From assembly GCA_041661645.1 (NCBI GenBank), contig JBAZUA010000003.1, positions 86,841 to 150,840 on the forward strand: a stretch of DNA of 64,000 bases, read 5' to 3'. The notes under the pieces are model-generated. The model did no database searches and had not been told where the DNA came from. It worked only from the letters and a program-made list of their open reading frames with translations. This document shows positions 1 through 64,000 of this stretch, in pieces. Numbering within the stretch: position 1 is the first letter of the stretch; every line of letters begins with the position of its first letter. This DNA is from Minisyncoccota bacterium (GTDB lineage Bacteria; Patescibacteriota; Minisyncoccia; Phycocordibacterales; UBA6065). A program made the translations under genes and the position numbers.

Positions 1-76
1 TTGATACACTTATGGAATCGGCCGAAGACATATGCCGAATTAATCCATAATGTTCGCCGATTAACAAACACATAAC

Positions 77-853
77 ATGCATATCATGGAAAATCCCCAG
101 ATTAAGAAGATTGCGGTCATATTGGGCATCGTGCTCGTCATCTTTGTCGCGGCAAAGACCATAAGCGAGCTCAAGTCCATGAGCTACATCGGAAAGAGCG
201 TGAATGCCGCCAACGTCATAACCGTCTCCGGCAAGGGAGAGGTGTTCGCCACCCCGGACATAGCGACTTTCTCCTTTAGCGTCACCCAGGAGGCCGCCAA
301 TGTGGGCGATGCCCAGGCAAACGCGACCGAGAAGACCAACAAGATTCTCGCCTCGATAAAGGCTGCCGGCGTCGAGGACAAGGACATAAAGACCTCCTCA
401 TACAATATTTACCCTCGATACGAGTATCTGAACGCCGGCCCATATAGCTCGGGCACCCAGCGTCTCGCCGCCTATGTCGTCTCCCAGAGCGTGCAGGTCA
501 AGGTCCGCAAGCTCGAGGATGCCGGCAAGATCCTCTCGGACATCGGAAGCCTCGGCGCAACTGACGTGTCGGGACTCTCGTTCTCGGTGGACAAGCAGGA
601 TGACTTCGCGCGCGACGCCCGAAACCTCGCCATAAAGGACGCCCGAGATCAGGCTGCCGTTTTGGCCCACGCCCTCGGCGTCGATCTCGGCAGCATCACG
701 ACCTTCTATGAGTCGTCACCATCCCAGCCATATCCGATGTATTACGCAAAGGACATGATGGCATCTTCGGTACGGGTTGAGGCGGCGCCAAGCCTTCCAG
801 CGGGGGAGAGCAAGATCACGTCGAACGTGACTATCACGTACGAGATCAAGTAG
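77..853 (+). CDS. SIMPL-domain (DUF541-like) membrane-anchored periplasmic protein
   Basis: N-terminal TM helix, then SIMPL-like pattern VTVSGKGEV..PD.A.FSFSV..EA....AQA...KTNKIL..IKAAGV..KDIKT; start may be the second ATG at 86. Confidence 0.5.
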   Translation: MHIMENPQIKKIAVILGIVLVIFVAAKTISELKSMSYIGKSVNAANVITVSGKGEVFATPDIATFSFSVTQEAANVGDAQANATEKTNKILASIKAAGVEDKDIKTSSYNIYPRYEYLNAGPYSSGTQRLAAYVVSQSVQVKVRKLEDAGKILSDIGSLGATDVSGLSFSVDKQDDFARDARNLAIKDARDQAAVLAHALGVDLGSITTFYESSPSQPYPMYYAKDMMASSVRVEAAPSLPAGESKITSNVTITYEIK

Positions 854-987
854 TCGCTCGTGTCTCTTTTGAAAGGCACGGATATTTTCTTGCTAGAAAA
901 TTCCTCGAGCTCGCGCCGTCGCGCTCGCTAGTCCTTTCAAAAGAGACACCCGCTCCTTATTGCGAAGACAGCCTTAACGGGCTGTCT

Positions 988-1278
988 TTGCTTTTACTGA
1001 TTGGTGGGTGTAGTATCGGCCGGAGAAAGTTCACCATGAAAACATATAAAAAATACCACGTTCGCATGATTGGGTTTGTGTGCTCCGCATCCGTTGTCGG
1101 ATGGCTCATATCACTTGGAATGGTCTCGGCGTTTGGTCTTAAATTAACCCCATCGGGAGTCGCGCTCCTTTTTGTCCTTTTCGCAAGTCTGGCGCTTCTT
1201 ATGATTTGGTCTTTGCGGGTTCGTTTCAAGACCGATCCCAATTATGCGATGAGGGACTTCGGCATGGAGGAGCCGTGA
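988..1278 (+). CDS. hypothetical small membrane protein (2 TM helices)
   Basis: ORF with two hydrophobic helices; terminator hairpin follows; start uncertain (possibly MKTYKK). Confidence 0.3.
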   Translation: MLLLIGGCSIGRRKFTMKTYKKYHVRMIGFVCSASVVGWLISLGMVSAFGLKLTPSGVALLFVLFASLALLMIWSLRVRFKTDPNYAMRDFGMEEP

Positions 1279-1291
1279 ACTCCGACACTCA

Positions 1292-1320
1292 GGCCCTGTG
1301 AAAACAGGGTCTTTACTTTT
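1292..1320 (+). terminator. rho-independent terminator
   Basis: GGCCCTGtgaaaaCAGGGTC followed by TTTACTTTT. Confidence 0.5.
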
Positions 1321-1389
1321 CCTTTATCTTAGAGTATTATATCCCCAACAGCCCACCGGGGCGGTTTTTATTAACCAAAATTTCAACCT

Positions 1390-1575
1390 ATGAAACTCGT
1401 CGAATACATCAAAGAAACGAAAGGGGAAATGAAGCACGTCACCTGGCCGACCAGGAAGCAGGCAACCAATTACACGTTCCTCGTAATAGGCGTGTCCGTC
1501 GCCGTGGCCCTTCTCCTCGCCCTCGCCGACAAGATATTCGCCCTCGGTCTCGAGAAGCTCATATTCAACAAATAA
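1390..1575 (+). CDS. secE: preprotein translocase subunit SecE
   Basis: 61 aa, single C-terminal TM helix, immediately upstream of nusG (conserved secE-nusG-rplK order). Confidence 0.75.
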   Translation: MKLVEYIKETKGEMKHVTWPTRKQATNYTFLVIGVSVAVALLLALADKIFALGLEKLIFNK

Positions 1576-1577
1576 CC

Positions 1578-2123
1578 ATGTCTAAACAGCAAACAGGCGG
1601 AGAGCGCCACTGGTACGCGATTCACACCTATGCCGGATACGAGAATGCCGTCGCCCGAAACCTCAGGCAGCGCATCGACTCGCTCGGCATGCAGGACAGG
1701 ATATTCAACGTGCTCGTCCCGACCGAGACCAAGATAAAGGTGAAGGGAGGCAAGCGCATCGAGGAGGAGGAAAAGGTATATCCCGGATACATCCTCGTGG
1801 ACATGATCGTGACCGATGACTCGTGGTTCATGGTTCGAAACACCCCTCGCGTCACCGGCTTCGTCGGCTCCGGCGTCCACCCAGTGCCCCTCACCCAGAA
1901 GGAGATCGACCAGCTCCTCGGACGCATGGACTCTGCGACCGTCAAGCACGAGATAAACCTCGCCCAGGACGACATCGTCCGCATCGCGGACGGCCCGTTC
2001 AAGGACATGGAGGGTCGTGTCAGCGAAGTCGACGACAATCGCGGCAAGGTCAAGGTCCTCGTGGCCATGTTCGGCCGAGAGACCCCCGTCGAGCTCGATT
2101 TCTTGCAGGTTAAGAAGATTTAA
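1578..2123 (+). CDS. nusG: transcription termination/antitermination factor NusG
   Basis: NGN domain (WYAIHTYAGYENAV) and C-terminal KOW motif (GPFKDMEGRVSEVDDNRGKVKV). Confidence 0.9.
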   Translation: MSKQQTGGERHWYAIHTYAGYENAVARNLRQRIDSLGMQDRIFNVLVPTETKIKVKGGKRIEEEEKVYPGYILVDMIVTDDSWFMVRNTPRVTGFVGSGVHPVPLTQKEIDQLLGRMDSATVKHEINLAQDDIVRIADGPFKDMEGRVSEVDDNRGKVKVLVAMFGRETPVELDFLQVKKI

Positions 2124-2153
2124 GGTAGTCTACTCCTCACTAAACAAACCATT

Positions 2154-2576
2154 ATGGCAAAGAAAATTACAAAGATGCTCAAGCTTCAGATTCCAGGCGG
2201 CAAGGCCGTTCCAGGCCAGGCCCTGGGTCCAGCCCTCGGTTCCGCCGGCATCAACATCGGCGAGTTCGTCAAGCGCTTCAACGACGAGACCAAGGCCCGC
2301 ATCGGCGAGGTGGTTCCTACCATCATCGAGGTGTACGACGACCGAAGCTACAAGCTCATCTACAAGACCGAGCCCGCATCAAAGATGATCCTCAAGGTCC
2401 TCGGAAAGGAGAGCGGTTCCGGCAAGCCTAACACCGTGAAGGTGGGCACCATCACCAAGGCTCAGGTCAAGGTGATTGCCGAGAAGAAGCTTCCCGACCT
2501 CAACACCGACGATGTCGCCGCGGCCATGAGGATGGTCGAGGGCACCGCCCGAAACATGGGAGTCGACGTCAAGTAA
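2154..2576 (+). CDS. rplK: 50S ribosomal protein L11
   Basis: MAKKITKMLKLQIPGGKA.PG.ALGPALG..GIN...F.K.FN is canonical L11. Confidence 0.95.
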   Translation: MAKKITKMLKLQIPGGKAVPGQALGPALGSAGINIGEFVKRFNDETKARIGEVVPTIIEVYDDRSYKLIYKTEPASKMILKVLGKESGSGKPNTVKVGTITKAQVKVIAEKKLPDLNTDDVAAAMRMVEGTARNMGVDVK

Positions 2577-2592
2577 GTTCACATACGAAAAG

Positions 2593-2624
2593 AAAAAGTC
2601 GCCCTTATGGGCGACTTTTTTTAT
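2593..2624 (+). terminator. rho-independent terminator after rplK
   Basis: AAAAAGTCGCCCttatGGGCGACTTTTTTT. Confidence 0.8.
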
Positions 2625-2650
2625 GCGAAGGGAAGATATATACTTCTGGC

Positions 2651-3154
2651 ATGAGCGAAAACACATCATCGGCACACATCCGCCCTTCCTGGGACGAGTA
2701 CTTCATGAAGATTTGTGGGGTCGTGGGAGAGAGGGGGACCTGCGATAGGGGCAGGGCAAGCTGTGTCATTGTGAAAGACAAGCGTATCCTGGTCACGGGC
2801 TATGCTGGCGCACCCGCTGGCGTGAGGCATTGCGATGAGGTTGGCCATGAGATTCACACGGTTATTCAGGAGGATGGAACCCAGTCAAAGCACTGCATAC
2901 GGACCAGCCATGCCGAACAGAACGCCATAGCCAATGCGGCCCGAAACGGGGTGGCGGTTTTCGAGGGCACCGTGTATTGCAATATGACCCCCTGCTATAC
3001 CTGCGCCAAGATACTCATCAATGCGGGCATAAGGAGGGTCGTTGCCAACAAGGACTATCATGCCGCCAAAAGGAGCAAGGAGGTGTTTGCCGAGGCGGGC
3101 GTGGAACTCGTCATACTCCACAACGAGGTCGAGACCTATTCGAATATGAAATAA
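2651..3154 (+). CDS. dCMP deaminase (cytidine/deoxycytidylate deaminase family)
   Basis: Zn-binding motifs HAEQNA and PCYTC..C, ComEB-like length. Confidence 0.85.
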   Translation: MSENTSSAHIRPSWDEYFMKICGVVGERGTCDRGRASCVIVKDKRILVTGYAGAPAGVRHCDEVGHEIHTVIQEDGTQSKHCIRTSHAEQNAIANAARNGVAVFEGTVYCNMTPCYTCAKILINAGIRRVVANKDYHAAKRSKEVFAEAGVELVILHNEVETYSNMK

Positions 3155-3170
3155 AGGCCCAACAGGGGCA

Positions 3171-3203
3171 CGAAAAACACCTCATTTATTGAGGTGTTTT
3201 TCG
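3171..3203. terminator. bidirectional terminator between convergent dCMP deaminase and thyX
   Basis: GAAAAACACCTCAtttatTGAGGTGTTTTTCG, with A/T tracts on both sides. Confidence 0.75.
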
Positions 3204-3224
3204 CGCCCTAGTGTAGGCCTGCTT

Positions 3225-4517
3225 TTAATCCTTTCTCACGATATCCTGCGCGCCACGCTTGATGTTCCAGGTTCCCGGCGACATGTCATGGTGCATGGCG
3301 AGACCGGGGACAGCGGCCTTGAGGGCCTCTCCCATCCTTTGGGCCTGCAGACGAAGGGTTGGATGTACGGTATCCGAAGATCTAAGCTCTGCTGTATAGA
3401 CGGCTGCGGGGAGAGGACATGTCATCTTTACGACAACTGTGTATCCCATTGCTACATAATATTGTTTGACCTCATCGCCTGCGTCGAGGGCGTCGATCTT
3501 CTGGGCCTGTGCGGCGATGAGGGCCAATGCCTCGGCCTTGAGCGCCTCGGGAAGCTGCTCGAGATACCAGTCATAGAAGCCATGTTTGGTCGAGAGGAGC
3601 GGCATCTCCTGCACGCAGCTGCGATGCCGCTGAAGGTCGCGATATGATCCGAAGTCGAGGGGAAAAGAGAAAATGATGTTTCCGTACTGGCGAATGCGCT
3701 GATGGAGTTCGGCCTTTGCTGGGCGGTCGGAAAGGAGCTTGGCGTGTCGGGCGAGACCGTCGAGGTCGAGCTTTGACTGATACGAGAATCCCGTGATCGA
3801 GGCATCGTCGAAGAAGGCGAACTCCCTCATGCTCTCGGCGATGTACGCCTCCTCGCCCGGATACTCTTTGTGAGAGAAGCTCGATGGGTACTTCCTCTTC
3901 AGTTCATCGTGAATCATGGACGCAACCTCGCGCACCTCGGCGAGGGGATGGTTTCGCATCTCCTTGATATGGTCATATGCCTGGCGAAGATTGGTGTGCC
4001 ATGCCGCGTAGGTCGTGACGCCGGCGGGGAGGAAGCCTCGGGCTATGTCGAAGGCGCGGGCCTTGATGGCCTTCTCGTACATCGTGTCCTTCTCGCCCTC
4101 CTTCATGGGGAAGCGCTCCTTGAGCACGGGCATGAGGGCCTCGAGGATGTGCCTGTAGAATGCCATCCATCCGTCCTGTATCGCCTTGCCCTCGACGCTG
4201 CCCAGGGGATTGAGCACTTCCTGTGCCGCCATGTCGAGGTAGCGGGTGCTTGCCTCCTGTCCGCTGTAAAGCGGCCAGTCCTGCACGGCCTTTGCGACGA
4301 GCATGCTGACGTTCTCGATGAATATGCTGGCCGTTCCGCAGTCTCCGATGGACTTGTGCCCGTAGCCGACATAATAGCTCGCCATGAACTTCTCGGCGCC
4401 GCCTTCCTTCACCTTGGTCAGGTGCTCTTTGACGCTGCGCGGGCTGCGCGAGTACAGGGCCTGGAGCATGGCTACCACCTCGGGGGACAGGTCATCGACG
4501 ATTATGATTTCTTTCAT
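3225..4517 (-). CDS. thyX: flavin-dependent thymidylate synthase ThyX, long form (degenerate N-terminal ThyX-like half plus canonical C-terminal half)
   Basis: ThyX signature RHRX7S present as RHRSCVQEMPLLS; an HxS..EH..F-like segment in the N-half; context with dCMP deaminase, glyA, tmk, dut. Confidence 0.7.
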   Translation of the reverse strand: MKEIIIVDDLSPEVVAMLQALYSRSPRSVKEHLTKVKEGGAEKFMASYYVGYGHKSIGDCGTASIFIENVSMLVAKAVQDWPLYSGQEASTRYLDMAAQEVLNPLGSVEGKAIQDGWMAFYRHILEALMPVLKERFPMKEGEKDTMYEKAIKARAFDIARGFLPAGVTTYAAWHTNLRQAYDHIKEMRNHPLAEVREVASMIHDELKRKYPSSFSHKEYPGEEAYIAESMREFAFFDDASITGFSYQSKLDLDGLARHAKLLSDRPAKAELHQRIRQYGNIIFSFPLDFGSYRDLQRHRSCVQEMPLLSTKHGFYDWYLEQLPEALKAEALALIAAQAQKIDALDAGDEVKQYYVAMGYTVVVKMTCPLPAAVYTAELRSSDTVHPTLRLQAQRMGEALKAAVPGLAMHHDMSPGTWNIKRGAQDIVRKD

Positions 4518-4619
4518 GGGCCTATTGTAGCGGTTTTGGGTCCGGGAAAGAAGTGCAGAACTCTGTTGACCGATGGCGTTTTAAGGCGTATAAAAAGCAA
4601 CAGAACACCTTACATAACC

Positions 4620-5147
4620 ATGAATACAATCGTAAGATCAAGACCGCTCGTGATCCCGGCTCCCTTTGAGCCCGTCGATAGTCTGCTTGGTTGCATCGGC
4701 AACATTCATTGTCGTCGGCCGTCAGAGAAGATTGTCCCGAAATCCTCCTGTGTGCTCGACATTCACTTTGTCCCCATCGGCAGGATCTGTCGGGACGCCA
4801 CCGATCTCCATCAGGGAATGCTCGACGCGCTTATCACCCACAGGCTCAAGCCGGTGTCACTGTATCAGGCCCTGTGCTTCAACAAGGATAATCAGCCCTT
4901 TCAAAGGCATCAGCCGTTCGTTGCCGCAGGGCACGCCTTCGGATCCGCCGAGCGTGATCGCTTCCAGGGTCCGTATGACGAGAGGGTCAGTCTCGAGCTC
5001 TCGAATCTCCGTCAGTTCGCGAGCGGGGGCACGTCACCGTATCTCATCATGCTGGCGACGAACCCTACTTCGGTTGACCAAGGTTGTTTTGAGGGAGAGG
5101 TCCTGAATCAGGCTCTCAAGTCCCTCATGCCGCCATTTTCTTGGTAG
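4620..5147 (+). CDS. hypothetical protein (Cys-containing, about 175 aa)
   Basis: Downstream part of a long ORF; the ATG at 4620 has the genome-typical aaccATG context; upstream part rejected as antisense of thyX. Confidence 0.3.
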   Translation: MNTIVRSRPLVIPAPFEPVDSLLGCIGNIHCRRPSEKIVPKSSCVLDIHFVPIGRICRDATDLHQGMLDALITHRLKPVSLYQALCFNKDNQPFQRHQPFVAAGHAFGSAERDRFQGPYDERVSLELSNLRQFASGGTSPYLIMLATNPTSVDQGCFEGEVLNQALKSLMPPFSW

Positions 5148-5241
5148 GTTTCATAGAGCGGCCACCCTTCCGGTGACCGCTTTTTTTATTCGTTTTCCGC
5201 ATGATAGTATTGAGGCACTTATAAGCGTCACCATCATCCCC

Positions 5242-6411
5242 ATGAAAGACACCCAGATCAAGAAGCTCATACAGGCAGAGAAGTCTCGCCAGAAGTCGGC
5301 CACGAACCTCATCGCCTCCGAGAACTACGTCTCAAAGGACGTCCTCGAGGCCCTCGGTTCCGAGCTCACCAACAAGTACGCCGAGGGTTATCCCGGCAAG
5401 CGATACTACGGGGGGAATGTCATCATCGACAAGGTGGAGAATCTGGCCATCGAGCGCGCCCTCAAATTATATGGTCTCGATGCTGCCGAGTGGCATGTGA
5501 ACACGCAGGCGCTTTCGGGATCCCCGGCGAACCTTGCCGTCTATGTCGGCCTCCTCGAGAAGGGGGACAAGGTCATGGGCATGTCTCTCGATCATGGCGG
5601 ACACCTCACTCACGGTCACAAGGTCTCGGCCACCGGAAAATTCTGGACGCAGGTGCCGTACGGCGTCTCGAAGGACATTGAGGTGCTTGATTACGAAAAC
5701 CTGAAGGAGATCGCGTTGCGCGAGAAGCCAAAGATGATCATCGCCGGCTTCACCGCATACCCTCGCGTCATCGACTGGAAGAAGTTTCGCGAGATCACCG
5801 ATGCCTGCGGGGCGTATCTCATGGTGGACATGTCGCATGTCGCCGGTCTCGTCGCGGGCAATGCGTACCCAAGCCCTTTTCCATACGCCGACATCGTCAC
5901 GACCACGACGCACAAGACCTTGCGAGGGCCCCGAGGTGCCCTCATCTTTGCAAAGAAGGATGTTCGCGACCTCGGCAAGAAGATAGACAAGGCGGTGTTC
6001 CCCGGCCTTCAGGGCGGTCCGCACATGAATCAGACGGCTGCCATCGCTGTCGCCCTCAGGGAGGCTGCGACTCCGGCCTTCAGGAAGTACGCGACGCAGG
6101 TTAAGAAGAATGCCTCGGCCCTTGCCGGCGAACTGACCAGGCTCGGCTGGAGGGTCATATCGGGGGGCACCGACAGCCATCTCATCCTCGTCGACGTGTC
6201 AGGTGCCAACATCGGCGGCGCCGAGGCGAGCGACAGGCTCGAGAGGGCAGGCATCATCGTCAACAAGAATGCGATACCTTTCGACACTCGACCGCCCGTT
6301 GACCCTTCGGGAATCAGGCTCGGCACGGCGGGGGAGACGACCAAGGGAAGGAAGGAGAAGGACATGGTCGCCCTCGCGAGAAAGATAGACCTCATTTTAC
6401 GCAGGAAATAA
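5242..6411 (+). CDS. glyA: serine hydroxymethyltransferase
   Basis: IASENYVS..VLEA.GS.LTNKYAEGYPGKRYYGG, PLP-lysine region TTTTHKTLRGPRG. Confidence 0.95.
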   Translation: MKDTQIKKLIQAEKSRQKSATNLIASENYVSKDVLEALGSELTNKYAEGYPGKRYYGGNVIIDKVENLAIERALKLYGLDAAEWHVNTQALSGSPANLAVYVGLLEKGDKVMGMSLDHGGHLTHGHKVSATGKFWTQVPYGVSKDIEVLDYENLKEIALREKPKMIIAGFTAYPRVIDWKKFREITDACGAYLMVDMSHVAGLVAGNAYPSPFPYADIVTTTTHKTLRGPRGALIFAKKDVRDLGKKIDKAVFPGLQGGPHMNQTAAIAVALREAATPAFRKYATQVKKNASALAGELTRLGWRVISGGTDSHLILVDVSGANIGGAEASDRLERAGIIVNKNAIPFDTRPPVDPSGIRLGTAGETTKGRKEKDMVALARKIDLILRRK

Positions 6412-6444
6412 TCTCTGCTATCCTGCCCTCAAACAATTGATCTT

Positions 6445-7137
6445 ATGAAAACAGAAACACAAGGCAAAGGCAGGTTGATAGTGATCGATGGAACGGACGG
6501 CTCGGGCAAGGCGACGCAGACGAAGCTCCTCGTCCAAAAGATGCAGTCTCTGGGGCGAAAGGTCGCCACCATGGACTTTCCTCGGTATGCCGACAATTTC
6601 TACGGGAAGCTCATTCGAGAGTGTCTCGACGGCAAGCACGGCGATTTCATCGGCATGGATCCGTATGTTGCATCGACGCTCTATGCGAATGACAGGCTCG
6701 AGTCCAAGCCCGTCATCATGGCACATCTCGACGCGGGCGGCGACTGGGCCTTTGATCGTTACGTGAGCGCGAATAGCATCCATCAGGGAGGGAAGATCAG
6801 GGATGAAGGGGAACGAAGAAAGTATTTCTCCTGGTCCGAGTATCTCGAATATGTCAGGAACGGGCTCCCTCGTCCCGACATAACGGTGTATCTGAACCTG
6901 GATGTCTCGGTCAGCATGAGGTTGGCCCGAGAACGCGCGATTTCCAAGGGCCAGTCTCCCGATCAGTCGGAGGGAGACGCCAAACATCAGCACGAGGCGA
7001 GGGAAAGCGCGGTCTCCATCATCCGTCAGTCCAGCAATTGGGTTTTGGTCGATTGCAACGACGGGACGGGAGGAATCCTCTCTGTCGAGGCGATTCACCA
7101 AAAGGTCTGGGACGCAGTCAGGCATCTCTTTGCATAA
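6445..7137 (+). CDS. tmk: thymidylate kinase
   Basis: P-loop IVIDGTDGSGKATQ and DRY-like motif FDRY. Confidence 0.85.
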   Translation: MKTETQGKGRLIVIDGTDGSGKATQTKLLVQKMQSLGRKVATMDFPRYADNFYGKLIRECLDGKHGDFIGMDPYVASTLYANDRLESKPVIMAHLDAGGDWAFDRYVSANSIHQGGKIRDEGERRKYFSWSEYLEYVRNGLPRPDITVYLNLDVSVSMRLARERAISKGQSPDQSEGDAKHQHEARESAVSIIRQSSNWVLVDCNDGTGGILSVEAIHQKVWDAVRHLFA

Positions 7138-7140
7138 ACG

Positions 7141-7173
7141 AAGGCCCGCGCAGCGATGCGCGGGCTTTTTTCC
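7141..7173 (+). terminator. rho-independent terminator after tmk
   Basis: GGCCCGCGCagcgatGCGCGGGCTTTTTT. Confidence 0.8.
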
Positions 7174-7195
7174 TGTTTTTTGCTATATTTTACGT

Positions 7196-7630
7196 ATGAG
7201 AAAGACTCTCAAGATAGTCAGGGTGAGGGGCAATGTTCCCATGCCGAAGTATGCCCTCGCTGGCGATGCGGGTTTTGACCTCTATGTGAGTGAGCGCATA
7301 ACTCTCGCGTCCATGGAACGAACCTCGGTTAATACGGGTTACAAGATGGAGATCCCTGATGATCACGTCGGTATGATTCAGGAGAAAAGCGGTTTGGCCC
7401 ACAAACACGGCATCATCACCTTCGGTAACGTCATTGACGCGGGATACCGGGGTGAGGTCCGGGTTGGCGTCATGAATCTTGGCGCCGAATCATACACCTT
7501 CGAGCCCGGACACAAGATTGCCCAGATGATTGTCCATAAATACGAGACAATGAGATTCAAGGAGGTGAAGGATGGTGACCTCTCGACGTCGGACAGGGGA
7601 GAGCGAGGCTTCGGTAGCACGGGCAAATAA
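7196..7630 (+). CDS. dut: dUTP diphosphatase (dUTPase)
   Basis: AGDAGFDLY, GVIDAGYRGEV and C-terminal DRGERGFGSTG motifs; the ORF upstream of 7196 runs through the terminator. Confidence 0.9.
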   Translation: MRKTLKIVRVRGNVPMPKYALAGDAGFDLYVSERITLASMERTSVNTGYKMEIPDDHVGMIQEKSGLAHKHGIITFGNVIDAGYRGEVRVGVMNLGAESYTFEPGHKIAQMIVHKYETMRFKEVKDGDLSTSDRGERGFGSTGK

Positions 7631-7634
7631 ACAT

Positions 7635-9350
7635 ATGGTCATCCAAGACTTAAAATTACTCATACAGAAGGCTCTCAAGAATCTTTCGCTCGAAGCGGGA
7701 GATTTTACGATAGAGCATCCCGCCGACATGTCGCGCGGCGACTTTGCGACGAGCGTTGCACTCTCTCTGGCTAAACAGGCCAAGGTGAACCCTCGTGAGC
7801 TTGCCGATAGGATAGCGACGGAACTCAACCTCGCAAAGCCCTCGTACATCGAAAAAATGGAAGTCGCGGGCGCAGGGTTCATCAATATAACGCTTTCCAG
7901 GACTTTCTTTGCCCACGAGATGGAGGTCATTCTCAAGCGTGGCAAGCTCTATGGCTCGTCGAACGAGTGGAGGGGCACCAAGGCGCTCGTCGAATACACC
8001 GATCCGAACCCTCTCAAGGTGTTCCACATTGGTCACCTCATGTCGAACGCCATCGGAGAATCGATCGCGCGTCTTATCGCCTCGCAGGGCGCCAAGGTCC
8101 GCCGCATGTGCTATCAGGGAGACGTGGGCCTCCACATAGCCAAGACCCTGTGGGGGATCATGAGGCGAGAGGGGGAATTCCCGTCGCGTCGCGTGCCCAT
8201 CGCCGATCGAGTCGCCTTCCTCGGGGCCTGCTATGTTCAGGGGTCGAACGCATACGAGGATAGTCCCGAGGCAAAGACCGAGATAGAGGCCATAAACAAG
8301 AAGATATACGAGGGCTCCGACAGGAAGCTCATGAAGTACTATAAGCTCGGACGCACGTGGAGCCTCGACCATCTCGAGGGGATATACAAGAAGCTTGGAA
8401 CCAGGTTTGACTATTATGTGCTTGAGAGCGAGATCATGCACGACGGCGTCGCCATCGTGAACGAGTATCTCGAGAAGGGGATATTCGAGAAGAGCGACGG
8501 CGCTGTCGTCTTCAGGGGCGAGGCCCATGACCCGAAGCTCCACACCCGCGTCTTCATTAATTCTCAGGGACTGCCGACATATGAGGCAAAGGAACTCGGC
8601 CTTAATACTCGCAAGTGGAAGAGGGTCCGTCCCGACCGCTCGATCATAATCACGGCGAACGAGCAGTCGGACTATTTTCGCGTGGTGCTCAAGGCCTTCG
8701 AGCTTATCCTGCCCGAGGCACGCAAGGTGACCGAACATGTCTCTCATGGCATGATGCGCTTTGCCGACGGAAAGATGGGTTCCCGAAAGGGTAATATCAT
8801 CACCGGGGAATCCATGATCGAGGACGTCGAGAAGATGGTCTTCGAGAAGCTCGTCGGTCGCGACATGCCAGAGAAGGACAAGGCGGGCGTCGCCGAGATC
8901 GTCGCCGTGTCGGCAATCAAATATTCCATACTCAAGCAGACAACGTCGAGCGACATCATCTATGATTTCGACAAGTCCATATCGTTCGAGGGTGATTCGG
9001 GCCCGTACCTTTTGTATACCGCGGTCCGTGCCGGTGCGATTCTGGCAAAGGCAGATAAAGAAAAGATAAAAGGGAAGATAGCCCCTGACGCCGAGCCCGA
9101 TGCGATTTCAAGGACGCTTGCCCGCTTCCCGGAAGTCGTGTCTCGCGCCGCGAACGAGAAGGCTCCCCATTATGTCGCCACCTATCTGACCGAGCTCTCG
9201 TCACTTTTCAACTCGTGGTATGCGAATACGACCATTGTGAGCAAAGACGATCCTCTGTCCCCACACAGGGTTGCTTTGACCAGGGCTGTGCGCATCGTCC
9301 TCGTGAACGGGCTTGATCTGCTGGGCATCAAGGCACCTGAGAGGATGTAG
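7635..9350 (+). CDS. argS: arginyl-tRNA synthetase
   Basis: ArgRS N-terminal add-1 domain, HIGH-like HIGHLMSNAIGES, C-terminal DALR anticodon-binding region; start taken at the ATG with aacatATG context. Confidence 0.9.
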   Translation: MVIQDLKLLIQKALKNLSLEAGDFTIEHPADMSRGDFATSVALSLAKQAKVNPRELADRIATELNLAKPSYIEKMEVAGAGFINITLSRTFFAHEMEVILKRGKLYGSSNEWRGTKALVEYTDPNPLKVFHIGHLMSNAIGESIARLIASQGAKVRRMCYQGDVGLHIAKTLWGIMRREGEFPSRRVPIADRVAFLGACYVQGSNAYEDSPEAKTEIEAINKKIYEGSDRKLMKYYKLGRTWSLDHLEGIYKKLGTRFDYYVLESEIMHDGVAIVNEYLEKGIFEKSDGAVVFRGEAHDPKLHTRVFINSQGLPTYEAKELGLNTRKWKRVRPDRSIIITANEQSDYFRVVLKAFELILPEARKVTEHVSHGMMRFADGKMGSRKGNIITGESMIEDVEKMVFEKLVGRDMPEKDKAGVAEIVAVSAIKYSILKQTTSSDIIYDFDKSISFEGDSGPYLLYTAVRAGAILAKADKEKIKGKIAPDAEPDAISRTLARFPEVVSRAANEKAPHYVATYLTELSSLFNSWYANTTIVSKDDPLSPHRVALTRAVRIVLVNGLDLLGIKAPERM

Positions 9351-9398
9351 GTGGGGTGCCCTTGCCTTTATCTTATTTTCATGGGAATCTGACAATAG

Positions 9399-9911
9399 AT
9401 GTCGCACCAAATTGTTCCGTCAACCGCACCTAAACCAACAATCCAACAATTAATACAGAAAGGGTATTTAAGGCTTAACTATGATGACTCTGTCCCATTG
9501 CTCGCAAGGGCCGAGCTCGCAGGCATAGATGTCAGGAATCCCAATGTCAGGTTTATGCTCAGGGAACAGGCCCTGCCGAGGGGCATCAGCTTTCTGGGGA
9601 CGTTCCTTTGCAGACAGGTCTCGTCAGCCGTCAGGCGCGTGGATTTCCTTCGGGACACGTGCCGAGAGTTTGGCGATTGTCAGTTCGCCATCATTCCCGA
9701 GACAGTGGCGTTCCTTGCCGAATACGCGCCCTATTGTGGGTATCTGAGGGTCGTCTGTGCGAATTCGGGGATAGAGAGGCTTGGTGGGGACCATGTCCTG
9801 TCAATGTTTTTCAAGCGCAATCACGACACCCAGAAGATTGACGTCTCGGTGTCCGGGGGTAACGGCCAGGGTGTCCTGAGCAGGGATGACGTCGTCCTCT
9901 TCAAAAGGTGA
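9399..9911 (+). CDS. hypothetical protein
   Basis: 170-aa ORF with genome-typical codon usage and a downstream terminator; no recognisable domain. Confidence 0.4.
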   Translation: MSHQIVPSTAPKPTIQQLIQKGYLRLNYDDSVPLLARAELAGIDVRNPNVRFMLREQALPRGISFLGTFLCRQVSSAVRRVDFLRDTCREFGDCQFAIIPETVAFLAEYAPYCGYLRVVCANSGIERLGGDHVLSMFFKRNHDTQKIDVSVSGGNGQGVLSRDDVVLFKR

Positions 9912-9921
9912 AGTCGATTTT

Positions 9922-9954
9922 TCGCGGGGTTCCCAGAAGGAATCCCGCTTTTTT
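9922..9954 (+). terminator. rho-independent terminator
   Basis: CGCGGGGTTCCcagaaGGAATCCCGCTTTTTTG. Confidence 0.75.
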
Positions 9955-9991
9955 GTAAAAAAACCCGAAAATTGCTACTCTAAGTGTCTAT

Positions 9992-12900
9992 ATGGCAGAA
10001 AACACCAATAACCCGCAGGAGCCAAAAATCAAGTCAAAGCTCGTTGAATTGGAGGCCAAGACCCTGGCCTTCTGGAACGAGAGGCAGATTTTCAAGAAGA
10101 CCCTCGCCCGAAAAGGAAAGGACTTTGTCTTCTATGACGGGCCTCCGTTCGCGACGGGCCTTCCTCATTTCGGCCACCTTCTGCCGACCACCATCAAGGA
10201 CATCATCCCTCGATACAAGACCATGCAAGGGTATCGAGTTAAGCGACGCTGGGGCTGGGACTGTCACGGCCTTCCCGTCGAGAATCTCATCGAGAAGGAG
10301 CTCGGCCTCAAGTCTAAGAAGGACATACTCGACTATGGCATAGGCAAGTTCAACGCGGCCGCCGAGGCGAGCGTGCTTCGCTATGCCAAGGAGTGGAGGG
10401 AGATCATACCCCGCATCGGGCGATGGGTGGACATGGAGGAGGATTATCGCACCATGGACTGCGGATACACGGAATCCGTGTGGTGGGCATTCAAGACCCT
10501 TCATGACAAAGGGCTCGTCTATGAGGGATTCAAGTCCATGCAGATCTGTCCGCGCTGCGAGACGACGCTCTCTAACTTCGAGGTGAATCAGGGCTACAAG
10601 GACATCACTGATATATCGGTATTCGTTCGCCTCGAGCTCGTGGGGGAGGAGAACACGCATCTCCTCGCCTGGACCACGACGCCGTGGACCTTGCCTGGAA
10701 ACGTGGCGCTCGCCGTCGGTTCCGAGATCGACTATGCCCGCGTGTCCCATGATGGGGCGACCTACATAATCGCACGCGACAGAGTCGCCGATGTGTTTGC
10801 AGGCAAGGAGCACTCGCTCATGTCTGTCGAGAAGGGAAGCGCGCTTGTGGGCAAGGAATACAAGCCCCTTTTCTCCTATTTTGACAACGGGGGTCTCAAG
10901 AATCGCGCCAATGGGTTCAAGATATATGCCGCAGAGTTCGTCACGACTGCGGATGGTACCGGCATCGTGCACATCGCGCCCGCCTTCGGTGATGATGACC
11001 TCAAGCTGGGGCAGAAGCATGACCTTCCGTTCATACAGCACGTGGGCATGAATGGCGTGTTCGTTCCCGAGGTTCTCGACTTCAGGGGACTCGAGGTGAA
11101 GCCCAAGGGTGACCATCAGAGCACTGACATCGAGGTCATCAAGTGGCTCGCCCACAAGGGATTCCTCTTCGAGAAGAAGAAGATAATTCATTCGTATCCG
11201 CACTGCTGGCGTTGTGACACCCCTCTCCTTAACTATGCCACCTCTTCGTGGTTCGTTCGCGTCACCGATTTCAAGGACAAGCTCGTGGCGGCGAACAAGA
11301 AGGTGTCCTGGACGCCGTCTGACATCCGTGACGGGCGCTTCGGCAAATGGCTCGAGGGCGCGCGCGACTGGGCGATATCACGCTCCCGATTCTGGGGCGC
11401 GCCGATACCCGTCTGGAGGGGCATCAAGAGCGGAAAGATATATCCCGTCGGAAGCATAGGTGATCTCAAATCCCTCATAAGGAAATCAGGAAATTCGTAC
11501 ACGCTCCTGCGACATGGCGAGTCAGAGTCGAACGTCCTCGGCATACTCAATTCTGAATTCCCAAACAAATACCATTTGACCAAGAAGGGCAGGGAGCAGA
11601 TATCGGAGCGGGCAAAGGCCCTTGCCGCGCAGGGCGTCGACGTGATCGTCGCGTCGGACTTCCTTCGCACCAAGGAGAGCGCCAGAATCGTCGCCGAGGC
11701 CTGCGGCATGGACGCCAAGGACATCGTGTATGACGTGCGCCTTCGCGAGTACAGCGTCGGCCCCAATCTCGAGGGTCAGGCCTGGGAGAGCATAGAGGCC
11801 GCCGTGAGGAAACACGGCCTTCAGGCCGGCATGGAGACCCCTGCCGAGCTCAAGAGGCGCGTCCTTGACGCGATGTACGATATCGACAGGAAATATTTTG
11901 GCAAGAAAATACTTGTCATAAGTCACGGTGCGCCCCTCAACACCATCCTTCATGGCGTGCAGGAGGTGCCAGGAACCGACAAGGTCTCGCACAGCGAGCG
12001 CAAGAGCTTCCAGACTCCCGCCGAGATGCACTCTTTGGATTTCGTGGCGCTCCCTCATAACGAGCGATTCGACCTTGACCTTCATAGGCCATTCATCGAC
12101 AAGGTCGAGTGTGTCGCCCCAGACGGGGAGGAGCTTGTTCGCGTGTCCGAGGTCTTTGACTGCTGGTTCGAGTCAGGATCAATGCCGTTCGCCCAGTTCC
12201 ATTACACAGGCTCGGCACTGCCTCACTTTAACCCGCGCGGCGGACTCTTCAGGAAAGCGCTCGGCTTTCCCGCCGATTTTATCGCCGAGGGGGTAGACCA
12301 AACTCGGGGCTGGTTTTATACGCTCACCGTGCTTGGCGTGGCCCTCTTTGGGAGGTCTCCATTCAAGAATGTGATTGTGAACGGCATTGTTCTCGCCGAG
12401 GATGGGCAGAAGATGGCCAAGTCAAAAGGTAACTTCCCGCCGCTTCTTGACACTGTCGACAAATACGGCGCCGACTCGCTGCGATATTTCTTTGCCTCGA
12501 GTCCCGCGGTGAAGGCCGAGGACACGCGCTTCTCGGAGAAGGGCGTCGACGAGGTGTCAAAGAAGCTGCTTCAGAGGCTCGATAATGTTCTGTCGTTCTT
12601 CGAGCTCTACGGCGATGCCAAGACCCCGATGGTTCCTGATTCCGCCCACGTGCTCGACTCATGGATACGTGCGCGTCTTGCCGAGGTCCGAGACGAGGTG
12701 ACTGCCGCTCTCGATGCCTGCCAGATAGATCGTGCCGCACGACCCCTCATGGGCTTCGTCGACGATCTCTCGACCTGGTATATTCGCCGATCCCGAGACC
12801 GATTCAAGTCCGATAATGCCGTCGATCAGGCCCTCGCCCTCGGCACCACGAAATACGTCTTGCGCGAGTTTGCCAAGATATCCGCCCCTTTCATACCGTT

Positions 12901-13483
12901 CTATGCCGAATATCTCTTCGGTCGCGTTCGCGTTGACGCCAACGAGGAGAGTGTTCACCTCGAGCTGTGGCCAAGATGTGTCACAAAAAAGGAATCCCAG
13001 AAACTCATCGATGACATGTCCGAAATTCGCCGACTCGTCACCATTGGCCTCGAGCAAAGGGCCAAGGCGGGCATAAAGGTTCGCCAGCCGCTCGCGTCCC
13101 TTTCCATCAAGAAGGATCAGTTTTGCACGGACCTCCTCGACCTTGTGAAGGACGAGGTTAACGTAAAAGAGGTTCTTCTCGACACGTCTCTCGATCAGGA
13201 GGTTGTCCTCGATGTCGTGGTCACTGACGTCCTTAAGAAAGAGGGCGTCGCTCGCGATGTCATTCGCGCGGTGCAGGATCTCCGCAAGAAGGAGGGTCTG
13301 ACGGTGGGGGACAAGGTCTCGCTTCTTTTGGATTCCGATGAGAAGGGCAAGGAGCTGGTCCATGCTTTTCTCGGCGACATAAAGAGGGTGACCCTCGTTA
13401 CGGGGATCGAATATGCCACCCTTCCTCATGTCGAGCCCCTGGCCATCGAGGGCTACTCATTCAGGCTCGGCATCAGGAAGTAA
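9992..13483 (+). CDS. ileS: isoleucyl-tRNA synthetase, type 2 (eukaryote-like), carrying an inserted histidine-phosphatase domain
   Basis: HIGH = PPFATGLPHFGH; KMSKS = KMAKSKGN; EVFDCWFESGSMPFAQ matches the yeast ILS1 segment; 1163 aa. Confidence 0.9.
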   Translation: MAENTNNPQEPKIKSKLVELEAKTLAFWNERQIFKKTLARKGKDFVFYDGPPFATGLPHFGHLLPTTIKDIIPRYKTMQGYRVKRRWGWDCHGLPVENLIEKELGLKSKKDILDYGIGKFNAAAEASVLRYAKEWREIIPRIGRWVDMEEDYRTMDCGYTESVWWAFKTLHDKGLVYEGFKSMQICPRCETTLSNFEVNQGYKDITDISVFVRLELVGEENTHLLAWTTTPWTLPGNVALAVGSEIDYARVSHDGATYIIARDRVADVFAGKEHSLMSVEKGSALVGKEYKPLFSYFDNGGLKNRANGFKIYAAEFVTTADGTGIVHIAPAFGDDDLKLGQKHDLPFIQHVGMNGVFVPEVLDFRGLEVKPKGDHQSTDIEVIKWLAHKGFLFEKKKIIHSYPHCWRCDTPLLNYATSSWFVRVTDFKDKLVAANKKVSWTPSDIRDGRFGKWLEGARDWAISRSRFWGAPIPVWRGIKSGKIYPVGSIGDLKSLIRKSGNSYTLLRHGESESNVLGILNSEFPNKYHLTKKGREQISERAKALAAQGVDVIVASDFLRTKESARIVAEACGMDAKDIVYDVRLREYSVGPNLEGQAWESIEAAVRKHGLQAGMETPAELKRRVLDAMYDIDRKYFGKKILVISHGAPLNTILHGVQEVPGTDKVSHSERKSFQTPAEMHSLDFVALPHNERFDLDLHRPFIDKVECVAPDGEELVRVSEVFDCWFESGSMPFAQFHYTGSALPHFNPRGGLFRKALGFPADFIAEGVDQTRGWFYTLTVLGVALFGRSPFKNVIVNGIVLAEDGQKMAKSKGNFPPLLDTVDKYGADSLRYFFASSPAVKAEDTRFSEKGVDEVSKKLLQRLDNVLSFFELYGDAKTPMVPDSAHVLDSWIRARLAEVRDEVTAALDACQIDRAARPLMGFVDDLSTWYIRRSRDRFKSDNAVDQALALGTTKYVLREFAKISAPFIPFYAEYLFGRVRVDANEESVHLELWPRCVTKKESQKLIDDMSEIRRLVTIGLEQRAKAGIKVRQPLASLSIKKDQFCTDLLDLVKDEVNVKEVLLDTSLDQEVVLDVVVTDVLKKEGVARDVIRAVQDLRKKEGLTVGDKVSLLLDSDEKGKELVHAFLGDIKRVTLVTGIEYATLPHVEPLAIEGYSFRLGIRK
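11492..12070 (+). other. about 193-aa histidine-phosphatase (PGAM-like, branch 1) domain inserted in-frame in ileS between ...PIPVW..IRKSG and DLDLHRPFIDK..EVFDCWFESG
   Basis: LLRHGESESN (catalytic RHG) and ILVISHGAPL (second His); flanking residues align contiguously with yeast ILS1 (GVRNITDLHRDVIDK). Confidence 0.65.
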
Positions 13484-13495
13484 GTTCCCACAGGC

Positions 13496-14038
13496 ATGTC
13501 CTATTCCGTATACAGCACTCGCGGCTTCATTCTCGGAAGCGCGCCTTCGGGTGAGGCGGGCAAGACGTATTTCCTATACACCGAGCAGTTCGGGCTTGTC
13601 CGCGCCACGGCTATCGGCGTCCGCCACCTCAAGTCGAAGCTCCGCTATAATCTCGAGGATTACGGTTTCGTCACCTTTTCGCTGGTACGAGGCAAGGAGT
13701 TCTGGCGCATCACGGGTGCGGTGTCGGAAGCGGGCGCGGGCCACGACAGTCCTACGGGGCAGGACCTGCTCCAGGCCCGCGCCCGCATACTCAGCTTCAT
13801 GAAGCGCCTTGTCCAGGGCGAGGAACGCAACGACGATCTCTTTGTGGTGCTCCTCAGCCTTTTCGCCCAAGACGCATCGACGCTCGCGACTAAAGGGGAC
13901 CTCGTTGATTTCGAGACGCGCATTCTCGCCCGCTGCCTTGCCGCTCTCGGGTACGTAGACCTGGCCTCCATTGAGGGCATGGAACAGAGGGAGATGATTG
14001 TGGCGATCAACAAGGCCCTCAGGGAGAGTCATCTCTAG
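13496..14038 (+). CDS. recO: DNA repair protein RecO-like (short form)
   Basis: N-terminal OB-fold pattern (GFILGSAPSGEAGKTYFLYTEQFGLVRATAIGVRHLKSK) resembling the RecO N-domain; shorter than typical RecO. Confidence 0.45.
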   Translation: MSYSVYSTRGFILGSAPSGEAGKTYFLYTEQFGLVRATAIGVRHLKSKLRYNLEDYGFVTFSLVRGKEFWRITGAVSEAGAGHDSPTGQDLLQARARILSFMKRLVQGEERNDDLFVVLLSLFAQDASTLATKGDLVDFETRILARCLAALGYVDLASIEGMEQREMIVAINKALRESHL

Positions 14039-14076
14039 GAACTCCGAGGGCATCTCAGCGTGATATACTTTTAGCT

Positions 14077-16014
14077 ATGTTCGAAAGTGAAAAAAAGAGC
14101 CCTCTCGACAGGCTCAAGAAAGGACTCTACTCAAGGAATGACCTGTTCGGCGATTCCCCGCGACACGACATACGTAGGATTGAGCATGAGGAAATTCCCG
14201 TGTCTTGGGAGCGAGAGGGTATTCCCGAGGAGGGCCCTGCGTCTCCGGCTCAGTCGCCGCGGCCCCTTGGAGTCCGGAAGTCATATAAGATACTTTTCTT
14301 CTCAGCCGCATCTTTTCTCCTCATCGCCCTGGCCGTCGGTGCCTTCACCCTCTTTGGGGGCAGGAACTTCGTATCTGTCGATAACATGGACATACTCATC
14401 GATGGCCCTGTCTCGATCGGAGGGGGGGAGCCTCTTTCCCTCAATGTGTCCGTCAACAACAAGAATAATGCCGAGGTCGAACTGGTTGACCTCATAGCGA
14501 CGTACCCTCAGGGAACCAAGGACCCCCAGGACCCAACAAAGGACCTGGCTCGTACCAGACTCTCTCTTGGGACCATGCCTGCGGGCACCCTCACGCAGCG
14601 GACGTTTCAGTCTCTTATGTTCGGGGAGGAGGGCTCAGACAGGGAGGTTGTCTTCACCGTCGAATACAGGACGGCCAATTCAAACGCCATCTTCTATAAG
14701 GAAAAGTCATATAAGCTCAAGCTCGCGTCCTCGCCCGTCATTGTCTCTGTCGATGCCCTTGATAGGGTTCTGAGCGGTCAGGGCACGCCCGTTACCATCA
14801 CCATCTCTTCTAACACGACCTCGGTGGTCAAGGACCTCTTGCTCGTTCTAGAGTATCCCTCGGGATATTCCGTGACCTCAGCAAACCCCGCGGCAACCTA
14901 TTCAAACAACATATGGCGCATTGGCGATTTGGCGCCGGGCGCAAAGAGAGTGATCTTCCTGAACGGCTCGATTCAGGGCGAAGACGGCGACACGAGAACC
15001 ATTCATGCGAACATTGGCATACGCAACGCGGCAAACGAACGCGAGATCGCCACGCGCGTTGTTTCCAAGGATCATTCGTTCCAGCTAGAGAAGCCTTTCC
15101 TCGGACTGGACCTTGCCCTAAACGGCGTCAGGACCGACAATGTTCCCCTTGAGGCGGGAAGGGTTGTAAGGGCCGATGTCATCTGGACGAACAACAGCGC
15201 CACGAGGATCACCGGCGCTCGCATAGAGGCAAAGCTCTCGGGCAGTGCCCTCGACAGGGGCTCGATCAACGTGACGGGCGGATATTATGATTCGAAAATA
15301 GACACGATCATCTGGGAGGCGGGAAGGGTTTCCGGTCTCGATGCCATCACTCCCGGCGATACGAATCGCGTTGGCTTCACTTTCGCCTCGAAACAGGTGG
15401 TTCCCGGGAAACCCCTCATTAACCCCTCCATGTCCGTCGTCGTCACTGCCCGCGGCAACCGCGTCGATGAGACGGGGGTTTCGCAGGAGGTATCGACCGG
15501 GGTCTCTCGCTCAATCAGGCTCGTATCGAACCTTTCCCTGTCTTCCCGAATCCTCCGGTCCCAGGGTCCTTTCAATAACACAGGCCCTATTCCTCCGAAG
15601 GTTGACCAGGAGACGACCTATACCATCGTATGGACAGTGACTAACACTTCGAATAGTATCAATGACGCACGGGTCACGGCGACGCTCCCGCCCTATGTGT
15701 CGTGGGCTGGCGCCGTAAGCCCTGAGGGTGCGGATGTGACCTATAATCCGACAGGGGGACAGATAACGTGGCTTGTGGGATCGGTTCCCCAGAACGCGGA
15801 TGTGGGCTCAGGCGCACGCCAGGTGGCCTTTCAGGTCATCCTGAGGCCTAGCCTGACCCAGGCGGGATCAAGCCCCGAGGTTATCGGACAGAGCCTGATA
15901 GCCGGGACGGACTCTTTCACGGGAACGAATCTCACCAACTCGGCCCCGGGCCTCTCTACGGTCACGACGACGGATCCTCTCTGGCAGGATGGGCAGGGGG
16001 TAGTCACGAAATAA
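14077..16014 (+). CDS. hypothetical membrane-anchored surface protein with repeated beta-rich extracellular domains
   Basis: Cytoplasmic N-terminus, one TM helix (ILFFSAASFLLIALAVGAFTLF), about 550-aa extracellular region rich in T/S/N/V with repeated domain-like segments. Confidence 0.45.
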   Translation: MFESEKKSPLDRLKKGLYSRNDLFGDSPRHDIRRIEHEEIPVSWEREGIPEEGPASPAQSPRPLGVRKSYKILFFSAASFLLIALAVGAFTLFGGRNFVSVDNMDILIDGPVSIGGGEPLSLNVSVNNKNNAEVELVDLIATYPQGTKDPQDPTKDLARTRLSLGTMPAGTLTQRTFQSLMFGEEGSDREVVFTVEYRTANSNAIFYKEKSYKLKLASSPVIVSVDALDRVLSGQGTPVTITISSNTTSVVKDLLLVLEYPSGYSVTSANPAATYSNNIWRIGDLAPGAKRVIFLNGSIQGEDGDTRTIHANIGIRNAANEREIATRVVSKDHSFQLEKPFLGLDLALNGVRTDNVPLEAGRVVRADVIWTNNSATRITGARIEAKLSGSALDRGSINVTGGYYDSKIDTIIWEAGRVSGLDAITPGDTNRVGFTFASKQVVPGKPLINPSMSVVVTARGNRVDETGVSQEVSTGVSRSIRLVSNLSLSSRILRSQGPFNNTGPIPPKVDQETTYTIVWTVTNTSNSINDARVTATLPPYVSWAGAVSPEGADVTYNPTGGQITWLVGSVPQNADVGSGARQVAFQVILRPSLTQAGSSPEVIGQSLIAGTDSFTGTNLTNSAPGLSTVTTTDPLWQDGQGVVTK

Positions 16015-16024
16015 GGAAAACAAC

Positions 16025-17419
16025 ATGAACAAAGAAAAAACAGAAAAGACAGACACCATGGAAAATCTCATATCCCTCCTCAAAAGGCGCGGATTCATAT
16101 TTCAGGGATCGGAAATCTACGGAGGTCTCGCCGGAACCTGGGACTACGCGCCCCTCGGCGTCGCCCTCAAGAACAATGTAAAGGGCCTCTGGTGGAAGAG
16201 GTTCGTCACTGACCGTGACGATATGTATGGAATGGACGCTGCGATACTCATGAATCAGAACGTGTGGAAGTCCTCCGGGCATGTTGCAGGATTCGCCGAT
16301 CCTCTCGTCGAAGACAAGAAGACCAAGAAGCGATTTCGAGCGGACCATCTCCTTGAGGAGGCGGGCGTAAATCCAAAAGGGATGTCACTCGATCAGATGT
16401 CATTGGTCATGAAGGAGAAGGGTATCAAGAGCCCTGATGGCAACGAGCTTTCTGACGTGAAGCAGTTCAACATGATGTTCAAGACGCATGTCGGCGCCAT
16501 GGAGGACGAGACGGCCATATCATATCTTCGTCCGGAAACGGCCCAGGGTATGTTCGTCAATTTCAAGAACATTCTCGACACCATGCATCCAAAGCTCCCG
16601 TTCGGCATGGCCCAGATAGGAAAAGCATTTCGAAACGAGATTGCCCCTCGTGATTTCATATTCCGCACCCGCGAGTTCGAGCAGATGGAGATCGAGTACT
16701 TCGTCGACCCAAAGAACTGGGAGGCAACCTTCGACCATTTCGTTTCTCAAGTTCACGCGTACACCGACGACGTCGGCCTTCCCAAGGAGACTGTGCATGA
16801 GCTCGAGATAGCGAAAGAGGACCTCGCGCACTATTCGAAACGCACCATCGACTTCGAGTTTGACTATCCTTTCGGCAGGAAGGAGCTCTATGGACTCGCC
16901 TACAGAACGGACTTCGACCTCAAGGCTCACAGCCAGGGAAGCAATGTCGACCTCTCGTACTATGACGAGGAGTCAAAGGCTCGCTTCGTCCCTCATTGCA
17001 TCGAGCCATCATTCGGCGTCGATCGAACCGTGCTCGCCGTACTCTCGTCCGCGTATCGCGAGGACGAGCTGGGCGGCGAGAAGCGTGTCTACCTCAAGCT
17101 CTCTCCCAACGTCGCGCCGATAAAAATAGCGGTGTTTCCACTTCTCAAGAACAAGGAAGCCCTCACGGGCAAGGCCCGCGAGATTCACGCCGTCCTTCGC
17201 AGGGAATTCGGCGCCGTCCAGTACGACGAGACCGGATCCATCGGCAAGCGCTATCGCAAGCAGGACGAGATTGGCACGCCGTTTTGTGTCACCATTGATT
17301 TCGAGACCATAGAAAAAGACGGATCATTCGTCACCGTTCGTGATCGCGACACGGGTGCGCAGGAGAAGGTAAAGCTCGCCGAACTCGTGTCATACCTCTC
17401 GCAGAAGCTGGGAAGGTAG
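16025..17419 (+). CDS. glyQS: glycyl-tRNA synthetase (class II, alpha2 type)
   Basis: N-terminus RRGFIFQGSEIYGGLAGTWDYAPLG; class II motifs; C-terminal anticodon-binding domain. Confidence 0.9.
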   Translation: MNKEKTEKTDTMENLISLLKRRGFIFQGSEIYGGLAGTWDYAPLGVALKNNVKGLWWKRFVTDRDDMYGMDAAILMNQNVWKSSGHVAGFADPLVEDKKTKKRFRADHLLEEAGVNPKGMSLDQMSLVMKEKGIKSPDGNELSDVKQFNMMFKTHVGAMEDETAISYLRPETAQGMFVNFKNILDTMHPKLPFGMAQIGKAFRNEIAPRDFIFRTREFEQMEIEYFVDPKNWEATFDHFVSQVHAYTDDVGLPKETVHELEIAKEDLAHYSKRTIDFEFDYPFGRKELYGLAYRTDFDLKAHSQGSNVDLSYYDEESKARFVPHCIEPSFGVDRTVLAVLSSAYREDELGGEKRVYLKLSPNVAPIKIAVFPLLKNKEALTGKAREIHAVLRREFGAVQYDETGSIGKRYRKQDEIGTPFCVTIDFETIEKDGSFVTVRDRDTGAQEKVKLAELVSYLSQKLGR

Positions 17420-18052
17420 GATCCTCTCTAATATTTAAAATAAAAAAACTCCCCAGTGACCAATTATGTGGTATGGGGAGGAAAAACAGCCTCTGGCTGG
17501 TTTTCTAAGTTTACTCTCGTAGGCATCAACGATTTACGACAACTCCTGCAGGAGTCGATGGACGTCTTGTTCACCAGTTACCAAACTTTAAGCTGTGAAC
17601 AATCCTAGACGGTTGAACGTCTGTCGTTGATATTTTCCTACTACCTGAGCGTTATGCATACGAAACCAGAACCTAATCAGGCATCGCGTTCCCAGGTTTT
17701 TCCTTTCAGTGTGCTGTGTCTCTGTTTTTACCCTAACTGTCGTTTCTTATTAGGGTACTGGCACTTGTCTCTACTCATCCAATCGAGAAGGCTTTACGCA
17801 TAAAGCTTGGCGCATATCGATATCTCCAGATTATCGACGGCCTTGGTTCTCTTCATGGAACGTCTGAAGCATCATCAGAAATGCTTTTCATATATATCTT
17901 AACATGAGTAACTAGCAAAGTCAAGGATTTATGGCGGATTATTTTTGAGATGCCCCAAAGACGGCTTTATACAACGCTCATTAATAGTTAGAGTCATTCC
18001 GTTTTTTCTGCTAATGTGTATCTACGGTAATTAAACTAGACTTATAAACGCA

Positions 18053-19324
18053 ATGAAACACACCAAAACCATATTGGACAATGGCGTCCGCGTCATCACT
18101 GTGCCCATGGAGGGGAACCCGACCGTAACCGTCATGGTGACGGTGGGTACGGGTTCGTATCACGAGGAGGAGGGGGAGTTCGGCCTCTCGCATTTTCTCG
18201 AGCACATGTGCTTCAAAGGCACGTCCAAGCGACCCACATCGCTTTCCATCACGACCGAGCTCGATGGCATGGGCGCAATCTACAACGCCTTCACCTCAAA
18301 CGAGATAACGGGCTATTACGCCAAGGCCGACAGCAAGCATTTCGACCGCATCGGCGACATTGTCGTCGATATATACAAGAATTCCATATTTCCCGAGGCT
18401 GAGATCGAGAAGGAGAAGGGCGTGGTCTTGGGGGAGATAGACATGTATTCTGACGAGCCCCAGGAGAAGATTTCGGATGCCCTGCGCGAGTTCATGTACA
18501 GGGGACAGGTCGCGGCTCGGCAGATATTAGGCACCAAGGATACCGTTCGCTCGTTCACCCGGGCGGACATACTTCGCTACAGGGACATGCAGTACAAGGC
18601 GCAGAATACTCTCGTCACCATAGCGGGCGGAGTTTCCGAGGATTTCATGTTGTCTTTTGCCCGATCAGCCTTCGGTGACATGTCTTCTGGCGAGGCGCGG
18701 GCTGAGTTCAAGACCGTCGACAGGGAACAGTCTGGCCCCGAGACGGTCTTTCTCGAGAAGGACACTGATCAGGCCCATATGATTCTGGCCTGGAGGACAT
18801 TCGACCGTTCCCACAAGGAGCGCTTTGCCGCCCGCATCGTGAACGCCCTTCTCCGCGGGGGAATGAGCTCGAGGCTTTTCATAAAGCTGCGCGACGAGAT
18901 GGGTTCCGGATATTACATAGGGTCCGGACATGAGACATACAGCACCTTTGGCCAATTCCACATATCTACGGGTACGACCGCGGAGAGGGCTCCTGAAATT
19001 GCTACCGCCATAATTGGCGAGGTGAGACGTCTTCAGGACGAGGTCGTGCCGCAGGGCGAGCTCGAGAAAATAAAGGAGCTCATCAGGTCCCGCGTCCGCA
19101 TGTCCCTCGAGACTTCTGACGGGGTTGCCGATTTTTTTGCCGAACAGGAAATGTTCGAGGACGCGGTGCGCTCTCCCGAAGAGCTTGATGTCGTCCTCTC
19201 GTCTGTTACCGCTGAGGATGTCATTCGCGTCTCGAAAATTCTCTTCGACCCGTGCAGGCTGACCTTCGCCGCCATAGGCAAGGGCATAGACAGGGAAGCG
19301 GTTTCAAAAGCAATCGCAGCGTAG
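18053..19324 (+). CDS. M16 family zinc peptidase (pitrilysin/insulinase-like)
   Basis: Inverted zinc-binding motif HFLEH followed by a downstream Glu (LEHMCFKGT...E). Confidence 0.85.
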   Translation: MKHTKTILDNGVRVITVPMEGNPTVTVMVTVGTGSYHEEEGEFGLSHFLEHMCFKGTSKRPTSLSITTELDGMGAIYNAFTSNEITGYYAKADSKHFDRIGDIVVDIYKNSIFPEAEIEKEKGVVLGEIDMYSDEPQEKISDALREFMYRGQVAARQILGTKDTVRSFTRADILRYRDMQYKAQNTLVTIAGGVSEDFMLSFARSAFGDMSSGEARAEFKTVDREQSGPETVFLEKDTDQAHMILAWRTFDRSHKERFAARIVNALLRGGMSSRLFIKLRDEMGSGYYIGSGHETYSTFGQFHISTGTTAERAPEIATAIIGEVRRLQDEVVPQGELEKIKELIRSRVRMSLETSDGVADFFAEQEMFEDAVRSPEELDVVLSSVTAEDVIRVSKILFDPCRLTFAAIGKGIDREAVSKAIAA

Positions 19325-19336
19325 TATGATTGGGTC

Positions 19337-20443
19337 ATGAGCGAGACCCCTCGAGACTTTCGGGTAGAGATAACCGCGGGAACCGTCGTCAAGACGATAT
19401 TCCTCCTTATTTTGACGTATTTGCTCTTCATCCTGAAGGATATCGTGCTCGTCATATTGACCGCTGTGGTCATCGCCTCGTCGATCGAGCCCCTCACTCG
19501 CTGGTTCGTCCGCCGCAGCATTCCTCGCGTCTTTTCCGTGCTCATCATATACGTGCTCATGGGCGCAAGCCTCTTTGGCATGTTCTATGCCTTCGTGCCG
19601 ACCCTTCTGAGGGACACTTCTGAGTTCCTGGGATCGGTTCCCGAGTATATTGAAACCGTGTCGCTCTGGAATCCCCTTGGCACCGACGAGACCGTTCAGT
19701 CCAAGGCCGTCGTCACGAGCCTGGCCCAGGATCTGAATACGACACGGGCTGCCGTCCAGGATTCGAGCGACAGCGTCTCCCTGCAGGGCGTGTTGAGCGG
19801 CATCGACAACGCGATCTCGGACGTGTCCGCCGGCTTCATTCATTCCGCGAGCTCGATATTCGGAGGAGTCGTGAGCTTCATCCTCATCATAGTCCTCTCC
19901 TTCTATCTCGCCGTGCAGGAGGATGGCGTCGCGAGTTTCCTCAGAATCGTCACGCCGCGGAAGCAAGAGGCCTACATCCTCGATCTCTGGAGGCGAACCC
20001 AGACAAAAATTGGTCTTTGGATGCAGGGGCAGGTCGTTCTGGCGGTTCTTGTGGGCGTTCTCGTGTATCTGGGGCTCATGGTGCTCGGCGTGAAAAACGC
20101 CCTCCTGTTCGCCGTCTTTGCCGCCTTTCTTGAGATGATCCCGCTCTTCGGCCCCATTATCGCCGCAATTCCGGCGGTCATGTCATCATATGGAATTGAT
20201 GGGGCGTCGGGCGCCCTCATCGTCGGCGGCCTCTACCTCATAATCCATCAGTTCGAGAATCATCTTATCTATCCCCTGGTCGTTAAGAAGATCGTCGGCG
20301 TTCCGCCGATCCTCGTCATCATATCGCTCCTCGTCGGCTTCAAGCTTGCGGGCTTCCTCGGCATCATTCTCTCGGTCCCCCTCTCATCGATGCTCGTCGA
20401 GTTCATCGATGACGTTCATAAGAGGAAGTTTGCACGGGACTAG
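19337..20443 (+). CDS. AI-2E family transporter (PerM/UPF0118)
   Basis: 8-TM topology and conserved AI-2E C-terminal region (EMIPLFGPIIAAIPA). Confidence 0.75.
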   Translation: MSETPRDFRVEITAGTVVKTIFLLILTYLLFILKDIVLVILTAVVIASSIEPLTRWFVRRSIPRVFSVLIIYVLMGASLFGMFYAFVPTLLRDTSEFLGSVPEYIETVSLWNPLGTDETVQSKAVVTSLAQDLNTTRAAVQDSSDSVSLQGVLSGIDNAISDVSAGFIHSASSIFGGVVSFILIIVLSFYLAVQEDGVASFLRIVTPRKQEAYILDLWRRTQTKIGLWMQGQVVLAVLVGVLVYLGLMVLGVKNALLFAVFAAFLEMIPLFGPIIAAIPAVMSSYGIDGASGALIVGGLYLIIHQFENHLIYPLVVKKIVGVPPILVIISLLVGFKLAGFLGIILSVPLSSMLVEFIDDVHKRKFARD

Positions 20444-20476
20444 GGACAGGAGTATCATTCATCGCTACACATCATC

Positions 20477-21931
20477 ATGGAAAAGAAACCTTTCTATATA
20501 ACCACGACGCTGCCATATGTGAACGCCGAGGCCCATATGGGTCATGCGCTCGAGTTCATCCGCGCTGACATCATCGCACGTTGGAAGATGTCGCAGGGAT
20601 ATGACGTGTTCTTCAACACGGGCACCGACGAGCACGGACAGAAGCTGTTCGAGGCCGCCCAGAAAGAGGGGAAGGGGGTAAAGGAGTATGTCGACGACTA
20701 CTCAAATAGGTTCAAGGCCCTTTTGCCGAAGCTCGGCATGTCCTCGGACGTCCATTTCATTCGCACGACTGATGCCCATCACGAGAGGGCCGCTCAGGAG
20801 TTCTGGAAGCGCGTATCGGACAATGGATTCATATACAAGAAGGCCTACAAGACCAAATACTGCGTCGGCTGCGAGGAGAACAAGACCGAGAGCGAGCTCG
20901 TCGACGGTCGCTGCCCGATACACCCGAATCGGGAGCTTCAGCTCATAGACGAGGAGAATTACTTCTTCAAGTTCTCGGCATTCGGCGACAGGCTCATCGC
21001 CCTGTATGACGCGGCCCGAAAGGAGGGGAGGACATTCGTGGTGCCGGAGTTCCGCGAGAACGAGATGCGCGAGTTCATCAAACACGGCCTCGAGGATTTC
21101 AGCATCTCCCGTCTCAAGTCAAGGATGGAGTGGGGCATCAGCGTCCCCGGTGACGAAGAGCATGTCATGTACGTGTGGTTCGATGCTCTCGTGAACTACA
21201 TTTCCACTCTTGGTTGGCCAGAAAATATGGCCAATTTCGAGCGCTTCTGGCGCGACGGCATGCCGACCCAGTACTGCGGCAAGGATAATACGCGCTTTCA
21301 GTCCGTCATGTGGCAGTCCATGCTTATTGCCGCCGGTTTGCCCAACTCGCATACCATAGTCATAAACGGCTTCATCACCGGCGAGGGTGGGGTGAAGATG
21401 TCTAAGTCGCTTGGAAATGTCGTGAATCCGCTTGATGCCATAAACGAATACGGCACTGACTCCCTTCGCTATTTCCTCGCCCGCGAGATAGGCTCGTTCG
21501 AGGACTCTCCCTTCACCATCGAGCGCTTCAAGGCGGCGTACAATTCCGGGCTGGCGAATGGCCTCGGGAACCTCGTGTCGCGCGTCATGAGAATGGCGAC
21601 GACCAATCTTGACGCTCCCGCCTCGATTGTGGATGGGGTTTTGCCCCAGGATTATGTCGATGCTCTCAATTCCTTTGACATACAGAAGGCCACGGGGGTC
21701 ATCTGGAAGCACATATCTGACGCCGATCAGCTCATACAGGACAAGGCGCCGTTCAAGCTCGTGAAGACCGACAGGGCGGCGGCGCAGGAGATAATCAAAG
21801 ATTTGGTGTCTCGTGTGTATTTGATCGGATCAATGCTCGAGCCTGTTCTTCCGCCAATTGCTGAGGCCATCAAGAAGCTCGCCGTAGAGAACAAGATGCC
21901 CGAGACCCCGCTTTTCTTGAGAAAGGAATAA
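20477..21931 (+). CDS. metG: methionyl-tRNA synthetase (short form without C-terminal tRNA-binding domain)
   Basis: HIGH = TTLPYVNAEAHMGH; KMSKS = VKMSKSLGN; CxxC zinc knuckle (CVGC...CPIH). Confidence 0.9.
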   Translation: MEKKPFYITTTLPYVNAEAHMGHALEFIRADIIARWKMSQGYDVFFNTGTDEHGQKLFEAAQKEGKGVKEYVDDYSNRFKALLPKLGMSSDVHFIRTTDAHHERAAQEFWKRVSDNGFIYKKAYKTKYCVGCEENKTESELVDGRCPIHPNRELQLIDEENYFFKFSAFGDRLIALYDAARKEGRTFVVPEFRENEMREFIKHGLEDFSISRLKSRMEWGISVPGDEEHVMYVWFDALVNYISTLGWPENMANFERFWRDGMPTQYCGKDNTRFQSVMWQSMLIAAGLPNSHTIVINGFITGEGGVKMSKSLGNVVNPLDAINEYGTDSLRYFLAREIGSFEDSPFTIERFKAAYNSGLANGLGNLVSRVMRMATTNLDAPASIVDGVLPQDYVDALNSFDIQKATGVIWKHISDADQLIQDKAPFKLVKTDRAAAQEIIKDLVSRVYLIGSMLEPVLPPIAEAIKKLAVENKMPETPLFLRKE

Positions 21932-21950
21932 GCGCTGACGCACAATAGTC

Positions 21951-22811
21951 ATGAGGCCGCAATACATCGACATACACGCCCACACCAACTTCGCCCTCTT
22001 TGATGCCGACAGGAAGGAGGTGGTAGAGCGCGCGCTGAACGCCGGCGTCTGGATGATAAACATCGGCACTCAGCAGGACACCTCGCGGAAAGCTGTCGAG
22101 ATGACCCGAGAGTTTCCCGTCGGCGTTTACTCCATCATCGGCCTTCACCCAATTCACGTGAATCCCTCGTATCACGATGCCGAAGAGATCGGCCCGGAAG
22201 GGAAGACCTTCACCTCGCGTGGCGAAACATTCGATGCAGATTTTTACAGGAAGCTCGCCAAGGAGGGCGGGGCGAAGGTCCTCGGCATCGGCGAATGCGG
22301 CCTCGATTATTATCGACCTTCGACGCCTGAAGAGGATGCCCGCCAGCGCGAGGCGTTCATAGGTCAGATAGGGCTGGCTCTCGAGCTCGACTTGCCCCTC
22401 ATGCTCCATATCCGTTCGGGTGCCACCCGCAACGCCTATCGGGACGTCCTCGACATTCTCGCGACCTATAAAAAGTCCCATGGCGACAAGCTTCGCGGCG
22501 ACACCCATTTCTTTGCGGGAAGCGTAGACGAGGCGAAAGAGTTCCTCGCCCTTGGCTTCCACCTTTCATACACCGGCGTCGTCACCTTCGCCAAACAGTA
22601 CAAGGAGCTCGTCGAGGCGACGCCCGTTGACCGCATCATGTCCGAGACCGATTGTCCGTACGTCGCACCCGTTCCCGAGAGGGGGAAGAGGAATGAGCCG
22701 TCCTTTGTCATACACACGGCCAACAAGATCCTCGATATAAAGGGGTTGGGTCCCATAGAGGGGAGGAAGAGGTTGGTGGAGAATGCCTTTAAATTATTCA
22801 GCCTCAACTAG
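21951..22811 (+). CDS. tatD: TatD family hydrolase
   Basis: IDIHAHT start, GECGLDY and DCPY motifs; classical metG-tatD adjacency. Confidence 0.85.
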   Translation: MRPQYIDIHAHTNFALFDADRKEVVERALNAGVWMINIGTQQDTSRKAVEMTREFPVGVYSIIGLHPIHVNPSYHDAEEIGPEGKTFTSRGETFDADFYRKLAKEGGAKVLGIGECGLDYYRPSTPEEDARQREAFIGQIGLALELDLPLMLHIRSGATRNAYRDVLDILATYKKSHGDKLRGDTHFFAGSVDEAKEFLALGFHLSYTGVVTFAKQYKELVEATPVDRIMSETDCPYVAPVPERGKRNEPSFVIHTANKILDIKGLGPIEGRKRLVENAFKLFSLN

Positions 22812-22827
22812 GTCATAATAAAAGAAT

Positions 22828-22864
22828 TTGACAGAAATATACCAAAGTATATACTTTGGTATAT
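22828..22864 (+). promoter_or_regulatory. sigma70-like promoter (TTGACA-16-TATACT) overlapped by a 28-bp perfect palindrome operator, ATATACCAAAGTATATACTTTGGTATAT
   Basis: Perfect dyad at 22837-22864 overlapping the -10 and the dinJ start codon; predicted TSS at or next to the ATG (leaderless). Confidence 0.55.
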
Positions 22865-23135
22865 GAATACGAAAACGCTTCTGACGGTCAAAATGGAAAA
22901 GAGCCTCAAACAGGCGGCACAGGAAACCGCCGCTGAAATTGGCATTCCCTTGGGAACGCTTGTGAACGCGATTCTCAAGCAGTTCGTCAGGACGAAGGAG
23001 GTTAATCTTGATGTTTCGTATGAGCCTACAGAATATCTCAAATCGGTCATAAGAGAGAGCGAAGAAGAGTTTGCGAAAGGCCTGTCGCCAAAAGCGGCAA
23101 ACGTCGACGAGTTGATGAAGGAGCTGCTTTCTTAA
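22863..23135 (+). CDS. dinJ: type II antitoxin, RelB/DinJ family (RHH)
   Basis: Aligns with E. coli DinJ pattern (..R.D..LK..A...L...G...S.L....L......E..L.F); immediately upstream of the YafQ-like toxin. Confidence 0.7.
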   Translation: MNTKTLLTVKMEKSLKQAAQETAAEIGIPLGTLVNAILKQFVRTKEVNLDVSYEPTEYLKSVIRESEEEFAKGLSPKAANVDELMKELLS

Positions 23136-23150
23136 TTCATAGCTTTATTC

Positions 23151-23405
23151 ATGATATATCGATCTTCTCATTTCAAAAGACAGCTTAGGAAGCTTTCGCC
23201 TAAGTTGCAGAGGAAAGTGGCTGAAAGATTGCGATTGATGCTTGTGAATGAATTTGACCCGATTTTAAATAATCACAAGCTAGGTGGTGAATATGAGGGC
23301 GATAGAAGCATAAATATAACGGGAGACATCCGCCTTACCTATAAAAGGGAAAGAGATGATTTTTACTTGAGGGTTGTCGGCACCCATAGTCAGCTGTATA
23401 AATAG
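23151..23405 (+). CDS. yafQ: type II toxin, YafQ family (RelE/ParE superfamily mRNA interferase)
   Basis: HKLGGEYEGDRSINITGDIRLTYK...LRVVGTHSQLY aligns with E. coli YafQ HPLQGSWKGYRDAHVEPDWILIYK...LRFERTGTHAALF. Confidence 0.75.
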   Translation: MIYRSSHFKRQLRKLSPKLQRKVAERLRLMLVNEFDPILNNHKLGGEYEGDRSINITGDIRLTYKRERDDFYLRVVGTHSQLYK

Positions 23406-23508
23406 CAAGAACGCCGCCTTTCCTTGCTATTTCAGCCATTTCTGGTATTCTCTACTCCACTTGCTCTGGATTAAAAAGCAAGAAATTATAAGCCTAAACA
23501 GTCACAAT

Positions 23509-23979
23509 ATGACCAAAGAAACAGTTAAGACGTCTGGCACCGTCTACGAGGTGGGATTCCACATCGTTCCCGCTGTCTCTCCAGAGAATCTCCCCAAGGA
23601 GGTTGATGCTATCAAAGCAGTACTCGGAGCGCACGGAGCGACCATTATAAGCGAGGAGGCTCCAAAGCTTCGACCCCTCACCTTCACCATGGTGAAGGTC
23701 ATCGGACAGAATCGACACAAGTACGATACGGCCCATTTCGGCTGGATCAAGTTCGAGACCACCCCAGAGGCGGCGGTAGAGATAAACTCGGCTCTCGCCA
23801 CCTCGGAGAAGATCCTTCGCTATCTCCTCATCAAGACCGTCGCGGAGAACACCCTCTATGGCGAGAAGCTTCTCCCTCAGGAGAAGGAGGCGGGCGCAAA
23901 GACGGACGAAGCCGCAAAGGAGGCGGCACCGGTTGTGGCGGCTGAAATTGACAAGGCAGTCGAGAAGATTGTCGCGTAA
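23509..23979 (+). CDS. rpsF: 30S ribosomal protein S6 with acidic/Ala-rich C-terminal tail
   Basis: YE.GFHIVPAVSPENLPKEVDAIKAVL...G..I.S.E..KLRPL.F pattern; rpsF-ssb-rpsR order; upstream part of the ORF (from 23374) judged non-coding. Confidence 0.85.
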   Translation: MTKETVKTSGTVYEVGFHIVPAVSPENLPKEVDAIKAVLGAHGATIISEEAPKLRPLTFTMVKVIGQNRHKYDTAHFGWIKFETTPEAAVEINSALATSEKILRYLLIKTVAENTLYGEKLLPQEKEAGAKTDEAAKEAAPVVAAEIDKAVEKIVA

Positions 23980-24069
23980 GGTTCTTTAGAAAGGCTTCAT
24001 TTATAGGCGTGGACAGGGGGTTCTCGAACCGTTATAGTAACCTCATGTTACTAGCCTAAACCAAACAGC

Positions 24070-24552
24070 ATGTATCTCAACAAAGCCATCATCATCGGAA
24101 ACCTGACCCGAGACCCAGAGCTCAAGGCCCTGCCGTCGGGAATTCAGGTAACGTCGCTCTCTTTGGCCACCAACCGAGTCTGGAAGGACAAGGCCGGCGC
24201 CAAGCAGGAGGCATCTGACTTCCACAATGTCGTGGTGTTCGGACGCCAGGCAGAGACCTCTGCCCAGTACCTCAAGAAGGGACAGCAGGTCATGATAGAG
24301 GGAAGGATACAGACCCGCTCATGGGACGATAAGGCAACGGGCGAGAAGAAGTATCGCACCGAGATCGTCGCCGAGAGCGTCCAGTTCGGACCAAAGGCAG
24401 GCGCAGCCACGGGTGGCTCATACGCCCCTGCGGCATCGGGCCCATCGGCATCAAGCGCTCCAAAGTCAGCATCGGGAGCCAAGGCCGCCGACCCAGTCGA
24501 CACTATCGACTATCCGTCAGAGGACATCAACCCAGAAGACATCCCATTTTAG
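24070..24552 (+). CDS. ssb: single-stranded DNA-binding protein
   Basis: OB fold (NKAIIIGNLTRDPELK....NVVVFGRQAE) and C-terminal acidic tail ending DIPF. Confidence 0.9.
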   Translation: MYLNKAIIIGNLTRDPELKALPSGIQVTSLSLATNRVWKDKAGAKQEASDFHNVVVFGRQAETSAQYLKKGQQVMIEGRIQTRSWDDKATGEKKYRTEIVAESVQFGPKAGAATGGSYAPAASGPSASSAPKSASGAKAADPVDTIDYPSEDINPEDIPF

Positions 24553-24582
24553 AGATTCAATTTATCAACTTAGCAAACAATT

Positions 24583-24786
24583 ATGTCAAAGCAGTGTTTT
24601 TTCAAGGAGAATAACGTACAGCACATAGACTACAAGGATACCGATATCCTCAAGAAGTTCCTCAACCCTCATGCCCGCATCATGGCAAAGAAGAGGACCG
24701 CGGTAAGCGCCGGCAATCAGCGCAAGCTCGCCCTCGCCGTAAAGCGAGCAAGGTTCATGGGACTCCTCCCATACGTAGCGAGATAG
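24583..24786 (+). CDS. rpsR: 30S ribosomal protein S18
   Basis: IDYKDTDILKKFLNPHARIMAKKRT..SAGNQRKLALAVKRARFMGLLPY. Confidence 0.9.
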   Translation: MSKQCFFKENNVQHIDYKDTDILKKFLNPHARIMAKKRTAVSAGNQRKLALAVKRARFMGLLPYVAR

Positions 24787-24791
24787 GGGAC

Positions 24792-24888
24792 AGTCGGGGC
24801 GAGCTCTCGCTTGCTAGTCCTCGAAATAAAGACGCCCAGAGAAATCTGGGCGTCTTTATTTCTGCGGAGGCGCGCTTGAGCTCGCCCC
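24792..24888. terminator. nested inverted-repeat terminator (outer 16-bp stem CAGTCGGGGCGAGCTC/GAGCTCGCCCCGACTG, inner hairpin AAATAAAGACGCCCAGAgaaaTCTGGGCGTCTTTATTT)
   Basis: Both dyads seen directly; the inner hairpin is flanked by A and T tracts (bidirectional). Confidence 0.7.
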
Positions 24889-24964
24889 GACTGCCTTGTG
24901 TGGAAGCGGGCAATTGACTTAGGCGAGGGGGAAATGTAGTCTCTACAGTAAGTCCGCTCATTTT

Positions 24965-25363
24965 ATGTCTACCAACCTACCACCAACTGTCACTGAGAGG
25001 GAGATAGCGATTGCCATCAAGATCGCCGGGACCTGGTTCCGCGTCTTCCAGCCCGAAGGGGACGGGGCGAGGATGTATATGGAGCCCATAAGGGGCGAAA
25101 TCGAGCTCGCAGAGGAGGCCGACGTCAGCAAGCTCATCAGCACATCCTTCGATCGGGGTCATCCGCCGGAGTATTGGAAGCTCTTCGAGAGGATCGGTTT
25201 CAATCTCCTCGTGGACAAGAAGGCCGGCACCGCACACGCCACCTACTTTGCCTTCAAGGACGGAGTTTGGATGATCGAAAAGGGAGCCATCCAGGCTCTT
25301 CCCAGGATTACCTGCGTCTTCGCTCTCTTTCAGGCGGCTTGCCACGAACCTGTTGCCGCCTGA
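24965..25363 (+). CDS. hypothetical protein
   Basis: 132-aa ORF with its own terminator; no recognisable domain. Confidence 0.4.
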   Translation: MSTNLPPTVTEREIAIAIKIAGTWFRVFQPEGDGARMYMEPIRGEIELAEEADVSKLISTSFDRGHPPEYWKLFERIGFNLLVDKKAGTAHATYFAFKDGVWMIEKGAIQALPRITCVFALFQAACHEPVAA

Positions 25364-25375
25364 AGTTTGAAAATG

Positions 25376-25404
25376 AGGCCGCGCATCGCTGCGCGGCCTT
25401 TTTC
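25376..25404 (+). terminator. rho-independent terminator
   Basis: AGGCCGCGCatcgctGCGCGGCCTTTTTC. Confidence 0.8.
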
Positions 25405-25471
25405 TTACCCCACAAACGTGTTGACTTTGCGCGGTTCGGGCGTAGTATTTGCCCCGAAGGAGATATTTATT

Positions 25472-25834
25472 ATGAATAATAGTAGGCCCTGTAGACAGAT
25501 CGACCTTAGTCAATTCGGTCTTGTGCTTGTGTTGACGACTTCCGATAAGGCGGTTGAACGGATGTGGGCTAGCGACGACATCCGGGTTGCCGACTCTGAC
25601 ATGAGGCGGGAGGTGTTACGACACATCATTCCCCTTATCGAGAGGGGCGAGCGGGAAGGAAAGGCTTGTCTGAAGGGGATTTGTTTTTGGGAACGTGTCT
25701 CAAAGACCAGGAACGGCCTTCGCGCCGGGGAGACTTTGAATGTTCCTGTCTCCTGGCGGGCCATGTTGCCTTGGTGGCATCCTGACAACGCCCTGTGGTG
25801 GAAGAATCCTTTCTGTGGACGGATCGTCGACTGA
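25472..25834 (+). CDS. hypothetical protein (Trp/Cys-containing, about 120 aa)
   Basis: ORF with an ATG at 25472; it is the only gene here preceded by AAGGAG; own terminator. Confidence 0.35.
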   Translation: MNNSRPCRQIDLSQFGLVLVLTTSDKAVERMWASDDIRVADSDMRREVLRHIIPLIERGEREGKACLKGICFWERVSKTRNGLRAGETLNVPVSWRAMLPWWHPDNALWWKNPFCGRIVD

Positions 25835-25840
25835 ATGCTT

Positions 25841-25870
25841 GGGGCCGCGCTTTACAGCGCGGCCTTTTTT
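25841..25870 (+). terminator. rho-independent terminator
   Basis: GGGGCCGCGCtttacaGCGCGGCCTTTTTT. Confidence 0.8.
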
Positions 25871-25876
25871 CTTGCA

Positions 25877-25908
25877 AAATAAACACCTCAATCAAGTGAG
25901 GTGTTTAT
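25877..25908 (-). terminator. terminator of efp (minus strand), bidirectional hairpin
   Basis: AAATAAACACCTCAatcaagTGAGGTGTTTAT. Confidence 0.7.
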
Positions 25909-25947
25909 CGCGGCTCTATTAGGGCCTAATTCTGCCGTGAGGCGGGC

Positions 25948-26541
25948 CTAGAGCACTCGCTCTCGGTATTCTCCGGTGTCAGTGTTGATGCGAATGGTAT
26001 CACCCTCGTTCACGAACAGGGGAGTGGTGACCATCGCACCCGTCTCCACCTTCACAAGCTTGTTGCCGCCACGGGCGGTGTCGCCCTTAACACCCGGAGG
26101 GGCCTCGACTACCTTGAGGTCGACGGTCGCATCCAGCCTGACGCCGAATATGGTTCCCTCGTCATCGTCCTTCTCGGGGTCGATGAAGGCCTTGGTCTGG
26201 TACACAGTGTTTGGCTTAAGGAATTTTGCCTGTATGCCGAGGACCGCCTCGGGGATCTTGAATCGCCTGGCGGGGTTATCGATGTCGCAGAACCAGTACT
26301 CGCCCTTGTTCACGAAGAGGTACTTTGCATCCTTGGTGTCGATATCCGCCTCGGCAACCTTGTCTGCGGCGTGGAAGGTGGCCTCAACGACCCGGCCGTT
26401 CAGGAGGTTCTTGATCTTGGTCTTGTTCTGGGGCTTCCTCTGCTGCATGCGGAAGATGTTGTTCTCGATCACCTCGTAGGGCTCTCCCTCGAAGACGATG
26501 AATTTTCGGGTGACGATTTCGCTGTATTCGAGCAATGCCAT
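25948..26541 (-). CDS. efp: elongation factor P
   Basis: Three-domain EF-P with the KPG loop region (KFLKPNTVYQTKAFIDPEKDDDEGTIFGV) and C-terminal KVETGA..V.P.F...G. Confidence 0.85.
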   Translation of the reverse strand: MALLEYSEIVTRKFIVFEGEPYEVIENNIFRMQQRKPQNKTKIKNLLNGRVVEATFHAADKVAEADIDTKDAKYLFVNKGEYWFCDIDNPARRFKIPEAVLGIQAKFLKPNTVYQTKAFIDPEKDDDEGTIFGVRLDATVDLKVVEAPPGVKGDTARGGNKLVKVETGAMVTTPLFVNEGDTIRINTDTGEYRERVL

Positions 26542-26665
26542 AATGTTGATGTTTAGGCTGGAAAAGGCTTAATAGGGCTTCATAGTAGCCTAGGGGAGTG
26601 GGAATGTCCACCTAAAGCAAAGCCGCGCGCCTTCAGCGCGCGGCAATACTCGCTTGATGTTTTGA

Positions 26666-27781
26666 CTAGATCTCCTTGAGCTTTGCCCTGATCTTCTTGA
26701 GTATCTCGGTCGTCACCTTTGGATTCTCCTTGAGGAACTGTCGGGTGGCGTCATACCCTCGTCCGAGAGGGAGCTTCTCGCCAGCCTTGCCGTCCGCGCC
26801 TTCGGGGGTGTATGAATACGATGCACCCGACTTGGCGATGATGCCATGGGACTCGCCGAGGGCTATGATCTCGCCCTCGCGGGAGATGCCTTCGTTGTAC
26901 ATGAGGTCGAACTCGGTCTGTTTGAAGGGGGCAGCTACCTTGTTCTTGACCACCTTCACGCGGACGCGGCCTCCGACGATTTCCTCGCCCTTCTTTATCT
27001 GGGCGATGCGACGGATGTCGAGTCGGACCGATGTGTAGAATTTGAGAGCCTTGCCGCCCGGGGTAGTCTCTGGATTGCCGAACATGACGCCGATCTGCAT
27101 GCGGATCTGGTTGATGAAGATGACGACGGTCTTTGATTTTGCCGTGATGGCGGTTAATTTGCGGAGTGCCTGTGACATGAGGCGGGCCTGTTTACCCATA
27201 TGCGATGCGCCCATGTCGCCCTCAATCTCGTCCTTTGGGGTGAGTGCGGCGACCGAGTCTATGACGATGACGTCGAGCTTGCCCGAACGAACAAGAGACT
27301 CGACTATCTCGAGTGCCTGCTCGCCCGTGTCCGGCTGGGAGATGAGGAGGTTTTCGATCTTGACCCCGATTCGCTTTGAATATTCAGGATCCATGGCGTG
27401 CTCGGCGTCGATGAAGGCGCAGATGCCGCCGAGCTTCTGGGCCTCGGCAATGATGTGGAGGCAGAGAGTGGTCTTTCCTGAAGACTCTGGTCCGAAGATC
27501 TCGAGTATGCGCCCGCGAGGTACGCCGCCGATGCCGAGGGCCGCGTCAAGGCCTATCGAGCCGGTGGGGATGGCGTTTATGTTGACCCTCGGTTTGTCGC
27601 CGAGCTTCATGATGGCATCGTCGCCGAACTTCGTCCTGATGGCGTTCAGGGTGTCCTCGATGTTGGCGGGGGACTTGGATGTCTTTTCCTCGGCCTCGTC
27701 GTGCTCTACCGTGTCGAGCTCGCCGTCGTTCCGCTTGTCTGCCTTGCTGGTCTCTACCTTTTTCTCTTTTTTGCCTGCCAT
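26666..27781 (-). CDS. recA: recombinase RecA (with about 35-aa Lys/Glu-rich N-terminal extension)
   Basis: Walker [11 protein letters not shown]1/L2 loops, [14 protein letters not shown]; the only in-frame ATG is at 27781. Confidence 0.95.
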
Positions 27782-27782
27782 G

Positions 27783-28136
27783 TTATTTGTAGATTAATTG
27801 TAATGTCTGTGCGGTCTTTCGGCCGAATCGATCCCGTGCGTCGAGCTCCATTATATTATATCCGCGGGAGAGAAGTACGCTTTCGCTGAACTTGCCGCTC
27901 TCGTCGGTGAATATCTTGTTGCCGTTGAGCGTCAGGTACGATATGTTCTTTGCCGTCCCTTCGATGGTTATGAGCGATTCGTTCGATATGACTCCATTCC
28001 GAGGGGAGGTGACCTCTATGGTTGGCCCTTTGGCAAAGGCCTGTGCCTGGAAGGCCGCATAGCCGGCAATGACGACGATAAAGGCGAGGATGATCCATAT
28101 CTTCACGAACCTCTTCACTTTCATTCGATCGGTCAT
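27783..28136 (-). CDS. hypothetical membrane-anchored small protein (signal anchor plus beta-rich domain)
   Basis: N-terminal TM helix and a ~90-aa domain ([24 protein letters not shown]...); stop codon abuts the recA start. Confidence 0.4.
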
Positions 28137-28173
28137 TGTCTGTTTGTATGGTTACACGCGGCCGTTCAAGGAC

Positions 28174-30447
28174 TTATAAAGATTTGTCAGAGTTATCCAC
28201 ATCATCGCCCGAATCATCGTCTCCCACGGCTGCCGCCGGGCTTGCACCGGCGACAGAGCGAGCCTTGGAGCCATCCGCGGCGCCTATGACTCCTCGTTCC
28301 TCGAGCAGGTCCATGAGGCGGGCGGCTCTAGAGTAGCCCACACGAAGCTTTCTCTGTATATAGGAGGTTGATGCCTTTCCTGCCTCGAGCACCACCTTGC
28401 GGGCCTCCTCGTACATGTCGTCATCATCGTCTCCCGCACCCTCCGGCTCGTCAAAGCTTGAAGAGAAGATGGCGTTAGGATCCTTTACCGCGTCGGGGCT
28501 GAGGTTTATCTCGTCATTGAGCTCCTCCGAATGGCTTGAAATAAGGTATTTGACCACGGCCTTCACCTCAGCCTCTGATATATAGGCCGACTGGATACGC
28601 GTGGGCTGGGACATCTCGCCGCCGAGATAGAGCATGTCTCCCTGACCGAGGAGCTTTTCGGCCCCCATCATGTCAAGAATGGTTCGGGAGTCGATCTGGG
28701 AGGCAACCTGAAGGGCGAGGCGGGCTGGGATGTTCGCCTTGATGAGGCCGGTAATGACATTGACTGAGGGTCGCTGGGTCGAGAGCATGAGGTGGATACC
28801 GACGGCTCGGGACATCTGGGCCAGGCGGACGATGCCGGCCTCGAGCTCGCGGGGGTATGTCTGCATGATGTCTGCAAGCTCGTCGATGATGACGACGATA
28901 TAGGGAAGGGGCTCTGGTCCGCGCTCCTCGGTTTCCTCGCCATCCTTTTTTATCTTGAACTTCTTTACAGAGGGCTCATAGATGTTTTTATGATACGAGT
29001 CGAGATCTCGCACGCCATGGGATTGGAGAACGTCATAGCGTCGATCCATCTCTTTGGCTGCCCATTTGAGGGAGAGGATGGCTTTCTTTGCGTCGGTGAT
29101 GACGGGGGTGAGGAGATGGGGAATCTTGTTATAGAGGGTGAGTTCGACGCGCTTTGGGTCGATCATGATGAATTTCAGCTTCTGAGGGGAGTTGCGGAAG
29201 AGAAGGGAGACGATAAGGGCGTGAATGGTGACGGACTTTCCGGAACCTGTGGCGCCCGCGATGAGAAGGTGGGGCATCTTGGCGACGTTGGCGAAATGGG
29301 CCTTGCCGGAGATTCCCTTGCCGAGGCCGACGAGAAGAGGCTTCTCCGATGTCTGGTATTCTTCCGCGGAAAGGAGCGTGCCGAGGCCGACGGTGGTCTT
29401 GGTGGTGTTCGGCATCTCGATGCCGACGAGGGACTTGCCCGGGATAGGGGCCTCGATGCGGAGAGGGTGGGCGGCCAGGGCAAGGGAGAGGTCGTTCTGG
29501 AGTCCGAGTATGCGGGAAACTTTGACGCCTTCGGCAGGCTTGAGGGCGTAGCGGGTGACTGATGGTCCGATAGACACCTCATCCATCTCGACGTTGATGC
29601 CGAAGTTCGCGAGGGTTCTCTTTATGATGTTGGCATTCGCCTTGACGTCGCCCACGACCGGTCGGCCCTTGTCCTTCTCGAGGAGGGTGAGTGGGGGAGG
29701 GGTGTACTCCTTGTCCGAGTCCTTGGACTTCTTGATGAAGTCCTTGCCTTCGTCTTCGTTGATCGCAACCTTAAACTTAGACGCCTTTTCCGTTTTTGGT
29801 TTCTCCTCCGTTTCAGCATCGTCCTTCTTCTCCTTTCGCTTCTTCGGAGTCTCTTCCTCGACGGGGAGTGACAGCTTGAGGTTCAGGTCCTCTTCCTCCT
29901 TCTCGTCCTCGTCGACGTTTTTCTTGTCGAAGGAGAGGAGTGATTTTATGTCGAGCTCTTCATTGAAGGCCACGAGCACCGAGACGATCACAAGCGCCGA
30001 GAGGACGACGAGGCTCGCTGACATGTCGAAGAGTCTCACGAAGGGCCAGGCAACCCAAGTGCCGATGAAGCCTCCGCTGCCGACAGACACTATATCTATG
30101 ATTCCCAGGGTGAAGGTCAGGAAGCCCAGTGAGCCATAGAGTTTGATGGCGTTGAATCGGCTGTGGATATTTCGAAGGGACAAGGTTCCCAGTATGAAGA
30201 ATATGAGGGGGAGAAGATAGTAGCCCACGCCGAGGAGATAGGAGAGTCCCTTATAGGTGTAATGACCCGCCGCCCCGCCGCCCCAGATGGCGAGGGATGT
30301 AAACACCGCAAGGGTAAACCAGAGCACCGCAAAGATTCCCTGTATCGTCTCGTCATGGAGGCCGGAGAGTATCCCGGCCGACGCCTCTTTCTTTTCCGTC
30401 TTTCTGCTGATTTTTTCGGGCTTGTCGGCCTGTTTCTTTTTTGCCAT
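28174..30447 (-). CDS. ftsK: DNA translocase FtsK/SpoIIIE
   Basis: 4 N-terminal TM helices, acidic linker, motor domain with Walker A GATGSGKS, C-terminal gamma wHTH; start at MAKKKQ (the ORF upstream of it reads through the promoter region). Confidence 0.9.
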   Translation of the reverse strand: MAKKKQADKPEKISRKTEKKEASAGILSGLHDETIQGIFAVLWFTLAVFTSLAIWGGGAAGHYTYKGLSYLLGVGYYLLPLIFFILGTLSLRNIHSRFNAIKLYGSLGFLTFTLGIIDIVSVGSGGFIGTWVAWPFVRLFDMSASLVVLSALVIVSVLVAFNEELDIKSLLSFDKKNVDEDEKEEEDLNLKLSLPVEEETPKKRKEKKDDAETEEKPKTEKASKFKVAINEDEGKDFIKKSKDSDKEYTPPPLTLLEKDKGRPVVGDVKANANIIKRTLANFGINVEMDEVSIGPSVTRYALKPAEGVKVSRILGLQNDLSLALAAHPLRIEAPIPGKSLVGIEMPNTTKTTVGLGTLLSAEEYQTSEKPLLVGLGKGISGKAHFANVAKMPHLLIAGATGSGKSVTIHALIVSLLFRNSPQKLKFIMIDPKRVELTLYNKIPHLLTPVITDAKKAILSLKWAAKEMDRRYDVLQSHGVRDLDSYHKNIYEPSVKKFKIKKDGEETEERGPEPLPYIVVIIDELADIMQTYPRELEAGIVRLAQMSRAVGIHLMLSTQRPSVNVITGLIKANIPARLALQVASQIDSRTILDMMGAEKLLGQGDMLYLGGEMSQPTRIQSAYISEAEVKAVVKYLISSHSEELNDEINLSPDAVKDPNAIFSSSFDEPEGAGDDDDDMYEEARKVVLEAGKASTSYIQRKLRVGYSRAARLMDLLEERGVIGAADGSKARSVAGASPAAAVGDDDSGDDVDNSDKSL

Positions 30448-30573
30448 GCGGCCATTATACCACTTTACATAAGGCTGTAATAAGGCCCGTTTGCGTCCCG
30501 GGATATTTCGTGTCGCAGGGCGTAAATGCCCTTTACGTCCTTTACCTCTCGGACATATAATGGACAGACTCTC

Positions 30574-30602
30574 TTGACATTTTCCTATAAAGGACATATT
30601 AT
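30574..30602 (+). promoter_or_regulatory. candidate sigma70 promoter (TTGACA-17-TATTAT) for the 30665 gene in the ftsK divergent region
   Basis: Hexamers with 17-nt spacing about 60 nt upstream of the ORF. Confidence 0.35.
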
Positions 30603-30664
30603 ATATAGGACAAAAACAAGGTTCCGGAAGAGACAAACTAAAGGACGAATCATAAAAGACATAT

Positions 30665-31444
30665 ATGGAATCACCTCGAATGGACACGGATAAGACGATG
30701 GGAGGCATAATGGTCTTCAGCCAGAATAACCATTTCGCCTATATCTATAAAAAGACCGAGAAGCTCGTCACGGCGGTCTATATGATTACTAATTTCATCA
30801 AGGACAACGAGCCTCTCAAGTGGCGCATTCGAGAGAAGTCTCTCGAGCTCCTCTCCCTTAACGTGTCTCTGAACACGGTGTCCCTCTCGGACAGGAAGGA
30901 CCTTCTCAAGAAGTATCGGGCGCGCTCGGTCGAGATTGTGTCCCTTTCGAGCATCGCCAATCATTCCGGCCTTATCTCAGAAATGAACTGCGATATCCTT
31001 AAAAGGGAATTCAACAATCTTGCTTCAACGATAGAGAAAGACGAAAACAAGAAGGCAAGCGAGGAGACCGTCATTCTGAGTCCGAGCTTTTTTGATACTC
31101 CTATCGCGTCTCAGCAGATCCAGGAACAGACCCAATTGGCCCCAAGGGTAGTTCCCGTGCCGTCTGCCCAAATCGCCCCCATCGCCGCGGCCCCTCAGAA
31201 TGTCCTTTATAAGAGACAGGGGGTCTCACAGGCTACGCCAAGGAAGGCTGAGTCAAAGAACGATCGTCAGGAGTCTATACTTAAGGTCCTTTCAACTCGG
31301 AACAAGCTTTCCGTAAAGGACTTTACCGATACCATCAAAGGCGTGAGCGAGAAAACTATCCAGCGCGAGCTTCTGTCGATGGTTTCCTCGGGTGTCCTTA
31401 AGAAAGAGGGGGAGAGGCGCTGGAGTACCTACTCTATTGCCTAG
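30665..31444 (+). CDS. hypothetical protein with predicted C-terminal winged-helix (HTH) DNA-binding domain
   Basis: C-terminus RQESILKVLSTRNKLSVKDFTDTIKGVSEKTIQRELLSMVSSGVLKKEG resembles a DeoR/HTH_11-type wHTH; Gln/Pro-rich linker; start uncertain. Confidence 0.4.
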   Translation: MESPRMDTDKTMGGIMVFSQNNHFAYIYKKTEKLVTAVYMITNFIKDNEPLKWRIREKSLELLSLNVSLNTVSLSDRKDLLKKYRARSVEIVSLSSIANHSGLISEMNCDILKREFNNLASTIEKDENKKASEETVILSPSFFDTPIASQQIQEQTQLAPRVVPVPSAQIAPIAAAPQNVLYKRQGVSQATPRKAESKNDRQESILKVLSTRNKLSVKDFTDTIKGVSEKTIQRELLSMVSSGVLKKEGERRWSTYSIA

Positions 31445-31946
31445 GGCTCAAGCCGCTTGCCTTTAGGGTCATTTTGGTGTAGTATTGATGGGTGGATAGC
31501 AGTTATCCACATTCCATTATTTGAGGCCATTTGCACGCAAATGCCTCAAATTATATACTTATGGGAAGTCCCTGTGAGTATTCCTTGGCCCTTGAAAACC
31601 GAATAGCGATTTCAATCACCGATAATCTGAATTTGATTCCGGACGGAATGCCGTATTTCCGAATAACCACTTCATCCTATCAACTATCCCCGAGCCTTGT
31701 GTCGATCTCTCGGGCGAATCAAAAGTTCGCTCGAGAGAAAAATGAGTATCGGGGAATAGTGGAGCGATGGACGTGACGAGTAATATCGTCACGGCCCATG
31801 CGCACACATTCCTTCTCGTTGCCGTCGAAGCGTGAGAGGGAGTGACGGCCGGCTTTAGCTTAGTCACACAGAAGTCTGATATTGCGGACAATTAAAAGTT
31901 ATCCCGCGGTCCAGGCTTCTTCATTACTTAAAGTACACACTTATAT

Positions 31947-33890
31947 ATGTCAACCAATAAAATCGTTGCGGCAGCAGTGGGATTCTCACTCGCCTTCGCA
32001 GCTTTCGTAGGAGTTGGAGCAGCATCGGCAGGCGCACAGTCTATGACTTTGAGCCAGCTCGTTGACCTCTTCATCTCTCTCGGAATCATCTCTTCTGACA
32101 AGGCAGCAGCAGCAAAGGCAGCTGTTACCTCTTCCGCAACCGTCGCAGCTACTACCTTCAGCAAGGATCTCACCATCGGTTCTACCGGTGCTGATGTTTC
32201 CGCTCTCCAGGCAGCAGTCGGCGTAACTCCTGCTACTGGCTACTTCGGTGCAATCACCAAGGCAGCTGTTCAGGCTTACCAGACTTCAAAGGGAATCAGC
32301 GCTACCGGTTACGTAGGACCACTCACCCGAGCGGCTCTCAACGGATCAGTAACGACTACGACCACGACCACCACTACGACCCCTTCGACCACCACGACCA
32401 CGACCGTAGTTAACTCTGGCGTAGAAGGAATTCTTACCGCAGACAAGGCTTCTATCTCTAACTCGACCGTTTACGAGGGAGACACGATGCACACTGTTCT
32501 CGGTATCAAGCTCCAGGCCCGACTCTCTGACATCAACGTACAGCGCGTTCGATTGAACCTCGGTGCAGATACTTCTATCTACACGAAGGCATTCAAGACG
32601 ATGTACCTCGTTGACGACGCAGGAAAGGTCATCGCTCAGGCAGACCTCAACTCAAACACTGTTGTAAAGGATAGCTCTGTCTATCTCCTTACCTTCGGTG
32701 GATTCAACTACGCAGTTGCAAAGGATACTACCAAGTACCTCTGGGTTAAGGCTGATGCTTACTCGTCGTTCAAGACCACTGGAAGCACGAACTGTGCTTC
32801 TACGGCCTCGACTTGTACCATCGCTCTCGCCGACAGCAACGGAGTTCGAGGAGTTGACGGAGCAGGTATTGATCAGAATGCTGGTGGAACCACCGGTTTC
32901 GCTCAGACCATTACCCTCCAGACCAGCCTCATCGAAAACGCTACCCTTGACCTTTCTGTCAGCCCATCAAACGTCAAGACTGGCGATGTAGTTGCTTCGG
33001 AAGGTGCAAACAATGACGAGCTTGATCAGATGTCAGTTCTCGTGTTTGACGTTCGCGCAAACAAGGACTCACTCGACATCACTGACCTCACTGCAAGCAT
33101 CACTTCGACCGCAGCTCTCGCTACCGCAACGACCGCTTACCTCTACGATGGTTCAACCCTCGTCCAGACTGAGTCGATCAACGGTACGACCGTAACCTTC
33201 TCTGACATCAGCAACCTCTCTGTCGCAAAGGACACCACTAAGTCCCTTACGCTCAAGATTGATGTTCGAAGCGCCGTCGCTACTCCTGATTCGTTCGCCG
33301 CATCTATCGCTGCAAGCGGTATAACTGCTGAGAACTCATTGGGTACTACTGTACGCAACACTTCAGCTATCACTGGTGAGAATCAGATTGTCCGAAACGC
33401 AGGTCCAGTATTCACTCTTAAGAGCATCGTCAACGGTACTCCTTCGAAGACTACTGACCAGAACGGTCAGGCAACTTCTACCTTGCCTGTAACCTTCAAC
33501 CTCAACATTGCTGCCAAGGGATCAGACATCACCTTCGGTGCAAACGGTGGGGTTTGGGCTCTCGCAACGACCGGTCAGGCTGTCTTCTACGAGAACAACG
33601 TACTTACCGCAACCTCAAGCATCATGGCTTCTGGCTCTAACGTATCTGTTCTCTACACGGCACCTTCGACTGGTGTAACTAACGGAACCGACGTCTTCAC
33701 TCTTGCAAAGGGTGCAAACATTGACCTTCCTGTTATCGTAAGCATCACGGTTGGAAAGGCTTCTGGATCTGCAGCATACTCTGTTGGATTCAGCGGATTC
33801 AACTGGGGTCTCTCTGGAGCGGCTACTACGACTTCTACCTTCATGTCTGGTAAGACTGAGTGGAGAAGCACGAACGTAACCCTTCCTTAG
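31947..33890 (+). CDS. secreted cell-surface protein: signal peptide, peptidoglycan-binding domain, poly-Thr linker, large beta-rich domain (S-layer-like candidate)
   Basis: Signal peptide (AFAAFVGVGAASAGAQS); PG_binding_1-like repeat (GADVSALQAAVGV..TGYFGAITKAAVQAYQ...GYVGPLTRAAL); TTTTTTTTTPSTTTTTT linker; codon usage differs from neighbours (more GCA/GCT/TCT); own terminator. Confidence 0.65.
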   Translation: MSTNKIVAAAVGFSLAFAAFVGVGAASAGAQSMTLSQLVDLFISLGIISSDKAAAAKAAVTSSATVAATTFSKDLTIGSTGADVSALQAAVGVTPATGYFGAITKAAVQAYQTSKGISATGYVGPLTRAALNGSVTTTTTTTTTTPSTTTTTTVVNSGVEGILTADKASISNSTVYEGDTMHTVLGIKLQARLSDINVQRVRLNLGADTSIYTKAFKTMYLVDDAGKVIAQADLNSNTVVKDSSVYLLTFGGFNYAVAKDTTKYLWVKADAYSSFKTTGSTNCASTASTCTIALADSNGVRGVDGAGIDQNAGGTTGFAQTITLQTSLIENATLDLSVSPSNVKTGDVVASEGANNDELDQMSVLVFDVRANKDSLDITDLTASITSTAALATATTAYLYDGSTLVQTESINGTTVTFSDISNLSVAKDTTKSLTLKIDVRSAVATPDSFAASIAASGITAENSLGTTVRNTSAITGENQIVRNAGPVFTLKSIVNGTPSKTTDQNGQATSTLPVTFNLNIAAKGSDITFGANGGVWALATTGQAVFYENNVLTATSSIMASGSNVSVLYTAPSTGVTNGTDVFTLAKGANIDLPVIVSITVGKASGSAAYSVGFSGFNWGLSGAATTTSTFMSGKTEWRSTNVTLP

Positions 33891-33941
33891 TAGGAAAGTT
33901 ACTGGACATAGCGCTGAATCGAAAGGTTTAGCCTAGTTCAA

Positions 33942-33976
33942 GCAAAAGCCGCACGAGCAATCGTGCGGCTTTTGCG
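33942..33976 (+). terminator. rho-independent terminator after the surface-protein gene
   Basis: CAAAAGCCGCACGAgcaaTCGTGCGGCTTTTGCG. Confidence 0.8.
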
Positions 33977-34042
33977 TTGGGAGAAAAGGAGATTGTTCTA
34001 TATAATAGGGCTATGAAAAAGGCATCGAACGAGGGCGGGTTC

Positions 34043-35005
34043 ATGAAGAAGATAGTCATAGTGACCGTGGCGGCCTGCATTGCATTTGTATTCCTATTCA
34101 AGTTTCTCCAGGATTTTCAGGCGACATCGTTCATCAACCTTTCCTCGGGCACGAATTATACGAGCCGATATCAGTCCGCGACGAACCCTTTGCTCGACTT
34201 TGGCAATTCCTCATATAGCCCATATTCGGACGATTCGAACAGGAGCGTGCCAAACTCTGATGGCAAGTTCACGTCGCCATATGCGGCGCAGGTAAGGTTG
34301 TCTTCTGGTAGCGCGAGCCAGGCTAATCAGACCTATGAGGAATACGTGACGCTCACCAACAGCGGCGCGCCCATCAACATTACGGGCTGGGTCATTGCAA
34401 ACGGCAAGGGGTCGAGGCCGATAGAGAATACTCAGATAAGCTATGCATATCCGGTAGCCGATTCTGCGACCATAGGGCAGGGGACCGAGTTCGTCTCCCC
34501 GGACGGCAAGTTTCAGGTTGGACCGATAGTTCTCAAGAGGGGCGACACGGCAATTCTTCAGACGGGAAGGCCCTTCTCGCAGTTTCCCTTTGCCCTCTAC
34601 ACGAGCTTCCGCGAGAACATGTGCATGGGCTATCTCGACAAATATCCTCTCGCGCCGCAGCTCAGCCTGTCATGCCCGTTCCCGACCAGCGACCCTTTCA
34701 TTCGAACGGTGACAGATCAGTGCTATGACTATCTCAACTCGCTTGCCCGCTGCCAGAGCCCGCAGGATGCGGTAAAGGGCCCGGAGAAGGATAGATATGA
34801 TCTTCTGACCTCCCAGTGCAAGTCTTTTGTCACCTCTCGCCTGAATTATCAGAGCTGCGTGGAGAATAATAGGGACGCCCAGGGCTTCTCGACCAATCAG
34901 TGGCGCGTGTTCCTCAACAGGGATCGCGAGCTTTGGGCAAGCTCCCGCGAGACCATCACCCTTTACGACGCTCAGGGATATGTGGTGGATAGGTTAACTT
35001 ACTGA
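34043..35005 (+). CDS. lamin-tail-domain (LTD) protein with N-terminal membrane anchor and C-terminal Cys-rich domain
   Basis: LTD motif EEYVTLTNSGAPINITGWVI; N-terminal TM; 8 Cys in the C-terminal 100 aa; alternative start at 34013. Confidence 0.65.
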   Translation: MKKIVIVTVAACIAFVFLFKFLQDFQATSFINLSSGTNYTSRYQSATNPLLDFGNSSYSPYSDDSNRSVPNSDGKFTSPYAAQVRLSSGSASQANQTYEEYVTLTNSGAPINITGWVIANGKGSRPIENTQISYAYPVADSATIGQGTEFVSPDGKFQVGPIVLKRGDTAILQTGRPFSQFPFALYTSFRENMCMGYLDKYPLAPQLSLSCPFPTSDPFIRTVTDQCYDYLNSLARCQSPQDAVKGPEKDRYDLLTSQCKSFVTSRLNYQSCVENNRDAQGFSTNQWRVFLNRDRELWASSRETITLYDAQGYVVDRLTY

Positions 35006-35046
35006 TTTCTTTAGGATTTCTTCGGCGGTCCTTCATGGCCTAATTG

Positions 35047-35076
35047 ATATTGTTTCTTCATATGAAGAAACAATAT
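35047..35076 (+). terminator. 30-bp perfect palindrome ATATTGTTTCTTCATATGAAGAAACAATAT plus T-tract, spanning the start codon of the next gene
   Basis: Perfect dyad centred on CATATG; the ATG at 35062 lies in the 3' arm; followed by TTTTTATTT. Confidence 0.55.
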
Positions 35077-36357
35077 TTTTATTTCACGATGATTGGAAGG
35101 AGGGTCTTTTGTCTGTCTGTCGCCATTCTGTCTGCCTTTGTCGCGCCAGTTGTTGCCTGCGCCCAGGTTATCATCACGGAGATAATGTACGATGTGCCCG
35201 GCCCGGATACGGGAAGGGAATGGATCGAGGTGAAAAATTCCGGTTCAGAGCCCGTAGATCTTTCAACGTGGAAACTGTTCGAGGCCAATACAAATCACAA
35301 GATAGTCGCCGTCGGAGCGGCGATCGTCGCACGGGGTTCCTTTGCCGTGATCGCTGATGTTCCTGAAAAGTTTATTGCCGATAATCCCGGTTTCTCCGGT
35401 CAGGTGTTCGATAGCACGTTCTCGCTTTCGGGCGACGGGGAGACGTTGGTCGTTCGTGATTCGTCCGGGGCCGATAGCGATTCGGTCTCGTATGACCCAT
35501 CGATCGGAGCCAAGGGAGACGGCCTTTCGTTGCAAAGGACATCCGATGGGAGGTGGATTGCCGCCAATCCTACCCTGGCCGCGCTGACCATCGCCACCCA
35601 GTCTGAGACAGTGAGGGTTCCTTCCAGTGAAACCGAAATATCCGCATCCGAGGCGCCTCCCTTGGCCGTGTCCGCCCCACAGGATTCTCAGGCAAATTCA
35701 GCCTATGCGAGCCAAGCCTTGGCGAACACGTCGGCAGATCAGTCTGACCTCGAGGTGACGTCTGGTCGGACGAGGCTCGGTTTCGTGGATACCGCGCTTG
35801 AGTTTCGGGCCAAGGTTCGAAAGGGAGGAAGTCCCACATCGACCATCGAGCATATTTGGTCCATGGGGGATGGGTCAATTTACCACGGGACGATCATAGA
35901 TCATGCCTACAGATTCGGCGGCCTTTATTCGGTCATTTTGAACAGTTCGACAAAACATTCTCAGGCCGTATCAAAGGTGTCCGTAAGGATTCTCGAACCG
36001 AGAATCTCCATTGTCGCCGTAACTGATCAGTATGTCGAGATACGAAACGATGATTCATCCGAGCTCAACCTGGGTGGCTGGTCAATCCAAACCGAGGTGA
36101 ATAGGTTTATCGTGGGCGACGATACGATAATGGCCCCTGGCATATCCGTGAAGTTTGCCTTTGCCGCGATTCCTCGGTTCGCCCCGCCCAAGGAATTCAT
36201 TCGCATCCTCAGCCCCTTCGGTCGCATCTTTGCCGAGTGGCACCCTGGCGTCGTGGCGGGGATAGCCCCGGATGGGGTGCTCATCGAATTGCCAGAGGGG
36301 ATGACGAGGGAATCACTCGAGACACTGTTTCGTAATGTTGTAAACAGCCATGAGTAA
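35062..36357 (+). CDS. tandem lamin-tail-domain (LTD) secreted protein
   Basis: LTD1 IITEIMYDVPGPDTGREWIEVKNSGSEPVDLSTWKL; LTD2 YVEIRNDDSSELNLGGWSI; N-terminal signal/anchor; Ser/Ala-rich linker. Confidence 0.7.
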   Translation: MKKQYFYFTMIGRRVFCLSVAILSAFVAPVVACAQVIITEIMYDVPGPDTGREWIEVKNSGSEPVDLSTWKLFEANTNHKIVAVGAAIVARGSFAVIADVPEKFIADNPGFSGQVFDSTFSLSGDGETLVVRDSSGADSDSVSYDPSIGAKGDGLSLQRTSDGRWIAANPTLAALTIATQSETVRVPSSETEISASEAPPLAVSAPQDSQANSAYASQALANTSADQSDLEVTSGRTRLGFVDTALEFRAKVRKGGSPTSTIEHIWSMGDGSIYHGTIIDHAYRFGGLYSVILNSSTKHSQAVSKVSVRILEPRISIVAVTDQYVEIRNDDSSELNLGGWSIQTEVNRFIVGDDTIMAPGISVKFAFAAIPRFAPPKEFIRILSPFGRIFAEWHPGVVAGIAPDGVLIELPEGMTRESLETLFRNVVNSHE

Positions 36358-39295
36358 AAGTGCACGCACCATAGCCTTCACCATCGTCTTTGCTGTTGGC
36401 GCATTTGGCTTTTTAAATGATGTTTTTGCGGATACCATCGTTACGGGTCAGTTAAATTCTGACACGACATGGACGAAGGAGGGAAGTCCCTACATCGTAG
36501 GGACATATCGGGTCAATAAGGGCGTCACCCTCACCATTGAGCCCGGTGTCACCGTTGGCTTCGGCACCGGGATGCCCTCCCTTGATGTATATGGAAGTCT
36601 TATTGCGCATGGCACTTCCGCCGAGCCAATAACCATCGCCTATACCTATCAACAGGCCTATATTCTTCAAATCCAAGTCTTCGGGGGAGTCATGGATTTG
36701 TCGTATCTCACAATCTCGGGTTTTGCCAGCCTGTCTGGACTAAACGGGGCGCATATCAGTTTTGATCATGTGAAATCGATTGATTTTCAGATATTCGTGT
36801 CCGCCTCCTCTCTCGTGATGAATGATTCGGTGTGTTTAAACACCGGACATCCTGTGACCATCCGTGTGGCCGTGAACAAGGGCGTGATCCCTACTGTGCT
36901 TATTCGAAATTCGGTTATCTTGGGAAAGAGATATTATGCCCTTTCTGCTGACTCTGGAGCTGCGGTTGATGTGAGAAATAACTTTTGGGGTGACGTATCT
37001 GGTCCCTACCACTCTGTCTTTAACAAGACTGGAAAGGGGGACCCTATCTCTGGCAATGTTGATTTCTCCCCATGGCTTTCCAGGGACCCTTTCGCATGCT
37101 GTTCAAGCGTCCTTTTCCTTCCGGGCTTCGAGGGCAGTCGGCTCTATGTGTCAGATGATCCATCGAGCACCAGTACCTCGTCCGGCGATAACAGGATTTG
37201 GGAGCCAAACCGCGATAAGGACATTGAATCGCTTGGCCTTACCCCTTCTGGCGCGAGTGCGAATAGGGTGTACTCAAAGATTGGGGATATCATCGACGAG
37301 GCGTATGTTTCTCTCGCGGGACCCAACATATACAAGTCATTTATGGCTGATATGAATGATCTCGTCGCCACGGGTACCGTAAAGAGTTGGCTCCCGGCCG
37401 CATACGATTGGAGGCTTTCTCTGGATCAGTTGCTTAATATGGGGAACGCGTCATCGAGCGGTTTGATTTCGTATCTTGATTCAACATCTACTCCGTATCT
37501 GGTCCAGGAGTTCTATAAGCTCGCCCGCGAGTCAAAGACCGGCAGGGTGAGCATCGTGGCCCATTCAAACGGCGGCCTTCTTGCCAAGGCTTTGGTGTCG
37601 TATGTCGAGAGTCGCGGGGATGCGGATCTCGTGGACAAGATACTGTTCGTGGCCGTGCCCCAGGTGGGAACCCCTCATGCGATCGGGGCGTTGCTGCATG
37701 GCTTCAAGGAGGGGATATGGCCCTTTACCTCGCCGCAGGCAATGCGTCGACTTGGTCAGAATATGCCGGGCGCATACAATCTTTTGCCGTCGCTTCGATA
37801 CGCTGACTTCGTCTCTAGCCCCATCATCAGTTTTTCGTCGGCCACATCATCGCCATTGCTTGTAGATATGCATGACGCGTATGGCGATGGCATCAGACTT
37901 TTTTCATCCCTCGTAGGTTTCTTGAAGGGCAGCGAGGGCAGGCGGGCGCCCACCTACGCTGACCTGTCTGCGCCCGAGATCCTCAGCCCGTCGCTTCTCG
38001 ATAGCGCGTCCACTACGCATGCGGTTCTTGATGCCTGGATTCCATCACCGAGCTCTGAACTGTTTGAGATCGCGGGCAGGGGCCTCGACACTGTTTCGGG
38101 AATTGAATATTACGAGGGAAGGAAGGGCAGGAAGAAGGCGCTTCTCTATAGGCCGATTTTTTCCTCTGATGGTGATGGCACCGTCATGCTCTCGAGCGCC
38201 TGGGCAACACCCTCGACCGAGAATGTCCATAGATACTGGGTTGACCTCAAGCTCGCGAGCGCGGGACTTAATCGCAATCGGGACCATTCGAACATTCTTG
38301 AGGTCGACGATTTGAGGGACTTCATAAAGGAGATACTTTCCGAGGCTCCCCATGCCATACGTCATCGGGCGCAGGTTGCCGATGCCTCAGTCGTGCCCAA
38401 GAAGCCATTTCAGAAAACCACTCGCGTTTTGCTGCATTCTCCCGATGCTTCTCTGGGCGTTAATGACAGCCAGGGGAGGCATACCGGAAGGTCATCATCT
38501 GGATTCGTCGAGACGCAGATTCCCGGCAGCCAGTATCAGGAGCTTGGCGATGTCACATATGTGAGCATCCCTGATTCCCCGTCATCGGATGGTCCCGCTC
38601 CCGTCATCCAGATAACGTCAGGTTCCACAACCTCCTCGATGTCTGATTCGGCCTTTTCGGTCGATGTCGAGCGGGCCACGGATGACGATGTTGCCACCTC
38701 GTCTACCTTTGAGGACGTGGTGGTTCCGCCCGGCGGTACCCTGACCATTGTGCCTATTTCAGATGCGTCTTCATCGACGGTCCCCGTCCTCCAGATAGAC
38801 GATAACGGTGATGGTACGGTCGATAGGGAGGTGTTGCCGGGCGCGCCTATTCCCGAACCTGTGTCCGCGTCAGAACCCGAACCAGGGGTGGAACTAGAAC
38901 ATGTGCCCGAATTTGGCGCCCGTCATCTGTCATCGAGTGGCGGAAGGTCTTCGGCCCGATCATCTGTGCGCGTCACTTTGCCGACCCCGTCTCCCTCATC
39001 GACTGAGTCGTTTTCAATAGCCACGACACAGGCCGCCTCTGCGACTGAGACTTTACCCATGATCGTTAATCACGCGTCGCTCAAAGACGCATCATTGGAA
39101 ATTGCCGACAAGGAGGTTCCTCCCGGGGCAGGGCATCGGTCGACCAACCTGGCGGCGGCATATATCAGCGTGGCCACGACAGCGACCTCGGCCGCGGCTT
39201 CGGGCCCGAGGGCGAGCCTTTCCCTCATCTCGGCTTTTCTCGTCGCCCTTGCCATCCTCTGGCTCTTGTCTTGCAAAATATCGAAATCCAGGTAA
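36350..39295 (+). CDS. large secreted protein: N-terminal right-handed beta-helix-like domain, LCAT-like (PF02450-type) phospholipase/acyltransferase alpha/beta-hydrolase domain, Ser/Pro-rich stalk and C-terminal membrane anchor
   Basis: Signal peptide; beta-helix-like repeats (GVTLTIEPGVTVGFG); LCAT-family hallmarks AAYDWRLS and nucleophile elbow VAHSNGG; C-terminal hydrophobic helix plus KISKSR; start ATG overlaps the upstream stop (ATGAGTAA). Confidence 0.6.
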   Translation: MSKSARTIAFTIVFAVGAFGFLNDVFADTIVTGQLNSDTTWTKEGSPYIVGTYRVNKGVTLTIEPGVTVGFGTGMPSLDVYGSLIAHGTSAEPITIAYTYQQAYILQIQVFGGVMDLSYLTISGFASLSGLNGAHISFDHVKSIDFQIFVSASSLVMNDSVCLNTGHPVTIRVAVNKGVIPTVLIRNSVILGKRYYALSADSGAAVDVRNNFWGDVSGPYHSVFNKTGKGDPISGNVDFSPWLSRDPFACCSSVLFLPGFEGSRLYVSDDPSSTSTSSGDNRIWEPNRDKDIESLGLTPSGASANRVYSKIGDIIDEAYVSLAGPNIYKSFMADMNDLVATGTVKSWLPAAYDWRLSLDQLLNMGNASSSGLISYLDSTSTPYLVQEFYKLARESKTGRVSIVAHSNGGLLAKALVSYVESRGDADLVDKILFVAVPQVGTPHAIGALLHGFKEGIWPFTSPQAMRRLGQNMPGAYNLLPSLRYADFVSSPIISFSSATSSPLLVDMHDAYGDGIRLFSSLVGFLKGSEGRRAPTYADLSAPEILSPSLLDSASTTHAVLDAWIPSPSSELFEIAGRGLDTVSGIEYYEGRKGRKKALLYRPIFSSDGDGTVMLSSAWATPSTENVHRYWVDLKLASAGLNRNRDHSNILEVDDLRDFIKEILSEAPHAIRHRAQVADASVVPKKPFQKTTRVLLHSPDASLGVNDSQGRHTGRSSSGFVETQIPGSQYQELGDVTYVSIPDSPSSDGPAPVIQITSGSTTSSMSDSAFSVDVERATDDDVATSSTFEDVVVPPGGTLTIVPISDASSSTVPVLQIDDNGDGTVDREVLPGAPIPEPVSASEPEPGVELEHVPEFGARHLSSSGGRSSARSSVRVTLPTPSPSSTESFSIATTQAASATETLPMIVNHASLKDASLEIADKEVPPGAGHRSTNLAAAYISVATTATSAAASGPRASLSLISAFLVALAILWLLSCKISKSR

Positions 39296-39466
39296 TATCA
39301 GTATTCAAAGGCCGGAGAAAGCAGGCGACTCGCGAGAGTCCTAATCCCGAAAGGGCAAGCCTGCCGAGGTCGAAACGCATGTCGCAAGGCATGTCGTCTC
39401 TACTCCAATTCCGGCCCACCGCAAGGTGGCCGGGCCTTTTATTATTAGCGGCTTATCCAACATCAT
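39296..39466 (+). promoter_or_regulatory. candidate ribosomal protein L10 leader (autoregulatory 5' UTR of rplJL)
   Basis: 170-nt structured untranslated region directly upstream of rplJ with the hairpin GGCCCACCgcaaGGTGGCCGGGCC; location-based inference. Confidence 0.3.
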
Positions 39467-39958
39467 ATGGCCATAAGCAAGGACAAGAAGAAGGTAATTC
39501 TCGAAGGTCTCCGAACCATCCTCAAGGATGCGTCAACGGTAGTCTTCGTGAACTTCAAGGGACTCAAGGTGAACGACGCGGTCAAGCTCCGCAAGGACTT
39601 GAAGAAGCAGGGCGTCGGATACACTGTCGCCAAGAAGACTCTCATGGGCATCGCCTTGGGCGAGCAGAAAGTCGAGGGCGCACAGCCGGATCTAGCAGGC
39701 GAGGTGGCGATTGCCTACGGCAAGGACCAGATCGCGCCGGCTCGAGAGATCCACGAGTTCGCGAAGAAGAACAAGGGAGTCATGACGATCATCGGAGGCG
39801 TGTTCGACGGCAAGTTCGTCGACGCAAACAAGATGATCTCGATCGCATCGATCCCATCGATGCAGACCCTCAGGGCTCAGTTCGTCAATCTCATCAATTC
39901 CCCTATACAGGGATTTGTCATGGCGGCGAGCGAGATAGCGAAGAAGAAACAGCAGTAA
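39467..39958 (+). CDS. rplJ: 50S ribosomal protein L10
   Basis: MAISKDKKK..VILEGLRTILKDASTVVFVNFKGLKVNDAVKLRK.L...GV.Y.V.K.TL. Confidence 0.9.
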   Translation: MAISKDKKKVILEGLRTILKDASTVVFVNFKGLKVNDAVKLRKDLKKQGVGYTVAKKTLMGIALGEQKVEGAQPDLAGEVAIAYGKDQIAPAREIHEFAKKNKGVMTIIGGVFDGKFVDANKMISIASIPSMQTLRAQFVNLINSPIQGFVMAASEIAKKKQQ

Positions 39959-39986
39959 CACTTATCAGCGGTACTATTAAAAAACT

Positions 39987-40358
39987 ATGGAAACCCCAGC
40001 AAAGTTCAAGTCAATCGTCGAGGCAATCGAGACCATGTCAGTTCTCGACCTCCACGAGCTCGTAAAGCACCTCGAGGAGAAGTTCGGCGTCTCGGCAGCG
40101 GCAGTCGCGGTTGCGGCTCCTGCGGCAGCGGCGGCGGGCGAGGAGAAGTCTACCTTCACGGTAGAGCTCACCGACGGCGGCGCATCGAAGATCAGCGTTA
40201 TCAAGGTTGTTAAGGAGGCTCTCGGTCTCGGACTCAAGGAGGCAAAGGATCTCGTTGACGGCGCTCCAAAGGTTCTCAAGGAGGGAGTCAAGAAGGAGGA
40301 CGCTGACAAGCTCAAGAAGGACATCGAGGCGGCAGGCGGAAAGGTCACCCTCAAGTAA
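39987..40358 (+). CDS. rplL: 50S ribosomal protein L7/L12
   Basis: N-terminal dimerisation helix, Ala-rich hinge [16 protein letters not shown]-terminal domain [48 protein letters not shown]. Confidence 0.95.
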
Positions 40359-40381
40359 ATCTGTCCCCAGGACACGTTTCG

Positions 40382-40412
40382 AAGGCGCCCCGCTTGGGGC
40401 GCTTTTGTTTTG
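40382..40412 (+). terminator. rho-independent terminator after rplL
   Basis: AAGGCGCCCCgcttGGGGCGCTTTTGTTTT. Confidence 0.8.
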
Positions 40413-40447
40413 TGGTATACTCCATTTTACCTATAAACAGAAACACC

Positions 40448-41041
40448 ATGGATACCCTTTCAAGACTTTTCGGTACGGAGCTGCGAGTGAAGATGATGAG
40501 GCTGTTTCTTTTCAACGCCGACGTCGCCTTCGATGTCGAGCAGCTCGAGAAGAAGATGCTCTCGAGGAAGAAGGCCGTGCTCAGGGAGACGGCGTTCCTC
40601 AAGAAGGCCGGTTTGGTCAGGGAGGTCAAGAAGGTTACCGAGTCAAAGAAGAGGGTCAAGGCATTCATCCTCGATCCCAAGTTTGAGTTCACAGACGCCC
40701 TCATGGAGTTCTTCGTGCGCACCCATTCCCTCGAGCACAAGGCCATGGTCAGGAAGATAGAGAAGTCAGGTAAGGTCAAGCTCATTCTCGTCTCGGGCAT
40801 ATTCACCCGTGACACTGAGAGCCGACTCGACCTCTTCGTGGTGGGGGATAACATAAAGACTGCGTCCATAGATCGCATCGTCAAGGGCATTGAGTCTGAT
40901 ATGGGCAAGGACATACGCTATGCCGTGCTTTCGGCCCCCGACTTTGCCTACAGGATGGGCATGAACGACAAGCTCGTTCGCGACATATTCGAGTATCCAT
41001 ACAAGCTTTTGGTGGACAAGCTCGGGGTGGGAAAGGCATAG
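40448..41041 (+). CDS. hypothetical protein (possible wHTH N-terminus)
   Basis: 197-aa ORF starting at an aacaccATG; basic, helix-rich N-terminal ~70 aa; no confident domain. Confidence 0.4.
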   Translation: MDTLSRLFGTELRVKMMRLFLFNADVAFDVEQLEKKMLSRKKAVLRETAFLKKAGLVREVKKVTESKKRVKAFILDPKFEFTDALMEFFVRTHSLEHKAMVRKIEKSGKVKLILVSGIFTRDTESRLDLFVVGDNIKTASIDRIVKGIESDMGKDIRYAVLSAPDFAYRMGMNDKLVRDIFEYPYKLLVDKLGVGKA

Positions 41042-41100
41042 GAAGGTGGTATAATTAGGAGGTAGGGTTTTACAAGCAACTTACTCTTAATCTACACATT

Positions 41101-41799
41101 ATGGTATTGCAAACGTGGGGAAGCACGATCACGGGATCATTTGAGGGCATCTGGGCCGGAGCCATTTCCTTCCTTCCTAACTTCATCGTGGCCGTCGTCA
41201 TCTTTATCATCGGCTGGATCATCGCTACTCTTATCGGCAAGGTCATCGCCCAGCTCATTAAGGCCCTCAAGCTTGATCACGCCCTCGAGCAGGCCGGATT
41301 CGGTGCAGTCGTAAAGCGCGCCGGATTTACCCTCGACTCAGGTGCCTTCATCGGTGGCCTCGTCAAGTGGTTTGTCATCGTTGCCTTCCTCGTCGCCTCG
41401 TTCGAGGTTCTCGGGCTCAATCAGGTCAATGTCTTCCTCCAGAGCGTCGTCCTCCTCTATCTGCCTCAGGTGATAGTCGCGGTACTCATACTCTTGGTCG
41501 CCATTGTTATCGCTGACGTCGTCCGAAAGTTCATTGTCGGCGCCGCTCGAGCCGCAGGCGTCAAGTCTGCTAATTTCCTCGGCACCATTACCAAGTGGGC
41601 CATCTGGATCTTCGCTCTTCTTGCGGCCCTCGTGCAGCTCGGCATTGCGGTTGGATTCATCCAGACTCTCTTCACCGGCGTCGTCGTAGCCCTTTCTCTC
41701 GCGTTCGGACTCGCGTTCGGACTCGGAGGTCAGGAGGCGGCAGCCCGCTCGATCGAGAAGATCAAGCAGGAGATCGCGGACCATCAGCATCACGAATAG
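41101..41799 (+). CDS. membrane protein with tandem conserved-TM-helix repeats (MscS-associated TM_helix type)
   Basis: Two internal repeats (IGKVIAQLIKALKLDHALEQAGF / VVRKFIVGAARAAGVKSANFLG), each following a TM helix; 6 predicted TM segments. Confidence 0.45.
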   Translation: MVLQTWGSTITGSFEGIWAGAISFLPNFIVAVVIFIIGWIIATLIGKVIAQLIKALKLDHALEQAGFGAVVKRAGFTLDSGAFIGGLVKWFVIVAFLVASFEVLGLNQVNVFLQSVVLLYLPQVIVAVLILLVAIVIADVVRKFIVGAARAAGVKSANFLGTITKWAIWIFALLAALVQLGIAVGFIQTLFTGVVVALSLAFGLAFGLGGQEAAARSIEKIKQEIADHQHHE

Positions 41800-41830
41800 T
41801 CTTTCCCGAAAGGGGAGTTGGTCCCGGTGA

Positions 41831-41866
41831 GAAAAGAACGCCTCAATCAATTGAGGCGTTCTTTTC
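41831..41866 (+). terminator. rho-independent terminator
   Basis: GAAAAGAACGCCTCAatcaatTGAGGCGTTCTTTTC. Confidence 0.8.
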
Positions 41867-41964
41867 ATTTTAGACAGCGTCCCATTTGAGCCTTTATTTA
41901 AGAGCCTTTTAAACGAGCCAACATACTTTCGTGAGGGAAAAGCCTTGAATCGTCCCCGAATCCT

Positions 41965-41992
41965 TGACTATTAAACAGCCCTGAGTATACTT
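41965..41992 (+). promoter_or_regulatory. candidate 23S-5S rRNA operon promoter (TTGACT-16-TATACT)
   Basis: Spacer shares the motif AAcAGCCCTGaGTATAcT with the 16S promoter (AAAGCCCTGTGTATAAT). Confidence 0.5.
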
Positions 41993-42885
41993 ATCTCTAT
42001 TCCGATTATGTTAAACCCTCAATCAAAAGCGGACTAGATAAGACCAGTTTCTGGCCTTGTTTAAGTACCGCTCAGACCGAGCGGTTTTTAATTTTCGGGA
42101 GGTGCTGTTATTTGAAATACGAACCCCGTCCCACTAGTCTTCCGCCCTCAAAAGCGGATGGTCTTTTCAAGAGTGGAGACGACTACATTCGTACGTTAGA
42201 TCGTGCGGATGTAAAACCTGCATCTTTCTCCCAGGAAGAGAGGATGCAGTGCAACAGGTAAAAATTAAATTGTATGAGTGTTCGTTGTAAGCGAACACTC
42301 TCATTGAGAATGAGTTTAAGTGGTTTTTAAATTTCCTAATAGGAAATTTAAGAGCATATGGTGGATGCCTTGGCTTCTGAGAAGCGATGAAGGACGTTGC
42401 GTAGCGACGATATGTTCGGGGAGCTGCCGAGCGAGCTTTGATCCGAACGTTTCCGAATGAGGAAACTCCATGTCGAGTGATCGACATGACCTTGGCCTTT
42501 ATGGTCAAGGAGCATACCCTGGGAAGTAAAACATTTCAGTACCAGGAGGAAGAGAAAACAATGTCCGCGTACTGCGGACGATATTTCCTTAGTAGTGGCG
42601 AGCGAAAGGGAAAGAGCCCAAACCTAGTCTTAATCGTGCGGTATGTCGCAAGACGTGCAGCGCGATTAAGACTGGGGGTTGTAAGATGATGATGTCACTA
42701 TTTATAGTGGAAAGAGTTACAAAATGTTTTGTTAGCAGAATTGGCTGGAAAGCCAGACCCTAGTGAGTGATAGTCTCGTATGCGAAAATAAAACATCTCT
42801 TTTATTGTCATTCTTGAGTACCCCAGGACACGAAAAGCTTGGGGGAATCTACCGGAACTAACCGGTAAGGCTAAATATTCCAGAA

Positions 42886-42918
<33 letters not shown>

Positions 42919-43505
42919 CGAAAAGAACCCCGGAGAGGGGAGTGAAATAGACCTGAAACCATATGCTTACAAGGAGTCGGAGCGGTAATTTATTACCGTC
43001 ACGGCGTGCCTATTGAAGAATGAGCCAACGAGTTAATGCATGCTGCAAGGCTAAGGGCTTGAATGCCCGGAGCCGCAGGGAAACCGAGTGTGAATAGCGC
43101 GACTCAGTAGTATGTATTAGACCCGAAGCCGGGTGAGCTTGCCATGTGCAGGTTGAAGTTTGTCGAAAGACAGATGGAGGACCGAACGCTAGAGACGTGC
43201 AATACTCTGCGATGACATGTGGTATGGAGTGATAAGCTCATCGAACTCGGTAATAGCTGGTTCTCTCCGAAATATGTTTAGGCATAGCGTCGTATGTTCC
43301 CACGAGGGGTAGAGCACTGGAAGATTCTGACAGGTAGAAATACCGCAGAACCTATCAAACTCCGAATACTCGTGGTTAAAAGTACGGCAGTAAGACCGTG
43401 GGGGCTAAGCTCCACAGGTCAAAAGGGAAACAGCCCGCATCTCAATTTAAGGTCCCAAAATTCATGCTAAGTACAAGTGAGGTGGTGAATCTTCTCTGAC
43501 GGTGA

Positions 43506-43537
<32 letters not shown>

Positions 43538-44389
43538 GAAAGCGTAACAGCTCACTCACTTAGAGGGTTTGCGCCGCAGATGATCGGGGTTAAAGCATGA
43601 TACCGAAACTGAGGATTGCATCCATATTCGTATGGGTGCACTGGTAGGAGAGTATTCTACTCTGCGATGAAGGCAAAGGGGTGACCCATGCTGGAGCGTG
43701 TAGAAGTAAGAATGTTGGCACAAGTAACCACAATGCGGATGAGAAATCCGCACGCCGGAAGATTAAGGTTTCCTTCGCAATGGATTTCAGCGAAGGGTTA
43801 GTCGGGCCTAAGGGGATGGTGAAAACCGTACCTGATGGACACATGGTTAATATTCCATGACTGGCGTTTGGTGCGATGGGAGGACGGAGCACAGTATGTG
43901 TAGCCCCTTATTGGATTGGGGTTGTTGGTCTCAGGGCGATATGCGAGGAAAATCCCGCATTCTGCATTTATTTGCGAGCCTAAGGACAGACGGGAAGGCT
44001 GGGTTCGCCCAGCGGAACTACACAGAGCGAGCTTTCAAGAAAATTCTCTAAGCATAACCAAACGCTATCCGTACCGAAAACCGAAACAGGTGATCGGCTC
44101 GAGGAGAGCAAGGCGAACGAGTGAAGGTCCTTCAAGGAACTCGGCAAAAAATCAGCCGTAAGTTAGCGATAAGGCTTGCCCTCTCTTTATTGAGGGGGCC
44201 GCAGCGAAAGTATGCCTGGCGACTGTTTATCAAAAACACAGCTCCCTGCGAACTCGTAAGAGGATGTATAGGGGGTGACACTTGACCAATGCCAGAAGGT
44301 CAACCAGCGGCGTTGCCACGTATTTATACGTGGTGGTGACTGCTGTAAGCCCTGGTGAATGTCGGCGGTAACTATAACCGTCCTAAGGT

Positions 44390-44606
44390 TCTGCATCTTT
44401 CGCAAGAAGGGTGCAGAAGGACTGGGACGGTCATAGCAGTGTTAGATGAACAAGAACCTAATAGAAGTTACACAAATAGCTACCTGACATCGCAGTAATG
44501 CATTGTCAGTCCACACATGATCAACAAGAGACCAACGTCATGGATCCGAACTCGTCAATTCGTTGATGGGAGGATTAAGATAGAGTCCGACTTAGAGGAA
44601 TAGTTG
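44390..44606 (+). ncRNA. putative group I intron (217 nt) in 23S, between E. coli-equivalent U1931 and A1932 (CCUAAGGU | AGCGAAAUUCC)
   Basis: Exon sequence is contiguous with E. coli once 44390-44606 is removed; 5' exon ends in U, insert ends in G; internal AAGATAGAGTCCGAC resembles the group I J8/7-P7 3' strand. Confidence 0.5.
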
Positions 44607-45267
44607 AGCGCAATTCCTTGTCAGGTAAGTTCTGACGCGTTGAATAGTGTAACGTCTGGGCAACTGTCTCGAAGGACAGCTCGGTGAAAATACAATCCCG
44701 GTGAAGATGCCGGGTACCTGCAGTTAGACGAAAAGACCCTAGAAGCTTTACTATAGCTTGATATTGAGTATACGATTCTGATGCGTAGCATAGACGTGAG
44801 GATTTGAAGTGCGCTTTCGGGTAGCATGGATCCGCCAGTGAAATAGCGTTCTTCAGTGTTGTATATTCTAACCCCGAGGGCAAAAACCGCGGGAGACAGT
44901 ATCTGGTGGGTAGTTTTAGTGGGGCGCTATCCTCCTAAAAAGTAACGGAGGAGCCTATTAAGGTCAGTTAGCCGTGAATGGAAACCATGGCGATAGTGTA
45001 TGGGCATAAACTGGCTTAACTGTAAGACGTACATGTCGAGCAGATGCGAAAGCAGAGCTAAGTGAACCGACGGATCGCGTTAGATGCGGCCGGAGATTAT
45101 CGGACAAAAGCTACCCTAGGGATAACAGGCTCGTTCCGCCTAAGAGTTCATATCGACGGCGGAGTTCGGCACCTCGATGTCGGCTCATCTTATCCTGGGG
45201 CTGGAGAAGGTCCCAAGGGTTTGGCTGTTCGCCAATTAAAAAGGTACGTGAGCTGGGTTCAGACCGT

Positions 45268-45556
45268 TCAGAAGGTGATTGCGCATAGTCGCGCGATCAT
45301 GCACTGGACAGTCTGAATCCCTCGGACATCATGAGGAAAAAAGAGACAACAACCAATCACGGCGCCCGCAACGAGCAATCATTGCGGAGCCAGTTAACTA
45401 ATATCGGTGAAGCCCGACAGGCGCAAGCTTGGGGTAATACCGAGGGAAGCAGAGTCATATCTGCACCCGTAGAGACTACACGTTAACCTCCACATCGAAA
45501 TAATGAGATGTGGATGAAGATATAGTCCAATGCACAGAGTAATTTGTGAAAACATG
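45268..45556 (+). ncRNA. putative group I intron (289 nt) in 23S at the E. coli-equivalent L2593 site (GAACGU | CGUGAGACAG)
   Basis: Exons rejoin to GAGCTGGGTTCAGACCGT/CGTGAGACAGGTTGGTC; 5' exon ends in U, intron ends in G; contains GTAGAGACTACACG (P7 5'-like GACUA) and GAAGATATAGTCC, which matches the Tetrahymena J8/7-P7 element AAGAUAUAGUC. Confidence 0.6.
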
Positions 45557-45956
45557 CGTGAGACAGGTTGGTCTCCTATCTACTGCAGGCGTTGATTCTT
45601 GAGGAGTTTTGCTTCTAGTACGAGAGGACCGAAGTGAACGGACCGCTGGTCTGCCTGCTGTCACGCCCGTGGCAACGCAGGGTAGCTATGTCCGGAACGG
45701 ATAACCACTGAAAGCATCTAAGTGGGAAGCCGCCTCCAAGATAAGGAATCGTTTGAGGGCCCTAGGAGACTACTAGGTTGATAGGCTTTAGGTGTACACG
45801 CAGCAATGCGTTGAGCCGAGAAGTACTAATTACCCGATCTTATTAGGAAATTTATGAATCACTCATGGCGAGGGCCATGATTACTGATTCTTGATGATTT
45901 AATTATATTTGTTGCAAGTTCGTATTCCTGAAAACAGCACGATTGAATTCTGTGTT

Positions 45957-46062
45957 CTGGTGATTTAACGCGGTGGCACCACCTCTTCCCATCCCGAACA
46001 GAGAAGTTAAACGCCGTAGTGCCGATGATAGTCCTTATGGGCGAAAGTAGGTAGTCGCCAGT
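45957..46062 (+). rRNA. rrf: 5S ribosomal RNA
   Basis: GCGGTGGCACCACCTCTTCCCATCCCGAACAGAGAAGTTAAACGCCGTAGTGCCGATGATAGT...GTAGGTAGTCGCCAG; flanking processing stem GATTGAATTCTGTG / CACAGAATTCAATC. Confidence 0.85.
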
Positions 46063-46081
46063 ACACAGAATTCAATCAAAG

Positions 46082-46111
46082 AAAAAGCCGCCCGCAAGGG
46101 CGGCTTTTTCT
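46082..46111 (+). terminator. rho-independent terminator of the 23S-5S operon
   Basis: AAAAAGCCGCCCgcaaGGGCGGCTTTTTCTTT. Confidence 0.85.
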
Positions 46112-46166
46112 TTGGGTATTGTCCAAAGGGGCGGGGGAGGGCCTCTTTTAGCCTTTATGGGGTGTA

Positions 46167-46195
46167 TTGACAATATAGATAATAGGGTGTATAAT
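46167..46195 (+). promoter_or_regulatory. consensus sigma70 promoter TTGACA-17-TATAAT
   Basis: Perfect -35 and -10 hexamers with a 17-nt spacer, about 100 nt upstream of the 46302 ORF. Confidence 0.6.
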
Positions 46196-46301
46196 ATATA
46201 AGAATATAGGTCTTTGAAGCGTTTGGTTGGGGAAAGAAGGAAATGACTTAATTCCGGGCAATTGCCCAGTCGTTTCCATTAACTCCAACTAAAACAAAAC
46301 C

Positions 46302-46523
46302 ATGAACAGAAATAAACTCTGTCTCCTCAGTCTTCTCGTTATGATCCTGGTCGTCGTGCTGGGTGTCATTCACGCTGTCACCCGCCCCGAAGAGTCTCGG
46401 GTCATTGACGGTCTTTATGCTGTCTCGTGCTCGATGCTCATGATTGTGGCCGCTGTTATTTTCGCCTGCAATCATGAACGCAAGGATGAGGGGTCTTTCA
46501 GATCGGAGCAGAAGGACCAGTAG
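46302..46523 (+). CDS. hypothetical small membrane protein (2 TM)
   Basis: 73-aa ORF between the consensus promoter and a terminator; two hydrophobic helices. Confidence 0.4.
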   Translation: MNRNKLCLLSLLVMILVVVLGVIHAVTRPEESRVIDGLYAVSCSMLMIVAAVIFACNHERKDEGSFRSEQKDQ

Positions 46524-46534
46524 CGAGGGCTTTA

Positions 46535-46578
46535 ACCCACCAATAGCAGAAAACCTGCTCGGTGGGTTTTCTTTTTTT
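46535..46578 (+). terminator. rho-independent terminator
   Basis: CCCACCaatagcagaaaacctgctcGGTGGGTTTTCTTTTTTT. Confidence 0.6.
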
Positions 46579-46739
46579 ATTTGAATAAGTAAAAGGGAAA
46601 CAAGGCAGATGTATGCTCCCTCGAGAAGCCTCCGCAGGGGAGAATCCGTCAAGGCTTCCTTTTGACGGATTCGACCCGAGGACGGGCTACGAGAGGGAGC
46701 TATACACTGCCTCCCTTTCCCTTTATACTTAGTGCACTT

Positions 46740-47501
46740 ATGGCTTCCTGGTCCAACACTCGAAAATACGGATATCTGACGGCGCTTATCGCCTCCATCG
46801 TCATCTTTGTGGGCGTTCCGACCCTTCTTTTGCTCTACAGGGCGCCGACGTGTTTTGATGGCAAGCAGAACGGGGGGGAGAGTGGTATTGATTGCGGTGG
46901 TGCCTGCGCGAAGCTCTGCCTTGCGGATTTCGCCGCACCCCACATTCTCTGGAGCTATTCGACACGCGTCGCCCCGGGCGTTTTCAATGCCGTGGCATAT
47001 GTGCAGAACCCCAATCAGTCCGTCCAGGCCTCATCCATGCGGTATCTTTTCAGGCTCTATGACGATCAGGGCCTCCTCGTTGCCCAGCGCACCGGCAGCG
47101 CCTTTATACCGGCCGGACAGCGTCTCGCGGTTTTCGAGGGCGGCATACAGACGGGTTCCCGAAGTCCCGCAAAGACCACCTTTGAGTTCACGTCTGATCC
47201 CGAGTGGCGTGCCGGGCAGCCTTTTACCAGCCTGAGGGTCACTTTCGTCGATATTGCAACGTCGACATCGCCGTCGGCGGAGGTTCGGGTCGAGAACCAA
47301 GCTCTCGACAGGGGTTTTTCCGACATTACCGCCATCCTCGTTCTCTATGACAAGGATGACAATCGCGTCACATTCTCGAAGACGGTCATTTCCAAGATTC
47401 TTCCCGGCGGCTCTGAGATCCTGTATTTCACCTGGCCCGAGGCCTTTCCATCGGACATAGTGCGTTCTGAGGTTCTCTTCTCGGCGCCCGGGAGCCGATA
47501 G
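46740..47501 (+). CDS. hypothetical membrane-anchored protein with Cys-rich N-terminal extracytoplasmic segment
   Basis: TM anchor (LTALIASIVIFVGVPTLLLL), then CFDGKQNGGESGIDCGGACAKLC; immediately upstream of the SEDS gene; aacttATG context at 46740. Confidence 0.45.
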   Translation: MASWSNTRKYGYLTALIASIVIFVGVPTLLLLYRAPTCFDGKQNGGESGIDCGGACAKLCLADFAAPHILWSYSTRVAPGVFNAVAYVQNPNQSVQASSMRYLFRLYDDQGLLVAQRTGSAFIPAGQRLAVFEGGIQTGSRSPAKTTFEFTSDPEWRAGQPFTSLRVTFVDIATSTSPSAEVRVENQALDRGFSDITAILVLYDKDDNRVTFSKTVISKILPGGSEILYFTWPEAFPSDIVRSEVLFSAPGSR

Positions 47502-47508
47502 TTTTTCC

Positions 47509-48654
47509 ATGACAGAAATCGCAAAGAACATATCCTCTCGCATAGGGAGGACTCATATCGACTGGATCATGCTGGGCGCCGCCATCCTCCTGGTCTGCTT
47601 TGGCCTGGTGACCATGAACTCGTTTGTCGAGAGCAATTACTTTTTCGAGAAACAGATTGTCTGGCTTCTCATATCGATCGGCGTCTTTTTCGGGGCAAGT
47701 TTCGTCGATTGGTCTTTCCTCAAGCGCAGCCAGGTGCTCGTGACGCTCTTCGCCGGCATGGTGGCACTCCTCCTTTTTCTATTCGTGGTGGCCAAGGCCA
47801 CCAACGGCGCTCAGAGCTGGCTCAATTTCGGCCTCTTTGCCTTTCAGCCGACCGACATGGCGAAGGTCATACTCATCCTCATATTGGCGAAGTATTTTTC
47901 GAGGCGTCACATAGAGATAGCCCACATACGCCATATCATCGTCTCGGGAGTCTATGCCTTCATACTTTTCATCCTCATCGCCCTGCAGCCTGACTTTGGA
48001 AGCGCCATCATGCTTGCCTGTGTGTGGCTCGGAATGGTGCTGGTTTCGGGAATATCGAAGAAGCACCTTTTCATACTGTTCTCGTGCGGCGCGATAGCCT
48101 TCGCCCTGCTCTGGGGCTTCGGCTTCAAGCAATATCAGAAGGATCGTATTCTTAATTTTCTGCACCCTCTCTCGGACATACGTAACACCGGATATAACGC
48201 CTATCAGGCGACCATTGCCGTGGGTTCGGGCGAACTTCTGGGGAAGGGCATCGGTTATGGCACTCAGTCGAAGCTCAAGTTCCTTCCCGAATATCAGACC
48301 GACTTCATCTTCGCCGCCTTTGCCGAGGAGTGGGGCTTCGTGGGCGTGCTCATATTCTTCATGGTCTTCGGCGTCCTCATTTGGCGTATCATCGCCAACG
48401 CCCGCAGGGGTGCGGGCAACTTTGAGATACTCTTTGGCCTGGGTGTGGCGATACTCTTCATGAGCCATTTCTTCATCAACGTGGGCATGAACATCGGGTT
48501 GCTTCCCGTGACGGGAATAACGTTGCCGTTCATGAGCTATGGCGGGTCTCATCTCATAGCGTCATTCTTCTCCCTGGGCGTCCTCGTATCCATGCGTCGC
48601 TATATGAGGAGCGTGCACAAGGAGGAGACGAAGTATGAGTTCGTGGGAATCTAG
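47509..48654 (+). CDS. SEDS-family peptidoglycan glycosyltransferase (RodA/FtsW)
   Basis: 10-TM topology; conserved SEDS motifs (PTDMAKV.LIL.LA.YF; GSGELLGKGIGYGTQSKLKFLPE..TDFIFAAFAEEWGF). Confidence 0.85.
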   Translation: MTEIAKNISSRIGRTHIDWIMLGAAILLVCFGLVTMNSFVESNYFFEKQIVWLLISIGVFFGASFVDWSFLKRSQVLVTLFAGMVALLLFLFVVAKATNGAQSWLNFGLFAFQPTDMAKVILILILAKYFSRRHIEIAHIRHIIVSGVYAFILFILIALQPDFGSAIMLACVWLGMVLVSGISKKHLFILFSCGAIAFALLWGFGFKQYQKDRILNFLHPLSDIRNTGYNAYQATIAVGSGELLGKGIGYGTQSKLKFLPEYQTDFIFAAFAEEWGFVGVLIFFMVFGVLIWRIIANARRGAGNFEILFGLGVAILFMSHFFINVGMNIGLLPVTGITLPFMSYGGSHLIASFFSLGVLVSMRRYMRSVHKEETKYEFVGI

Positions 48655-48661
48655 CGCGGTC

Positions 48662-49780
48662 TTATTTCTCGTATACCGCTGAGGTCTTTTCTACCATGCG
48701 GGCAAGGGAGAATTCCGTGCGGACCCTCTTTTCGAGACTATCGCCAAACCCATCGGCGGCCTTTCTGTTCTGGTGAATGAAGGCGAGCGAGCTAGCGATT
48801 TCCTTTTGGCTCTTTGAGTGGATGAGCACGCCTGATTCCATGTCTTTGATTATCTCGGGTATGCCGCCGACGCTTGTCGCTATGACCGGCGTGTGGGAGT
48901 ATCCCGCCTCGAGCAGCACGTATCCGAAGGCCTCGGAGAGGGAGGGGAGGAGGAACACGTCGAATGCCGGTATGAGGGTCCATGCGTCGGGAATGAATCC
49001 TGTCAGGCGGGCGCTTGCCTTGAGGGTGACGTCATCGGCGACTATTTTCTCAAGAGACTCTTTTAGGTCGCCTGTGCCTATGAGGGTATATGAGTAGGGA
49101 AAAGGGAGGGTTTTGAGGGCTCCTAGGGCGTATTCAAGGCCTTTTACAGGGTGTAATTCGGCTATGGTGCCTATGGCGAAGGCATCCTTTGGTATCAAAA
49201 GCCTTGTTCGGGCCTCGTCTCTTGAGAGGGGGTTGAAGGGGTCTATTCCGAGGTGTATGACCTCAATCTTCTCCTTCATGAAGGGGAGGTGGGCCATCTG
49301 GTCCTTGACCCCTTGGGATACCGCTATCGCCCGCGTGCAGAGGAATACCGTGAGCCAGTGAAGGGTGCCGATCGCGAGCTTGGAGAATGGCCCGCGATTC
49401 TCGTTGAATGCCCAGGCATGTGCGGTGAAGACAGTCTTGGTGCGTGGGGATACGAGGGCCGCGATCGCTCCCATGATGCCGACTTTTGAGCTGTTAAGGT
49501 GGAGCACGTCCGGCCTCTCCTTTCGTATGAGCAGGGCGAGGGAGAGCAGGGAATGAAGGTCCTTGAGCGGACTCACATTCCTTCCAAGGGTGGTAAGGGG
49601 AATGGTACGGACGCCCGCTTCCTTGAGCTTTTCCACGAGCGTGCCGTTGCCGCCGCAGGCAACGGCCACGTCATATCTGCCAACGAGCGATCGGGAGAGG
49701 TCGAGAACGTAGCGCTGGGCGCCGCCGAAGTTGGATTTCGTGATGACGATCAGGAGTTTCTTCTGGGGCGTCTCTGCCAT
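48662..49780 (-). CDS. glycosyltransferase family 4 (GT-B fold)
   Basis: N-terminus KSNFGGAQRYVLDL; C-terminal EX7E-like region (PSLSEAFGYVLLEAGYSHTPVIATSVGGIPEII). Confidence 0.8.
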   Translation of the reverse strand: MAETPQKKLLIVITKSNFGGAQRYVLDLSRSLVGRYDVAVACGGNGTLVEKLKEAGVRTIPLTTLGRNVSPLKDLHSLLSLALLIRKERPDVLHLNSSKVGIMGAIAALVSPRTKTVFTAHAWAFNENRGPFSKLAIGTLHWLTVFLCTRAIAVSQGVKDQMAHLPFMKEKIEVIHLGIDPFNPLSRDEARTRLLIPKDAFAIGTIAELHPVKGLEYALGALKTLPFPYSYTLIGTGDLKESLEKIVADDVTLKASARLTGFIPDAWTLIPAFDVFLLPSLSEAFGYVLLEAGYSHTPVIATSVGGIPEIIKDMESGVLIHSKSQKEIASSLAFIHQNRKAADGFGDSLEKRVRTEFSLARMVEKTSAVYEK

Positions 49781-49830
49781 AATGCCTTTGATTATAGCGC
49801 ATAATATTGTATTATTGCACTTGCCCGAAT

Positions 49831-51171
49831 ATGTCCATACTCAGCCGAAAAACCCCCTATATTCTGCTCGTGGGCGATATCGTCTTCTTCGTCCTGTCTC
49901 TCTGGACGGCTCTCTTCGTCCGCTACGGCTCTATCCCCGAGAAGCAGGTGTTCCTGGGACACCTCGCCCCATTCTCCATATTGTTCGTCGTCTGGGTGGT
50001 TGTCTACTTCATCGCCGGCCTCTATGAGCAGAAGACGTCCGTCCTCAGGAACAATCTTTCCCAGAGGCTCCTTTCCACACAGATCATAAACTCAGCCCTT
50101 GCCGCGGTTTTCTTTTATTTCGTCACCTTCACGAGCATCGCGCCGAAGACCAATCTCCTGGTCTATCTCGGGGTATCCCTGCTCTTTGCCTTTGCCTGGA
50201 GGCGATTCGCCTATCCGATCATGAGCATGAGGAGGAGGGAGCAGGCCATCCTCATCGGACGCGGTGCCGAGGTGACGGAGCTCGAGAGGGAGGTCAATGG
50301 CAACTCGCGCTATCATTTTGAATTTGTCCTGACCATCGACCTCGACAAGGACGCCTCTGGCGTCGCGCGCGGGCTTCTGTCCTCGAAGATAGCCGAGGGC
50401 GGCATATCGGCGGTCGTCGTCGATTTCTATGATTCAAAGGCACAGGCCATGCTTCCCGAGCTGTACGAGCTTCTCTTTGCCAAGGTCCGATTCGTCGACA
50501 TGCATCGCGTGTACGAGGAGGTGTTCAGCAGGGTGGCCCTCTCCCTCCTCAATCACAGCTGGTTTCTCGAGAATGTCTCCGCCTATCCAAAGTATGCCTA
50601 TGATGCCCTCAAGCGGGCCATGGATTTCGCCATCGCCCTCGGCCTTGGGACCGTGTCCCTCGTCATATACCCATTCGTTTTCCTTGCCATAAAGCTCGAT
50701 GACGGAGGCGCGATATTCATCATGCAGGAGCGTGTGGGACGGGATGGCGCCATCATCCGCATACCGAAGTTCAGGAGCATGAAGGCAAGTGACAGGGGCG
50801 TCTGGGTCAAGGAGAACGACGACCGCATAACCCGCGTGGGCAAGATCCTTCGCACCTCGCGAATCGACGAGCTTCCCCAGCTTCTCTCGGTTCTGAAAGG
50901 GGATATGTCCCTCGTCGGACCGCGACCCGACATCAAGGCTCTCGGCATCGATCTCTCTTCCCAGATTCCTTACTATGCCATGCGCAACATCATAAAGCCG
51001 GGCCTGTCGGGATGGGCTCAGACCAGGCAGGAGCTTCCGCCGCAGTCGCTCGAGGAGACCAAGATGCGCCTGGCCTATGACTTTTATTACATTAAATACC
51101 GATCCCTCTTCCTCGACCTCAAGATTGCCCTTCAGACCCTTGCAACCTTGGCATCGAGAATGGGAAAATAG
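49831..51171 (+). CDS. polyprenyl-phosphate sugar phosphotransferase (bacterial sugar transferase, WbaP/EpsB-like)
   Basis: 4 N-terminal TM helices; C-terminal PF02397 core (IFIMQERVGRDG..I.KFRSM....G....ENDDRIT.VGKILRTSRIDELPQLLSVLKGDMSLVGPRP). Confidence 0.85.
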   Translation: MSILSRKTPYILLVGDIVFFVLSLWTALFVRYGSIPEKQVFLGHLAPFSILFVVWVVVYFIAGLYEQKTSVLRNNLSQRLLSTQIINSALAAVFFYFVTFTSIAPKTNLLVYLGVSLLFAFAWRRFAYPIMSMRRREQAILIGRGAEVTELEREVNGNSRYHFEFVLTIDLDKDASGVARGLLSSKIAEGGISAVVVDFYDSKAQAMLPELYELLFAKVRFVDMHRVYEEVFSRVALSLLNHSWFLENVSAYPKYAYDALKRAMDFAIALGLGTVSLVIYPFVFLAIKLDDGGAIFIMQERVGRDGAIIRIPKFRSMKASDRGVWVKENDDRITRVGKILRTSRIDELPQLLSVLKGDMSLVGPRPDIKALGIDLSSQIPYYAMRNIIKPGLSGWAQTRQELPPQSLEETKMRLAYDFYYIKYRSLFLDLKIALQTLATLASRMGK

Positions 51172-51177
51172 AAACCT

Positions 51178-52230
51178 ATGCATAAACTATTCATCACCGG
51201 AGGGTCGGGATATGTCGGCGCCATGCTCGTTCGCGAGTTCGCGGCACGGCCTGACGTCGAGGCCATTTTCACCATCGACAAGGAGGAGCCTTCCGAGCTC
51301 TACGCCGGGGACAAGAAGGTGACTTTCATAAAGACCAATATGGCGGACACGGAGAATTGGCTCGATAAGGCAAGGGCTTTTGCGCCCGACGTCGTCGTTC
51401 ACACGGCATGGCAGATCAGGGAGATGTACGGCGAGAAGGCCAAGCAGTGGAGGTGGAACATCGACGGCTCTGACTCCGTGTTTGATTTCGCCTTCTCCAC
51501 GCCGTCCGTAAAGAAACTCATTCATTTCTCCACCGTCGCGTCGTACGGCGCCTTCGCCGACAACGAGATCGACCATCTCTTCACCGAGAAGGATCCGTTT
51601 CGAAAGGTTGACTATCTCTATGCGGAGGAGAAGAGGATAACGGAAGAGCATCTGGAAGAGCGATATGTCACCGCAAAGTCAAAGGGTGTCGTCCCCCAGG
51701 TCTTTGTCGTCCGTCCCGCCGCCGTCACTGGCCCTCGCGGCAGATACATGCGCATCAGGTTCGGTCTTCAGGCGGCGCTTTCAGGCCAGCTCAAGGAGAC
51801 CTTTATTCACAGACTCATCTCGGCCATGGTTTCGTTCGTGCCGATCACCAAGAAATGGTGCAGGCAGTTTATACACGAGGACGATGTCGTCAGTATCGTG
51901 AAGCTTCTCTCGTTCGAGAATCTAAAGGGCGAGTATGAGGTGTTTAACATCTGTCCACCGGGTCCCGTCGTCACGGGCGAGGACATGGCCAGGGCCGTGA
52001 ACAAGAAGGCCGTCCGCATTCACCCATACCTCATTCGACCCGTCTTCTTCATAATGTGGCATATTTCGAGGGGCAAGGTTCCAACGTCCAAGGGTGGCTG
52101 GAAGTCCTATTCCTACCCAATCGCCGTCGACGGATCCAAGCTCACCAAGATGTACGGATTCGCCTACACGTTCCAGCCAAAGGACGCCTTCGTCAAAAAG
52201 GAGGGCACGTACATGGAATTCGTCAAATAG
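51178..52230 (+). CDS. NAD-dependent epimerase/dehydratase family protein (SDR)
   Basis: Rossmann motif ITGGSGYVGAML, YxxxK-like catalytic region. Confidence 0.7.
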   Translation: MHKLFITGGSGYVGAMLVREFAARPDVEAIFTIDKEEPSELYAGDKKVTFIKTNMADTENWLDKARAFAPDVVVHTAWQIREMYGEKAKQWRWNIDGSDSVFDFAFSTPSVKKLIHFSTVASYGAFADNEIDHLFTEKDPFRKVDYLYAEEKRITEEHLEERYVTAKSKGVVPQVFVVRPAAVTGPRGRYMRIRFGLQAALSGQLKETFIHRLISAMVSFVPITKKWCRQFIHEDDVVSIVKLLSFENLKGEYEVFNICPPGPVVTGEDMARAVNKKAVRIHPYLIRPVFFIMWHISRGKVPTSKGGWKSYSYPIAVDGSKLTKMYGFAYTFQPKDAFVKKEGTYMEFVK

Positions 52231-52308
52231 GGCCGAGTTTCGTTGATTTATAGACAAAAGAGGGGTAGGATACCCCTATTCATTACATCAGAACGAATAT
52301 TAACGAAC

Positions 52309-53628
52309 ATGTGGAAAAAACGAATCTCAGCTCTCGTCCTTATAGCAGTAGCCGTTGCCGTAGCATTCTTTACCTATGATCCAGCGGGGACGACCTCAAA
52401 GTTTCCCTACAAGCTCGGACTCGACCTTTCGGGTGGTTCGCATCTCGTGTTTCAGGCAGACGTTTCCGCCCTCGATTCAGCCGAAGTGAGTGGCGCCATG
52501 ATCTCCCTGGCTGACGTAGTCGAGCGACGCATCAACCTTTTTGGCGTGTCCGAGCCTATCGTTCAGGTTCAGGAAGGGGGCGTTGTCGGAGAGGCCGCAC
52601 ATCGACTCATCGTTGAACTTCCCGGCGTTACTGACGTGAAGCAGGCGGTCGATCTCATCGGCAAGACGCCGACCCTCGACTTCAGGCTCGTCCGATCGGG
52701 CGTCGAGAAGCTGACTCCTGCGCAGCGCGCAAGCTCGACTCTCGACGAGCTTTTCGTGTCGACCGGTCTCACCGGACGCTATCTCAAGAAGGCTCATCTC
52801 CAGTTCGACCAGACCACCTATGCGCCTACCGTAGGCATCGAATTCGACGATCAGGGAACCAAGCTTTTCGCCCAGATCACCAAGGCAAATGTCGGAAGCG
52901 TGCTCGCCATCTTCCTTGATGGCAACCCTATCTCGACCCCTGTTATCAACCAGGAGATTTCGGGCGGACAGGCAACCATTAGCGGAAACTTCAAGCTCGA
53001 GGAGGCAAAGACCCTCGTTCGCGACCTTAACTACGGCGCGCTTCCTGTTCCTATAAATCTCGTCTCGACCCAGACCGTCGGAGCGTCTCTCGGAGACGGC
53101 GCCGTTGCCGCGAGCCTTCGAGCGGGAGCGATGGCCTTCCTCGCGGTCGCCATATTCCTCATGCTCTGGTATCGAATCCCTGGCCTCGTCGCCGTTCTCG
53201 CCCTTGCCATCTATACGGCGCTCAACCTTGCGCTCTTCAAGCTCATTCCCGTGACCCTCACCTCTGCAGGCATTGCAGGATTCATCCTGTCCCTCGGCAT
53301 GGCCGTCGATGCAAACGTGCTCATCTTTGAGCGCATGAAGGAGGAGCTTAGGCGTGGCAGGAATCTCCCTGATGCCATCAAGGAGGGCTTCCATCGCGCA
53401 TGGCTCTCTATCCGAGACTCAAACCTCTCCTCGATTATCACCGCCGTCATTCTCTATTACTTCGCATCGACCCCAGTCATCAAAGGCTTCGCCCTTGTCT
53501 TCGGACTCGGCGTCGTGGTCAGCATGTTCTCGGCCATAACGGCATCGCGAACCCTCCTCCTCGCCGTTGGTGCGAAAGGGGATGGCAGGCTCGCCCGCTT
53601 CTTGTTCGGATCAGGAATAAAGTCATAA
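52309..53628 (+). CDS. secD: protein translocase subunit SecD
   Basis: N-terminal TM, periplasmic P1 head (LGLDLSGGSHLVFQAD...), C-terminal 5-TM with GMAVDANVLIFERMKEE. Confidence 0.9.
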   Translation: MWKKRISALVLIAVAVAVAFFTYDPAGTTSKFPYKLGLDLSGGSHLVFQADVSALDSAEVSGAMISLADVVERRINLFGVSEPIVQVQEGGVVGEAAHRLIVELPGVTDVKQAVDLIGKTPTLDFRLVRSGVEKLTPAQRASSTLDELFVSTGLTGRYLKKAHLQFDQTTYAPTVGIEFDDQGTKLFAQITKANVGSVLAIFLDGNPISTPVINQEISGGQATISGNFKLEEAKTLVRDLNYGALPVPINLVSTQTVGASLGDGAVAASLRAGAMAFLAVAIFLMLWYRIPGLVAVLALAIYTALNLALFKLIPVTLTSAGIAGFILSLGMAVDANVLIFERMKEELRRGRNLPDAIKEGFHRAWLSIRDSNLSSIITAVILYYFASTPVIKGFALVFGLGVVVSMFSAITASRTLLLAVGAKGDGRLARFLFGSGIKS

Positions 53629-53637
53629 TCAACTACC

Positions 53638-54546
53638 ATGTTCATAGTAAAATACCGAAAGTTTTTCTACGCATTCTCGATCGCCCTCGTCCTGGTTGGC
53701 ATTGCGGCGCTCTCGATCTGGGGCCTCAAGCCCGGCATTGACTTCAAGGGAGGCTCTCTCATAGAGGTCTCCTATATGGATGTGCGTCCTGATGCCGACG
53801 CCCTTCGTGCCGCCGTCGACAAGCTTTCCCTCGGTGCCTCGTCTATTCGACCTACTGGCGACAAGGGTTACCTCGTTCGTACCGAGGAGCTCAATCCCGA
53901 GTCCCATGCGGCCGTCCTTGCCGCCCTTTCGCAGAATGGAACCCTCAAGCTCGAGGAGAAGCGCTTCAACTCGATTGGCCCTGTTCTCGGAAAGGAGGCG
54001 ATTCAGAAGTCATACATGTCCATTGTCTTCGTCCTTCTCGCGATAGTCCTCTTCATCACCTTCGTCTTCAGGAAGGTTTCCCGACCAGTTTCCTCGTGGA
54101 AATACGGTCTCATCGCCATCGTCGCCCTGGCACATGATGTCATCATCCCTGCGGGCGCCTTCGCAATCATGGGACATTTCGGGGGCATCGAGGTCGACAC
54201 GCTCTTCGTGACGGCCCTTCTCGTCATCCTCGGATTCTCCATTCATGACACCATCGTGGTCTTTGACAGAATCCGCGAGAACCTCCATCGAAACACCGAG
54301 CATCACGAGAAGAAGGAGTTCTCGACTATAGTGGGGGAGAGCATCAACCAGACCTTCGTCCGATCGATCAATACCTCGCTCACCACACTCATCGCCGTTG
54401 CCGTCCTTTATGTCGTTGGCCCCGACGCCACCAAGCATTTCGCCCTGGCGCTCCTCATCGGCATCACCGCCGGAACCTACTCGTCGGTATTCATCGGCTC
54501 TCCTCTCCTTGTCACCGTGCAGGCCCTGCAGGGCAAGAGGAAGTAG
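53638..54546 (+). CDS. secF: protein translocase subunit SecF
   Basis: GIDFKGGSLIEV, C-terminal TM bundle with SIHDTIVVFDRIREN. Confidence 0.9.
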   Translation: MFIVKYRKFFYAFSIALVLVGIAALSIWGLKPGIDFKGGSLIEVSYMDVRPDADALRAAVDKLSLGASSIRPTGDKGYLVRTEELNPESHAAVLAALSQNGTLKLEEKRFNSIGPVLGKEAIQKSYMSIVFVLLAIVLFITFVFRKVSRPVSSWKYGLIAIVALAHDVIIPAGAFAIMGHFGGIEVDTLFVTALLVILGFSIHDTIVVFDRIRENLHRNTEHHEKKEFSTIVGESINQTFVRSINTSLTTLIAVAVLYVVGPDATKHFALALLIGITAGTYSSVFIGSPLLVTVQALQGKRK

Positions 54547-54590
54547 GCCTGTGATAAACTAGACGGACCGCCGCCATACGGCACACCATT

Positions 54591-56156
54591 ATGCTCACCC
54601 CACGAATAGACAACCTCCTCTCTCGCGACCTCCGGGCGCCCGAGCGCCTGAAGGCGGCGAATTCCGAGCCGACAATATCAGTTCACCGCATCACCAACAA
54701 GGCCGCTGTGCTCTATGAGAAGCTCCGCTACCTCGTGGACTACAAGGACGAGAACACCATTCGCCGCAGCGCCATCGAACGCATACTCCGCCGCGCCATC
54801 GTCATCGAGAATCGCGCCGACGTGGGAACCTTGCTTCTACGGGAGCTCGTGAGCGCGGGATACCTGCCAAACGAGACCGTGCCCGAGAGGGAGGCGGCGG
54901 TGCTGTCGACCTTCGTCGACGCCTATCGATCCGCCTTTCCGACCCTGAGCCAGAAGATAACCATGACCGAGACCGAGAAGGTCCTGCTCTCGCTTATGGC
55001 GAGCGAGGTAGAGGCATATCTCTATCCATCGCTCGTGAATGACGCGGTTGCGGACGCATTCTTCCAGACCATTAAGGAGCGCGTCCGCTGTGTCGGCGCG
55101 ATATCCGCTGACGAACTCGACATGCAGCTTTACATAGCGTCGAGGCGCGCCCTTCTGCGCGAGGACGACGAGGCCGTGGCGTACGCCTTGTGGTGCAGGA
55201 CTCTGGGCACTGTGCCGGGATCGCTCGATACGTCAAAGGCCGTCGAAATGAGTCAGGACGTGCCGGGCACCATCGCGCGCATCAGGCTGTCCCTTCGCCA
55301 TCGCATAGGCCCGATGATCATGGGCAAGATAAAGAACGATGCCATCTGCTTTACCGTCATAGCCGAGCTCATACGCCTCTCGCCGGCGAATCCAAAGGCA
55401 TTCTTCGATGATCAGAAGGTCCTTCATGATCAGGCTGAGGCGTTTCTCTCGTCCAAATACAAGATCGAGAACAGCCGTGTCATGCAGAGCAGCCTTCGTG
55501 CCGTCGCCTACATATTCTGCACCAAGATACTGGTTGCCTTGGCACTCGAGGTTCCCTATGATCTCTATATCTCGGGCGTATTTGACTATGTTCCTCTCGC
55601 CATAAACATCATCTTCCACCCGTTTCTCCTGTTCCTCATCACCCGAAACATAAAGCTCCTCGGTCCAGAGAACACCAAGAGCGTCGTCAGTCGCATCGAT
55701 GCCATCGTGTACGGTGGGGAAGCAAAATCGATACCGCTCAAGTACAAGGCATCCGCAGGCGGCCTCAATCTCTTCTTCGGCCTCCTCTACGGTATGATGT
55801 TCCTCGTCTCGTTCGGCGTCATCGTCTGGGCCTTGGCATCCCTTGGTTTTAATCCGGTCGGCATACTTCTGTTCCTGCTCTTCCTTGCCCTCGTCAGCTA
55901 CTTTGGCCTGCGCATCAGGTACAATGCCCAAAGGTGGAGGTTCGCCGTCGCCGAGGATCGCGTGCTGTTCCTCATCTGGAGCTTCCTGACCCTGCCTGTC
56001 ATCCGCGCGGGACGATGGCTCACCGAGAAATTTTCGACCGTCAACATCTTCGTCTTCGTCCTCGACGTCATCATCGAGGCGCCGTTCAAGCTGGCCCTCA
56101 AGCTCTCCGACCTCTTCATCCTGTTCCTGAAGGACAAGAAGGAGGAGACGTATTAG
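54591..56156 (+). CDS. hypothetical polytopic membrane protein
   Basis: 521-aa ORF; soluble N-terminal ~330 aa then at least 5 TM helices; the antisense 330-aa ORF is acidic low-complexity and rejected. Confidence 0.45.
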   Translation: MLTPRIDNLLSRDLRAPERLKAANSEPTISVHRITNKAAVLYEKLRYLVDYKDENTIRRSAIERILRRAIVIENRADVGTLLLRELVSAGYLPNETVPEREAAVLSTFVDAYRSAFPTLSQKITMTETEKVLLSLMASEVEAYLYPSLVNDAVADAFFQTIKERVRCVGAISADELDMQLYIASRRALLREDDEAVAYALWCRTLGTVPGSLDTSKAVEMSQDVPGTIARIRLSLRHRIGPMIMGKIKNDAICFTVIAELIRLSPANPKAFFDDQKVLHDQAEAFLSSKYKIENSRVMQSSLRAVAYIFCTKILVALALEVPYDLYISGVFDYVPLAINIIFHPFLLFLITRNIKLLGPENTKSVVSRIDAIVYGGEAKSIPLKYKASAGGLNLFFGLLYGMMFLVSFGVIVWALASLGFNPVGILLFLLFLALVSYFGLRIRYNAQRWRFAVAEDRVLFLIWSFLTLPVIRAGRWLTEKFSTVNIFVFVLDVIIEAPFKLALKLSDLFILFLKDKKEETY

Positions 56157-56173
56157 GATATAGTGGTTCACAT

Positions 56174-56256
56174 GTCGAAGTGGTGGAATGGCAGACACGC
56201 TGCGTTCAGGTCGCAGTGAGCTCACGCTCGTGGGGGTTCAAGTCCCCCCTTCGACA
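56174..56256 (+). tRNA. tRNA-Leu (anticodon CAG), long variable arm, no encoded CCA
   Basis: Acceptor GTCGAAG/CTTCGAC, anticodon stem CTGCG/CGCAG with loop TTCAGGT, variable arm, T-arm GGGGGTTCAAGTCCCCC, discriminator A. Confidence 0.8.
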
Positions 56257-56264
56257 CAATAGGT

Positions 56265-57077
56265 TTACTCTCTAATTATCTTCGAAAACTCGGGGTCATT
56301 CGCATATTTCATCGCCCTGTCATTTATCTGGAACCTTTTCCTCGCCTCGGCGAATGTCAGGTCGGTATTGATAAGTCCCAGGTCATAGGCAAAATGGTCG
56401 GATTGGCCGGGCACCAGAATGGTGATATTGAAGGGGATCTCGTGCGGTATGACCTTGTTCACATGGGTCATGATATTCGTGGTGCAGGTATTGGTGAGGG
56501 TGTTATAGAACTCGGGCTTGGTGGTCAGGGCATTCGCTCGATTGAGCATGTCCACGAATATGTCTCGCGTTGCCTGCGTCGTCGCGCGTATGGGATATAG
56601 AAACACTTTGTCGTTTCGATAGTTGGTGCGGAGTTTTATTACATCTTTCTCGTCCGCCACCACGTACATTATTTCGTATTGTCTGAAGAGGCCCTTGAGA
56701 GGGGAGAACGACTCGCCCTTTTCCTTGCGTATCTCGACCGATATCGAGACATAGTGGTCACCCTTGAATCCGAATGAGAGGAAAGTGTGCGCCAAATTGC
56801 CGCCCTTTGAAAACGGCTCGACCACATACCACAGGGACTCGATGTCGTTCAGATTAAAGGTCTTGTCGTAATAGGCGGGGGTGTATGAGGTCGTGGAGGC
56901 GTAACTGAAATTGCGGATATTGCGCACGGTAACCAGGTCGCCGTTGAATTCCGCGCTCGGCAATATGGCCTGATCGACCGACCAATCTCGGTCATTGTCT
57001 GGTCTGAAGGTGGTCACGAATAGCCCATAGAGGGCGAAAGGGAGGATACAAAGGCCTAAAATAAGCTTCTTTTTCAT
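56265..57077 (-). CDS. DUF4105-like lipoprotein/periplasmic protein
   Basis: Signal peptide (MKKKLILGLCILPFALYG); YNTLTNTCTTN motif characteristic of DUF4105 (Lnb N-terminal domain). Confidence 0.5.
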   Translation of the reverse strand: MKKKLILGLCILPFALYGLFVTTFRPDNDRDWSVDQAILPSAEFNGDLVTVRNIRNFSYASTTSYTPAYYDKTFNLNDIESLWYVVEPFSKGGNLAHTFLSFGFKGDHYVSISVEIRKEKGESFSPLKGLFRQYEIMYVVADEKDVIKLRTNYRNDKVFLYPIRATTQATRDIFVDMLNRANALTTKPEFYNTLTNTCTTNIMTHVNKVIPHEIPFNITILVPGQSDHFAYDLGLINTDLTFAEARKRFQINDRAMKYANDPEFSKIIRE

Positions 57078-57190
57078 ATGTGTATGAGTACAAGAATAGC
57101 ACCTTTTTTGCCCTATGCCCATAAATACGGCCTGTTTACTGGCTTAAATTGGTGTCGCTGATACTTTATTTAAACTTCACACGAAAGTCC

Positions 57191-57218
57191 TTGACCCCTT
57201 TAAAGCCCTGTGTATAAT
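57191..57218 (+). promoter_or_regulatory. candidate 16S rRNA promoter (TTGACC-16-TGTATAAT, extended -10)
   Basis: Hexamers plus TG; spacer motif shared with the 23S promoter. Confidence 0.5.
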
Positions 57219-57532
57219 GGTTGTTACCCCTCAAGTAGAGGGGGAAAAAGTTTTCGGTCTTTGAAATAATTATTGTTATTAAATATTTGAGAACGTGCAG
57301 TAGAAAACTGGTTATAAAGTTTCTACGCATTGTGCAAGTTAATTCAATTGAGAAGTTGGTTGTCGCAATTCGATGCAGATTCAGCATTCGATGCGACGTT
57401 AAACATATATAGGATTGTGGAGACCCCGGTAGCACGGGGAATCCCAGAACAAAGTAGTGAGCACTCATACTGTGATCTATTTTGTTCCGTTCGTCTTTCA
57501 GTGCACTCTTTCGGGAGTTTGCTGAAAGATTT

Positions 57533-59023
57533 AAAACAAGAGTTTGATCCTAGCTCAGGATGAACGCTGGCGGCGTGGATAAGGCATGCAAGTCAAGGGG
57601 GCCGCAAGGCAACCGGCGAACGAGGTAGTAATAAGTAGGTACGAACCTTCAAGTCAAGCATAGCTCGTCGAAAGACGGGGTAATTCTTGATAGTCCCTTC
57701 GGGGTAAAGATTTATCGCTTGAAGATCGGCCTGCTCGGTATCAGCTAGTTGGTGAGGTAAAAGCTCACCAAGGCAATGACGCCTAGGGGACCTGAGAGGG
57801 TGACCCCCACCGATGGAACTGAGACACGGTCCATACACCTACGGGTGGCCGCAGTCGAGAATCTTCCGCAATGGACGAAAGTCTGACGGAGCGACGCCGC
57901 GTGCAGGATGAAGTCCTTCGGGATGTAAACTGCTTTTATAGGGGAGGAAGTTTATTGACGTTACCCTAAGAATAAGAGGTTGCTAAACTCGTGCCAGCAG
58001 CAGCGGTAATACGAGTGCCTCAAGCGTTATCCGGAATCATTGGGCGTAAAGGGTTTGTAGGTGGTCATGTTAGTCTTTCGTTAAATTTCCCGGCTTAACC
58101 GGGAACATGCGGAGGAAACGGCATGACTTGAGGATGCAAGGGGTCTGCGGAACTCATAGTGTAGCGGTGAAATGCGTTGATATTATGGGGAACACCAAAA
58201 GCGAAGGCAGCAGACTGGGGCACTCCTGACACTGAAAAACGAAAGCGTGGGTAGCGAATGGGATTAGATACCCCAGTAGTCCACGCCCTAAACGATCTTC
58301 TCTAGCTATTTGGAGTATCGACCCTCTGAGTGGCGTAGCTAACGCGTTAAGAGAAGCGCCTGGGTAGTACGACCGCAAGGTTAAAACTCAAAGGAATAGA
58401 CGGGGACTTGCACAAGCGGAGGATCATGTGGTTTAATTCGATGGTAAACGAAGAACCTTACCAGGGTTGGAAATCTAGTTGAAGCCGAGCAGAAACGTTC
58501 GGCGCCGCAAGGCAATTAGACAGGTGCTGCATGGTCGTCGTCAGTTCGTGATTTGAATTGTTCCCTTCAGTGGGGTAACGAACGCAACCCTCATTGCCTG
58601 TTACAAGTGTCAGGCGAGACTGCCCAGCTTTTTGGTCACAATCGAAAGATTGCGCACAAGAAGCTGGGAGGAAGGTGAGGATGACGCCAGATCAGCATGG
58701 CCCTTTGATACCCTGGGCTACACACGTGATACAATGGCACTTACAACGCGAAGCGACGGGGAAACCCTGAGCAAATCGTTTAAAGAGTGCCCTAGTTCGG
58801 ATAGGAGTCTGCAACTCGACTCCTTGAAGCTGGATTCGCTAGTAATCTCGGGTCAGCTATACCGAGGTGAATACGTTCTCAAGTCTTGTACTCACCGCCC
58901 GTCAACTCAAGGGAGTTGGGAGTGCCCGAAGTCCGCGCTTGTCGCGGCCTAAGGCAAGCTCAATGACAGGGAGTAAGTCGTAACAAGGCACGGGTAGCGG
59001 AAGCTGCTCGTGGATTATTTCAA
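57533..59023 (+). rRNA. rrs: 16S ribosomal RNA (about 1.49 kb, no intron), 3' tail lacking the CCUCC anti-Shine-Dalgarno
   Basis: 5' AGAGTTTGATCCTAGCTCAGGATGAACGCTGGCGGCG; GTGCCAGCAGCAGCGGTAATAC (515 site variant); 3' GTCGTAACAAGGCACGGGTAGCGGAAGCTGCTCGTGGATTATTTCA. Confidence 0.9.
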
Positions 59024-59160
59024 GTGAAAACCGCTTTCCACTCTGTGGAGAGCTTACGGAGTCGATCATATTTATATGGGTTTTTCAGATACCTACAACT
59101 GAATGGACGTCAGGGAAGAACTGGCAAACAGAACGGAGCAAAGTAGAGGATAGTATGAAG

Positions 59161-59190
59161 AAAAAACCACCCGAAAGGGTGGTTTTTTCG
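59161..59190 (+). terminator. rho-independent terminator downstream of 16S
   Basis: AAAAAACCACCCgaaaGGGTGGTTTTTTCG. Confidence 0.75.
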
Positions 59191-59227
59191 TTGTGGCATA
59201 AGGGTTTTACGGAAGTAGGGGAAGGTA

Positions 59228-59255
59228 TTGACAAAAGTGTTGTATATGATATGAT
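59228..59255 (+). promoter_or_regulatory. candidate promoter (TTGACA-16-TATGAT) for the small ORF and tRNA-Ile
   Basis: Hexamers with 16-nt spacing between the 16S terminator and the 59328 ORF. Confidence 0.35.
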
Positions 59256-59327
59256 TATAATGTAAAAGCTCGGAGGGAGACCTCCTTTTGTCAGTCAGAG
59301 GGAATAGGAAACAGCCTGATTTCATCA

Positions 59328-59576
59328 ATGAAAACCAGTAGAACTCTTACGGATCTTGGTGTCGGTCACCATGAATCCCTGGGGGAGAAATTCCTCCGTC
59401 TCGTGAGCTCTGTAACGGAACTCACCGCGAAGCAGAAGATTCTGCTCGCCATCCCGGTCGGAATTGTCAGCGCTCCTCTTGCGTTTGGCATGATCCGATT
59501 CATCCTCATCGTTGGTTTCGGAAAATCAGCAGTCCCCATCATGTGGTTGGACTGGTGGTGGGTTTGGCTTCGGTAG
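59328..59576 (+). CDS. hypothetical small membrane protein
   Basis: 82-aa ORF with a C-terminal hydrophobic/Trp-rich segment; terminator follows. Confidence 0.3.
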   Translation: MKTSRTLTDLGVGHHESLGEKFLRLVSSVTELTAKQKILLAIPVGIVSAPLAFGMIRFILIVGFGKSAVPIMWLDWWWVWLR

Positions 59577-59588
59577 CCACCCACAAAC

Positions 59589-59628
59589 TCTGCGCCCCTG
59601 GCACCCGTGCCCGCGGCGCAGTTTTTTA
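59589..59628 (+). terminator. rho-independent terminator
   Basis: CTGCGCCcctggcacccgtgcccgcGGCGCAGTTTTTT. Confidence 0.6.
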
Positions 59629-59700
59629 TTGTCAAAACAGCCGTTTTCTGCTATATTTTCCAAGCTTCAAGCCAGGGTTGGGGCAGGGGTTCATAGACAT

Positions 59701-59773
59701 GCGCGTATAGCTCAGTTGGTAGAGCACATCACTGATACTGATGGGGTCCTAGGTTCAAATCCTAGTACGCGCA
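59701..59773 (+). tRNA. tRNA-Ile (anticodon GAT), no encoded CCA
   Basis: GCGCGTA acceptor, D-arm GCTCAGTTGGTAGAGC, anticodon loop CTGATAC, T-arm CTAGGTTCAAATCCTAG, 3' TACGCGCA. Confidence 0.85.
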
Positions 59774-59788
59774 CTAATACACAAAGCC

Positions 59789-60460
59789 ATGCACAAAGCT
59801 TTCACCATAGGTCAGTCCCTCGCGTTCGGTTGGGCAGAGTACAGGAAGAACATCTATTTTCTGACCCTTGTCACGGCGGCACTATTCCTCATTCAGATAG
59901 TCATCGGTGGCAAGACCTCGAGCGTCACCGTGGCAGTCACGAGGCAGATCTTCGACATCATCCTCGGGGGATTTGCCACATTCACCTCTGTCCGCATCGG
60001 TCTCAGGGCCCTCAAAGGGCAATCCTTTTCCTGGAAGGACATGTTCGACGTGCGTTGGAACGTGTTCGGCATGTATCTCATCGGCATGGCGCTCTTTACT
60101 CTCTGCTATCTTGTCGGCTTCGTCTTCTTCTTTATCCCCGGCCTTATCGCCATCATCCGCCTGAACTTCTTCGCCTTCATACTCGTCGACGAGGGTCTGT
60201 CGCCCCTCGACGCTCTCAAGAAAAGCTTTGCCATCACCAAAGGGCACTTCTGGAGACTTGCCGGATTCGCCTTGGTGCTTGATCTCATTATCATGGCCGG
60301 GGTGCTTGCCCTTGGCATAGGTGCGCTCGTCGCCATTCCTGTTTGTCTTCTTTCCACGGCTTTTGTGTACGGCAGACTCAAGCACGCGGCTTCGTCCCAC
60401 GCCCACAGTCATCCGCAGCCGACGCTCTCCCACTCACACGCCCATACCCCTGCGGCATAG
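59789..60460 (+). CDS. hypothetical polytopic membrane protein with His-rich C-terminal tail
   Basis: 223-aa ORF, about 5 TM helices, C-terminus SSHAHSHPQPTLSHSHAHTP. Confidence 0.4.
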   Translation: MHKAFTIGQSLAFGWAEYRKNIYFLTLVTAALFLIQIVIGGKTSSVTVAVTRQIFDIILGGFATFTSVRIGLRALKGQSFSWKDMFDVRWNVFGMYLIGMALFTLCYLVGFVFFFIPGLIAIIRLNFFAFILVDEGLSPLDALKKSFAITKGHFWRLAGFALVLDLIIMAGVLALGIGALVAIPVCLLSTAFVYGRLKHAASSHAHSHPQPTLSHSHAHTPAA

Positions 60461-60569
60461 GCATTTTTCGCCCCGTCTCCCTCGAAAGGCCCTCTGGATT
60501 GTGTTCTGGAGGGTTTTTCTGTATCATGTAAACTCGTTTTAATTTTTAACAATTAGGCCACCACACACC

Positions 60570-61988
60570 ATGACCACCAAGAAAACCAAGATTGTCTGCA
60601 CCATAGGACCAGCCACCGAATCCCAGGAAAAGCTCGAGGCTCTCCTCAAGGCCGGCATGAACGTCATGCGACTGAACTTCTCTCATGGCGACTTCAAGGA
60701 GCATCAGGCTCGTGTGGCCAATGTCCGCAAGGCGTCTGAGAAGACCGGAATACCGGTGGCCGTTCTCCAGGACCTCGCCGGACCGAAGATTCGCATCGGA
60801 ACCTTCAAGACCGACGCCGTCATGCTGAAGGAGGGTGCCAAGTTCACCATCACCACCGACAAGGTCGAGGGCGACGAGACCAGGGTCTCCGTGAACTACC
60901 CAAGCTTCGCCAAGGAGGTGAAGAAGGGCCATATCGTCTTCCTCCACGACGGCCGCAAGAAGCTCGAGGTTCTCGAGGTGAAGGGCAATGACGTCGTTTG
61001 CAGGATCTTGGTCGGCGGCGAGATCAAGGGTAAGCGAGGCGTCAACCTTCCTGACTCTGACCTTTCCATATCAGCCCTCACCGAGAAGGATCGTACCGAC
61101 CTCGAGTTTGGCGTGAAGAACAAGGTGGACTTCTTTGCCCTCTCGTTCGTTCGCCGAGCGGCCGACATCACCGAGCTCCGCGCCATCCTCGATGCCAAGA
61201 AGTCGAAGGCAAAGATCATAGCCAAGATAGAGACCCCTCAGTCCCTCGCCTGCATAGACGAGATACTCGACCTCGTCGACGGCATCATGGTGGCCCGAGG
61301 CGACCTCGCCATCGAGATCCCCGCAGAGAAGGTTCCTGCCGCCCAGAAGATGCTCATACGCAAGTGCAACGAGCGAGGCCTTCCCGTCATCACCGCGACC
61401 CAGATGCTTGAGTCTATGATCAAGGCACCCGTTCCTACCCGAGCCGAGGTCTCTGACGTCGCGAACGCCATCATCGACGGCACCGACGCCGTCATGCTCT
61501 CCGAGGAGACAACCCTCGGTGACTTCCCGGTACTCGCCGTAGAGGTCATGTCCAAGGTTGCCCTTCAGGTGGAGAGCGAGCTCATGGGCGAGCAGTTCTT
61601 CGCGCCTGTTGGCGAGGATGGCTCTGAGAGCGTGGGCGAGGCCATGACCGCCTCTGCCGTCGACACTGCCGATCGAGTGGATGCAAAGTTCCTCGTATCG
61701 TTCACCAACGGGGGATATAGCGCTCGCATGATTTCGAGGCATAAGCCGGCACAGCGAATATTCGCCTTCACCCCGAACGAGGTTACCTTCCGACAGACGA
61801 CCCTCTCATGGGGCGTCACCCCGGTTCTGGTCGAGAAGACCACGAGCTTCGATGAGATCACCAAGGTTGTCCGAGAGCACTTCCTCAAGAGCAAGCTCGC
61901 GGCCAAGGGCGACAAGATCGTCATGGCATCGACCCTTCCTTTCGGAAAGTCGCTCGAGACCAACATGGTCCTTGTCGAGACTCTCTAA
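60570..61988 (+). CDS. pyk: pyruvate kinase
   Basis: KIVCTIGPAT, MNVMRLNFSHG, IIAKIE..Q...IDEIL...DGIMVARGDLAIEIP, MLESM. Confidence 0.9.
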   Translation: MTTKKTKIVCTIGPATESQEKLEALLKAGMNVMRLNFSHGDFKEHQARVANVRKASEKTGIPVAVLQDLAGPKIRIGTFKTDAVMLKEGAKFTITTDKVEGDETRVSVNYPSFAKEVKKGHIVFLHDGRKKLEVLEVKGNDVVCRILVGGEIKGKRGVNLPDSDLSISALTEKDRTDLEFGVKNKVDFFALSFVRRAADITELRAILDAKKSKAKIIAKIETPQSLACIDEILDLVDGIMVARGDLAIEIPAEKVPAAQKMLIRKCNERGLPVITATQMLESMIKAPVPTRAEVSDVANAIIDGTDAVMLSEETTLGDFPVLAVEVMSKVALQVESELMGEQFFAPVGEDGSESVGEAMTASAVDTADRVDAKFLVSFTNGGYSARMISRHKPAQRIFAFTPNEVTFRQTTLSWGVTPVLVEKTTSFDEITKVVREHFLKSKLAAKGDKIVMASTLPFGKSLETNMVLVETL

Positions 61989-62028
61989 ATTAAGGCCCAC
62001 AATTGTCCATTGTGGACAGAAGAGAGAG

Positions 62029-62057
62029 GAGTCGCCCCTTGCGGGGCGATTTTTCGT
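62029..62057 (+). terminator. rho-independent terminator after pyk
   Basis: GAGTCGCCCCttgcGGGGCGATTTTTCG. Confidence 0.8.
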
Positions 62058-62091
62058 GATACAATTTATCGCATATACATAAAGCACATCT

Positions 62092-62637
62092 ATGAACACA
62101 TCATTGATCACACGATCCATCATCTTTGCCGGCGCCTTCGCCCTATGCGCGACGCTTGCTCCAAACCTTGCCTCGGCCCAGACCTGGACGGCCCCGACGC
62201 TCACCCCTCCGGGAGGTAACGTTTCTGAGCCGATAAACGCCAGCTCCTCGTCCCAGACCAAGGTGGGAGGGCTTTCTCTCGGAAGCCTCAATGTGACGGG
62301 GAACGCTAGCGCTGTTGGGAGCATGTCCGCCGCCTCTTTCCTCTATTCTTCCGACAGGTCTCTCAAGGAGAACATACAGACGTTTGCGAATCCTCTCGCC
62401 ACTGTGCTTGGGCTTCGCGGGGTTTCGTTCACCTGGAAGAAGGGTGGGCAGAAGGACTTCGGCGTCATCGCCCAGGAGGTTGAAAAGGTCATTCCCGAGG
62501 CTGTTCATATCAATGTGGGTACAGGCCTCAAGTCTGTTGAATACGGAAACCTCGTCGGAGTGCTGATCGAGGCAATAAAGGCTCAACAGGTTGAAATCGA
62601 CGCTCTCAAGGCGAGAGTGGATTCCTTAACTAAATAA
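62092..62637 (+). CDS. secreted protein with C-terminal phage tail-fibre/endosialidase intramolecular-chaperone (Peptidase_S74-like) domain
   Basis: Signal peptide (AFALCATLAPNLASAQT); C-terminus SDRSLKENIQTF..LATVLGLRGVSFTWKKGGQKDFGVIAQEVEKVIPEAV...VEYGNLVGVLIEAIKAQQVEIDALKARVDSL matches the S74 chaperone-domain consensus (SDRRLKENI...G.IAQEV..V.PE.V....Y..L....I.A.QE.Q..I..L). Confidence 0.55.
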   Translation: MNTSLITRSIIFAGAFALCATLAPNLASAQTWTAPTLTPPGGNVSEPINASSSSQTKVGGLSLGSLNVTGNASAVGSMSAASFLYSSDRSLKENIQTFANPLATVLGLRGVSFTWKKGGQKDFGVIAQEVEKVIPEAVHINVGTGLKSVEYGNLVGVLIEAIKAQQVEIDALKARVDSLTK

Positions 62638-62638
62638 C

Positions 62639-64000
62639 ATGCTGAGACGCTTCCTTAGGACATCGCCGCTCATCGTTGCGCTTGTTGCGGGGGTGCTGTG
62701 CGTCGGCGCGCTCTATGCGGCGCAATCATATTCGGTCACCAAAGGCGGTGGCTCGCTTGTCGTGAACGAGTTCGGAACCTGCAAGAGGGTGACGAACAAC
62801 AATGCAAAGGACATCTTCGTCCCGACCAAGACCACGAATGAGTGGAGCCTGTTCAGGACCAACGCTCAAAATGTCACGCTCGGGGATTGCGTGGTCGGAC
62901 TCATGAGGACTGACGTGTTTCGAAATGATGGGACCAACAGCACCTACGCCACGACGTCGCCGGCGGGTACCCAGTACGCCATAATCAAAGCCTATGGCGC
63001 AGGAGGAGGGGGCACTGACAGAACCTGGGGTAAGGTCAGTACCGCGAACGGCGGGTACGGCGGATACGTGGCGGCGCAATACGCAATCTCTGGCGGAGAG
63101 TCTTTGACCATCATGCCCGGAGGCGGAGGAGGATCAGGTGGCTCGGGGGCAGGGAATGGATACGGCCCCGGTGGCGGCGGCATGACAAAGGTTGTGACGT
63201 CCCTCGGCACGCTGTGGGCGGGAGGTGGCGGCGGCGCGGCAGGAAACTCCTACAGTCAGGGACCCGCAAGCAATCAGGTCGTTGTGGATGGTGATCCCGC
63301 TGTTTATACCGGCAGCTCTGCGGGAACATGGACCACGGCGGGAGGCGGGGACAATGGCACCCTTGGCCTGGGAGGCAACGGAAAGACTCAGTCTGGCTCT
63401 CCACAGGGCAACGGCGGCTGGAACGGCGGCGGTTCGGGTGGAGCCCATTACACCCAACATGCCGGAGGCGGCGGAGGCGGAGGCGGCTATTATGGAGGAT
63501 CGGGAGGAAATAGGGGCTATGGATCGAACGGCTCTGGTGGCGACATCACGTCCTCCCCTGGCTATGGCGGATCATCATATGCGAACGGCTCCCCGACAGG
63601 TCTCACATATCTGCCCGCACGTATACCATCAGCGACATCACAGAGGCTCGCGTACGATTCGGCACTTAACAAGTATTTCTATATTAATTCTACAGCGGTG
63701 GCAGAGGGGAGCTATACCGAGGGTGGGTATTCTTCAATCACGGCACCCGTGCCTCCTGGCGCGACGAAGACGGACATCGTGATAACCGTCGCCGCCTCGT
63801 ATCAGACTCAGTGTACCCGTACGGGATGCGTCACTGTGCCGGCCGTAAAGAAAAACGGCTATTCCGTGAGTGATCCCGGGGCGGGAAAGGTCTGGACCTT
63901 CAACGTACCCAATCAGGACTTCGAGGCATTCCTTCCGGGAACTGGCTATCTCGAGAACACTGATTACACCTCTCACTCGTTTGGGACTTTCAACATAGGT
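62639..64000 (+). CDS. Gly-rich secreted protein (5' partial; continues beyond the window, more than 453 aa)
   Basis: ATG at 62639 two nt after the upstream stop; N-terminal signal peptide; long GGxGG/GYGG low-complexity region (GGGGGSGGSGAGNGYGPGGGG...GGGGGGGGYYGGSGGNRGYG); no stop before 64000; absent from the supplied ORF track because it is open-ended. Confidence 0.5.
   Translation, partial: MLRRFLRTSPLIVALVAGVLCVGALYAAQSYSVTKGGGSLVVNEFGTCKRVTNNNAKDIFVPTKTTNEWSLFRTNAQNVTLGDCVVGLMRTDVFRNDGTNSTYATTSPAGTQYAIIKAYGAGGGGTDRTWGKVSTANGGYGGYVAAQYAISGGESLTIMPGGGGGSGGSGAGNGYGPGGGGMTKVVTSLGTLWAGGGGGAAGNSYSQGPASNQVVVDGDPAVYTGSSAGTWTTAGGGDNGTLGLGGNGKTQSGSPQGNGGWNGGGSGGAHYTQHAGGGGGGGGYYGGSGGNRGYGSNGSGGDITSSPGYGGSSYANGSPTGLTYLPARIPSATSQRLAYDSALNKYFYINSTAVAEGSYTEGGYSSITAPVPPGATKTDIVITVAASYQTQCTRTGCVTVPAVKKNGYSVSDPGAGKVWTFNVPNQDFEAFLPGTGYLENTDYTSHSFGTFNIG

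Follow-up and report, generated by a model that had tools for sequence, protein, structure and literature searches.

The DNA analysed here (the window) is a 64,000-nucleotide stretch from a member of the Paceibacterota, a group of ultrasmall, probably host-dependent bacteria. Our subject is an open reading frame at 36350..39295 on its forward strand, which has an ATG start and encodes a protein of 981 aa, here called the LCAT-like protein. With three co-oriented upstream genes for secreted proteins (31947..36357, forward strand) it forms a conserved cluster, whose gene order is kept in relatives at 35-54% identity and which is present at 8 of 84 loci by tblastn. The upstream genes, assigned with Pfam, are:

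31947-33890, forward strand: gene for a PG_binding_1 protein with an N-terminal hydrophobic signal
33977-35005, forward strand: gene for an LTD protein with an N-terminal hydrophobic signal
35044-36357, forward strand: gene for an LTD+PKD protein with an N-terminal hydrophobic signal, sharing its last 8 nt with the beginning of the LCAT-like gene

FtsK and FtsW/RodA genes are found near the cluster, and ribosomal protein genes are also among the neighbours of the LCAT-like gene; none of its immediate neighbours is immunity-like. Scans for promoters and terminators in the surroundings of the cluster performed no better than shuffled controls, the one convincing terminator being located downstream of rplL (40380-40407).

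The structure model of the 981-aa protein is confident (pLDDT 81.9, pTM 0.73). From N to C terminus the layout is:

36350..36430, forward strand: signal peptide, aa 1-27, a hydrophobic N-terminal segment (MSKSARTIAFTIVFAVGAFGFLNDVFA, followed by DT)
36431..37084, forward strand: right-handed parallel beta-helix of about 7-8 rungs, aa 28-245
37097..38344, forward strand: LCAT/LPLA2-like alpha/beta-hydrolase, aa 250-665, with regions that appear to correspond to the membrane-binding and cap domains
38402..38839, forward strand: conserved beta-sandwich, aa 685-830, seen in the model and by conservation, ending in a D-x-N-G-D-G-x-x-D loop (aa 817-825)
38852..39211, forward strand: low-complexity stalk rich in Ser, Ala, Pro and Thr, aa 835-954, delimited by composition, poor conservation and pLDDT
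39212..39295, forward strand: transmembrane helix, aa 955-976, from hydropathy and a helix in the model, with the tail CKISKSR and the stop codon

The hydrolase domain and its active site

A first-pass annotation, made from the sequence, had proposed a lipase core of the LCAT kind, and the Pfam search agrees. The LCAT family PF02450 scores 44.5 bits, the curated Pfam gathering threshold being 21, with E = 1.7e-11, aligning aa 327-625 with positions 65-370 of the 392-position profile; the motifs AAYDWRLSLDQ and VAHSNGG fall at aa 350-360 and 403-409. The same threshold is passed by seven homologues tested and by 119 of the 120 precomputed hits. Next best are the lipid esterase families DUF676 and PGAP1. 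Given this E-value, more than 1,260 homologues and a confident model, the observation is far beyond chance.

A single-sequence phmmer search of PDB sequences with the query gave no match and a profile search only marginal ones (E = 0.066), so that fold comparison was needed. Besides the hydrolase core, the LCAT/LPLA2 family has an accessory membrane-binding domain and a cap domain with a lid (PMC6277198). Our best fold matches cover 333 of 376 residues of LPLA2 and so appear to take in these lipid-specific accessory domains. The next structural relatives, Tle4, bacterial lipases and palmitoyl-protein thioesterases, are all lipid esterases, and weak Foldseek matches reach the PHB depolymerase PhaZ7 (E about 0.01-0.05).

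Conservation was read from an alignment of 118 homologous sequences that share merely 32-55% identity. The predicted active-site features are:

37115..37129, forward strand: F256-L-P258-G259-F, predicted loop of the oxyanion hole, following the first strand of the core; F256, P258 and G259 invariant
37403..37414, forward strand: Y352-D353-W354-R355, the LCAT-family signature, invariant in the 118 sequences and aligned with APYDWRR of LPLA2
37556..37576, forward strand: nucleophile elbow V-A-H-S406-N-G-G, aligned with VAHSMG of LPLA2; H405, S406, G408 and G409 invariant
38162..38185, forward strand: catalytic acid loop S-S-D-G-D609-G-T-V, aligned with GDGDGTV of LPLA2; G608 and D609 invariant
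38279..38302, forward strand: catalytic histidine loop R-D-H646-S-N-I-L-E, before the last helix; H646 invariant, E651 at least 90% conserved

The elbow, for which the form GxSxG had been given earlier, is indeed present, as a strand-turn-helix in the model between strand 400-405 and helix 408-421; its actual form is A-H-S-N-G, that is AxSxG, as in LPLA2. The catalytic residues of LPLA2 are Ser165, Asp327 and His359 (PMC6027918). S406 aligns with the first and D609 with the second, while H646 occupies the canonical alpha/beta-hydrolase histidine position in the model and, by topology and invariance, is probably the equivalent of His359. Ser406-Asp609-His646 is thus a candidate LPLA2-like catalytic triad, and all three residues are invariant in the 118 sequences. 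That triad, YDWR and FLPG loop are preserved at such divergence indicates that catalysis is under selection.

The FLPG loop aligns with VIFIPG of Tle4, and we take the LVPG[D/C] loop of LPLA2 and LCAT to be its equivalent. The residue after PG is a hydrophobic F260 here, as against the atypical Asp13 of LPLA2 and Cys31 of LCAT (PMC6027918). One cysteine, C250, is conserved in the family. The membrane-binding domain of LCAT and LPLA2 has a disulfide, which lacks a conserved counterpart in the LCAT-like family. Identity to LPLA2 (PLA2G15) and LCAT is 16-18%, and with the marginal PDB sequence search this means that substrate specificity is not confidently transferable from them. Those PF02450 members are eukaryotic, soluble and about 400 aa long, whereas the LCAT-like protein is bacterial (Patescibacteria) and has in addition the N-terminal beta-helix, the C-terminal beta-sandwich, the stalk and the membrane anchor.

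Signal peptide, flanking domains and anchor

The N-terminal segment predicts Sec export and signal peptidase I cleavage after aa 27 (between VFA and DT). An equivalent hydrophobic segment begins 94 of 120 homologues; the lipobox cysteine is absent from the signal of the LCAT-like protein.

The beta-helix proposed earlier is recovered in the model, as right-handed, stacked three-strand rungs. The rung motif that had been described as repeated, GVTLTIEPGVTVGFG, is present at aa 58-72 but occurs once, the remaining rungs not being sequence repeats of it. Conserved residues are confined to the two ends of the helix (DTxWTxxxSPYxV and NNxWGDxSGPxH), and its middle rungs have no conserved charged residues. 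Against the Pfam beta-helix families, PF13229 included, the query gave nothing at E <= 0.1; PF13229 is matched by 60 of the 120 homologues, whose helices are longer, so the query fold is a short, divergent version. The closest folds are tailspikes and the passengers of autotransporter adhesins (pertactin, Vag8, Hap), and there is similarity to polysaccharide lyases and epimerases as well. Autotransporter passengers of Gram-negative bacteria are followed by a C-terminal beta-barrel translocator, whereas the LCAT-like protein is anchored by a single helix. Lipase autotransporters exist, e.g. McaP; their enzyme is of the GDSL or patatin type rather than LCAT-like, and the domains come in another order, the LCAT-like protein having its beta-helix distally and its enzyme proximally.

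The beta-sandwich, overlooked in the first-pass annotation, is built of ten to eleven strands, modelled for the most part at pLDDT 70-95, and most tblastn matches in other genomes extend through aa 825-830. H696, S697, D706, G709, G733, D817 and G822 are conserved. Matches to known domains are weak throughout (Pfam PapD_C, E = 0.026; Ig-like Fabs by Foldseek). The terminal D-x-N-G-D-G-x-x-D loop resembles a Ca2+-binding motif and may bind Ca2+.

The stalk and the C-terminal hydrophobic helix followed by KISKSR, both described previously, are seen in translation and model. Ser (17%), Ala (16%), Pro (10%) and Thr (9%) make up much of aa 835-954, which are predicted to be disordered (pLDDT <50 across 843-954). 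The sole strongly hydrophobic C-terminal stretch is aa 955-975, followed by KISKSR, and helix and basic tail are predicted to form a tail anchor whose basic end lies in the cytoplasm. A near-identical tail, LALAILWFLSCKISKS[RGKE], is confined to homologues P0002-P0009 and P0025; the helix plus KISKSR anchor is thus limited to the closest relatives, in one lineage, and other subfamilies terminate in different modules.

The LCAT-like protein has no LPXTG or PEP motif of the sortase or exosortase type, and the NCBIfam C-terminal sorting models do not match it. In six-frame scans of the window and 84 loci, a biased sample, tail modules were seen solely on family members, which disfavours a general sorting signal. 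A 45-aa tail profile run against 5.8 billion proteins gave zero matches at E <= 10, failing to recover even family members, so the search was underpowered. Tentatively, the tail may be a family-specific anchor.

Distribution and database status

The architecture is not rare. At 50% identity its sequences fall into about 1,500 clusters, and at least 471 species-representative genomes carry it, virtually all of them labelled Patescibacteria. The identical NCBI sequence is 'hypothetical protein WC763_03290, Candidatus Paceibacterota bacterium'. Homologues bear generic automatic names ('right-handed parallel beta-helix repeat-containing protein', 'alpha/beta hydrolase', 'pimeloyl-ACP methyl ester carboxylesterase', 'hypothetical protein'), none of which gives the LCAT/LPLA2 kinship or a function. 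NCBIfam has no model for the query or nine relatives, barring unrelated C-terminal domains. The earlier suggestion that the architecture is undescribed holds for the literature searched, where joint matches to Patescibacteria and LCAT were unrelated gut-microbiome papers; in sequence databases it is abundant under the names above.

Proposed function and alternatives

Our preferred reading, to which we give a probability of about 0.6, is an LCAT/LPLA2-family enzyme at the cell surface, a hydrolase or transacylase of lipid acyl esters that is secreted and membrane-tethered and acts on foreign membranes, plausibly for lipid harvest. Signal peptide, stalk, C-terminal helix and the three secreted upstream genes support a surface topology; the substrate, target cell and physiological role are what we infer beyond it. 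After Sec export and signal peptide removal, the C-terminal helix would tether the protein to its own membrane, leaving the KISKSR tail inside the cell, and the disordered stalk of ~120 residues with the beta-sandwich would keep the catalytic domain and the distal beta-helix off the cell. The beta-helix, with no evident active site, would serve as a binding or spacer arm and touch a foreign surface, the envelope of a host bacterium being the most plausible one. Ser406, activated by His646 and Asp609, would then attack a glycerophospholipid acyl ester to give an acyl-enzyme and a lysolipid, and the acyl group would pass to water (phospholipase A) or to a lipid alcohol (transacylation). The partner-cell membrane would likely be breached, its lipids harvested, or both.

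Besides the low identity to LPLA2 and LCAT and the lack of a disulfide counterpart, two further points count against this reading. A phospholipase tethered to its own membrane with no immunity-like neighbour faces a problem of self-damage. In addition, beta-helix domains usually act on carbohydrates or bind them, a hint that the substrate could be an acylated polysaccharide.

The same chemistry could serve a different biological purpose, as a contact-dependent antibacterial or lytic toxin, a surface analogue of the T6SS Tle effectors that lyses host or prey for cytoplasmic nutrients rather than lipids. We consider this unlikely. As to family membership, Tle4 (PDB 4r1d, the Tle4-Tli4 complex) is an antibacterial phospholipase injected by T6SS and paired with an immunity protein, whereas the LCAT-like protein carries a Sec signal peptide and a tether, and is closer to LPLA2 than to Tle4. 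Neither T6SS vgrG/hcp linkage nor an adjacent Tli immunity gene was found, the neighbours encoding PG-binding, LTD and ribosomal proteins. The LCAT-like protein is at most Tle-like in action, not a Tle member.

Rather improbable is an esterase whose target is the envelope of the cell itself, an acylated glycan or a polyester, its beta-helix binding a polysaccharide of the own wall, an exopolymer or a plant. Acyl or acetyl groups would be taken off or passed on, from substrates such as an O-acylated glycan, a lipoteichoic-acid-like polymer, cutin or polyhydroxyalkanoate rather than from membrane phospholipid. The likeness of the beta-helix to polysaccharide lyases and epimerases, the weak PhaZ7 matches, the nearby FtsK and FtsW/RodA genes and the clustering with peptidoglycan-binding and LTD proteins are consistent with such an enzyme, LTD domains being predicted to bind DNA or polysaccharide (10.1101/2025.01.14.632903). 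However, the best fold matches appear to extend over the lipid-specific accessory domains of LPLA2, Pfam ranks LCAT and then lipid esterases highest, and the rungs have no conserved residues of catalytic type.

A non-catalytic adhesin or structural surface protein, with the hydrolase fold as mere scaffold, would fit the adhesin-like layout and the adhesin passengers among the top beta-helix matches, but we reject it as very improbable, since an invariant triad, oxyanion loop and YDWR across 118 divergent homologues, next to a poorly conserved beta-helix and stalk, is what one expects of an active enzyme.

Under the preferred reading, a lipid-harvesting surface enzyme would bear on how Patescibacteria (CPR), a large share of bacterial diversity, obtain their lipids. 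These bacteria are reported to be without fatty-acid and phospholipid synthesis, yet to have ordinary acyl-lipid membranes that are rich in lysolipids (PMC7242380), and no enzymes of lipid acquisition have been identified in them (PMC7242380, PMC11665869). It is conceivable, if doubtful, that the missing enzyme belongs to this family, as a surface transacylase or phospholipase A that depends on contact and strips acyl chains or lysolipids from the host membrane; LCAT-like transacylation could even move host acyl chains directly onto lysolipid acceptors of the symbiont. If so, membranes could be built without fatty-acid synthesis, and the lysolipid-rich CPR membranes would be accounted for. A large, conserved, phylum-confined and predicted surface-exposed family with an invariant LPLA2/LCAT-type site offers a concrete candidate for the missing step, one that can be cloned and is testable without culturing the organism. 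With it, a family described chiefly in eukaryotic lipid metabolism reaches the bacterial cell surface, in a new domain architecture.

Domain architecture and predicted active site

The ORF at 36350-39295 (+) begins with ATG and encodes, without interruption, a 981-aa protein (the query) identical to one at NCBI named 'hypothetical protein WC763_03290 [Candidatus Paceibacterota bacterium]', which places the window in a Patescibacteria (CPR) genome. AlphaFold2, given a 60-sequence alignment, modelled it with confidence (mean pLDDT 81.9, pTM 0.73). The query is predicted to be Sec-exported. It comprises a beta-helix, a hydrolase with the fold of lysosomal phospholipase A2 (LPLA2) and LCAT, a beta-sandwich, and a disordered stalk that leads to a C-terminal helix.

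Domain layout of the query
aa 1-27: N-terminal signal peptide, ending ...VFA before DT
aa 28-245: all-beta domain (AlphaFold2 model)
aa 250-665: alpha/beta domain (AlphaFold2 model)
aa 685-830: beta-sandwich (AlphaFold2 model)
aa 843-954: disordered linker (pLDDT < 50)
aa 955-976: C-terminal helix (AlphaFold2 model)

The first-pass annotation, which overlooked the beta-sandwich, had reported a YDWR motif, and AAYDWRLSLDQ is found at aa 350-360 of the translation. Its Ser/Pro/Thr-rich stalk is borne out by the low-complexity composition of segment 835-954 (S 17%, A 16%, P 10%, T 9%), and its C-terminal hydrophobic helix by the stretch at 955-975, the sole strongly hydrophobic one at the C-terminus, which is followed by KISKSR. 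Two claims stood in part: VAHSNGG, given as a GxSxG elbow, is present at aa 403-409 but has the AxSxG pattern of LPLA2 and not strict GxSxG, and the rung sequence GVTLTIEPGVTVGFG lies at aa 58-72 but was seen once, without the claimed repetition.

The query is a member of the LCAT family: it passes the curated Pfam test (PF02450; E = 1.7e-11, 44.5 bits, gathering cutoff 21) and has the fold, motifs and triad in common with that family. Three further families of lipid esterases (DUF7379, DUF676, PGAP1) also matched, more weakly and below threshold. Foldseek against PDB agreed with the likeness that the annotation had drawn, placing LPLA2 on top (4x90/4x92, E ~1.5e-10, target-normalised TM 0.69-0.72), followed by human LCAT (E 5e-10 to 5e-8), the T6SS phospholipase effector Tle4 (4r1d, 4.2e-8) and then Bacillus lipase BlEst2.

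Among 118 homologues of 32-55% identity, the invariant residues include F256/P258/G259 (the predicted oxyanion loop), Y352-D-W-R355, H405-S406-x-G408-G409 (with Ser406 the predicted nucleophile), G608-D609 and H646. The predicted Ser-Asp-His triad is S406, D609 and H646. The annotation had named assignment to an unrelated hydrolase family lacking a triad as what would speak against it; the assignment found is to the LCAT family, with the triad residues kept. In a profile-to-PDB alignment S406 aligns with the serine of AHSMG and D609 with the second aspartate of GDGDGTV in LPLA2, whose triad is Ser165/Asp327/His359 (PMC6027918), so that the two correspond to Ser165 and Asp327; H646 occupies the canonical position in the modelled loop joining the last strand to the last helix. 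The predicted active site is under strong purifying selection.

Pfam assigned no beta-helix family to the query; 60 of 120 homologues, whose helices are longer, match PF13229 and often also NosD. Since conservation of the beta-helix is confined to its two ends, and its central rungs have no conserved charged residue, the domain would serve for binding or as a spacer and not as a second active site. Most tblastn matches in other genomes extend to query aa 825-830, which argues that the beta-sandwich belongs to the family's conserved core; a conserved D-x-N-G-D-G-x-x-D loop, resembling Ca2+-binding motifs, closes the sandwich and may bind Ca2+.

Distribution of the family and its C-terminal tails

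Searching with the hydrolase domain alone, with clusters drawn at 50% identity, yielded 1,504 representatives at E <= 1e-30, just 290 additional ones when the limit was relaxed to 1e-10, and 2,645 at E <= 1e-3; the family is a discrete one. Nearly all of the best 150 matches are 800-1,400 aa long, with the hydrolase starting 150-650 residues in. Scanning a single genome for each GTDB species confirmed at least 471 relatives, whose labels, among the matches listed, include Paceibacterota, Parcubacteria, Moranbacteria, Kaiserbacteria, Giovannonibacteria, Taylorbacteria, Lloydbacteria and Nomurabacteria; the labels 'Saccharibacteria' and 'Bdellovibrionales' are those of automatically named bins and unreliable. 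At least one metagenome-assembled genome holds two copies (loci L020, CAYHIZ010000013.1, and L023, CAYHIZ010000012.1), and the family therefore has paralogues.

The combination of beta-helix, LCAT-like hydrolase, beta-sandwich and variable anchor is new, and so is its confinement, going by genome labels, to Patescibacteria. No description of this architecture or family was found in the literature searched. Databases contain it in abundance, with generic names given automatically, and CPR genomes have already been said, in general terms, to encode 'phospholipases'.

The C-terminus, past the beta-sandwich, is the divergent part of the family. A transmembrane helix with the almost identical tail LALAILWFLSCKISKS[RGKE] occurs only in the closest relatives (P0002-P0009, P0025), and this conservation, beyond the need of a simple anchor, could reflect a lipidation or interaction site. 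The tail, at window 39212-39292 in the query, includes an invariant Cys where membrane and cytoplasm are predicted to meet; the proteins sharing it are otherwise just 44-55% identical.

Of 230 members, 38 have an alternative module: the motif Q[TS]A[SAT][VA][YFHL] stands at a fixed distance of 33-41 residues before the C-terminus, and a helix of hydrophobic or amphipathic character comes after it. The motif occurs just once in the remaining 230,717 residues of the 230 proteins. Since syntenic orthologues of the query carry this version, the query anchor appears to have been derived from it. The module is uncatalogued, with no NCBIfam model recognising it, and its carriers fall within P0011-P0216 and loci L005-L080 (e.g. 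L005, L030, L080). Other members end in an OmpL47-type beta-barrel, PxKF or MBG_2 domain. Both tail modules were found only on family genes (window plus ~0.9 Mb of related loci) and known sorting-signal models did not match the family tails, so we tentatively take the tail for a membrane anchor peculiar to this family; the single large-database search with the tail profile was underpowered.

Gene neighbourhood and proposed function

The first 8 nt of the LCAT-like gene are shared with its upstream neighbour. The gene forms, with three other secreted-protein genes (PG_binding_1, LTD, LTD+PKD), a cluster directly upstream of rplJ-rplL, whose order is retained in relatives to ~35% identity and was seen in 8 of the 84 loci sampled; the neighbourhoods of P0014 and of most other loci are unrelated. 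The co-oriented stretch upstream, at 30665-36357 (+), is conserved and adjoins rplJ-rplL wherever the order is kept.

Genes of the upstream stretch
within 30665-36357 (+): 259-aa protein, sub-threshold DeoR-like HTH match, no N-terminal signal-like segment
within 30665-36357 (+): 647-aa PG_binding_1 protein, poly-Thr linker, N-terminal signal-like segment
within 30665-36357 (+): 342-aa LTD protein, N-terminal signal-like segment
ending at 36357 (+): 437-aa LTD+PKD protein, N-terminal signal-like segment

Transcription may read through from the LCAT-like gene into rplJ-rplL, as there is no terminator-like site ahead of rplJ. Directly after rplL, at 40380-40407 (+), is a strong intrinsic-terminator-like hairpin of 12 pairs (8 G-C) and a T-run.

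Once its signal peptide is cleaved, the protein would be held by the C-terminal helix with its basic tail intracellular, the stalk would hold the enzyme out past the cell's own envelope, and the beta-helix would touch another surface. Ser406 would react with a glycerophospholipid ester, giving an acyl-enzyme and releasing lysolipid, and the acyl group would pass to water or a lipid alcohol, as for LPLA2 and LCAT (PMC6027918). Reports on CPR bacteria describe a lack of lipid synthesis and lysolipid-rich membranes (PMC7242380), with no lipid acquisition machinery identified (PMC11665869). In this setting the most economical reading from homology is that the protein harvests lipids from a host cell or breaches its membrane. 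Phospholipase A action could be a source of the CPR lysolipids, and the family is a directly testable candidate for the acknowledged open question of CPR lipid acquisition.

In design the query resembles both Tle effectors and autotransporters; lack of T6SS linkage and of an immunity gene rules out the first identity, and lack of a beta-barrel the second. The same chemistry might still serve a chiefly lytic purpose, as in a Tle-like toxin, which we consider unlikely with no immunity gene present. Somewhat less probable again is an esterase with another substrate (acylated glycans, polyesters or the cell's own envelope). A beta-helix and a neighbouring gene for a PG-binding protein would suit it, but the best structural matches appear to span the lipid-specific accessory domains of LPLA2. 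A non-catalytic adhesin is contradicted by the invariant triad and hardly credible.

Other features of the window

rRNA genes
42334-45850 (+): 23S rRNA match, 3,517 nt against a 2,925-nt model, hence ~590 nt inserted
45956-46063 (+): 5S, second element of the 23S-5S pair
57532-59025 (+): 16S rRNA gene, ~11.5 kb downstream of that pair

With the 16S gene so placed, the rRNA genes are unlinked and their order is non-canonical. The inserted 23S sequence may be an rRNA intron or insertion of the CPR type.

At 9992-13483 (+), a 1,163-aa class I aminoacyl-tRNA synthetase has its tRNA-synt_1 catalytic domain split by His_Phos_1 (PF00300, E = 3.7e-26, aa 504-660), an unusual histidine-phosphatase insertion roughly at the editing-domain position. 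Between two aminoacyl-tRNA synthetase genes, a 645-aa ORF (14077-16014, +) with a DUF11 repeat match is predicted to encode a further surface protein.

Follow-up and report, generated by a model that had tools for sequence, protein, structure and literature searches.

Introduction

A 23S rRNA gene that is interrupted by 217 nt of extra sequence raises the question of what kind of element the insert is and of how it would be kept out of the working ribosome. The insert considered here lies in a window of 64,000 nt (the whole stretch of DNA that was analysed), which is dense coding bacterial DNA originating from a metagenome assembly. The original prediction for this locus proposed a very small group-I-like intron, either minimal and compact in the manner of the Azoarcus intron or degenerate.

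The site itself, L1931, is a classical group I site (PMC1995217). Introns described at this position in Simkania, Thermotoga, Synechococcus C1/C9, green-algal plastids and Acanthamoeba mitochondria carry a single-motif LAGLIDADG gene, are 654-700 nt long, possess a complex P5 region and are said to be without P2 (PMC1995217); they share with the insert the rRNA site and descent from a group I core with R and S elements. In CPR bacteria, Tsurumaki et al. 2024 place 1931 among the frequent 23S insertion sites (23IS6-8); a given site may hold versions with and without an ORF, and short inserts that fail the Rfam intron model are numerous (PMC11270868). The insert falls in this class of CPR rRNA insertions: it exceeds the lower bound of at least 100 bp, sits at 23S position 1931 of a CPR host and is of a type that exists in ORF-containing and ORF-less versions. 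The P4-P6 domain, on which much of what follows turns, goes unmentioned in the text of Tsurumaki et al. 2024 (PMC11270868).

Position and Boundaries of the Insert

A full-length bacterial 23S gene occupies positions 42334-45850 of the window (Rfam, 2266.6 bits, model positions 1 to 2925), and a 5S gene lies downstream of it (Rfam). In a BLAST comparison with E. coli K-12 rrlH, the alignment stops at window position 44389, equivalent to U1931, and restarts at 44607, equivalent to A1932. The insert corresponds exactly to 44390-44606 (217 nt) at the L1931 site, between E. coli U1931 and A1932 and between helices 69 and 71, so that both the site and the limits originally proposed, with contiguous exons once the insert is removed, proved exact. 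The flanks read ...AACCGUCCUAAGGU / UCUGCA...AAUAGUUG / AGCGCAAUUCC. As the last exon base and the first intron base are both U, the last intron base is G and the next exon base is A, the boundaries cannot be shifted and are fixed to a single base; a start after U and an end with G had likewise been proposed and are what the sequence contains. Once ligated, the exon junction would read CCUAAGGU / AGCGCAAUUCC. The 3′ exon of the window is AGCGCAATTCC, and its E. coli counterpart is AGCGAAATTCC. The same gene contains another insert at 45268-45556 (289 nt), between E. coli 2593 and 2594, to which Rfam Intron_gpI assigns 44.4 bits.

Folded alone, the L1931 insert reaches -59.7 kcal/mol and is more stable than shuffled sequences (z = -3.0). 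It contains a J8/7-P7 element of group I type, AAGAUAGAGUCC. The P7-like element quoted in the original prediction, AAGATAGAGTC (that is, AAGAUAGAGUC), sits at 44577-44587 and is identified here as J8/7 plus the P7 3′ strand at 44577-44588. A search with the general group I model, proposed as a check at the outset, gave a match below threshold: Rfam Intron_gpI (RF00028) assigns the insert 16.0 bits against a gathering score of 50. This model does not discriminate short from long members of the family described below, as relatives containing P4-P6 reach only 29-35 bits and the other short forms 20-34. The only other Rfam match at permissive thresholds, to the model group-II-D1D4-3 (18.9 bits, E = 0.066 in a search of 261 nt), was set aside as chance, being confined to 44396-44508 and having no other support. 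A tblastn search of the 64-kb window, for which six intron ORFs served as queries, detected no LAGLIDADG maturase or endonuclease gene (best E = 0.079).

A Family of L1931 Inserts in CPR Bacteria

Relatives were gathered by two patterns. GTDB, represented by one genome per species, was scanned for CTATAACSGTCCTAAGGT, the exon junction, with any base but A after it; at least 120 loci matched, and the members found in this way were retrieved by an exon-only pattern. A metagenome search with AAGGACTRGGACNGTT, a pattern taken from the intron 5′ motif, contributed 28 true members among the 120 matches listed; the remaining matches were discarded as chance occurrences outside 23S genes. The parsed set comprises 27 short forms of 187-299 nt, counting that of the window, and about 20 longer ones of 257-818 nt. 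The hallmark of the family is a hairpin starting at base 1, followed by AAGGACURGGACNGUU, and a 3′ end made of AAGAUAGAGUCC, a short hairpin and a G. When the 26 other short forms were turned into a profile, with the window excluded, it aligned over the full length of 44391-44606 (E = 3.6e-42, 138.8 bits), which shows that the insert did not arise by chance.

The family has so far been found in 23S genes of CPR/Patescibacteria. Specifically, the named hosts of short forms are all CPR (Paceibacterota, Nomurabacteria, Yonathbacteria, Zambryskiibacteriota, Minisyncoccia, Parcubacteria and one Saccharibacteria), and among the matches listed (120 loci) those closest to the 23S exons of the window are CPR/Patescibacteria assemblies with 82-89% identity. 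At least 27 assemblies, independent of one another and produced by different studies, carry the short-form insert at this site. In most of the at least 120 GTDB loci, which come from many phyla, the L1931 intron looks canonical and has the guide GCCUUAG; it is 250-330 nt long when it has no ORF and 620-750 nt long when it has one. Among the 120 loci listed, about 70 hold introns with this guide that are likely relatives of the classical L1931 introns.

The long forms have a normal P3-P4-P5-P6-P7 core, and many of them carry a LAGLIDADG endonuclease gene; their ORFs match Pfam LAGLIDADG_1 (E = 2.4e-26 and 9.7e-20). The short-form profile matches them as two blocks that flank P4-P6, separated by about 46-550 nt. 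Full-length relatives of this kind from CPR bacteria include L059 (278 nt), L234 (257 nt), L164 and L186, together with L039, L175 and L111, which have LAGLIDADG genes. Their 5′ domain is that of the insert, with the base-1 hairpin, GGACU, the guide GGGACNGUU, GCU-N-CCU, a GNRA-capped P2 and GGUCC; their 3′ domain likewise shares the R element, P3′, P8, AAGAUA-GUCC and a P9 with an AGGAA loop. They differ from the short forms by the presence of J3/4, P4, P5 and P6, with or without the endonuclease gene, and by a G opposite the splice-site U; moreover, many are without the terminal G, unlike the short forms. Descent of the insert from true group I introns is well supported by sequence comparison, since its longer counterparts at L1931 have the two flanking domains in common with it and contain P4-P6 as well as LAGLIDADG genes; the label "group-I-like" has held in this respect.

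Secondary Structure and Covariation

A structure of 62 pairs, pseudoknots included, is proposed for the short forms (Table 1), and every helix of it was verified on the window sequence itself. Pairs were counted on an alignment termed A2, in which the 27 short forms were cut by sequence anchors into segments of fixed length and aligned without gaps. In A2, 88.9% of the cells in the 62 pairs are standard; shifting the partners by 1-3 columns lowers this share to 32-45%. Changes on both sides are seen in 28 pairs (194 cells), and none of 500 shuffles reaches any of the observed measures, in a control that ignores the relatedness of the sequences. Invariance in A2 is partly a product of its construction, given the motif anchors and the fact that 10 of the 27 sequences were fetched by the intron motif; covarying positions are unconstrained. 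On a separate MAFFT alignment (A1), made of full sequences with exon flanks, RNAalifold independently recovered H1, Pa, P10, P2, P3, P8 and P9, with 33 of 51 pairs compensatory.

Table 1. Parts of the L1931 insert and of its exon flanks (window positions)
Feature	Position	Strand	Evidence
H1 target: 5′ exon -14 to -6 (AACCGUCCU, 3′ strand of helix 69)	44376-44384	+	97.5% of cells paired, 27 sequences; RNAalifold
P1 5′ strand AGGU, exon -4 to -1; splice site after U 44389	44386-44389	+	Homology; invariant
Pa: 12-bp hairpin with GCAA loop, from intron base 1, stacks on P1	44390-44417	+	6/6 outer pairs covary, 96.3% of cells paired (27 short forms)
Px 5′ strand GGACU, pseudoknots with 44508-44512	44419-44423	+	GGACU:AGUCC 100% paired; outer pair GC23/UA4 (UGACU/AGUCA version in 4 members)
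H1 guide GGGACGGUC, pairs with 5′ exon -14 to -6	44424-44432	+	Covariation; RNAalifold
V: A/U-rich linker with motifs RUAG, GNUAAAC, UUACAC	44433-44477	+	Length 24-74 nt in the family
Internal guide: GCU (P10), then ACCU (P1 3′ strand)	44479-44485	+	Homology; RNAalifold
P2 hairpin, GUAA (GNRA) tetraloop	44486-44507	+	RNAalifold, 9 pairs, most compensatory
Px 3′ strand AGUCC	44508-44512	+	100% paired
P3 5′ strand CAUGAU	44516-44521	+	95.7% paired; 4/6 pairs change on both sides
J3/7 CAACAA, 6 nt at the place of P4-P5-P6 of the relatives	44522-44527	+	Fixed 6-nt/6-nt register before the P7 5′ strand
P7 5′ strand / R element GAGACCA: G44528, bulged A44529, G44530-A-C	44528-44534	+	
P3 3′ strand GUCAUG	44537-44542	+	Paired with 44516-44521
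P8: 5 outer bp (conserved CC:GG step), internal loop, 8 inner bp, UUCG loop	44543-44576	+	Outer stem: 4/5 pairs covary, 93.3% paired (27 short forms)
S element: J8/7 AAGAUAGA plus P7 3′ strand GUCC	44577-44588	+	Rfam alignment to group I consensus AAGAUAUAGUC
P9 hairpin GACU/AGUU; loop GAGGAAU (44595-44601) pairs with 3′ exon +7 to +13	44589-44605	+	4/4 pairs covary, 98.1% paired (27 short forms)
Terminal G (omega G), 3′ splice site	44606	+	G in 27/27 short forms
3′ exon: AGC (+1 to +3, P10) and AUUCCUU (+7 to +13, P9-loop target)	44607-44619	+	

The 3′ half of this structure retains the catalytic elements of a group I intron. In particular, P3 and P7 form a pseudoknot, with P8 placed between P3′ and P7′, and the guanosine site is recognisable in P7, which is made of G44528-C44588, the bulged A44529, G44530-C44587, an A-U and a C-G pair. 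The G-C pair, the bulged A, the second G-C and the C-G are invariant in all 27 short forms, and the A-U pair is conserved in 25 and replaced by G-U in 2; J8/7 is invariant throughout as well. The guanosine-binding G-C pair of P7 corresponds to Tetrahymena G264-C311. The insert has kept the P3/P7 pseudoknot, P8, J8/7, P9, the terminal G and, in P7, the guanosine pair together with the bulged A.

Two other pairings were considered and rejected. The motif GGACU at 44419-44423 might have been an internal guide or the P7 5′ strand, but it covaries with the AGUCC that follows P2, and, the true P7 5′ strand being the GAGAC at 44528, it is not the P7 partner of the S element. A kissing interaction between the P2 loop (GUAAU) and a motif of V (AUUAC) was dismissed since the loop, which occurs in the family as GUAA, GAAA and GGAA, changes to GAAA or GGAA with no matching change in V.

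Absence of the P4-P6 Domain

The whole P4-P6 domain is absent from the short forms. The distance from Px to the R element of P7 is 13-18 nt in 27 of 27 short forms, as against 78-614 nt in 20 of 20 long forms, and in all the short forms 6 nt connect P3 straight to P7 (in the window, CAACAA followed by the R element GAGACCA). Accordingly, the P/Q pairing and the J3/4, J4/5 and J6/7 segments expected between P3 and P7 are lacking in the insert; a P/Q-type pairing, present in the long forms, was not found in the short ones. After P2, the long forms continue with P3 (for example CUUAGC), J3/4 (UAUA) and P4 (UGCUGG, CGGUG or ACUGG), followed by P5, P4′ (CAGCAGG, CACCGAGG or CAGUAGG), P6, often a LAGLIDADG_1 ORF, and then the R element. 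Their P4 strands pair as GCUG/CAGC, CGGUG/CACCG and ACUG/CAGU.

The small size of the insert is thereby of another origin than that of the compact introns to which it had been likened. The Azoarcus tRNA-Ile intron, an IC3 intron of about 205 nt, has a complete P4-P6, a G.U wobble and a conventional P1, and it uses GNRA-loop docking. The insert resembles it in being bacterial, ORF-less and of similar length, and probably also in GNRA-loop docking, but has become small by a different route: its P1-P2 region is enlarged and pseudoknotted, while P4, P5 and P6 are wholly missing. The comparison with Azoarcus therefore does not hold, whereas the suggestion that the intron is possibly minimal or degenerate was right, although the cause of the small size, the loss of P4-P6, had escaped notice. 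The insert is in fact more unusual than it was first taken to be.

An ordinary compact group I intron of the Azoarcus kind, in which P4-P6 has merely escaped recognition, for instance within V, is very improbable. Its size near that of Azoarcus and a segment V (44433-44477) with no assigned role would speak in its favour. V, however, lies within the P1 loop and not between P3 and P7, is reduced to 24-33 nt in the smallest members, with 24 nt as the minimum, and coexists with a real P4-P6 in the long relatives; no conserved helix was found in it across the family, and it was accordingly discarded as a substitute for P4-P6. The short distance from Px to P7 in all 27 short forms, together with the lack of a P/Q-type pairing in them, points the same way.

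The Splice-Site Pair and the Exon Clamps

At the 5′ splice site, the exon AGGU can pair with ACCU at 44482-44485 to give a P1 of 4 bp. P1 is invariant, as the exon never varies, and hence offers no covariation; for this reason the P1/P10 assignment rests on homology, the guide at 44479-44485 being putatively equated with the canonical UCGCU-A-GCCUUAG and with the long-form GCU-G-CCU. Canonical L1931 relatives from GTDB have a P1 of 7 bp with a G.U, unlike the 4-bp P1 with U-A of the insert. P10 (GCU:AGC) has 3 bp, is 100% paired, never varies and is predicted by RNAalifold; a possible fourth pair is unpaired in 21 of 27. At the same junction RNAalifold also offers an alternative, with 2 bp more for P2 and 1-2 bp more for H1, that competes with P1 and Px. 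The pairing GGGACGGUC:AACCGUCCU was rejected as a candidate for P1, since it ends 5 nt short of the splice site and the homologue of the GCU-N-CCU guide lies further downstream.

The base that faces the splice-site U is an A, at 44482, in 27 of 27 short forms and a G in 20 of 20 long forms, so that the insert has a U-A pair instead of the near-universal G.U wobble of P1. In canonical group I introns this wobble is read by J4/5, which is part of P4-P6. The U-A pair fits the loss of this receptor: with the receptor gone, a Watson-Crick U-A would escape negative selection. A rough neighbour-joining tree of about 200 shared columns places 26 of the 27 short forms in one group and L138 beside the complete form L059; for this reason the deletion of P4-P6 and the change from G to A may represent one old event, after which the short forms diversified at length under selection, and not repeated co-evolution. 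The original prediction had looked to a fold from P1 to P10; a complete canonical one is impossible here, given that P4-P6 is missing and the splice-site U pairs with A.

Besides P1 and P10, the insert holds its exons by two further pairings, which are here called exon clamps. In the first, H1, the pair that involves exon position 1921 occurs among 53 distinct members as GU31/GC7/CG10/UA2 with 3 mismatches, the window being a C-G case. In the second, the loop of P9 pairs with the 3′ exon (93.7% paired in the 27 short forms, with AU19/UA7 and UA21/CG4 exchanges): the exon variants AUACCU and GUACCU are matched by the P9 loops AGGUAU and AGGUAC, and AUUCCU is also among the variants. Both clamps occur in long forms too. 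Neither was seen in canonical L1931 introns of other phyla, for which the 5′ and 3′ ends were listed and L007 and L045 were available in full; no P1-loop exon guide was seen among them, and L007 and L045 are without an AGGAA-type P9 loop. According to the model, H1 and P1 would build an H-type pseudoknot on a continuous exon strand with 13 of 14 bases paired, and the splice site would lie at the junction of P1 and Pa.

Probable Excision of the Insert and Alternative Explanations

The explanation that we favour, with a probability of roughly 0.65, is that the insert is a CPR intron derived from L1931 group I introns, from which P4-P6 and the LAGLIDADG gene have been cleanly deleted and which is excised by the group I pathway. 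By the classical definition the group I core fails in two respects, P4-P6 and the G.U pair, while by descent the insert does belong to group I. Excision by group I chemistry, in two transesterifications, appears most likely because the P3-P9 catalytic apparatus is intact and the literature puts the catalytic centre in P3-P7: PMC6257700, citing Ikawa et al. 2000, describes P3-P7 as the catalytic centre and P4-P6 as a scaffold. Retention of the insert and its removal by other means have nevertheless to be weighed.

The group I intron at the same L1931 site in the 23S rRNA of Simkania is reportedly unspliced. The insert might, in the same way, be retained in mature 23S rRNA as an expansion of the H69-H71 junction, as in Simkania negevensis, a precedent at exactly L1931 (title of Everett et al. 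1999, listed in PMC11270868 and PMC5353995); the missing P4-P6 and G.U wobble and the 16 bits obtained with Rfam would agree with an element that no longer splices. This is improbable, however, as two exon guides covary with the exons, and H1, by occupying the 3′ strand of helix 69 and so unfolding that helix, would harm a ribosome keeping the insert. Furthermore, the guanosine pair, J8/7 and the terminal G, invariant in 27 of 27, would be needless in an inert expansion, and CPR rRNA insertions are reported to be removed from transcripts (PMC11270868, citing Brown et al. 2015).

Equally doubtful is an intervening sequence of the RNase III type, cut out without ligation so that the 23S rRNA is fragmented, with its group I features decaying. 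Such sequences are excised at a stem made by their own two ends. Those of the insert form instead two separate local hairpins, Pa and P9, with no shared stem. Bacterial 23S genes are known to contain intervening sequences, whose presence in CPR is suspected (PMC11270868), and the impossibility of a complete group I core in the insert would be in keeping with decay. They too are extra in the 23S gene and absent from the working ribosome, but have no ribozyme core, are not followed by ligation and occupy the sites 23IS2 and 23IS4, which differ from 1931 (PMC11270868). Against decay, P3, P7, P8 and P9 are kept by compensatory change in 27 diverged copies, and the terminal G is invariant. Finally, the metagenomic origin of the assembly would allow for an rRNA operon pseudogene or an assembly artefact with a functionless insert, but this is hardly credible for a 23S gene that matches its model from 1 to 2925 with 2266.6 bits and has a 5S gene downstream, and for an insert type found at one site in 27 or more independent assemblies.

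For the favoured reading, that of a group I-derived intron excised by group I chemistry, the following course can be proposed. A guanosine bound in P7 would attack after U1931, and the 5′ exon would then attack after the terminal G, thereby joining the exons. The positioning of the substrate, a role of P4-P6, would be taken over by the exon clamps and by the pseudoknotted P1-P2 domain, and P1 would be held in place in part by the 5′ domain, through its covalent links and its pseudoknots. The GNRA loop of P2 probably docks on the conserved CC:GG step of P8, judging from tetraloop-receptor rules. The 6-nt J3/7 would represent the remnant of the J3/4 and J6/7 positions and should be sterically able to bridge the gap, since P4 and P6 stack end to end in introns that have them.

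Excision may also require a protein cofactor. A model for excision that depends on a cofactor is offered by degenerate group I introns in the nuclear rDNA of lichen fungi, which miss catalytic sequences and are precisely removed in vivo with no self-splicing (PMC8527467). They belong to eukaryotic nuclear genes and are about 100 nt shorter than related introns; the loss of a whole P4-P6 is not reported for them (PMC8527467). Tentatively, and with clearly less confidence than excision as such, the insert could instead be a natural ribozyme of about 190-220 nt capable of group I self-splicing with neither P4-P6 nor protein. The guides in the P1 loop and in the P9 loop would then clamp the exons 6-14 nt from the junction, and Px and the P2 docking would tie P1 to P3-P8. 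A precedent for a core made only of P3-P9 is the engineered Tetrahymena ribozyme without P4-P6 (Ikawa, Shiraishi and Inoue 2000, cited in PMC6257700). That construct differs from the insert in being artificial and in having neither exon clamps nor a P1-loop pseudoknot. Its activity is reportedly weak and is said to need helper conditions.

Implications

The insert family is a conserved, group I-derived variant of CPR bacteria that is devoid of P4-P6 and clamps its exons, and whose function we infer. No description of natural group I introns without P4-P6 was found in the literature searched, the coverage of which is incomplete, so that an earlier report may exist. P4-P6 is treated as universal and as defining one half of the group I core, and here a lineage has cleanly lost it. 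The short forms can thus be regarded as a natural test of the minimal group I catalytic unit, and also of alternative ways of positioning the substrate, by means of exon clamps and a P1-loop pseudoknot. If the protein-free reading were true, P4-P6 would be dispensable in nature and not only in engineered constructs.

The family also bears on how such elements are counted. Short forms stay at 16-34 bits, below the Rfam gathering score of 50, and surveys built on that threshold would count inserts of this kind as 'uncharacterized' (PMC11270868). Insertions after U1931 are also spread over many more bacterial lineages than the few listed in 2007 (PMC1995217). Under compensatory evolution, many CPR bacteria have preserved the guanosine site, the P3/P7 pseudoknot and the nucleotides at the two splice sites.

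P7 binding pair and terminal base of the L1931 introns

The terminal G of the intron (omega G) is kept in all 27 short forms, that is, the CPR introns that are inserted after 23S U1931 and lack P4-P6, the one in the window included. Among the long forms, which carry P4-P6, the guanosine-binding pair of P7 is A-U, not G-C, at six loci (L010, L032, L058, L080, L233 and L240), with CAGAAACC as the P7 5′ strand element and AGAGUUC covering J8/7 and the P7 3′ strand; in the same six, U instead of G directly precedes the 3′ exon. These coupled differences suggest that the nucleotide specificity is altered or that the 3′ splice site is of a non-standard kind. Moreover, assuming conserved exon sequence, many P4-P6-containing relatives have a normal G-C binding pair yet no terminal G: the last intron base is A in L059, L164, L145, L175, L111 and L212 and C in L234 and L135. 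According to the title of an earlier report, one 23S intron of Coxiella is devoid of the canonical omega G (Raghavan et al. 2007).

A further element is the V region, an A/U-rich linker of variable length in the P1 loop. Three short motifs (RUAG, GNUAAAC and UUACAC) are kept, at variable spacing, at 44433-44477 of the window and in the equivalent region of the relatives, where pairing of these motifs was not detected. Speculatively, the V region may lie in the groove of the exon-guide helix, in the manner of loop 3 of an H-type pseudoknot.

Ribosomal RNA genes and the second 23S intron of the window

The 23S-5S and 16S genes are unlinked and their order is unusual, with the second block spanning 57532-59774. 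A protein-coding stretch of about 11.5 kb, together with a tRNA-Leu gene, separates 5S from 16S, and downstream of 16S the window holds neither tRNA-Ala nor a further 23S gene.

Ribosomal RNA region of the window
Feature	Position	Strand	Length	Remark
23S-5S	42334-46063	+		first in order
23S intron no. 2	45268-45556		289 nt	inserted precisely at E. coli 2593/2594
tRNA-Leu	56174-56257	+
16S	57532-59025	+
tRNA-Ile	59701-59774	+		downstream of 16S

The second 23S intron, which has no ORF, occupies a classical group I site (L2593); its segment 45305-45549 matches Rfam Intron_gpI at 44.4 bits, narrowly missing the gathering score of 50.

Alignment to the Rfam bacterial model by cmscan also places two small hairpin-like extra inserts in 23S domain I, at about 42632-42664 (32 nt) and 42695-42715 (21 nt), which are unrelated to the introns. 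Directly past the 5S gene, a group of Rfam matches to leaders and sRNAs, among them RNAI and the leaders for Leu, Phe and Thr, lies on both strands of 45943-46200. All of these matches are weak, at 16-33 bits, and fall short of the threshold; their source is most likely a terminator-like hairpin rather than those families.

Tandem introns and distribution of L1931 insertions

At the L104 locus, two introns interrupt the 23S gene at about 2825-3800: a short-form L1931 intron is followed, after a tiny exon of about 20 nt, by a second one near E. coli 1951/1952, which carries a LAGLIDADG-type ORF with the motif GYVDGEGCF.

A scan of genome contigs, with one genome per GTDB species, found an insertion after U1931 in at least 120 species (L002-L121). 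The matches listed include Acidobacteriota, Actinomycetota, Chloroflexota, Gemmatimonadota, Eremiobacterota, Nitrospirota, Proteobacteria, Bacteroidota and Chlamydiae, as well as at least one archaeal MAG. In 2007, L1931 insertions were catalogued in few bacteria (PMC1995217); their bacterial range is now far wider than that list.

Follow-up and report, generated by a model that had tools for sequence, protein, structure and literature searches.

A probable ORF-less group I intron in helix 93 of a CPR 23S rRNA gene, with a conserved exon-antisense module in its 5' region

How can a large-subunit rRNA carry 289 extra nucleotides in the middle of its catalytic centre, and what would remove them? 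The question is raised by a bacterial 23S gene at positions 42334-45850 of the window, which is the name used here for the whole stretch of 64,000 nt (64 kb) that was analysed. The gene matches the Rfam LSU_rRNA_bacteria model with 2266 bits and is 3517 nt long as compared with the 2925 positions of the model, and alignment with E. coli rrlH (L001) assigns the extra length to 289 nt after position 2593, 217 nt after 1931 and about 90 nt near 284. The largest of these insertions is placed by MAFFT alignment with E. coli rrlH exactly after U2593 (window 45268-45556), where it splits the 5' strand of helix 93 and adjoins U2585 and A2602. An earlier note on this DNA had proposed that a group I intron lies here, that it follows an exon U and ends in G, and that removal of 289 nt restores a conserved loop sequence beginning with GAACGU. 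The interval proves exact and both terminal bases are as described (T at 45267, G at 45556), with the 3' exon beginning CGTGAGACAG; the restored junction reads GACCGU followed by CGUGAGACAG, so that the hexamer given in the note has to be corrected. The boundaries cannot be slid, as the first base of the insert is T against C at the start of the 3' exon, and its last base is G against T at the end of the 5' exon. Helix 93 here pairs C at position 2590 with G at 2604, a compensated change, and removal of exactly 289 nt thus restores this helix together with its GUGA loop and the bulged A2602. Shifted splice sites (a 5' exon ending in GUU, or a 3' site after GC or GCG) were considered and rejected, since helix 93 would gain or lose a base or the terminal G would be lost. 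The resemblance of the intron start to a target-site duplication (UCAGAAGGU against UCAGACCGU) was likewise set aside, as other family members begin with UGAU, GGAG or GAGG, each in covariation with its own partner strand.

The nature of the insert can be judged from covariance-model searches and from its relatives. A local permissive scan of 45200-45620 with Rfam RF00028 (Intron_gpI) aligned window 45305-45549 with model positions 1-253, the full model length, at 44.4 bits (E 3.1e-10). The search that the earlier note had named as its check thus returned a full-length match, with the reservation that the score lies below the Rfam gathering score of 50 bits and that a default scan does not report the insert. 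The family straddles this operational threshold: above it, where homologues span 54-74 bits, are the end-to-end homologues L126 (57.8 bits, 87% identical to the window intron), L110 (57.2), L073 (63.9), L054 (66.2) and L036 (66.9), and below it are L129 (41.0) and L096 (33.8). A structure derived from the window sequence was then evaluated on an alignment (A1) that comprised 27 window-type introns together with the flanking exon sequence. In these 27 sequences, 87.4% of the cells are paired, as compared with 27-45% after the 3' partners had been slid by 1-3 columns. Compensatory changes occur in 39 of the 63 pairs and none of 500 shuffles reaches the observed score, a control that related sequences without any structure can also exceed, which makes the slid-partner control the stronger one here. 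In particular, covariation extends to all pairs of P3 (6/6), P2 (9/9) and P5 (4/4) and to five of the six pairs of P9, P7 shows no variation and P4 varies in one of its five pairs, and P8 has compensatory changes in seven of eight pairs but is poorly aligned by MAFFT, with 58% paired. The P3/P7 pseudoknot was part of this fold, and all helices were also confirmed in the window sequence.

The single motifs point in the same direction. The GACUA and the second conserved motif on which the earlier note had relied are both found, GACTA at 45474 and AAGATATAGTC at 45517, the latter occurring once in the 64-kb window against about 0.03 copies expected by chance on both strands by our own arithmetic. 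GUAGA-GACUA and GAAGAUAUAGUC are invariant (27/27) and agree with the Rfam consensus, the core motifs GUAGAGACUA and GAAGAUAUAGUCC are invariant in the same alignment, and all core junction motifs of the window intron agree with the family consensus. J4/5 (GAA) and J5/4 (AAU) are A-rich. P9.0 is formed by J7/9 and the two bases that precede the terminal G; in the sister clade its A-U pairing is replaced by U-A, which fixes the 3' splice site. The predicted catalytic core is complete, as it comprises P3-P9 with the P3/P7 pseudoknot, P4-P6, P7 (GACUA/UAGUC), J8/7 (AAGAUAUAG), GNRA loops on P2 and P9, P9.0 and a terminal G (Table 1). Within P7, the pair between G207 (45474) and C260 (45527) is presumed to bind guanosine, an assignment that we make by analogy with what we take to be its Tetrahymena counterpart, G264-C311. 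On this evidence, the insert is almost certainly a group I intron.

Table 1. Predicted features of the L2593 insert and its exon flanks, in window coordinates; intron numbering is n = window position - 45267.
Feature	Position	Strand	Basis
5' exon end, 23S nt 2581-2593 (GGGUUCAGACCGU); last U is U2593, predicted 5' splice site	45255-45267	+	E. coli rrlH alignment, sequence
Whole putative intron, 289 nt	45268-45556	+	Rfam match, E. coli alignment, 27-sequence fold
5' module inside loop L1: nt 1-4 (UCAG) with nt 37-40 (CUGG); hairpin 45275-45284/45291-45300	45268-45320	+	MFE fold, helix check, covariation in 27 sequences
Antisense strand, nt 41-53 (ACAGUCUGAAUCC), pairing with exon 45255-45267; A41 opposite U2593	45308-45320	+	MFE fold, helix check, covariation
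Small local hairpin CCUC/GAGG, loop GGACAUCAU; clade-specific, poorly supported, region variable in family	45320-45336	+	Sequence check
Candidate internal guide sequence UCACG-GCGC; UCACG with 3' exon CGUGA 45557-45561 (P10), G95-C96-G97 with exon CGU (P1)	45357-45365	+	Invariance and fit, sequence check
P2 hairpin, 9 pairs, one C·A mismatch, GCAA (GNRA) loop 45375-45378	45366-45387	+	Covariation of all pairs
P3 5' strand GUUAAC, partner 45482-45487	45393-45398	+	Covariation of all pairs
P4-P5 domain: P4 45404-45408/45439-45443, J4/5, P5 45412-45415/45432-45435, J5/4	45404-45443	+	Rfam match, 27-sequence fold, sequence check
P5a, in P4-P5 domain, GCAA loop	45418-45422/45427-45431	+	Rfam match, 27-sequence fold, sequence check
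P6 (GGG/CCC) and P6a (GCAGA/UCUGC); site of the extra sequence of the related intron L096	45444-45468	+	Alignment, fold, sequence check
J6/7 (GUAGA) and P7 5' strand GACUA	45469-45478	+	Invariance, Rfam consensus
P3 3' strand; separated from P7 by CAC alone, hence without P7.1/P7.2	45482-45487	+	Fold, sequence check
P8 hairpin UCCACAUC/GAUGUGGA	45489-45514	+	Sequence check; compensatory changes, poorly aligned
J8/7 and P7 3' strand (UGAAGAUAUAGUC)	45515-45527	+	Rfam match, sequence, 27-sequence fold
P9.0 (AU 45530-45531 with AU 45554-45555) around P9 (CACAGA/UUUGUG, 45533-45548), GUAA loop	45530-45555	+	P9 covariation; P9.0 switch in sister clade
Terminal G (omega-G), predicted 3' splice site	45556	+	Sequence; all introns at the site among the matches listed end in G
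3' exon start CGUGAGACAG (23S 2594-2603)	45557-45566	+	Sequence, E. coli alignment

A group I intron of this kind would need a guide that aligns the two exons. Directly 5' of the GNRA-capped P2 hairpin, all 27 sequences carry the invariant motif (U)CACGGCGG, which is the reverse complement of the ligated junction CCGU-CGUG except for a G in place of A opposite U2593. Its GCGG half fits the exon CCGU, with U(-1)•G in 27/27 and the following two pairs in 27/27, and (U)CACG fits the 3' exon CGUG(A) as P10, with 95.6% paired over the 27 sequences. The window itself reads UCACGGCGCC, which gives three pairs in P1, including the wobble U2593•G95 (45362) and with C98 mismatched with C2590, and five pairs in P10. 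This GCGC variant recurs in two independent metagenome contigs (L129, 93% identical, and L126, 87% identical) that carry compensatory differences elsewhere, which indicates that the variant is real. The sixth guide base was found not to covary with exon position -6, which limits P1 to at most 4-5 bp. The position of CACG-GCGG is constant at about 43 nt 5' of P4, yet between 3 and 248 nt separate the motif from the splice site in the different relatives, for which reason the 5' region is best regarded as an insert in loop L1. Six relatives that are devoid of this region (L033, L065, L078, L009, L029 and L037) have GGCGG at 3-29 nt from the splice site, where it is the sole possible guide. The stretch UCACG-GCGC at 45357-45365 is likely to be the internal guide sequence; as P1 and P10 do not vary, we infer this role from invariance and fit.

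The region inserted in L1 has a pairing of its own. The first 53 nt of the intron form a 17-bp helix with 23S 2581-2593 that spans the splice site and pairs U2593 with A41, and the MFE structure, which is thermodynamically dominant, therefore holds the splice-site U in a Watson-Crick U-A pair and not in a reactive geometry. The helix is 90.8% paired in the family (27 sequences). Exon and intron covary at positions 2586 and 2588 (C-G in 22 and U-A in 5; G-C in 14 and A-U in 13), host exon variants being followed by the intron as CAGA/UCUG, CAAA/UUUG and UAGA/UCUA, and the intron-intron part covaries as well; this covariation indicates a genuine helix that is subject to selection. The partner of U(-1) within it is A in 22/27 and G in 2/27, similar to other U positions (21:6 and 27:0), and such a ratio is that of an ordinary helix rather than of a reactive P1, nor does the helix offer a P10. 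A conventional P1 had been sought in the first 60 nt and was rejected, as the sole strong pairing sets U2593 opposite A and no register gives U•G; the invariant CACGGCGG was found instead. Mimicry of the 3' strand of helix 93 by the antisense strand, which has GACAG in common with it, was also discarded, since the family consensus is ACNG with a variable N and the register misfits the bulged A.

How the two pairings might work together can be outlined from established group I chemistry. Before catalysis, the four pairs adjoining the splice site would be exchanged for the guide sequence, whose 3' half would pair with exon CGU so that U2593 faces G95 as the canonical wobble (P1), and whose 5' half would pair with the first five bases of the 3' exon (P10). 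The outer 9-10 bp of the 5' helix could persist, stacked on the short P1 and tethering the 5' exon. An exogenous guanosine in P7 would attack the bond after U2593, the terminal G would then take the place of the guanosine, and the 3'-OH of U2593 would attack the bond after G45556, so that the exons would be joined and helix 93 restored. That the 5' module acts as a clamp or mask is a tentative proposal, to which we give rather less than an even chance. We are similarly cautious about the wider formulation, in which Parcubacteria-type L2593 introns might carry in L1 a conserved stretch of 13-17 nt, antisense to 2581-2593 and covarying with the exon, which would hold the 5' splice site in an unreactive U-A helix until four base pairs are swapped with the true guide (GCGG/GCGC) for U•G. 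If true, the clamp or mask could tether the 2.6-kb 5' exon to an intron with a P1 of merely 3-5 bp, and it could couple splicing with ribosome assembly or let the freed intron bind 23S rRNA. No description of the 5' module was found in the literature passages searched by keyword, those of PMC11270868 included, a coverage that is incomplete. Between the antisense strand and the guide (window 45321-45356, A1 columns 97-190), the family keeps CGAGG (CUCGG in the window's clade) and AGACAUCA; the former resembles the P4 3' strand (CCGAGG) and the latter the J6/7-P7 region (AGACUACACG), and no pairing partner for either motif was found in the 27-intron alignment.

Could the long 5' helix (45255-45267/45308-45320) itself be the catalytic P1, of a group I intron with a non-canonical U-A splice site in which CACGGCG is otherwise used, for instance at the base of P2? 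It is the most stable local structure in the MFE fold, and it is the sole exon-intron pairing with covariation support, the exon/GCGG pairing being invariant and hence uninformative; in the window's clade, moreover, a GGC/GCC pairing could lengthen P2. We nonetheless regard this reading as improbable. The ordinary A:G ratio at U(-1) betrays no selection for the wobble that an intact J4/5-J5/4 receptor would need, and no P10 would form, as the four bases 5' of A41 are engaged with intron nt 1-4 and are unable to pair with the 3' exon, whereas CACG-GCGG fits both exons with an exactly placed wobble in every one of the 27 sequences, and relatives that lack the module retain GGCGG close to the splice site.

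The preferred reading, a group I intron guided by UCACG-GCGC, also has to be weighed against the view that the RNA is not spliced at all. An insert kept as an expansion segment, or excised by an RNase without ligation as an intervening sequence to leave a fragmented 23S, would be compatible with the Rfam score under threshold, and a Simkania 23S group I intron is called unspliced in a title cited by PMC11270868; the Introduction of the same survey, however, cites metatranscriptomes (its ref. 2) as showing that CPR rRNA insertions are removed. Intervening sequences lie at helix tips (H9, H25, H45) and are closed by the pairing of their own ends, whereas this insert is located within the 5' strand of helix 93 beside U2585/A2602 and its ends do not pair mutually in the fold and helix check, the 5' end pairing with internal nt 37-40 and the 3' end lying in P9.0. 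The conservation of a covarying full core, omega-G, P9.0 and a guide for both exons in a large family would go unexplained without splicing, and the window holds a single 23S gene, all of which makes an unspliced insert highly improbable. Least probable of all is a decayed and catalytically dead relic, or an intron in a non-functional copy of the rRNA gene. The weakening of P1 to 3 bp by C98, the lack of an endonuclease gene and an Rfam score lower than that of several relatives could be read in this way, but a three-base exon pairing suffices in the Azoarcus intron, and three sequences 7-13% apart all retain the C98 variant and show compensatory changes in P2, P8 and P9, which indicates selection on the structure. 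A relic would, in addition, hardly be expected to have core junction motifs that all agree with the family consensus, nor 23S exons that are intact (2266 bits) and 95% identical to those of related MAGs. The insert is very probably a genuine self-splicing group I intron without a gene, located in the 23S catalytic centre.

Its relatives were collected by scanning one genome per species for the pattern GATATAGTC-N(12-42)-GCGTGAGACAG. At least 120 loci carry an intron at the L2593 site, and at least about 100 inserts are complete, with lengths of 233-828 nt and, among the matches listed, always with a terminal G; the hosts, among the matches listed, are mostly CPR/Patescibacteria MAGs, others being Omnitrophota, Eremiobacterota, Thermosynechococcus and proteobacterial MAGs. 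Genes for single-motif LAGLIDADG_1 proteins (Pfam) are present in relatives of about 700 nt. The window copy has no ORF longer than 53 aa within the insert, and its two largest small ORFs have no Pfam match, in keeping with the compact intron without a homing-endonuclease ORF that the earlier note had described. P6 is probably the place where the longer relatives carry their ORF, and the window intron would have lost, or never had, the LAGLIDADG homing-endonuclease gene of the ~700-nt relatives. The MAG labels of L038 and L087 (also L054) look mis-binned: contigs labelled 'Promethearchaeota archaeon CR_4' and 'Patiriisocius sp.' hold bacterial 23S genes with L2593 introns (L038, L087), the exon of L087 being the GACCGU/GGUUGG variant found otherwise in CPR-labelled loci and that of L038 the GAACGU/GUUCGG variant.

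The host can be placed by the exons. Around the site, they share 95% identity with the exons of three MAGs (Ca. Taylorbacteria L090, Parcubacteria L083 and Paceibacterota L051), the introns of which are merely about 70% identical to the window intron. Taken as a whole, the explanation of the locus as an ORF-less 289-nt group I intron in helix 93 of the peptidyl-transferase centre of a Parcubacteria/Paceibacterota (CPR) host is one that we consider very likely. The 23S gene is the only one in the 64-kb window and is followed by a 5S gene at 45956-46063, and this 23S-5S unit stands alone, as the 16S gene and tRNA-Ile(GAT) are found unlinked at 57532-59774 on the same strand, 11.5 kb downstream. 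Between 5S and 16S lie protein genes (FtsW/RodA family, glycosyltransferases, a sugar transferase) and a tRNA-Leu. No genes related to mobile elements were found among the flanking genes scanned, which are ordinary chromosomal ones (FtsW/RodA, glycosyltransferases, a mechanosensitive channel).

With regard to known introns, the compact layout recalls what we take to be the layout of IC3-type tRNA introns (Azoarcus tRNA-Ile, Anabaena tRNA-Leu), small and with a very short exon-guide pairing and GNRA-capped P2 and P9. Like these, as we understand them, the window intron has neither P2.1, P5abc nor P7.1/7.2, and its J6/7-P7 motif GUAGAGACUA is presumably identical to theirs. It differs from them in that its host gene is an rRNA, that its J8/7 (AAGAUAUAG) is as in Tetrahymena and the Rfam consensus, and that it has a large L1 insertion. 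The sequences of P7 and J8/7 are, we assume, identical to those of the Tetrahymena LSU intron (GACUA ... AAGAUAUAGUC), which lies at site L1925, belongs to subgroup IC1 and has P5abc, P2.1 and P9.1-9.2. The Tetrahymena P(-1), an alternative exon hairpin that competes with P1, provides a precedent for the sequestering of 5'-exon bases that P1 needs. P(-1) is an exon-exon hairpin, whereas the competitor strand of the window lies inside the intron, and the insertion sites and subgroups differ as well.

The insertion point L2593 is presumably shared with the Chlamydomonas Cr.LSU intron, that of I-CreI. The view of the earlier note that L2593 is a recognised group I site agrees with the site list of a survey of CPR rRNA (Tsurumaki et al. 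2024, J Bacteriol, PMC11270868), where 2593 appears, and with the cyanobacterial L2593 introns (Haugen et al. 2007, PMC1995217). The latter, in Synechococcus C9, S. lividus C1 and Thermosynechococcus elongatus, are described in the passages of that paper drawn on here as about 745 nt long, with a LAGLIDADG gene and P7.1/P7.2 of about 65 nt. They have the identical insertion point, a J8/7-P7-P9 3' region that is about 80% shared, and LAGLIDADG in the family, and a Thermosynechococcus MAG (L031) was retrieved by the same DNA pattern as the window-type introns. By contrast, only 3 nt (CAC, 45479-45481) separate P7 from the P3 3' strand in the window where the cyanobacterial introns have P7.1/P7.2 of ~65 nt (PMC1995217), and the cyanobacterial L2593 exon is GAACGU against GACCGU in the window. 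L031-like introns, moreover, have a guide GCGU near nt 10 (most introns of this type read GCGUUC there) and a long canonical P1, and are devoid of the exon-antisense module. Judged from its sequence, the window intron thus shares the site of the cyanobacterial L2593 introns and not their structural type, and since it has CAC alone in place of P7.1/P7.2, it would not be filed in the cyanobacterial/organellar L2593 lineage.

The closest correspondence is with the CPR introns themselves. In the passages of the 2024 survey drawn on here, 45% of 23S insertions are classed as group I introns, and LAGLIDADG_1 ORFs are listed at sites 2593, 1917, 1931, 1952, 2604 and 2657 of CPR 23S genes (PMC11270868); for the first description in CPR, the survey refers to its ref. 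2. The survey class defined by a CPR host, site 2593 and a cmscan group I hit with E <= 1e-4 (PMC11270868) takes in the window copy, given its E of 3.1e-10 and 95% exon identity to CPR MAGs. Host group, insertion site, Rfam group I detection criterion and relatives with LAGLIDADG_1 are the same as for the CPR 2593 introns of these passages, the difference being that the window copy has no ORF. The passages give positions, classes and ORFs, and no secondary structures or guide sequences were seen in them (PMC11270868). U1931, the site of the second insertion in the window 23S gene, is on the survey list as well (PMC11270868). The element adds an ORF-less example to a kind of CPR rRNA intron that is known, common and already catalogued, and the exon-antisense module and the neighbour at U1931 are the sole parts that go beyond routine.

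As an addition to a large CPR intron family, the element contributes one ORF-less member at a site familiar from earlier work on Chlamydomonas and cyanobacteria. For annotation, it matters that introns bring the 23S gene to 3.5 kb, and the mature rRNA and the design of probes and primers must allow for them. The 5' region is of wider interest in that a guide as short as three base pairs coexists with a far stronger, covarying intron-exon helix that buries the splice site. If this helix controls or assists splicing, it would represent a natural case of a bacterial group I intron that tethers its exon or masks its splice site, for which the relatives that lack the module are natural controls, and the whole would make a simple system for in vitro work.

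Two further departures from E. coli occur in the same 23S gene. At window 44390-44606, an insertion of 217 nt lies exactly after E. coli U1931 and ends in G, with homologues in L083 (84%), L090 and L124 (77%) and L043 (68%). A consensus fold of five sequences gives an anchor helix of exon CCGUCCUA with intron UGGGACGG, which has one compensatory change, and a long hairpin in which the splice-site U is paired with A. The junction GGU-AGC is perfectly complementary to an invariant GCUACC, which sets A and not G opposite the U. The insert also has a GUAA-capped hairpin, covarying P3-like and P8-like helices and AAGAUAGAGUCC; the two P3 strands are separated by 15 nt, which leaves no room for a P4-P6 domain, and against the Rfam group I model it scores 16 bits (E ~0.06-0.1) with 114 core positions skipped. 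This insert may be a reduced element derived from a group I intron. Its 5' architecture is of the kind seen in the L2593 intron and it seems to be without P4-P6, which hints at a wider undescribed design among CPR rRNA introns. On contigs L070 and L006, one 23S gene each has two separate Rfam group I matches, which suggests that multiple introns per 23S are common in these lineages. Finally, about 90 extra nt at window 42635-42724, in 23S domain I near E. coli position 284, are resolved by the Rfam alignment into two insertions of about 31 and 21 nt, and look like an expansion or intervening sequence rather than an intron.

Follow-up and report, generated by a model that had tools for sequence, protein, structure and literature searches.

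[quoted passage not shown] Tsurumaki et al. 2022 (RNA 28:1041, PMC9297842) described a Parcubacteria subgroup lacking both uL1 and the anti-SD. Leaderless genes in bacteria are characterised by a TANNNT -10 box with its first T ~12 nt before the start codon (Zheng et al. 2011, PMC3160421).

The locus described here lies in a 64-kb stretch of DNA (hereafter the window) and resembles the subgroup of Tsurumaki et al. 2022 in being of CPR type, in carrying a 16S rRNA without CCUCCU, and in the disappearance of rplA from the rplK/rplJ neighbourhood. Loss of the anti-SD is therefore already published for a Parcubacteria subgroup, and the window is a clear example of it rather than a discovery. With the central fact in the literature, the present analysis refines a known picture and opens no new question; Tsurumaki et al. 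2022 report the absence of the motif only, and what is added here is modest new detail on gene starts, on a leaderless signature, and on covariation in the tail hairpin.

The genomes of Lim et al. 2012 are similar in that SD sequences have been eliminated, the tails have degenerated to U-rich sequences (UUUCU, CUUUU), and the leaders are A-rich, but they differ in phylum and ecology, the window representing an ultra-small, environmental, episymbiont-type CPR organism with a strong leaderless signature. Actinobacteria and Deinococcus-Thermus likewise place TANNNT ~12 nt before the start codon (PMC3160421), however these bacteria keep the anti-SD, and SD motifs on their leadered genes, whereas the leadered genes of the window have none. 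The genome represented by the window has a G+C content of 55%, so that AT drift is not an obvious cause of the loss. The mammalian mitochondrial ribosome is a reduced ribosome whose 12S rRNA has no anti-SD and which translates leaderless or near-leaderless mRNAs. The likeness to the window, also touched on in a remark in a review (PMC10582724), lies in the reduced ribosome, the missing anti-SD, and the leaderless mRNAs, whereas the mitochondrion is an organelle with a handful of mRNAs, dedicated factors, and no sigma-70 promoter logic.

The reading we favour, with a probability of roughly 0.85, is that the 16S rRNA lacks the anti-SD core as a fixed trait of the lineage, that initiation is independent of SD pairing, and that a small hairpin in the tail region is most likely an rRNA processing element.

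The 16S rRNA gene and its 3' end

The 16S rRNA gene was located by cmscan with the Rfam model SSU_rRNA_bacteria (RF00177) at positions 57532–59025 of the forward strand, with a score of 1362.5 bits and a match to model positions 1–1533, the full length, and its 3' end was aligned to the covariance model. Helix 45 (CACGGGUAGCGGAAGCUGCUCGU, 58989–59011, forward strand) is intact in this alignment, with a GGAA loop, and is of a type shared with at least 120 metagenomic loci. It is followed at 59012–59025 by the 3' tail GGAUUAUUUCAAGU instead of GGAUCACCUCCUUA, and comparison with the corresponding sequence of the model (GGAUcACCUCCUUu) shows that CCUCC has been lost: GGAU occupies 59012–59015, and UAUUUCAAGU (59016–59025) then stands opposite cACCUCCUUu of the model. 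GAUYA is retained as GAUUA, with UUUCA at the register of CCUCC. The initial annotation had CCUCC replaced by UAUUU; the absence of CCUCC holds, but the register given was two bases off. GAUYA and CCUCC are the parts of the tail recognised by Era, and era is lost in most CPR (review PMC10582724), so a second constraint on CCUCC may be gone as well. The 16S gene stands apart from the 23S-5S pair. Its unusual features are a short helix 44 (a region of 70 nt), an insertion, and primer-site variants. The 23S rRNA measures 3517 nt against a 2925-nt Rfam model.

Features consistent with a complete transcription unit surround the gene on the forward strand. A candidate promoter, TTGACC-16-TATAAT, is predicted at 57191–57218 by a consensus scan (11/12 matches), and the leader at 57465–57492 cofolds with the trailer at 59131–59158 into a putative pre-16S processing stem of 26 of 28 bp. 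Immediately beyond, at 59161–59190, an intrinsic terminator hairpin (AAAAAACCACCC GAAA GGGUGGUUUUUU), recognised by terminator-type partial Rfam matches, closes the 16S unit. No CCUCC was found between 59016 and this terminator, and an Rfam E-value search of 58700–59700, covering the trailer and the sequence downstream, returned terminator-like partial matches only. Equivalent leader-trailer helices of different sequence are formed in 11 relatives, the interval from GGAU to the 3' strand of the stem containing CCUCC in 0/11.

These observations bear on a condition that had been named as refuting the loss, namely a mature 3' end lying further downstream and containing CCUCC, perhaps across an intervening sequence. 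Such an end has a conceivable location, as a CCTCC occurs at 59281–59285 within a GGAGGgagaCCTCC hairpin 260 nt downstream of the 16S gene, and insertions are known in CPR rRNA genes, the lengthened 23S rRNA of the window among them. This CCTCC is however situated behind a promoter of its own (TTGACA-16-TATGAT, 59228–59255), in the 5' region of a separate unit consisting of a small membrane ORF (59330–59578) with its own terminator, beyond which lie another promoter and tRNA-Ile. With the trailer pairing to the leader, the terminator following directly, and CCUCC absent before either, in the window as in all 11 relatives up to the 3' strand of the stem, we regard a more distal end as having a negligible probability. 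CCUCC is thus missing from the single 16S copy of the window and from its entire precursor trailer. An Rfam search of the 64-kb window revealed no second 16S gene, the sole copy lacking the CACCUCCUU ending.

Relatives were sought among metagenomes with a pattern whose fixed elements were just the 1492 region, the loop of helix 45, and GGAU, yielding at least 120 loci. Among the matches listed, 118 of 120 metagenomic 16S sequences with this type of helix 45 have no CCUCC in the canonical position, and the closest relatives are L063 (91.7% 16S identity), L061 (91.0%, on a 519-kb contig), and L092 (89.3%). L063 and L061 carry the tail of the window (UAUUUCAAGUGAAA) and L092 a close variant (UAAUUCAAAUUGAA), all three without CCUCC; among the matches listed, L076 and L112 also have the identical tail. 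The layout of these closest relatives is that of the window, with the 16S gene followed by a tRNA and the 23S gene not nearby. The examination of related genomes that had been proposed as a check therefore yields the same tail, and the existence of relatives sharing it makes a canonical second rrs copy unlikely.

Contigs of named genomes were scanned with a spacer of N{90,120}, outside of which the 70-nt helix 44 region of the window falls, so that the closest genomes were missed and the 25 named CPR loci recovered serve as a comparison of anti-SD-bearing with anti-SD-less lineages. Within these 25 loci CACCUCCUUUCU is kept in Magasanik-, Falkow-, Moran-, and Peribacteria, and CCUCC is absent from Niyogi-, Kaiser-, and Liptonbacteria and several ‘Patescibacteria group’ MAGs. 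The 16S identity of the window to the named MAGs retrieved is only 77–78%. Viral contigs gave no match to the N{90,120} pattern, which does not cover the 16S of the window itself. Its helix 45 and tail type is common to the named Niyogi-, Kaiser-, and Liptonbacteria and ‘Patescibacteria group’ MAGs, in keeping with a CPR/Parcubacteria affiliation, and the gene content of the window and the peculiarities of its rRNAs are those usual in CPR.

The neighbourhoods in which uL1 is expected agree with the description of Tsurumaki et al. 2022. The secE-nusG-rplK cluster (1390–2576, forward strand, assigned by Pfam), in which rplK occupies 2154–2576, continues with a dCMP deaminase gene instead of rplA, and rplJ-rplL (39467–40358, forward strand), whose A/C-rich starts ccaacatcatATG and aaaaaactATG have no SD, is not preceded by rplA. 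With both canonical positions vacant within the window, a tblastn search of the 64 kb with E. coli uL1 as query also gave no match.

It could further be supposed that the 16S gene is a degenerate or chimeric copy, either a pseudogene or an assembly artefact, with a canonical rrs elsewhere doing the work. The 64 kb of the window are all that is seen of the genome, and the separation from 23S-5S together with the short helix 44, the insertion, and the primer-site variants would suit such a copy. Against this, the match to the Rfam model spans the full length and is consistent in structure, the predicted promoter, processing stem, and terminator are all intact, and the same tail and layout recur in independent metagenomes at 89–92% identity. 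Furthermore, the genes of the window lack SD motifs and do not avoid internal GGAGG (described below), although a working anti-SD would select against the latter, and we consider a defective copy highly improbable. As far as the compared sequences speak to it, loss of the anti-SD is instead a fixed lineage trait of this Parcubacteria-type (CPR/Patescibacteria) genome.

A hairpin in place of the anti-SD

In most of the replacement tails GGAU-YA is followed by a hairpin of 3–5 bp. In the window this is the mini-hairpin UUUC-AAGU-GAAA (59018–59029, forward strand), located where the anti-SD of anti-SD-bearing CPR pairs with an SD-like sequence of the trailer (CUCC-loop-GGAG). Hairpins of at least 4 bp form in 62% of 120 unique anti-SD-less tails compared with 35±4% of shuffled tails (maximum 48%), and in the tail family of the window the 5' arm pairs perfectly with its own 3' arm in 31/47 cases, compared with a mean of 18.9 and a maximum of 25 over 500 permutations of the arms, both statistics being inflated by the relatedness of the sequences. 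The helix changes between types while pairing is kept, with UUCA/UGAA, UUUC/GAAA, UUCC/GGAA, UCCU/AGGA, and UUCU/AGAA all represented. RNAalifold found no consensus structure on a MAFFT alignment of 13 trailers, as stem-loops of different lengths were misaligned.

The likeliest role of the hairpin that follows GGAU is in 3' processing of the pre-rRNA, a function for which it would have outlived the anti-SD. It may descend from the hairpin formed in other bacteria by the anti-SD and a cis-acting SD-like sequence, with compensatory changes having preserved it once CCUCC was no longer needed. The anti-SD could instead have been remodelled rather than simply lost, with the hairpin persisting in the mature 16S rRNA and mimicking the SD-anti-SD helix in the platform cleft. 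If both arms were indeed part of the mature molecule, ribosomes would be permanently in an ‘SD-engaged’ state and adapted to mRNAs that lack a leader or structure. Since anti-SD-bearing CPR share the hairpin, and maturation, by analogy with other bacteria, probably trims off its 3' arm, a role confined to the precursor is more likely, and we judge the cis-helix mimic to be unlikely. The position of the mature end would distinguish the two: an end near ...GGAUUAUUUCAAG would make the hairpin a feature of the precursor only, and an end after GAAA(ACCG) would point to the mimic.

Sequence context of gene starts

Start codons were taken as the first ATG of the longest ORF, giving 38 ATG-start ORFs in the window, and an SD-like core was defined as GGAG, GAGG, or AGGA at -20 to -4, with random 17-mers from the window as background. 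Such a core precedes only 2/38 starts, compared with 17.5% of random 17-mers (binomial P = 0.027), or 1/38 once a false start is removed (P = 0.006), and GGAGG itself is found upstream of none. The initial impression that some 40 starts have no GGAGG-like motif is therefore borne out, with SD-like cores lying below background. The false start is ATG 7572, and AAGGAGGTGAAGG (AAGGAGG) before it, the one strong candidate SD close to a presumed start, was rejected, as it is situated inside the dUTPase coding sequence, ArgRS beginning at ATG 7636 behind aaacat.

The same script applied to 49 kb of E. coli gives 22/38 starts (58%) with an SD-like core against a background of 7%, and a peak of G at -14 to -7. 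In anti-SD-less loci related to the window, SD-like cores occur at 10–15% of starts against a background of 10–15%, and in an anti-SD-bearing CPR control, which is small at 36 starts, at 19% against 8%. The anti-SD-bearing CPR thus use SD motifs only modestly, suggesting that SD pairing may already have been of minor use by the time the anti-SD disappeared. With SD-like cores at 1–2/38 starts against 17.5%, no G peak, and relatives at background, the elimination of SD-like sequences upstream of genes that Lim et al. 2012 describe is found here as well.

Inside coding sequences GGAGG occurs at 2.2/kb in the window compared with 0.32/kb in E. coli, a density seven times higher. Relative to synonymous-codon shuffles, its O/E ratio is 0.95 (z = -0.7) in the window and 0.46 (z = -3.6) in E. 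coli, and this lack of avoidance of internal GGAGG is what an anti-SD-less ribosome predicts.

The A/C-rich upstream context noted initially is equally evident, with A at 37–58% over positions -13 to -3, G at 5–16% over -13 to -4 (background 27%), and C or T at position -1 in 89% of the starts in the window. Folding of 40-nt windows gives a mean MFE of -3.0 kcal/mol for those at the start compared with -7 to -8 kcal/mol inside genes. Most bacteria show such a structural minimum around their start codons, and it does not set this case apart.

Leaders of this kind recall those of Bacteroidia, in which genes lack SD motifs and start codons stand in A-rich, ‘Kozak-like’ contexts (Jha et al. 2021, PMC7797042), and SD-blind ribosomes with an anti-SD sequestered by bS21, bS18, and bS6 might be envisaged here too. 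The mRNA features, A-rich and G-poor leaders without SD, are similar to those described in that paper, and rpsF and rpsR are present in the window. The mechanism, however, needs a retained canonical anti-SD, which the Bacteroidia keep under bS21/bS18/bS6, whereas in the window the anti-SD itself is gone, and sequestration of this kind almost certainly does not apply.

The anti-SD could also have been replaced rather than lost, with the U-rich tail (UAUUUCAAG) pairing to leaders in which a matching A-rich ‘SD’ (GAAAUA, for example) had co-evolved. The tails are U-rich and the leaders A-rich, AAAUAA occurs in a few leaders, and the tail sequence is conserved within clades, all of which would be expected of such a pair. 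Nevertheless, in five tail groups neither the hybridisation energy nor the longest complement exceeds that of shuffled leaders (z = 0.1 and 0.0 in the group of the window), and the complementarity of leaders to their own tail has z ~0 in all five, the pattern of an orthogonal SD/anti-SD pair thus being absent from these leaders. The enrichment of A is moreover flat from -20 to -3 across 304 leadered starts, with no positioned peak of A or any other kind, and the hairpin accounts better for that part of the tail which is conserved. Replacement pairing is accordingly very unlikely, and loss of the anti-SD with initiation independent of SD pairing is preferred.

Leaderless genes and SD-independent initiation

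A leaderless signature emerges from 386 non-redundant upstream regions pooled from anti-SD-less loci. TANNNT begins at -12 in 50/386 regions and at -13 in 32/386, against a baseline of 14.3 per position (Poisson P = 1.8e-13 and 4e-5, respectively, a significance that arises from the pooling of related loci), and the excess of TANNNT at about -12 over background is that by which Zheng et al. 2011 recognise TA-led genes. Regions of the -12 class are further marked by an extended -10 element (T at -15, G at -14) and by TTG at -35 to -33, corresponding to a spacer of 17 nt. The leaderless-type initiation proposed in the initial annotation thereby gains statistical support. After subtraction of background, ~14% of the ORFs of the pooled set carry the signature, a proportion that would rise if only the leading genes of operons were counted.

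In the window alone the signal is weak, with TANNNT at -12 in 3/34 and at -13 in 2/34 regions, plus a DinJ-like antitoxin gene. The latter (22828–23135, forward strand), singled out as leaderless at the outset, indeed has the promoter layout of a leaderless gene, with TTGACA (22828), a 16-nt spacer, TATACT (22850), and 7 nt before ATG 22863. The ORF downstream of it, at 23151–23405, is a YafQ toxin. Further leaderless candidates are the dCMP deaminase gene (2639–3154, forward strand; TATACT 6 nt before ATG 2651), thyX (3225–4529, reverse strand; TACAAT 6 nt before ATG 4517), an AI-2E transporter gene (19325–20443, forward strand; TATGAT 6 nt before ATG 19337), and a gene for a DUF11 protein (14064–16014, forward strand; TATACT 7 nt before ATG 14077). 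The other gene initially presented as leaderless, ftsK with TATAAT 8 nt before its ATG, is ambiguous. TATATAAT does begin 8 nt upstream, but the box runs directly into the in-frame ATG 30597 (spacing 0 nt), leaving too little room for transcription to initiate at this codon, and the start of the longest ORF, at 30708, has no -10 box.

With the anti-SD core lost, ribosomes cannot use SD pairing, and translation may begin by three routes. The first would be through leaderless mRNAs: a sigma-70-type -10 box 6–7 nt before the ATG, seen as a statistical signature, suggests a transcription start on the start codon or beside it. In the second, the A(/C)-rich, G-poor, and weakly structured starts would let the 30S subunit or a scanning 70S ribosome reach the AUG; the bias in sequence and folding is shown by the start regions themselves, the mechanism, including any role of S1, is inferred, and rpsA is not among the genes of the window. 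The third would be coupling across very short intergenic gaps. Many same-strand gaps in the window are just 2–12 nt long, which is compatible with coupling. The proposal that SD-independent initiation is general in this organism agrees with the anti-SD-less 16S rRNA and trailer, the like state of the relatives, the depletion of SD motifs at starts, and the unavoided internal GGAGG.

Overall, few bacteria have lost the anti-SD, but in one large, uncultured CPR branch the loss is common. The genes of such lineages have no SD, do not avoid SD-like sequences internally, and in many cases carry the signature of a promoter at the start codon, and start codons in these genomes will be mis-called by gene finders that depend on SD motifs. 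Lineages of this kind offer a natural system for studying both SD-independent initiation and the processing of a 16S 3' end that has no anti-SD.

Arrangement and structure of the rRNA genes

The rRNA genes are unlinked and lie in an unusual order, with the 23S-5S rRNA genes (42334–46063) followed by ~11.5 kb of protein genes, among them ftsW, glycosyltransferases, and secD/secF, together with tRNA-Leu, and then by the 16S rRNA gene (57532–59025), which forms its own transcription unit, from promoter to terminator, apart from 23S-5S. A tRNA after the 16S, with no 23S nearby, is also found in the relatives among the matches listed (metagenomic loci of 89.3–91.7% 16S identity). Between the 16S and tRNA-Ile lies a separate small transcription unit (59228–59660). 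Behind its promoter come a 5′ hairpin of sequence GGAGGgagaCCUCC with UUUU after it, an ORF encoding a hydrophobic protein of 82 residues (59330–59578), and a terminator (59607–59625).

Helix 44 of the window 16S has a truncated tip, with the 1390s and 1490s anchors 70 nt apart compared with 94–115 nt in other CPR loci, and an insertion of ~45 nt is present near 58620–58665. The 515F primer site reads GCAGCAGCGG, and the decoding-centre strand carries a U within GUACUCAC. The 23S rRNA (42334–45850) is 3517 nt long compared with a model of 2925 nt, indicating several insertions, including those around 42560 and at 42632–42665; no convincing ORF was seen within the 23S insertions.

Gene starts, domain layouts, and the rplJ upstream region

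The genes for a DinJ-like antitoxin and a toxin of the YafQ family (22863–23405) form a pair with a textbook leaderless promoter layout, the −10 box lying 7 nt 5′ of the ATG; the antitoxin has no Pfam match at E ≤ 0.001. The longest ftsK ORF (28174–30708, minus strand) overlaps the start of a divergent HTH-protein gene (30665–31444, plus strand) by 44 nt, and the ftsK start is uncertain, with ATG 30708 and ATG 30597 as the two candidates. The 48 kb of coding sequence across the window contain 108 copies of GGAGG (2.2 per kb), a density 7 fold that of the E. coli control, with no avoidance of the motif in this coding sequence relative to synonymous-codon shuffles.

In isoleucyl-tRNA synthetase (9992–13483), residues 504–660 form a histidine-phosphatase (His_Phos_1) domain that interrupts the class I catalytic domain, and the 430-residue ThyX ORF (3225–4517, minus strand) has a long C-terminal extension past its Thy1 domain, which is limited to residues 14–211. 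Directly 5′ of rplJ, a structured GC-rich region (39300–39466) ends in a terminator-like hairpin (ggcccaccgcaaggtggccgggcctttt) and may act as an autoregulatory element of the L10-leader type; none of the Rfam families scored above threshold in this region.

The 16S trailer motif and variant tails

Several 16S tails look like intermediates or variants, namely those of the metagenomic loci L070, L042, and L095, and of L019, a Gracilibacteria MAG. The tail of L042 (CACCUUCUUUCU) has a single C-to-U change, those of L095 and L019 read CACUUCCAUGUGGAA and CACCCCUUAACAGGG respectively, and L070 carries a CCUCC-UUCG-GGAGG stem-loop 15 nt into its trailer. The window trailer contains the motif GGAGUCGAUC (59058–59067; core GUCGAU/GUCGAC). 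Among the matches listed, this motif is found again, between covarying stem-loops and at a variable distance 3′ of the 16S, in most Parcubacteria loci that lack the anti-Shine-Dalgarno (L026–L145), and it may serve as a signal for processing or antitermination.
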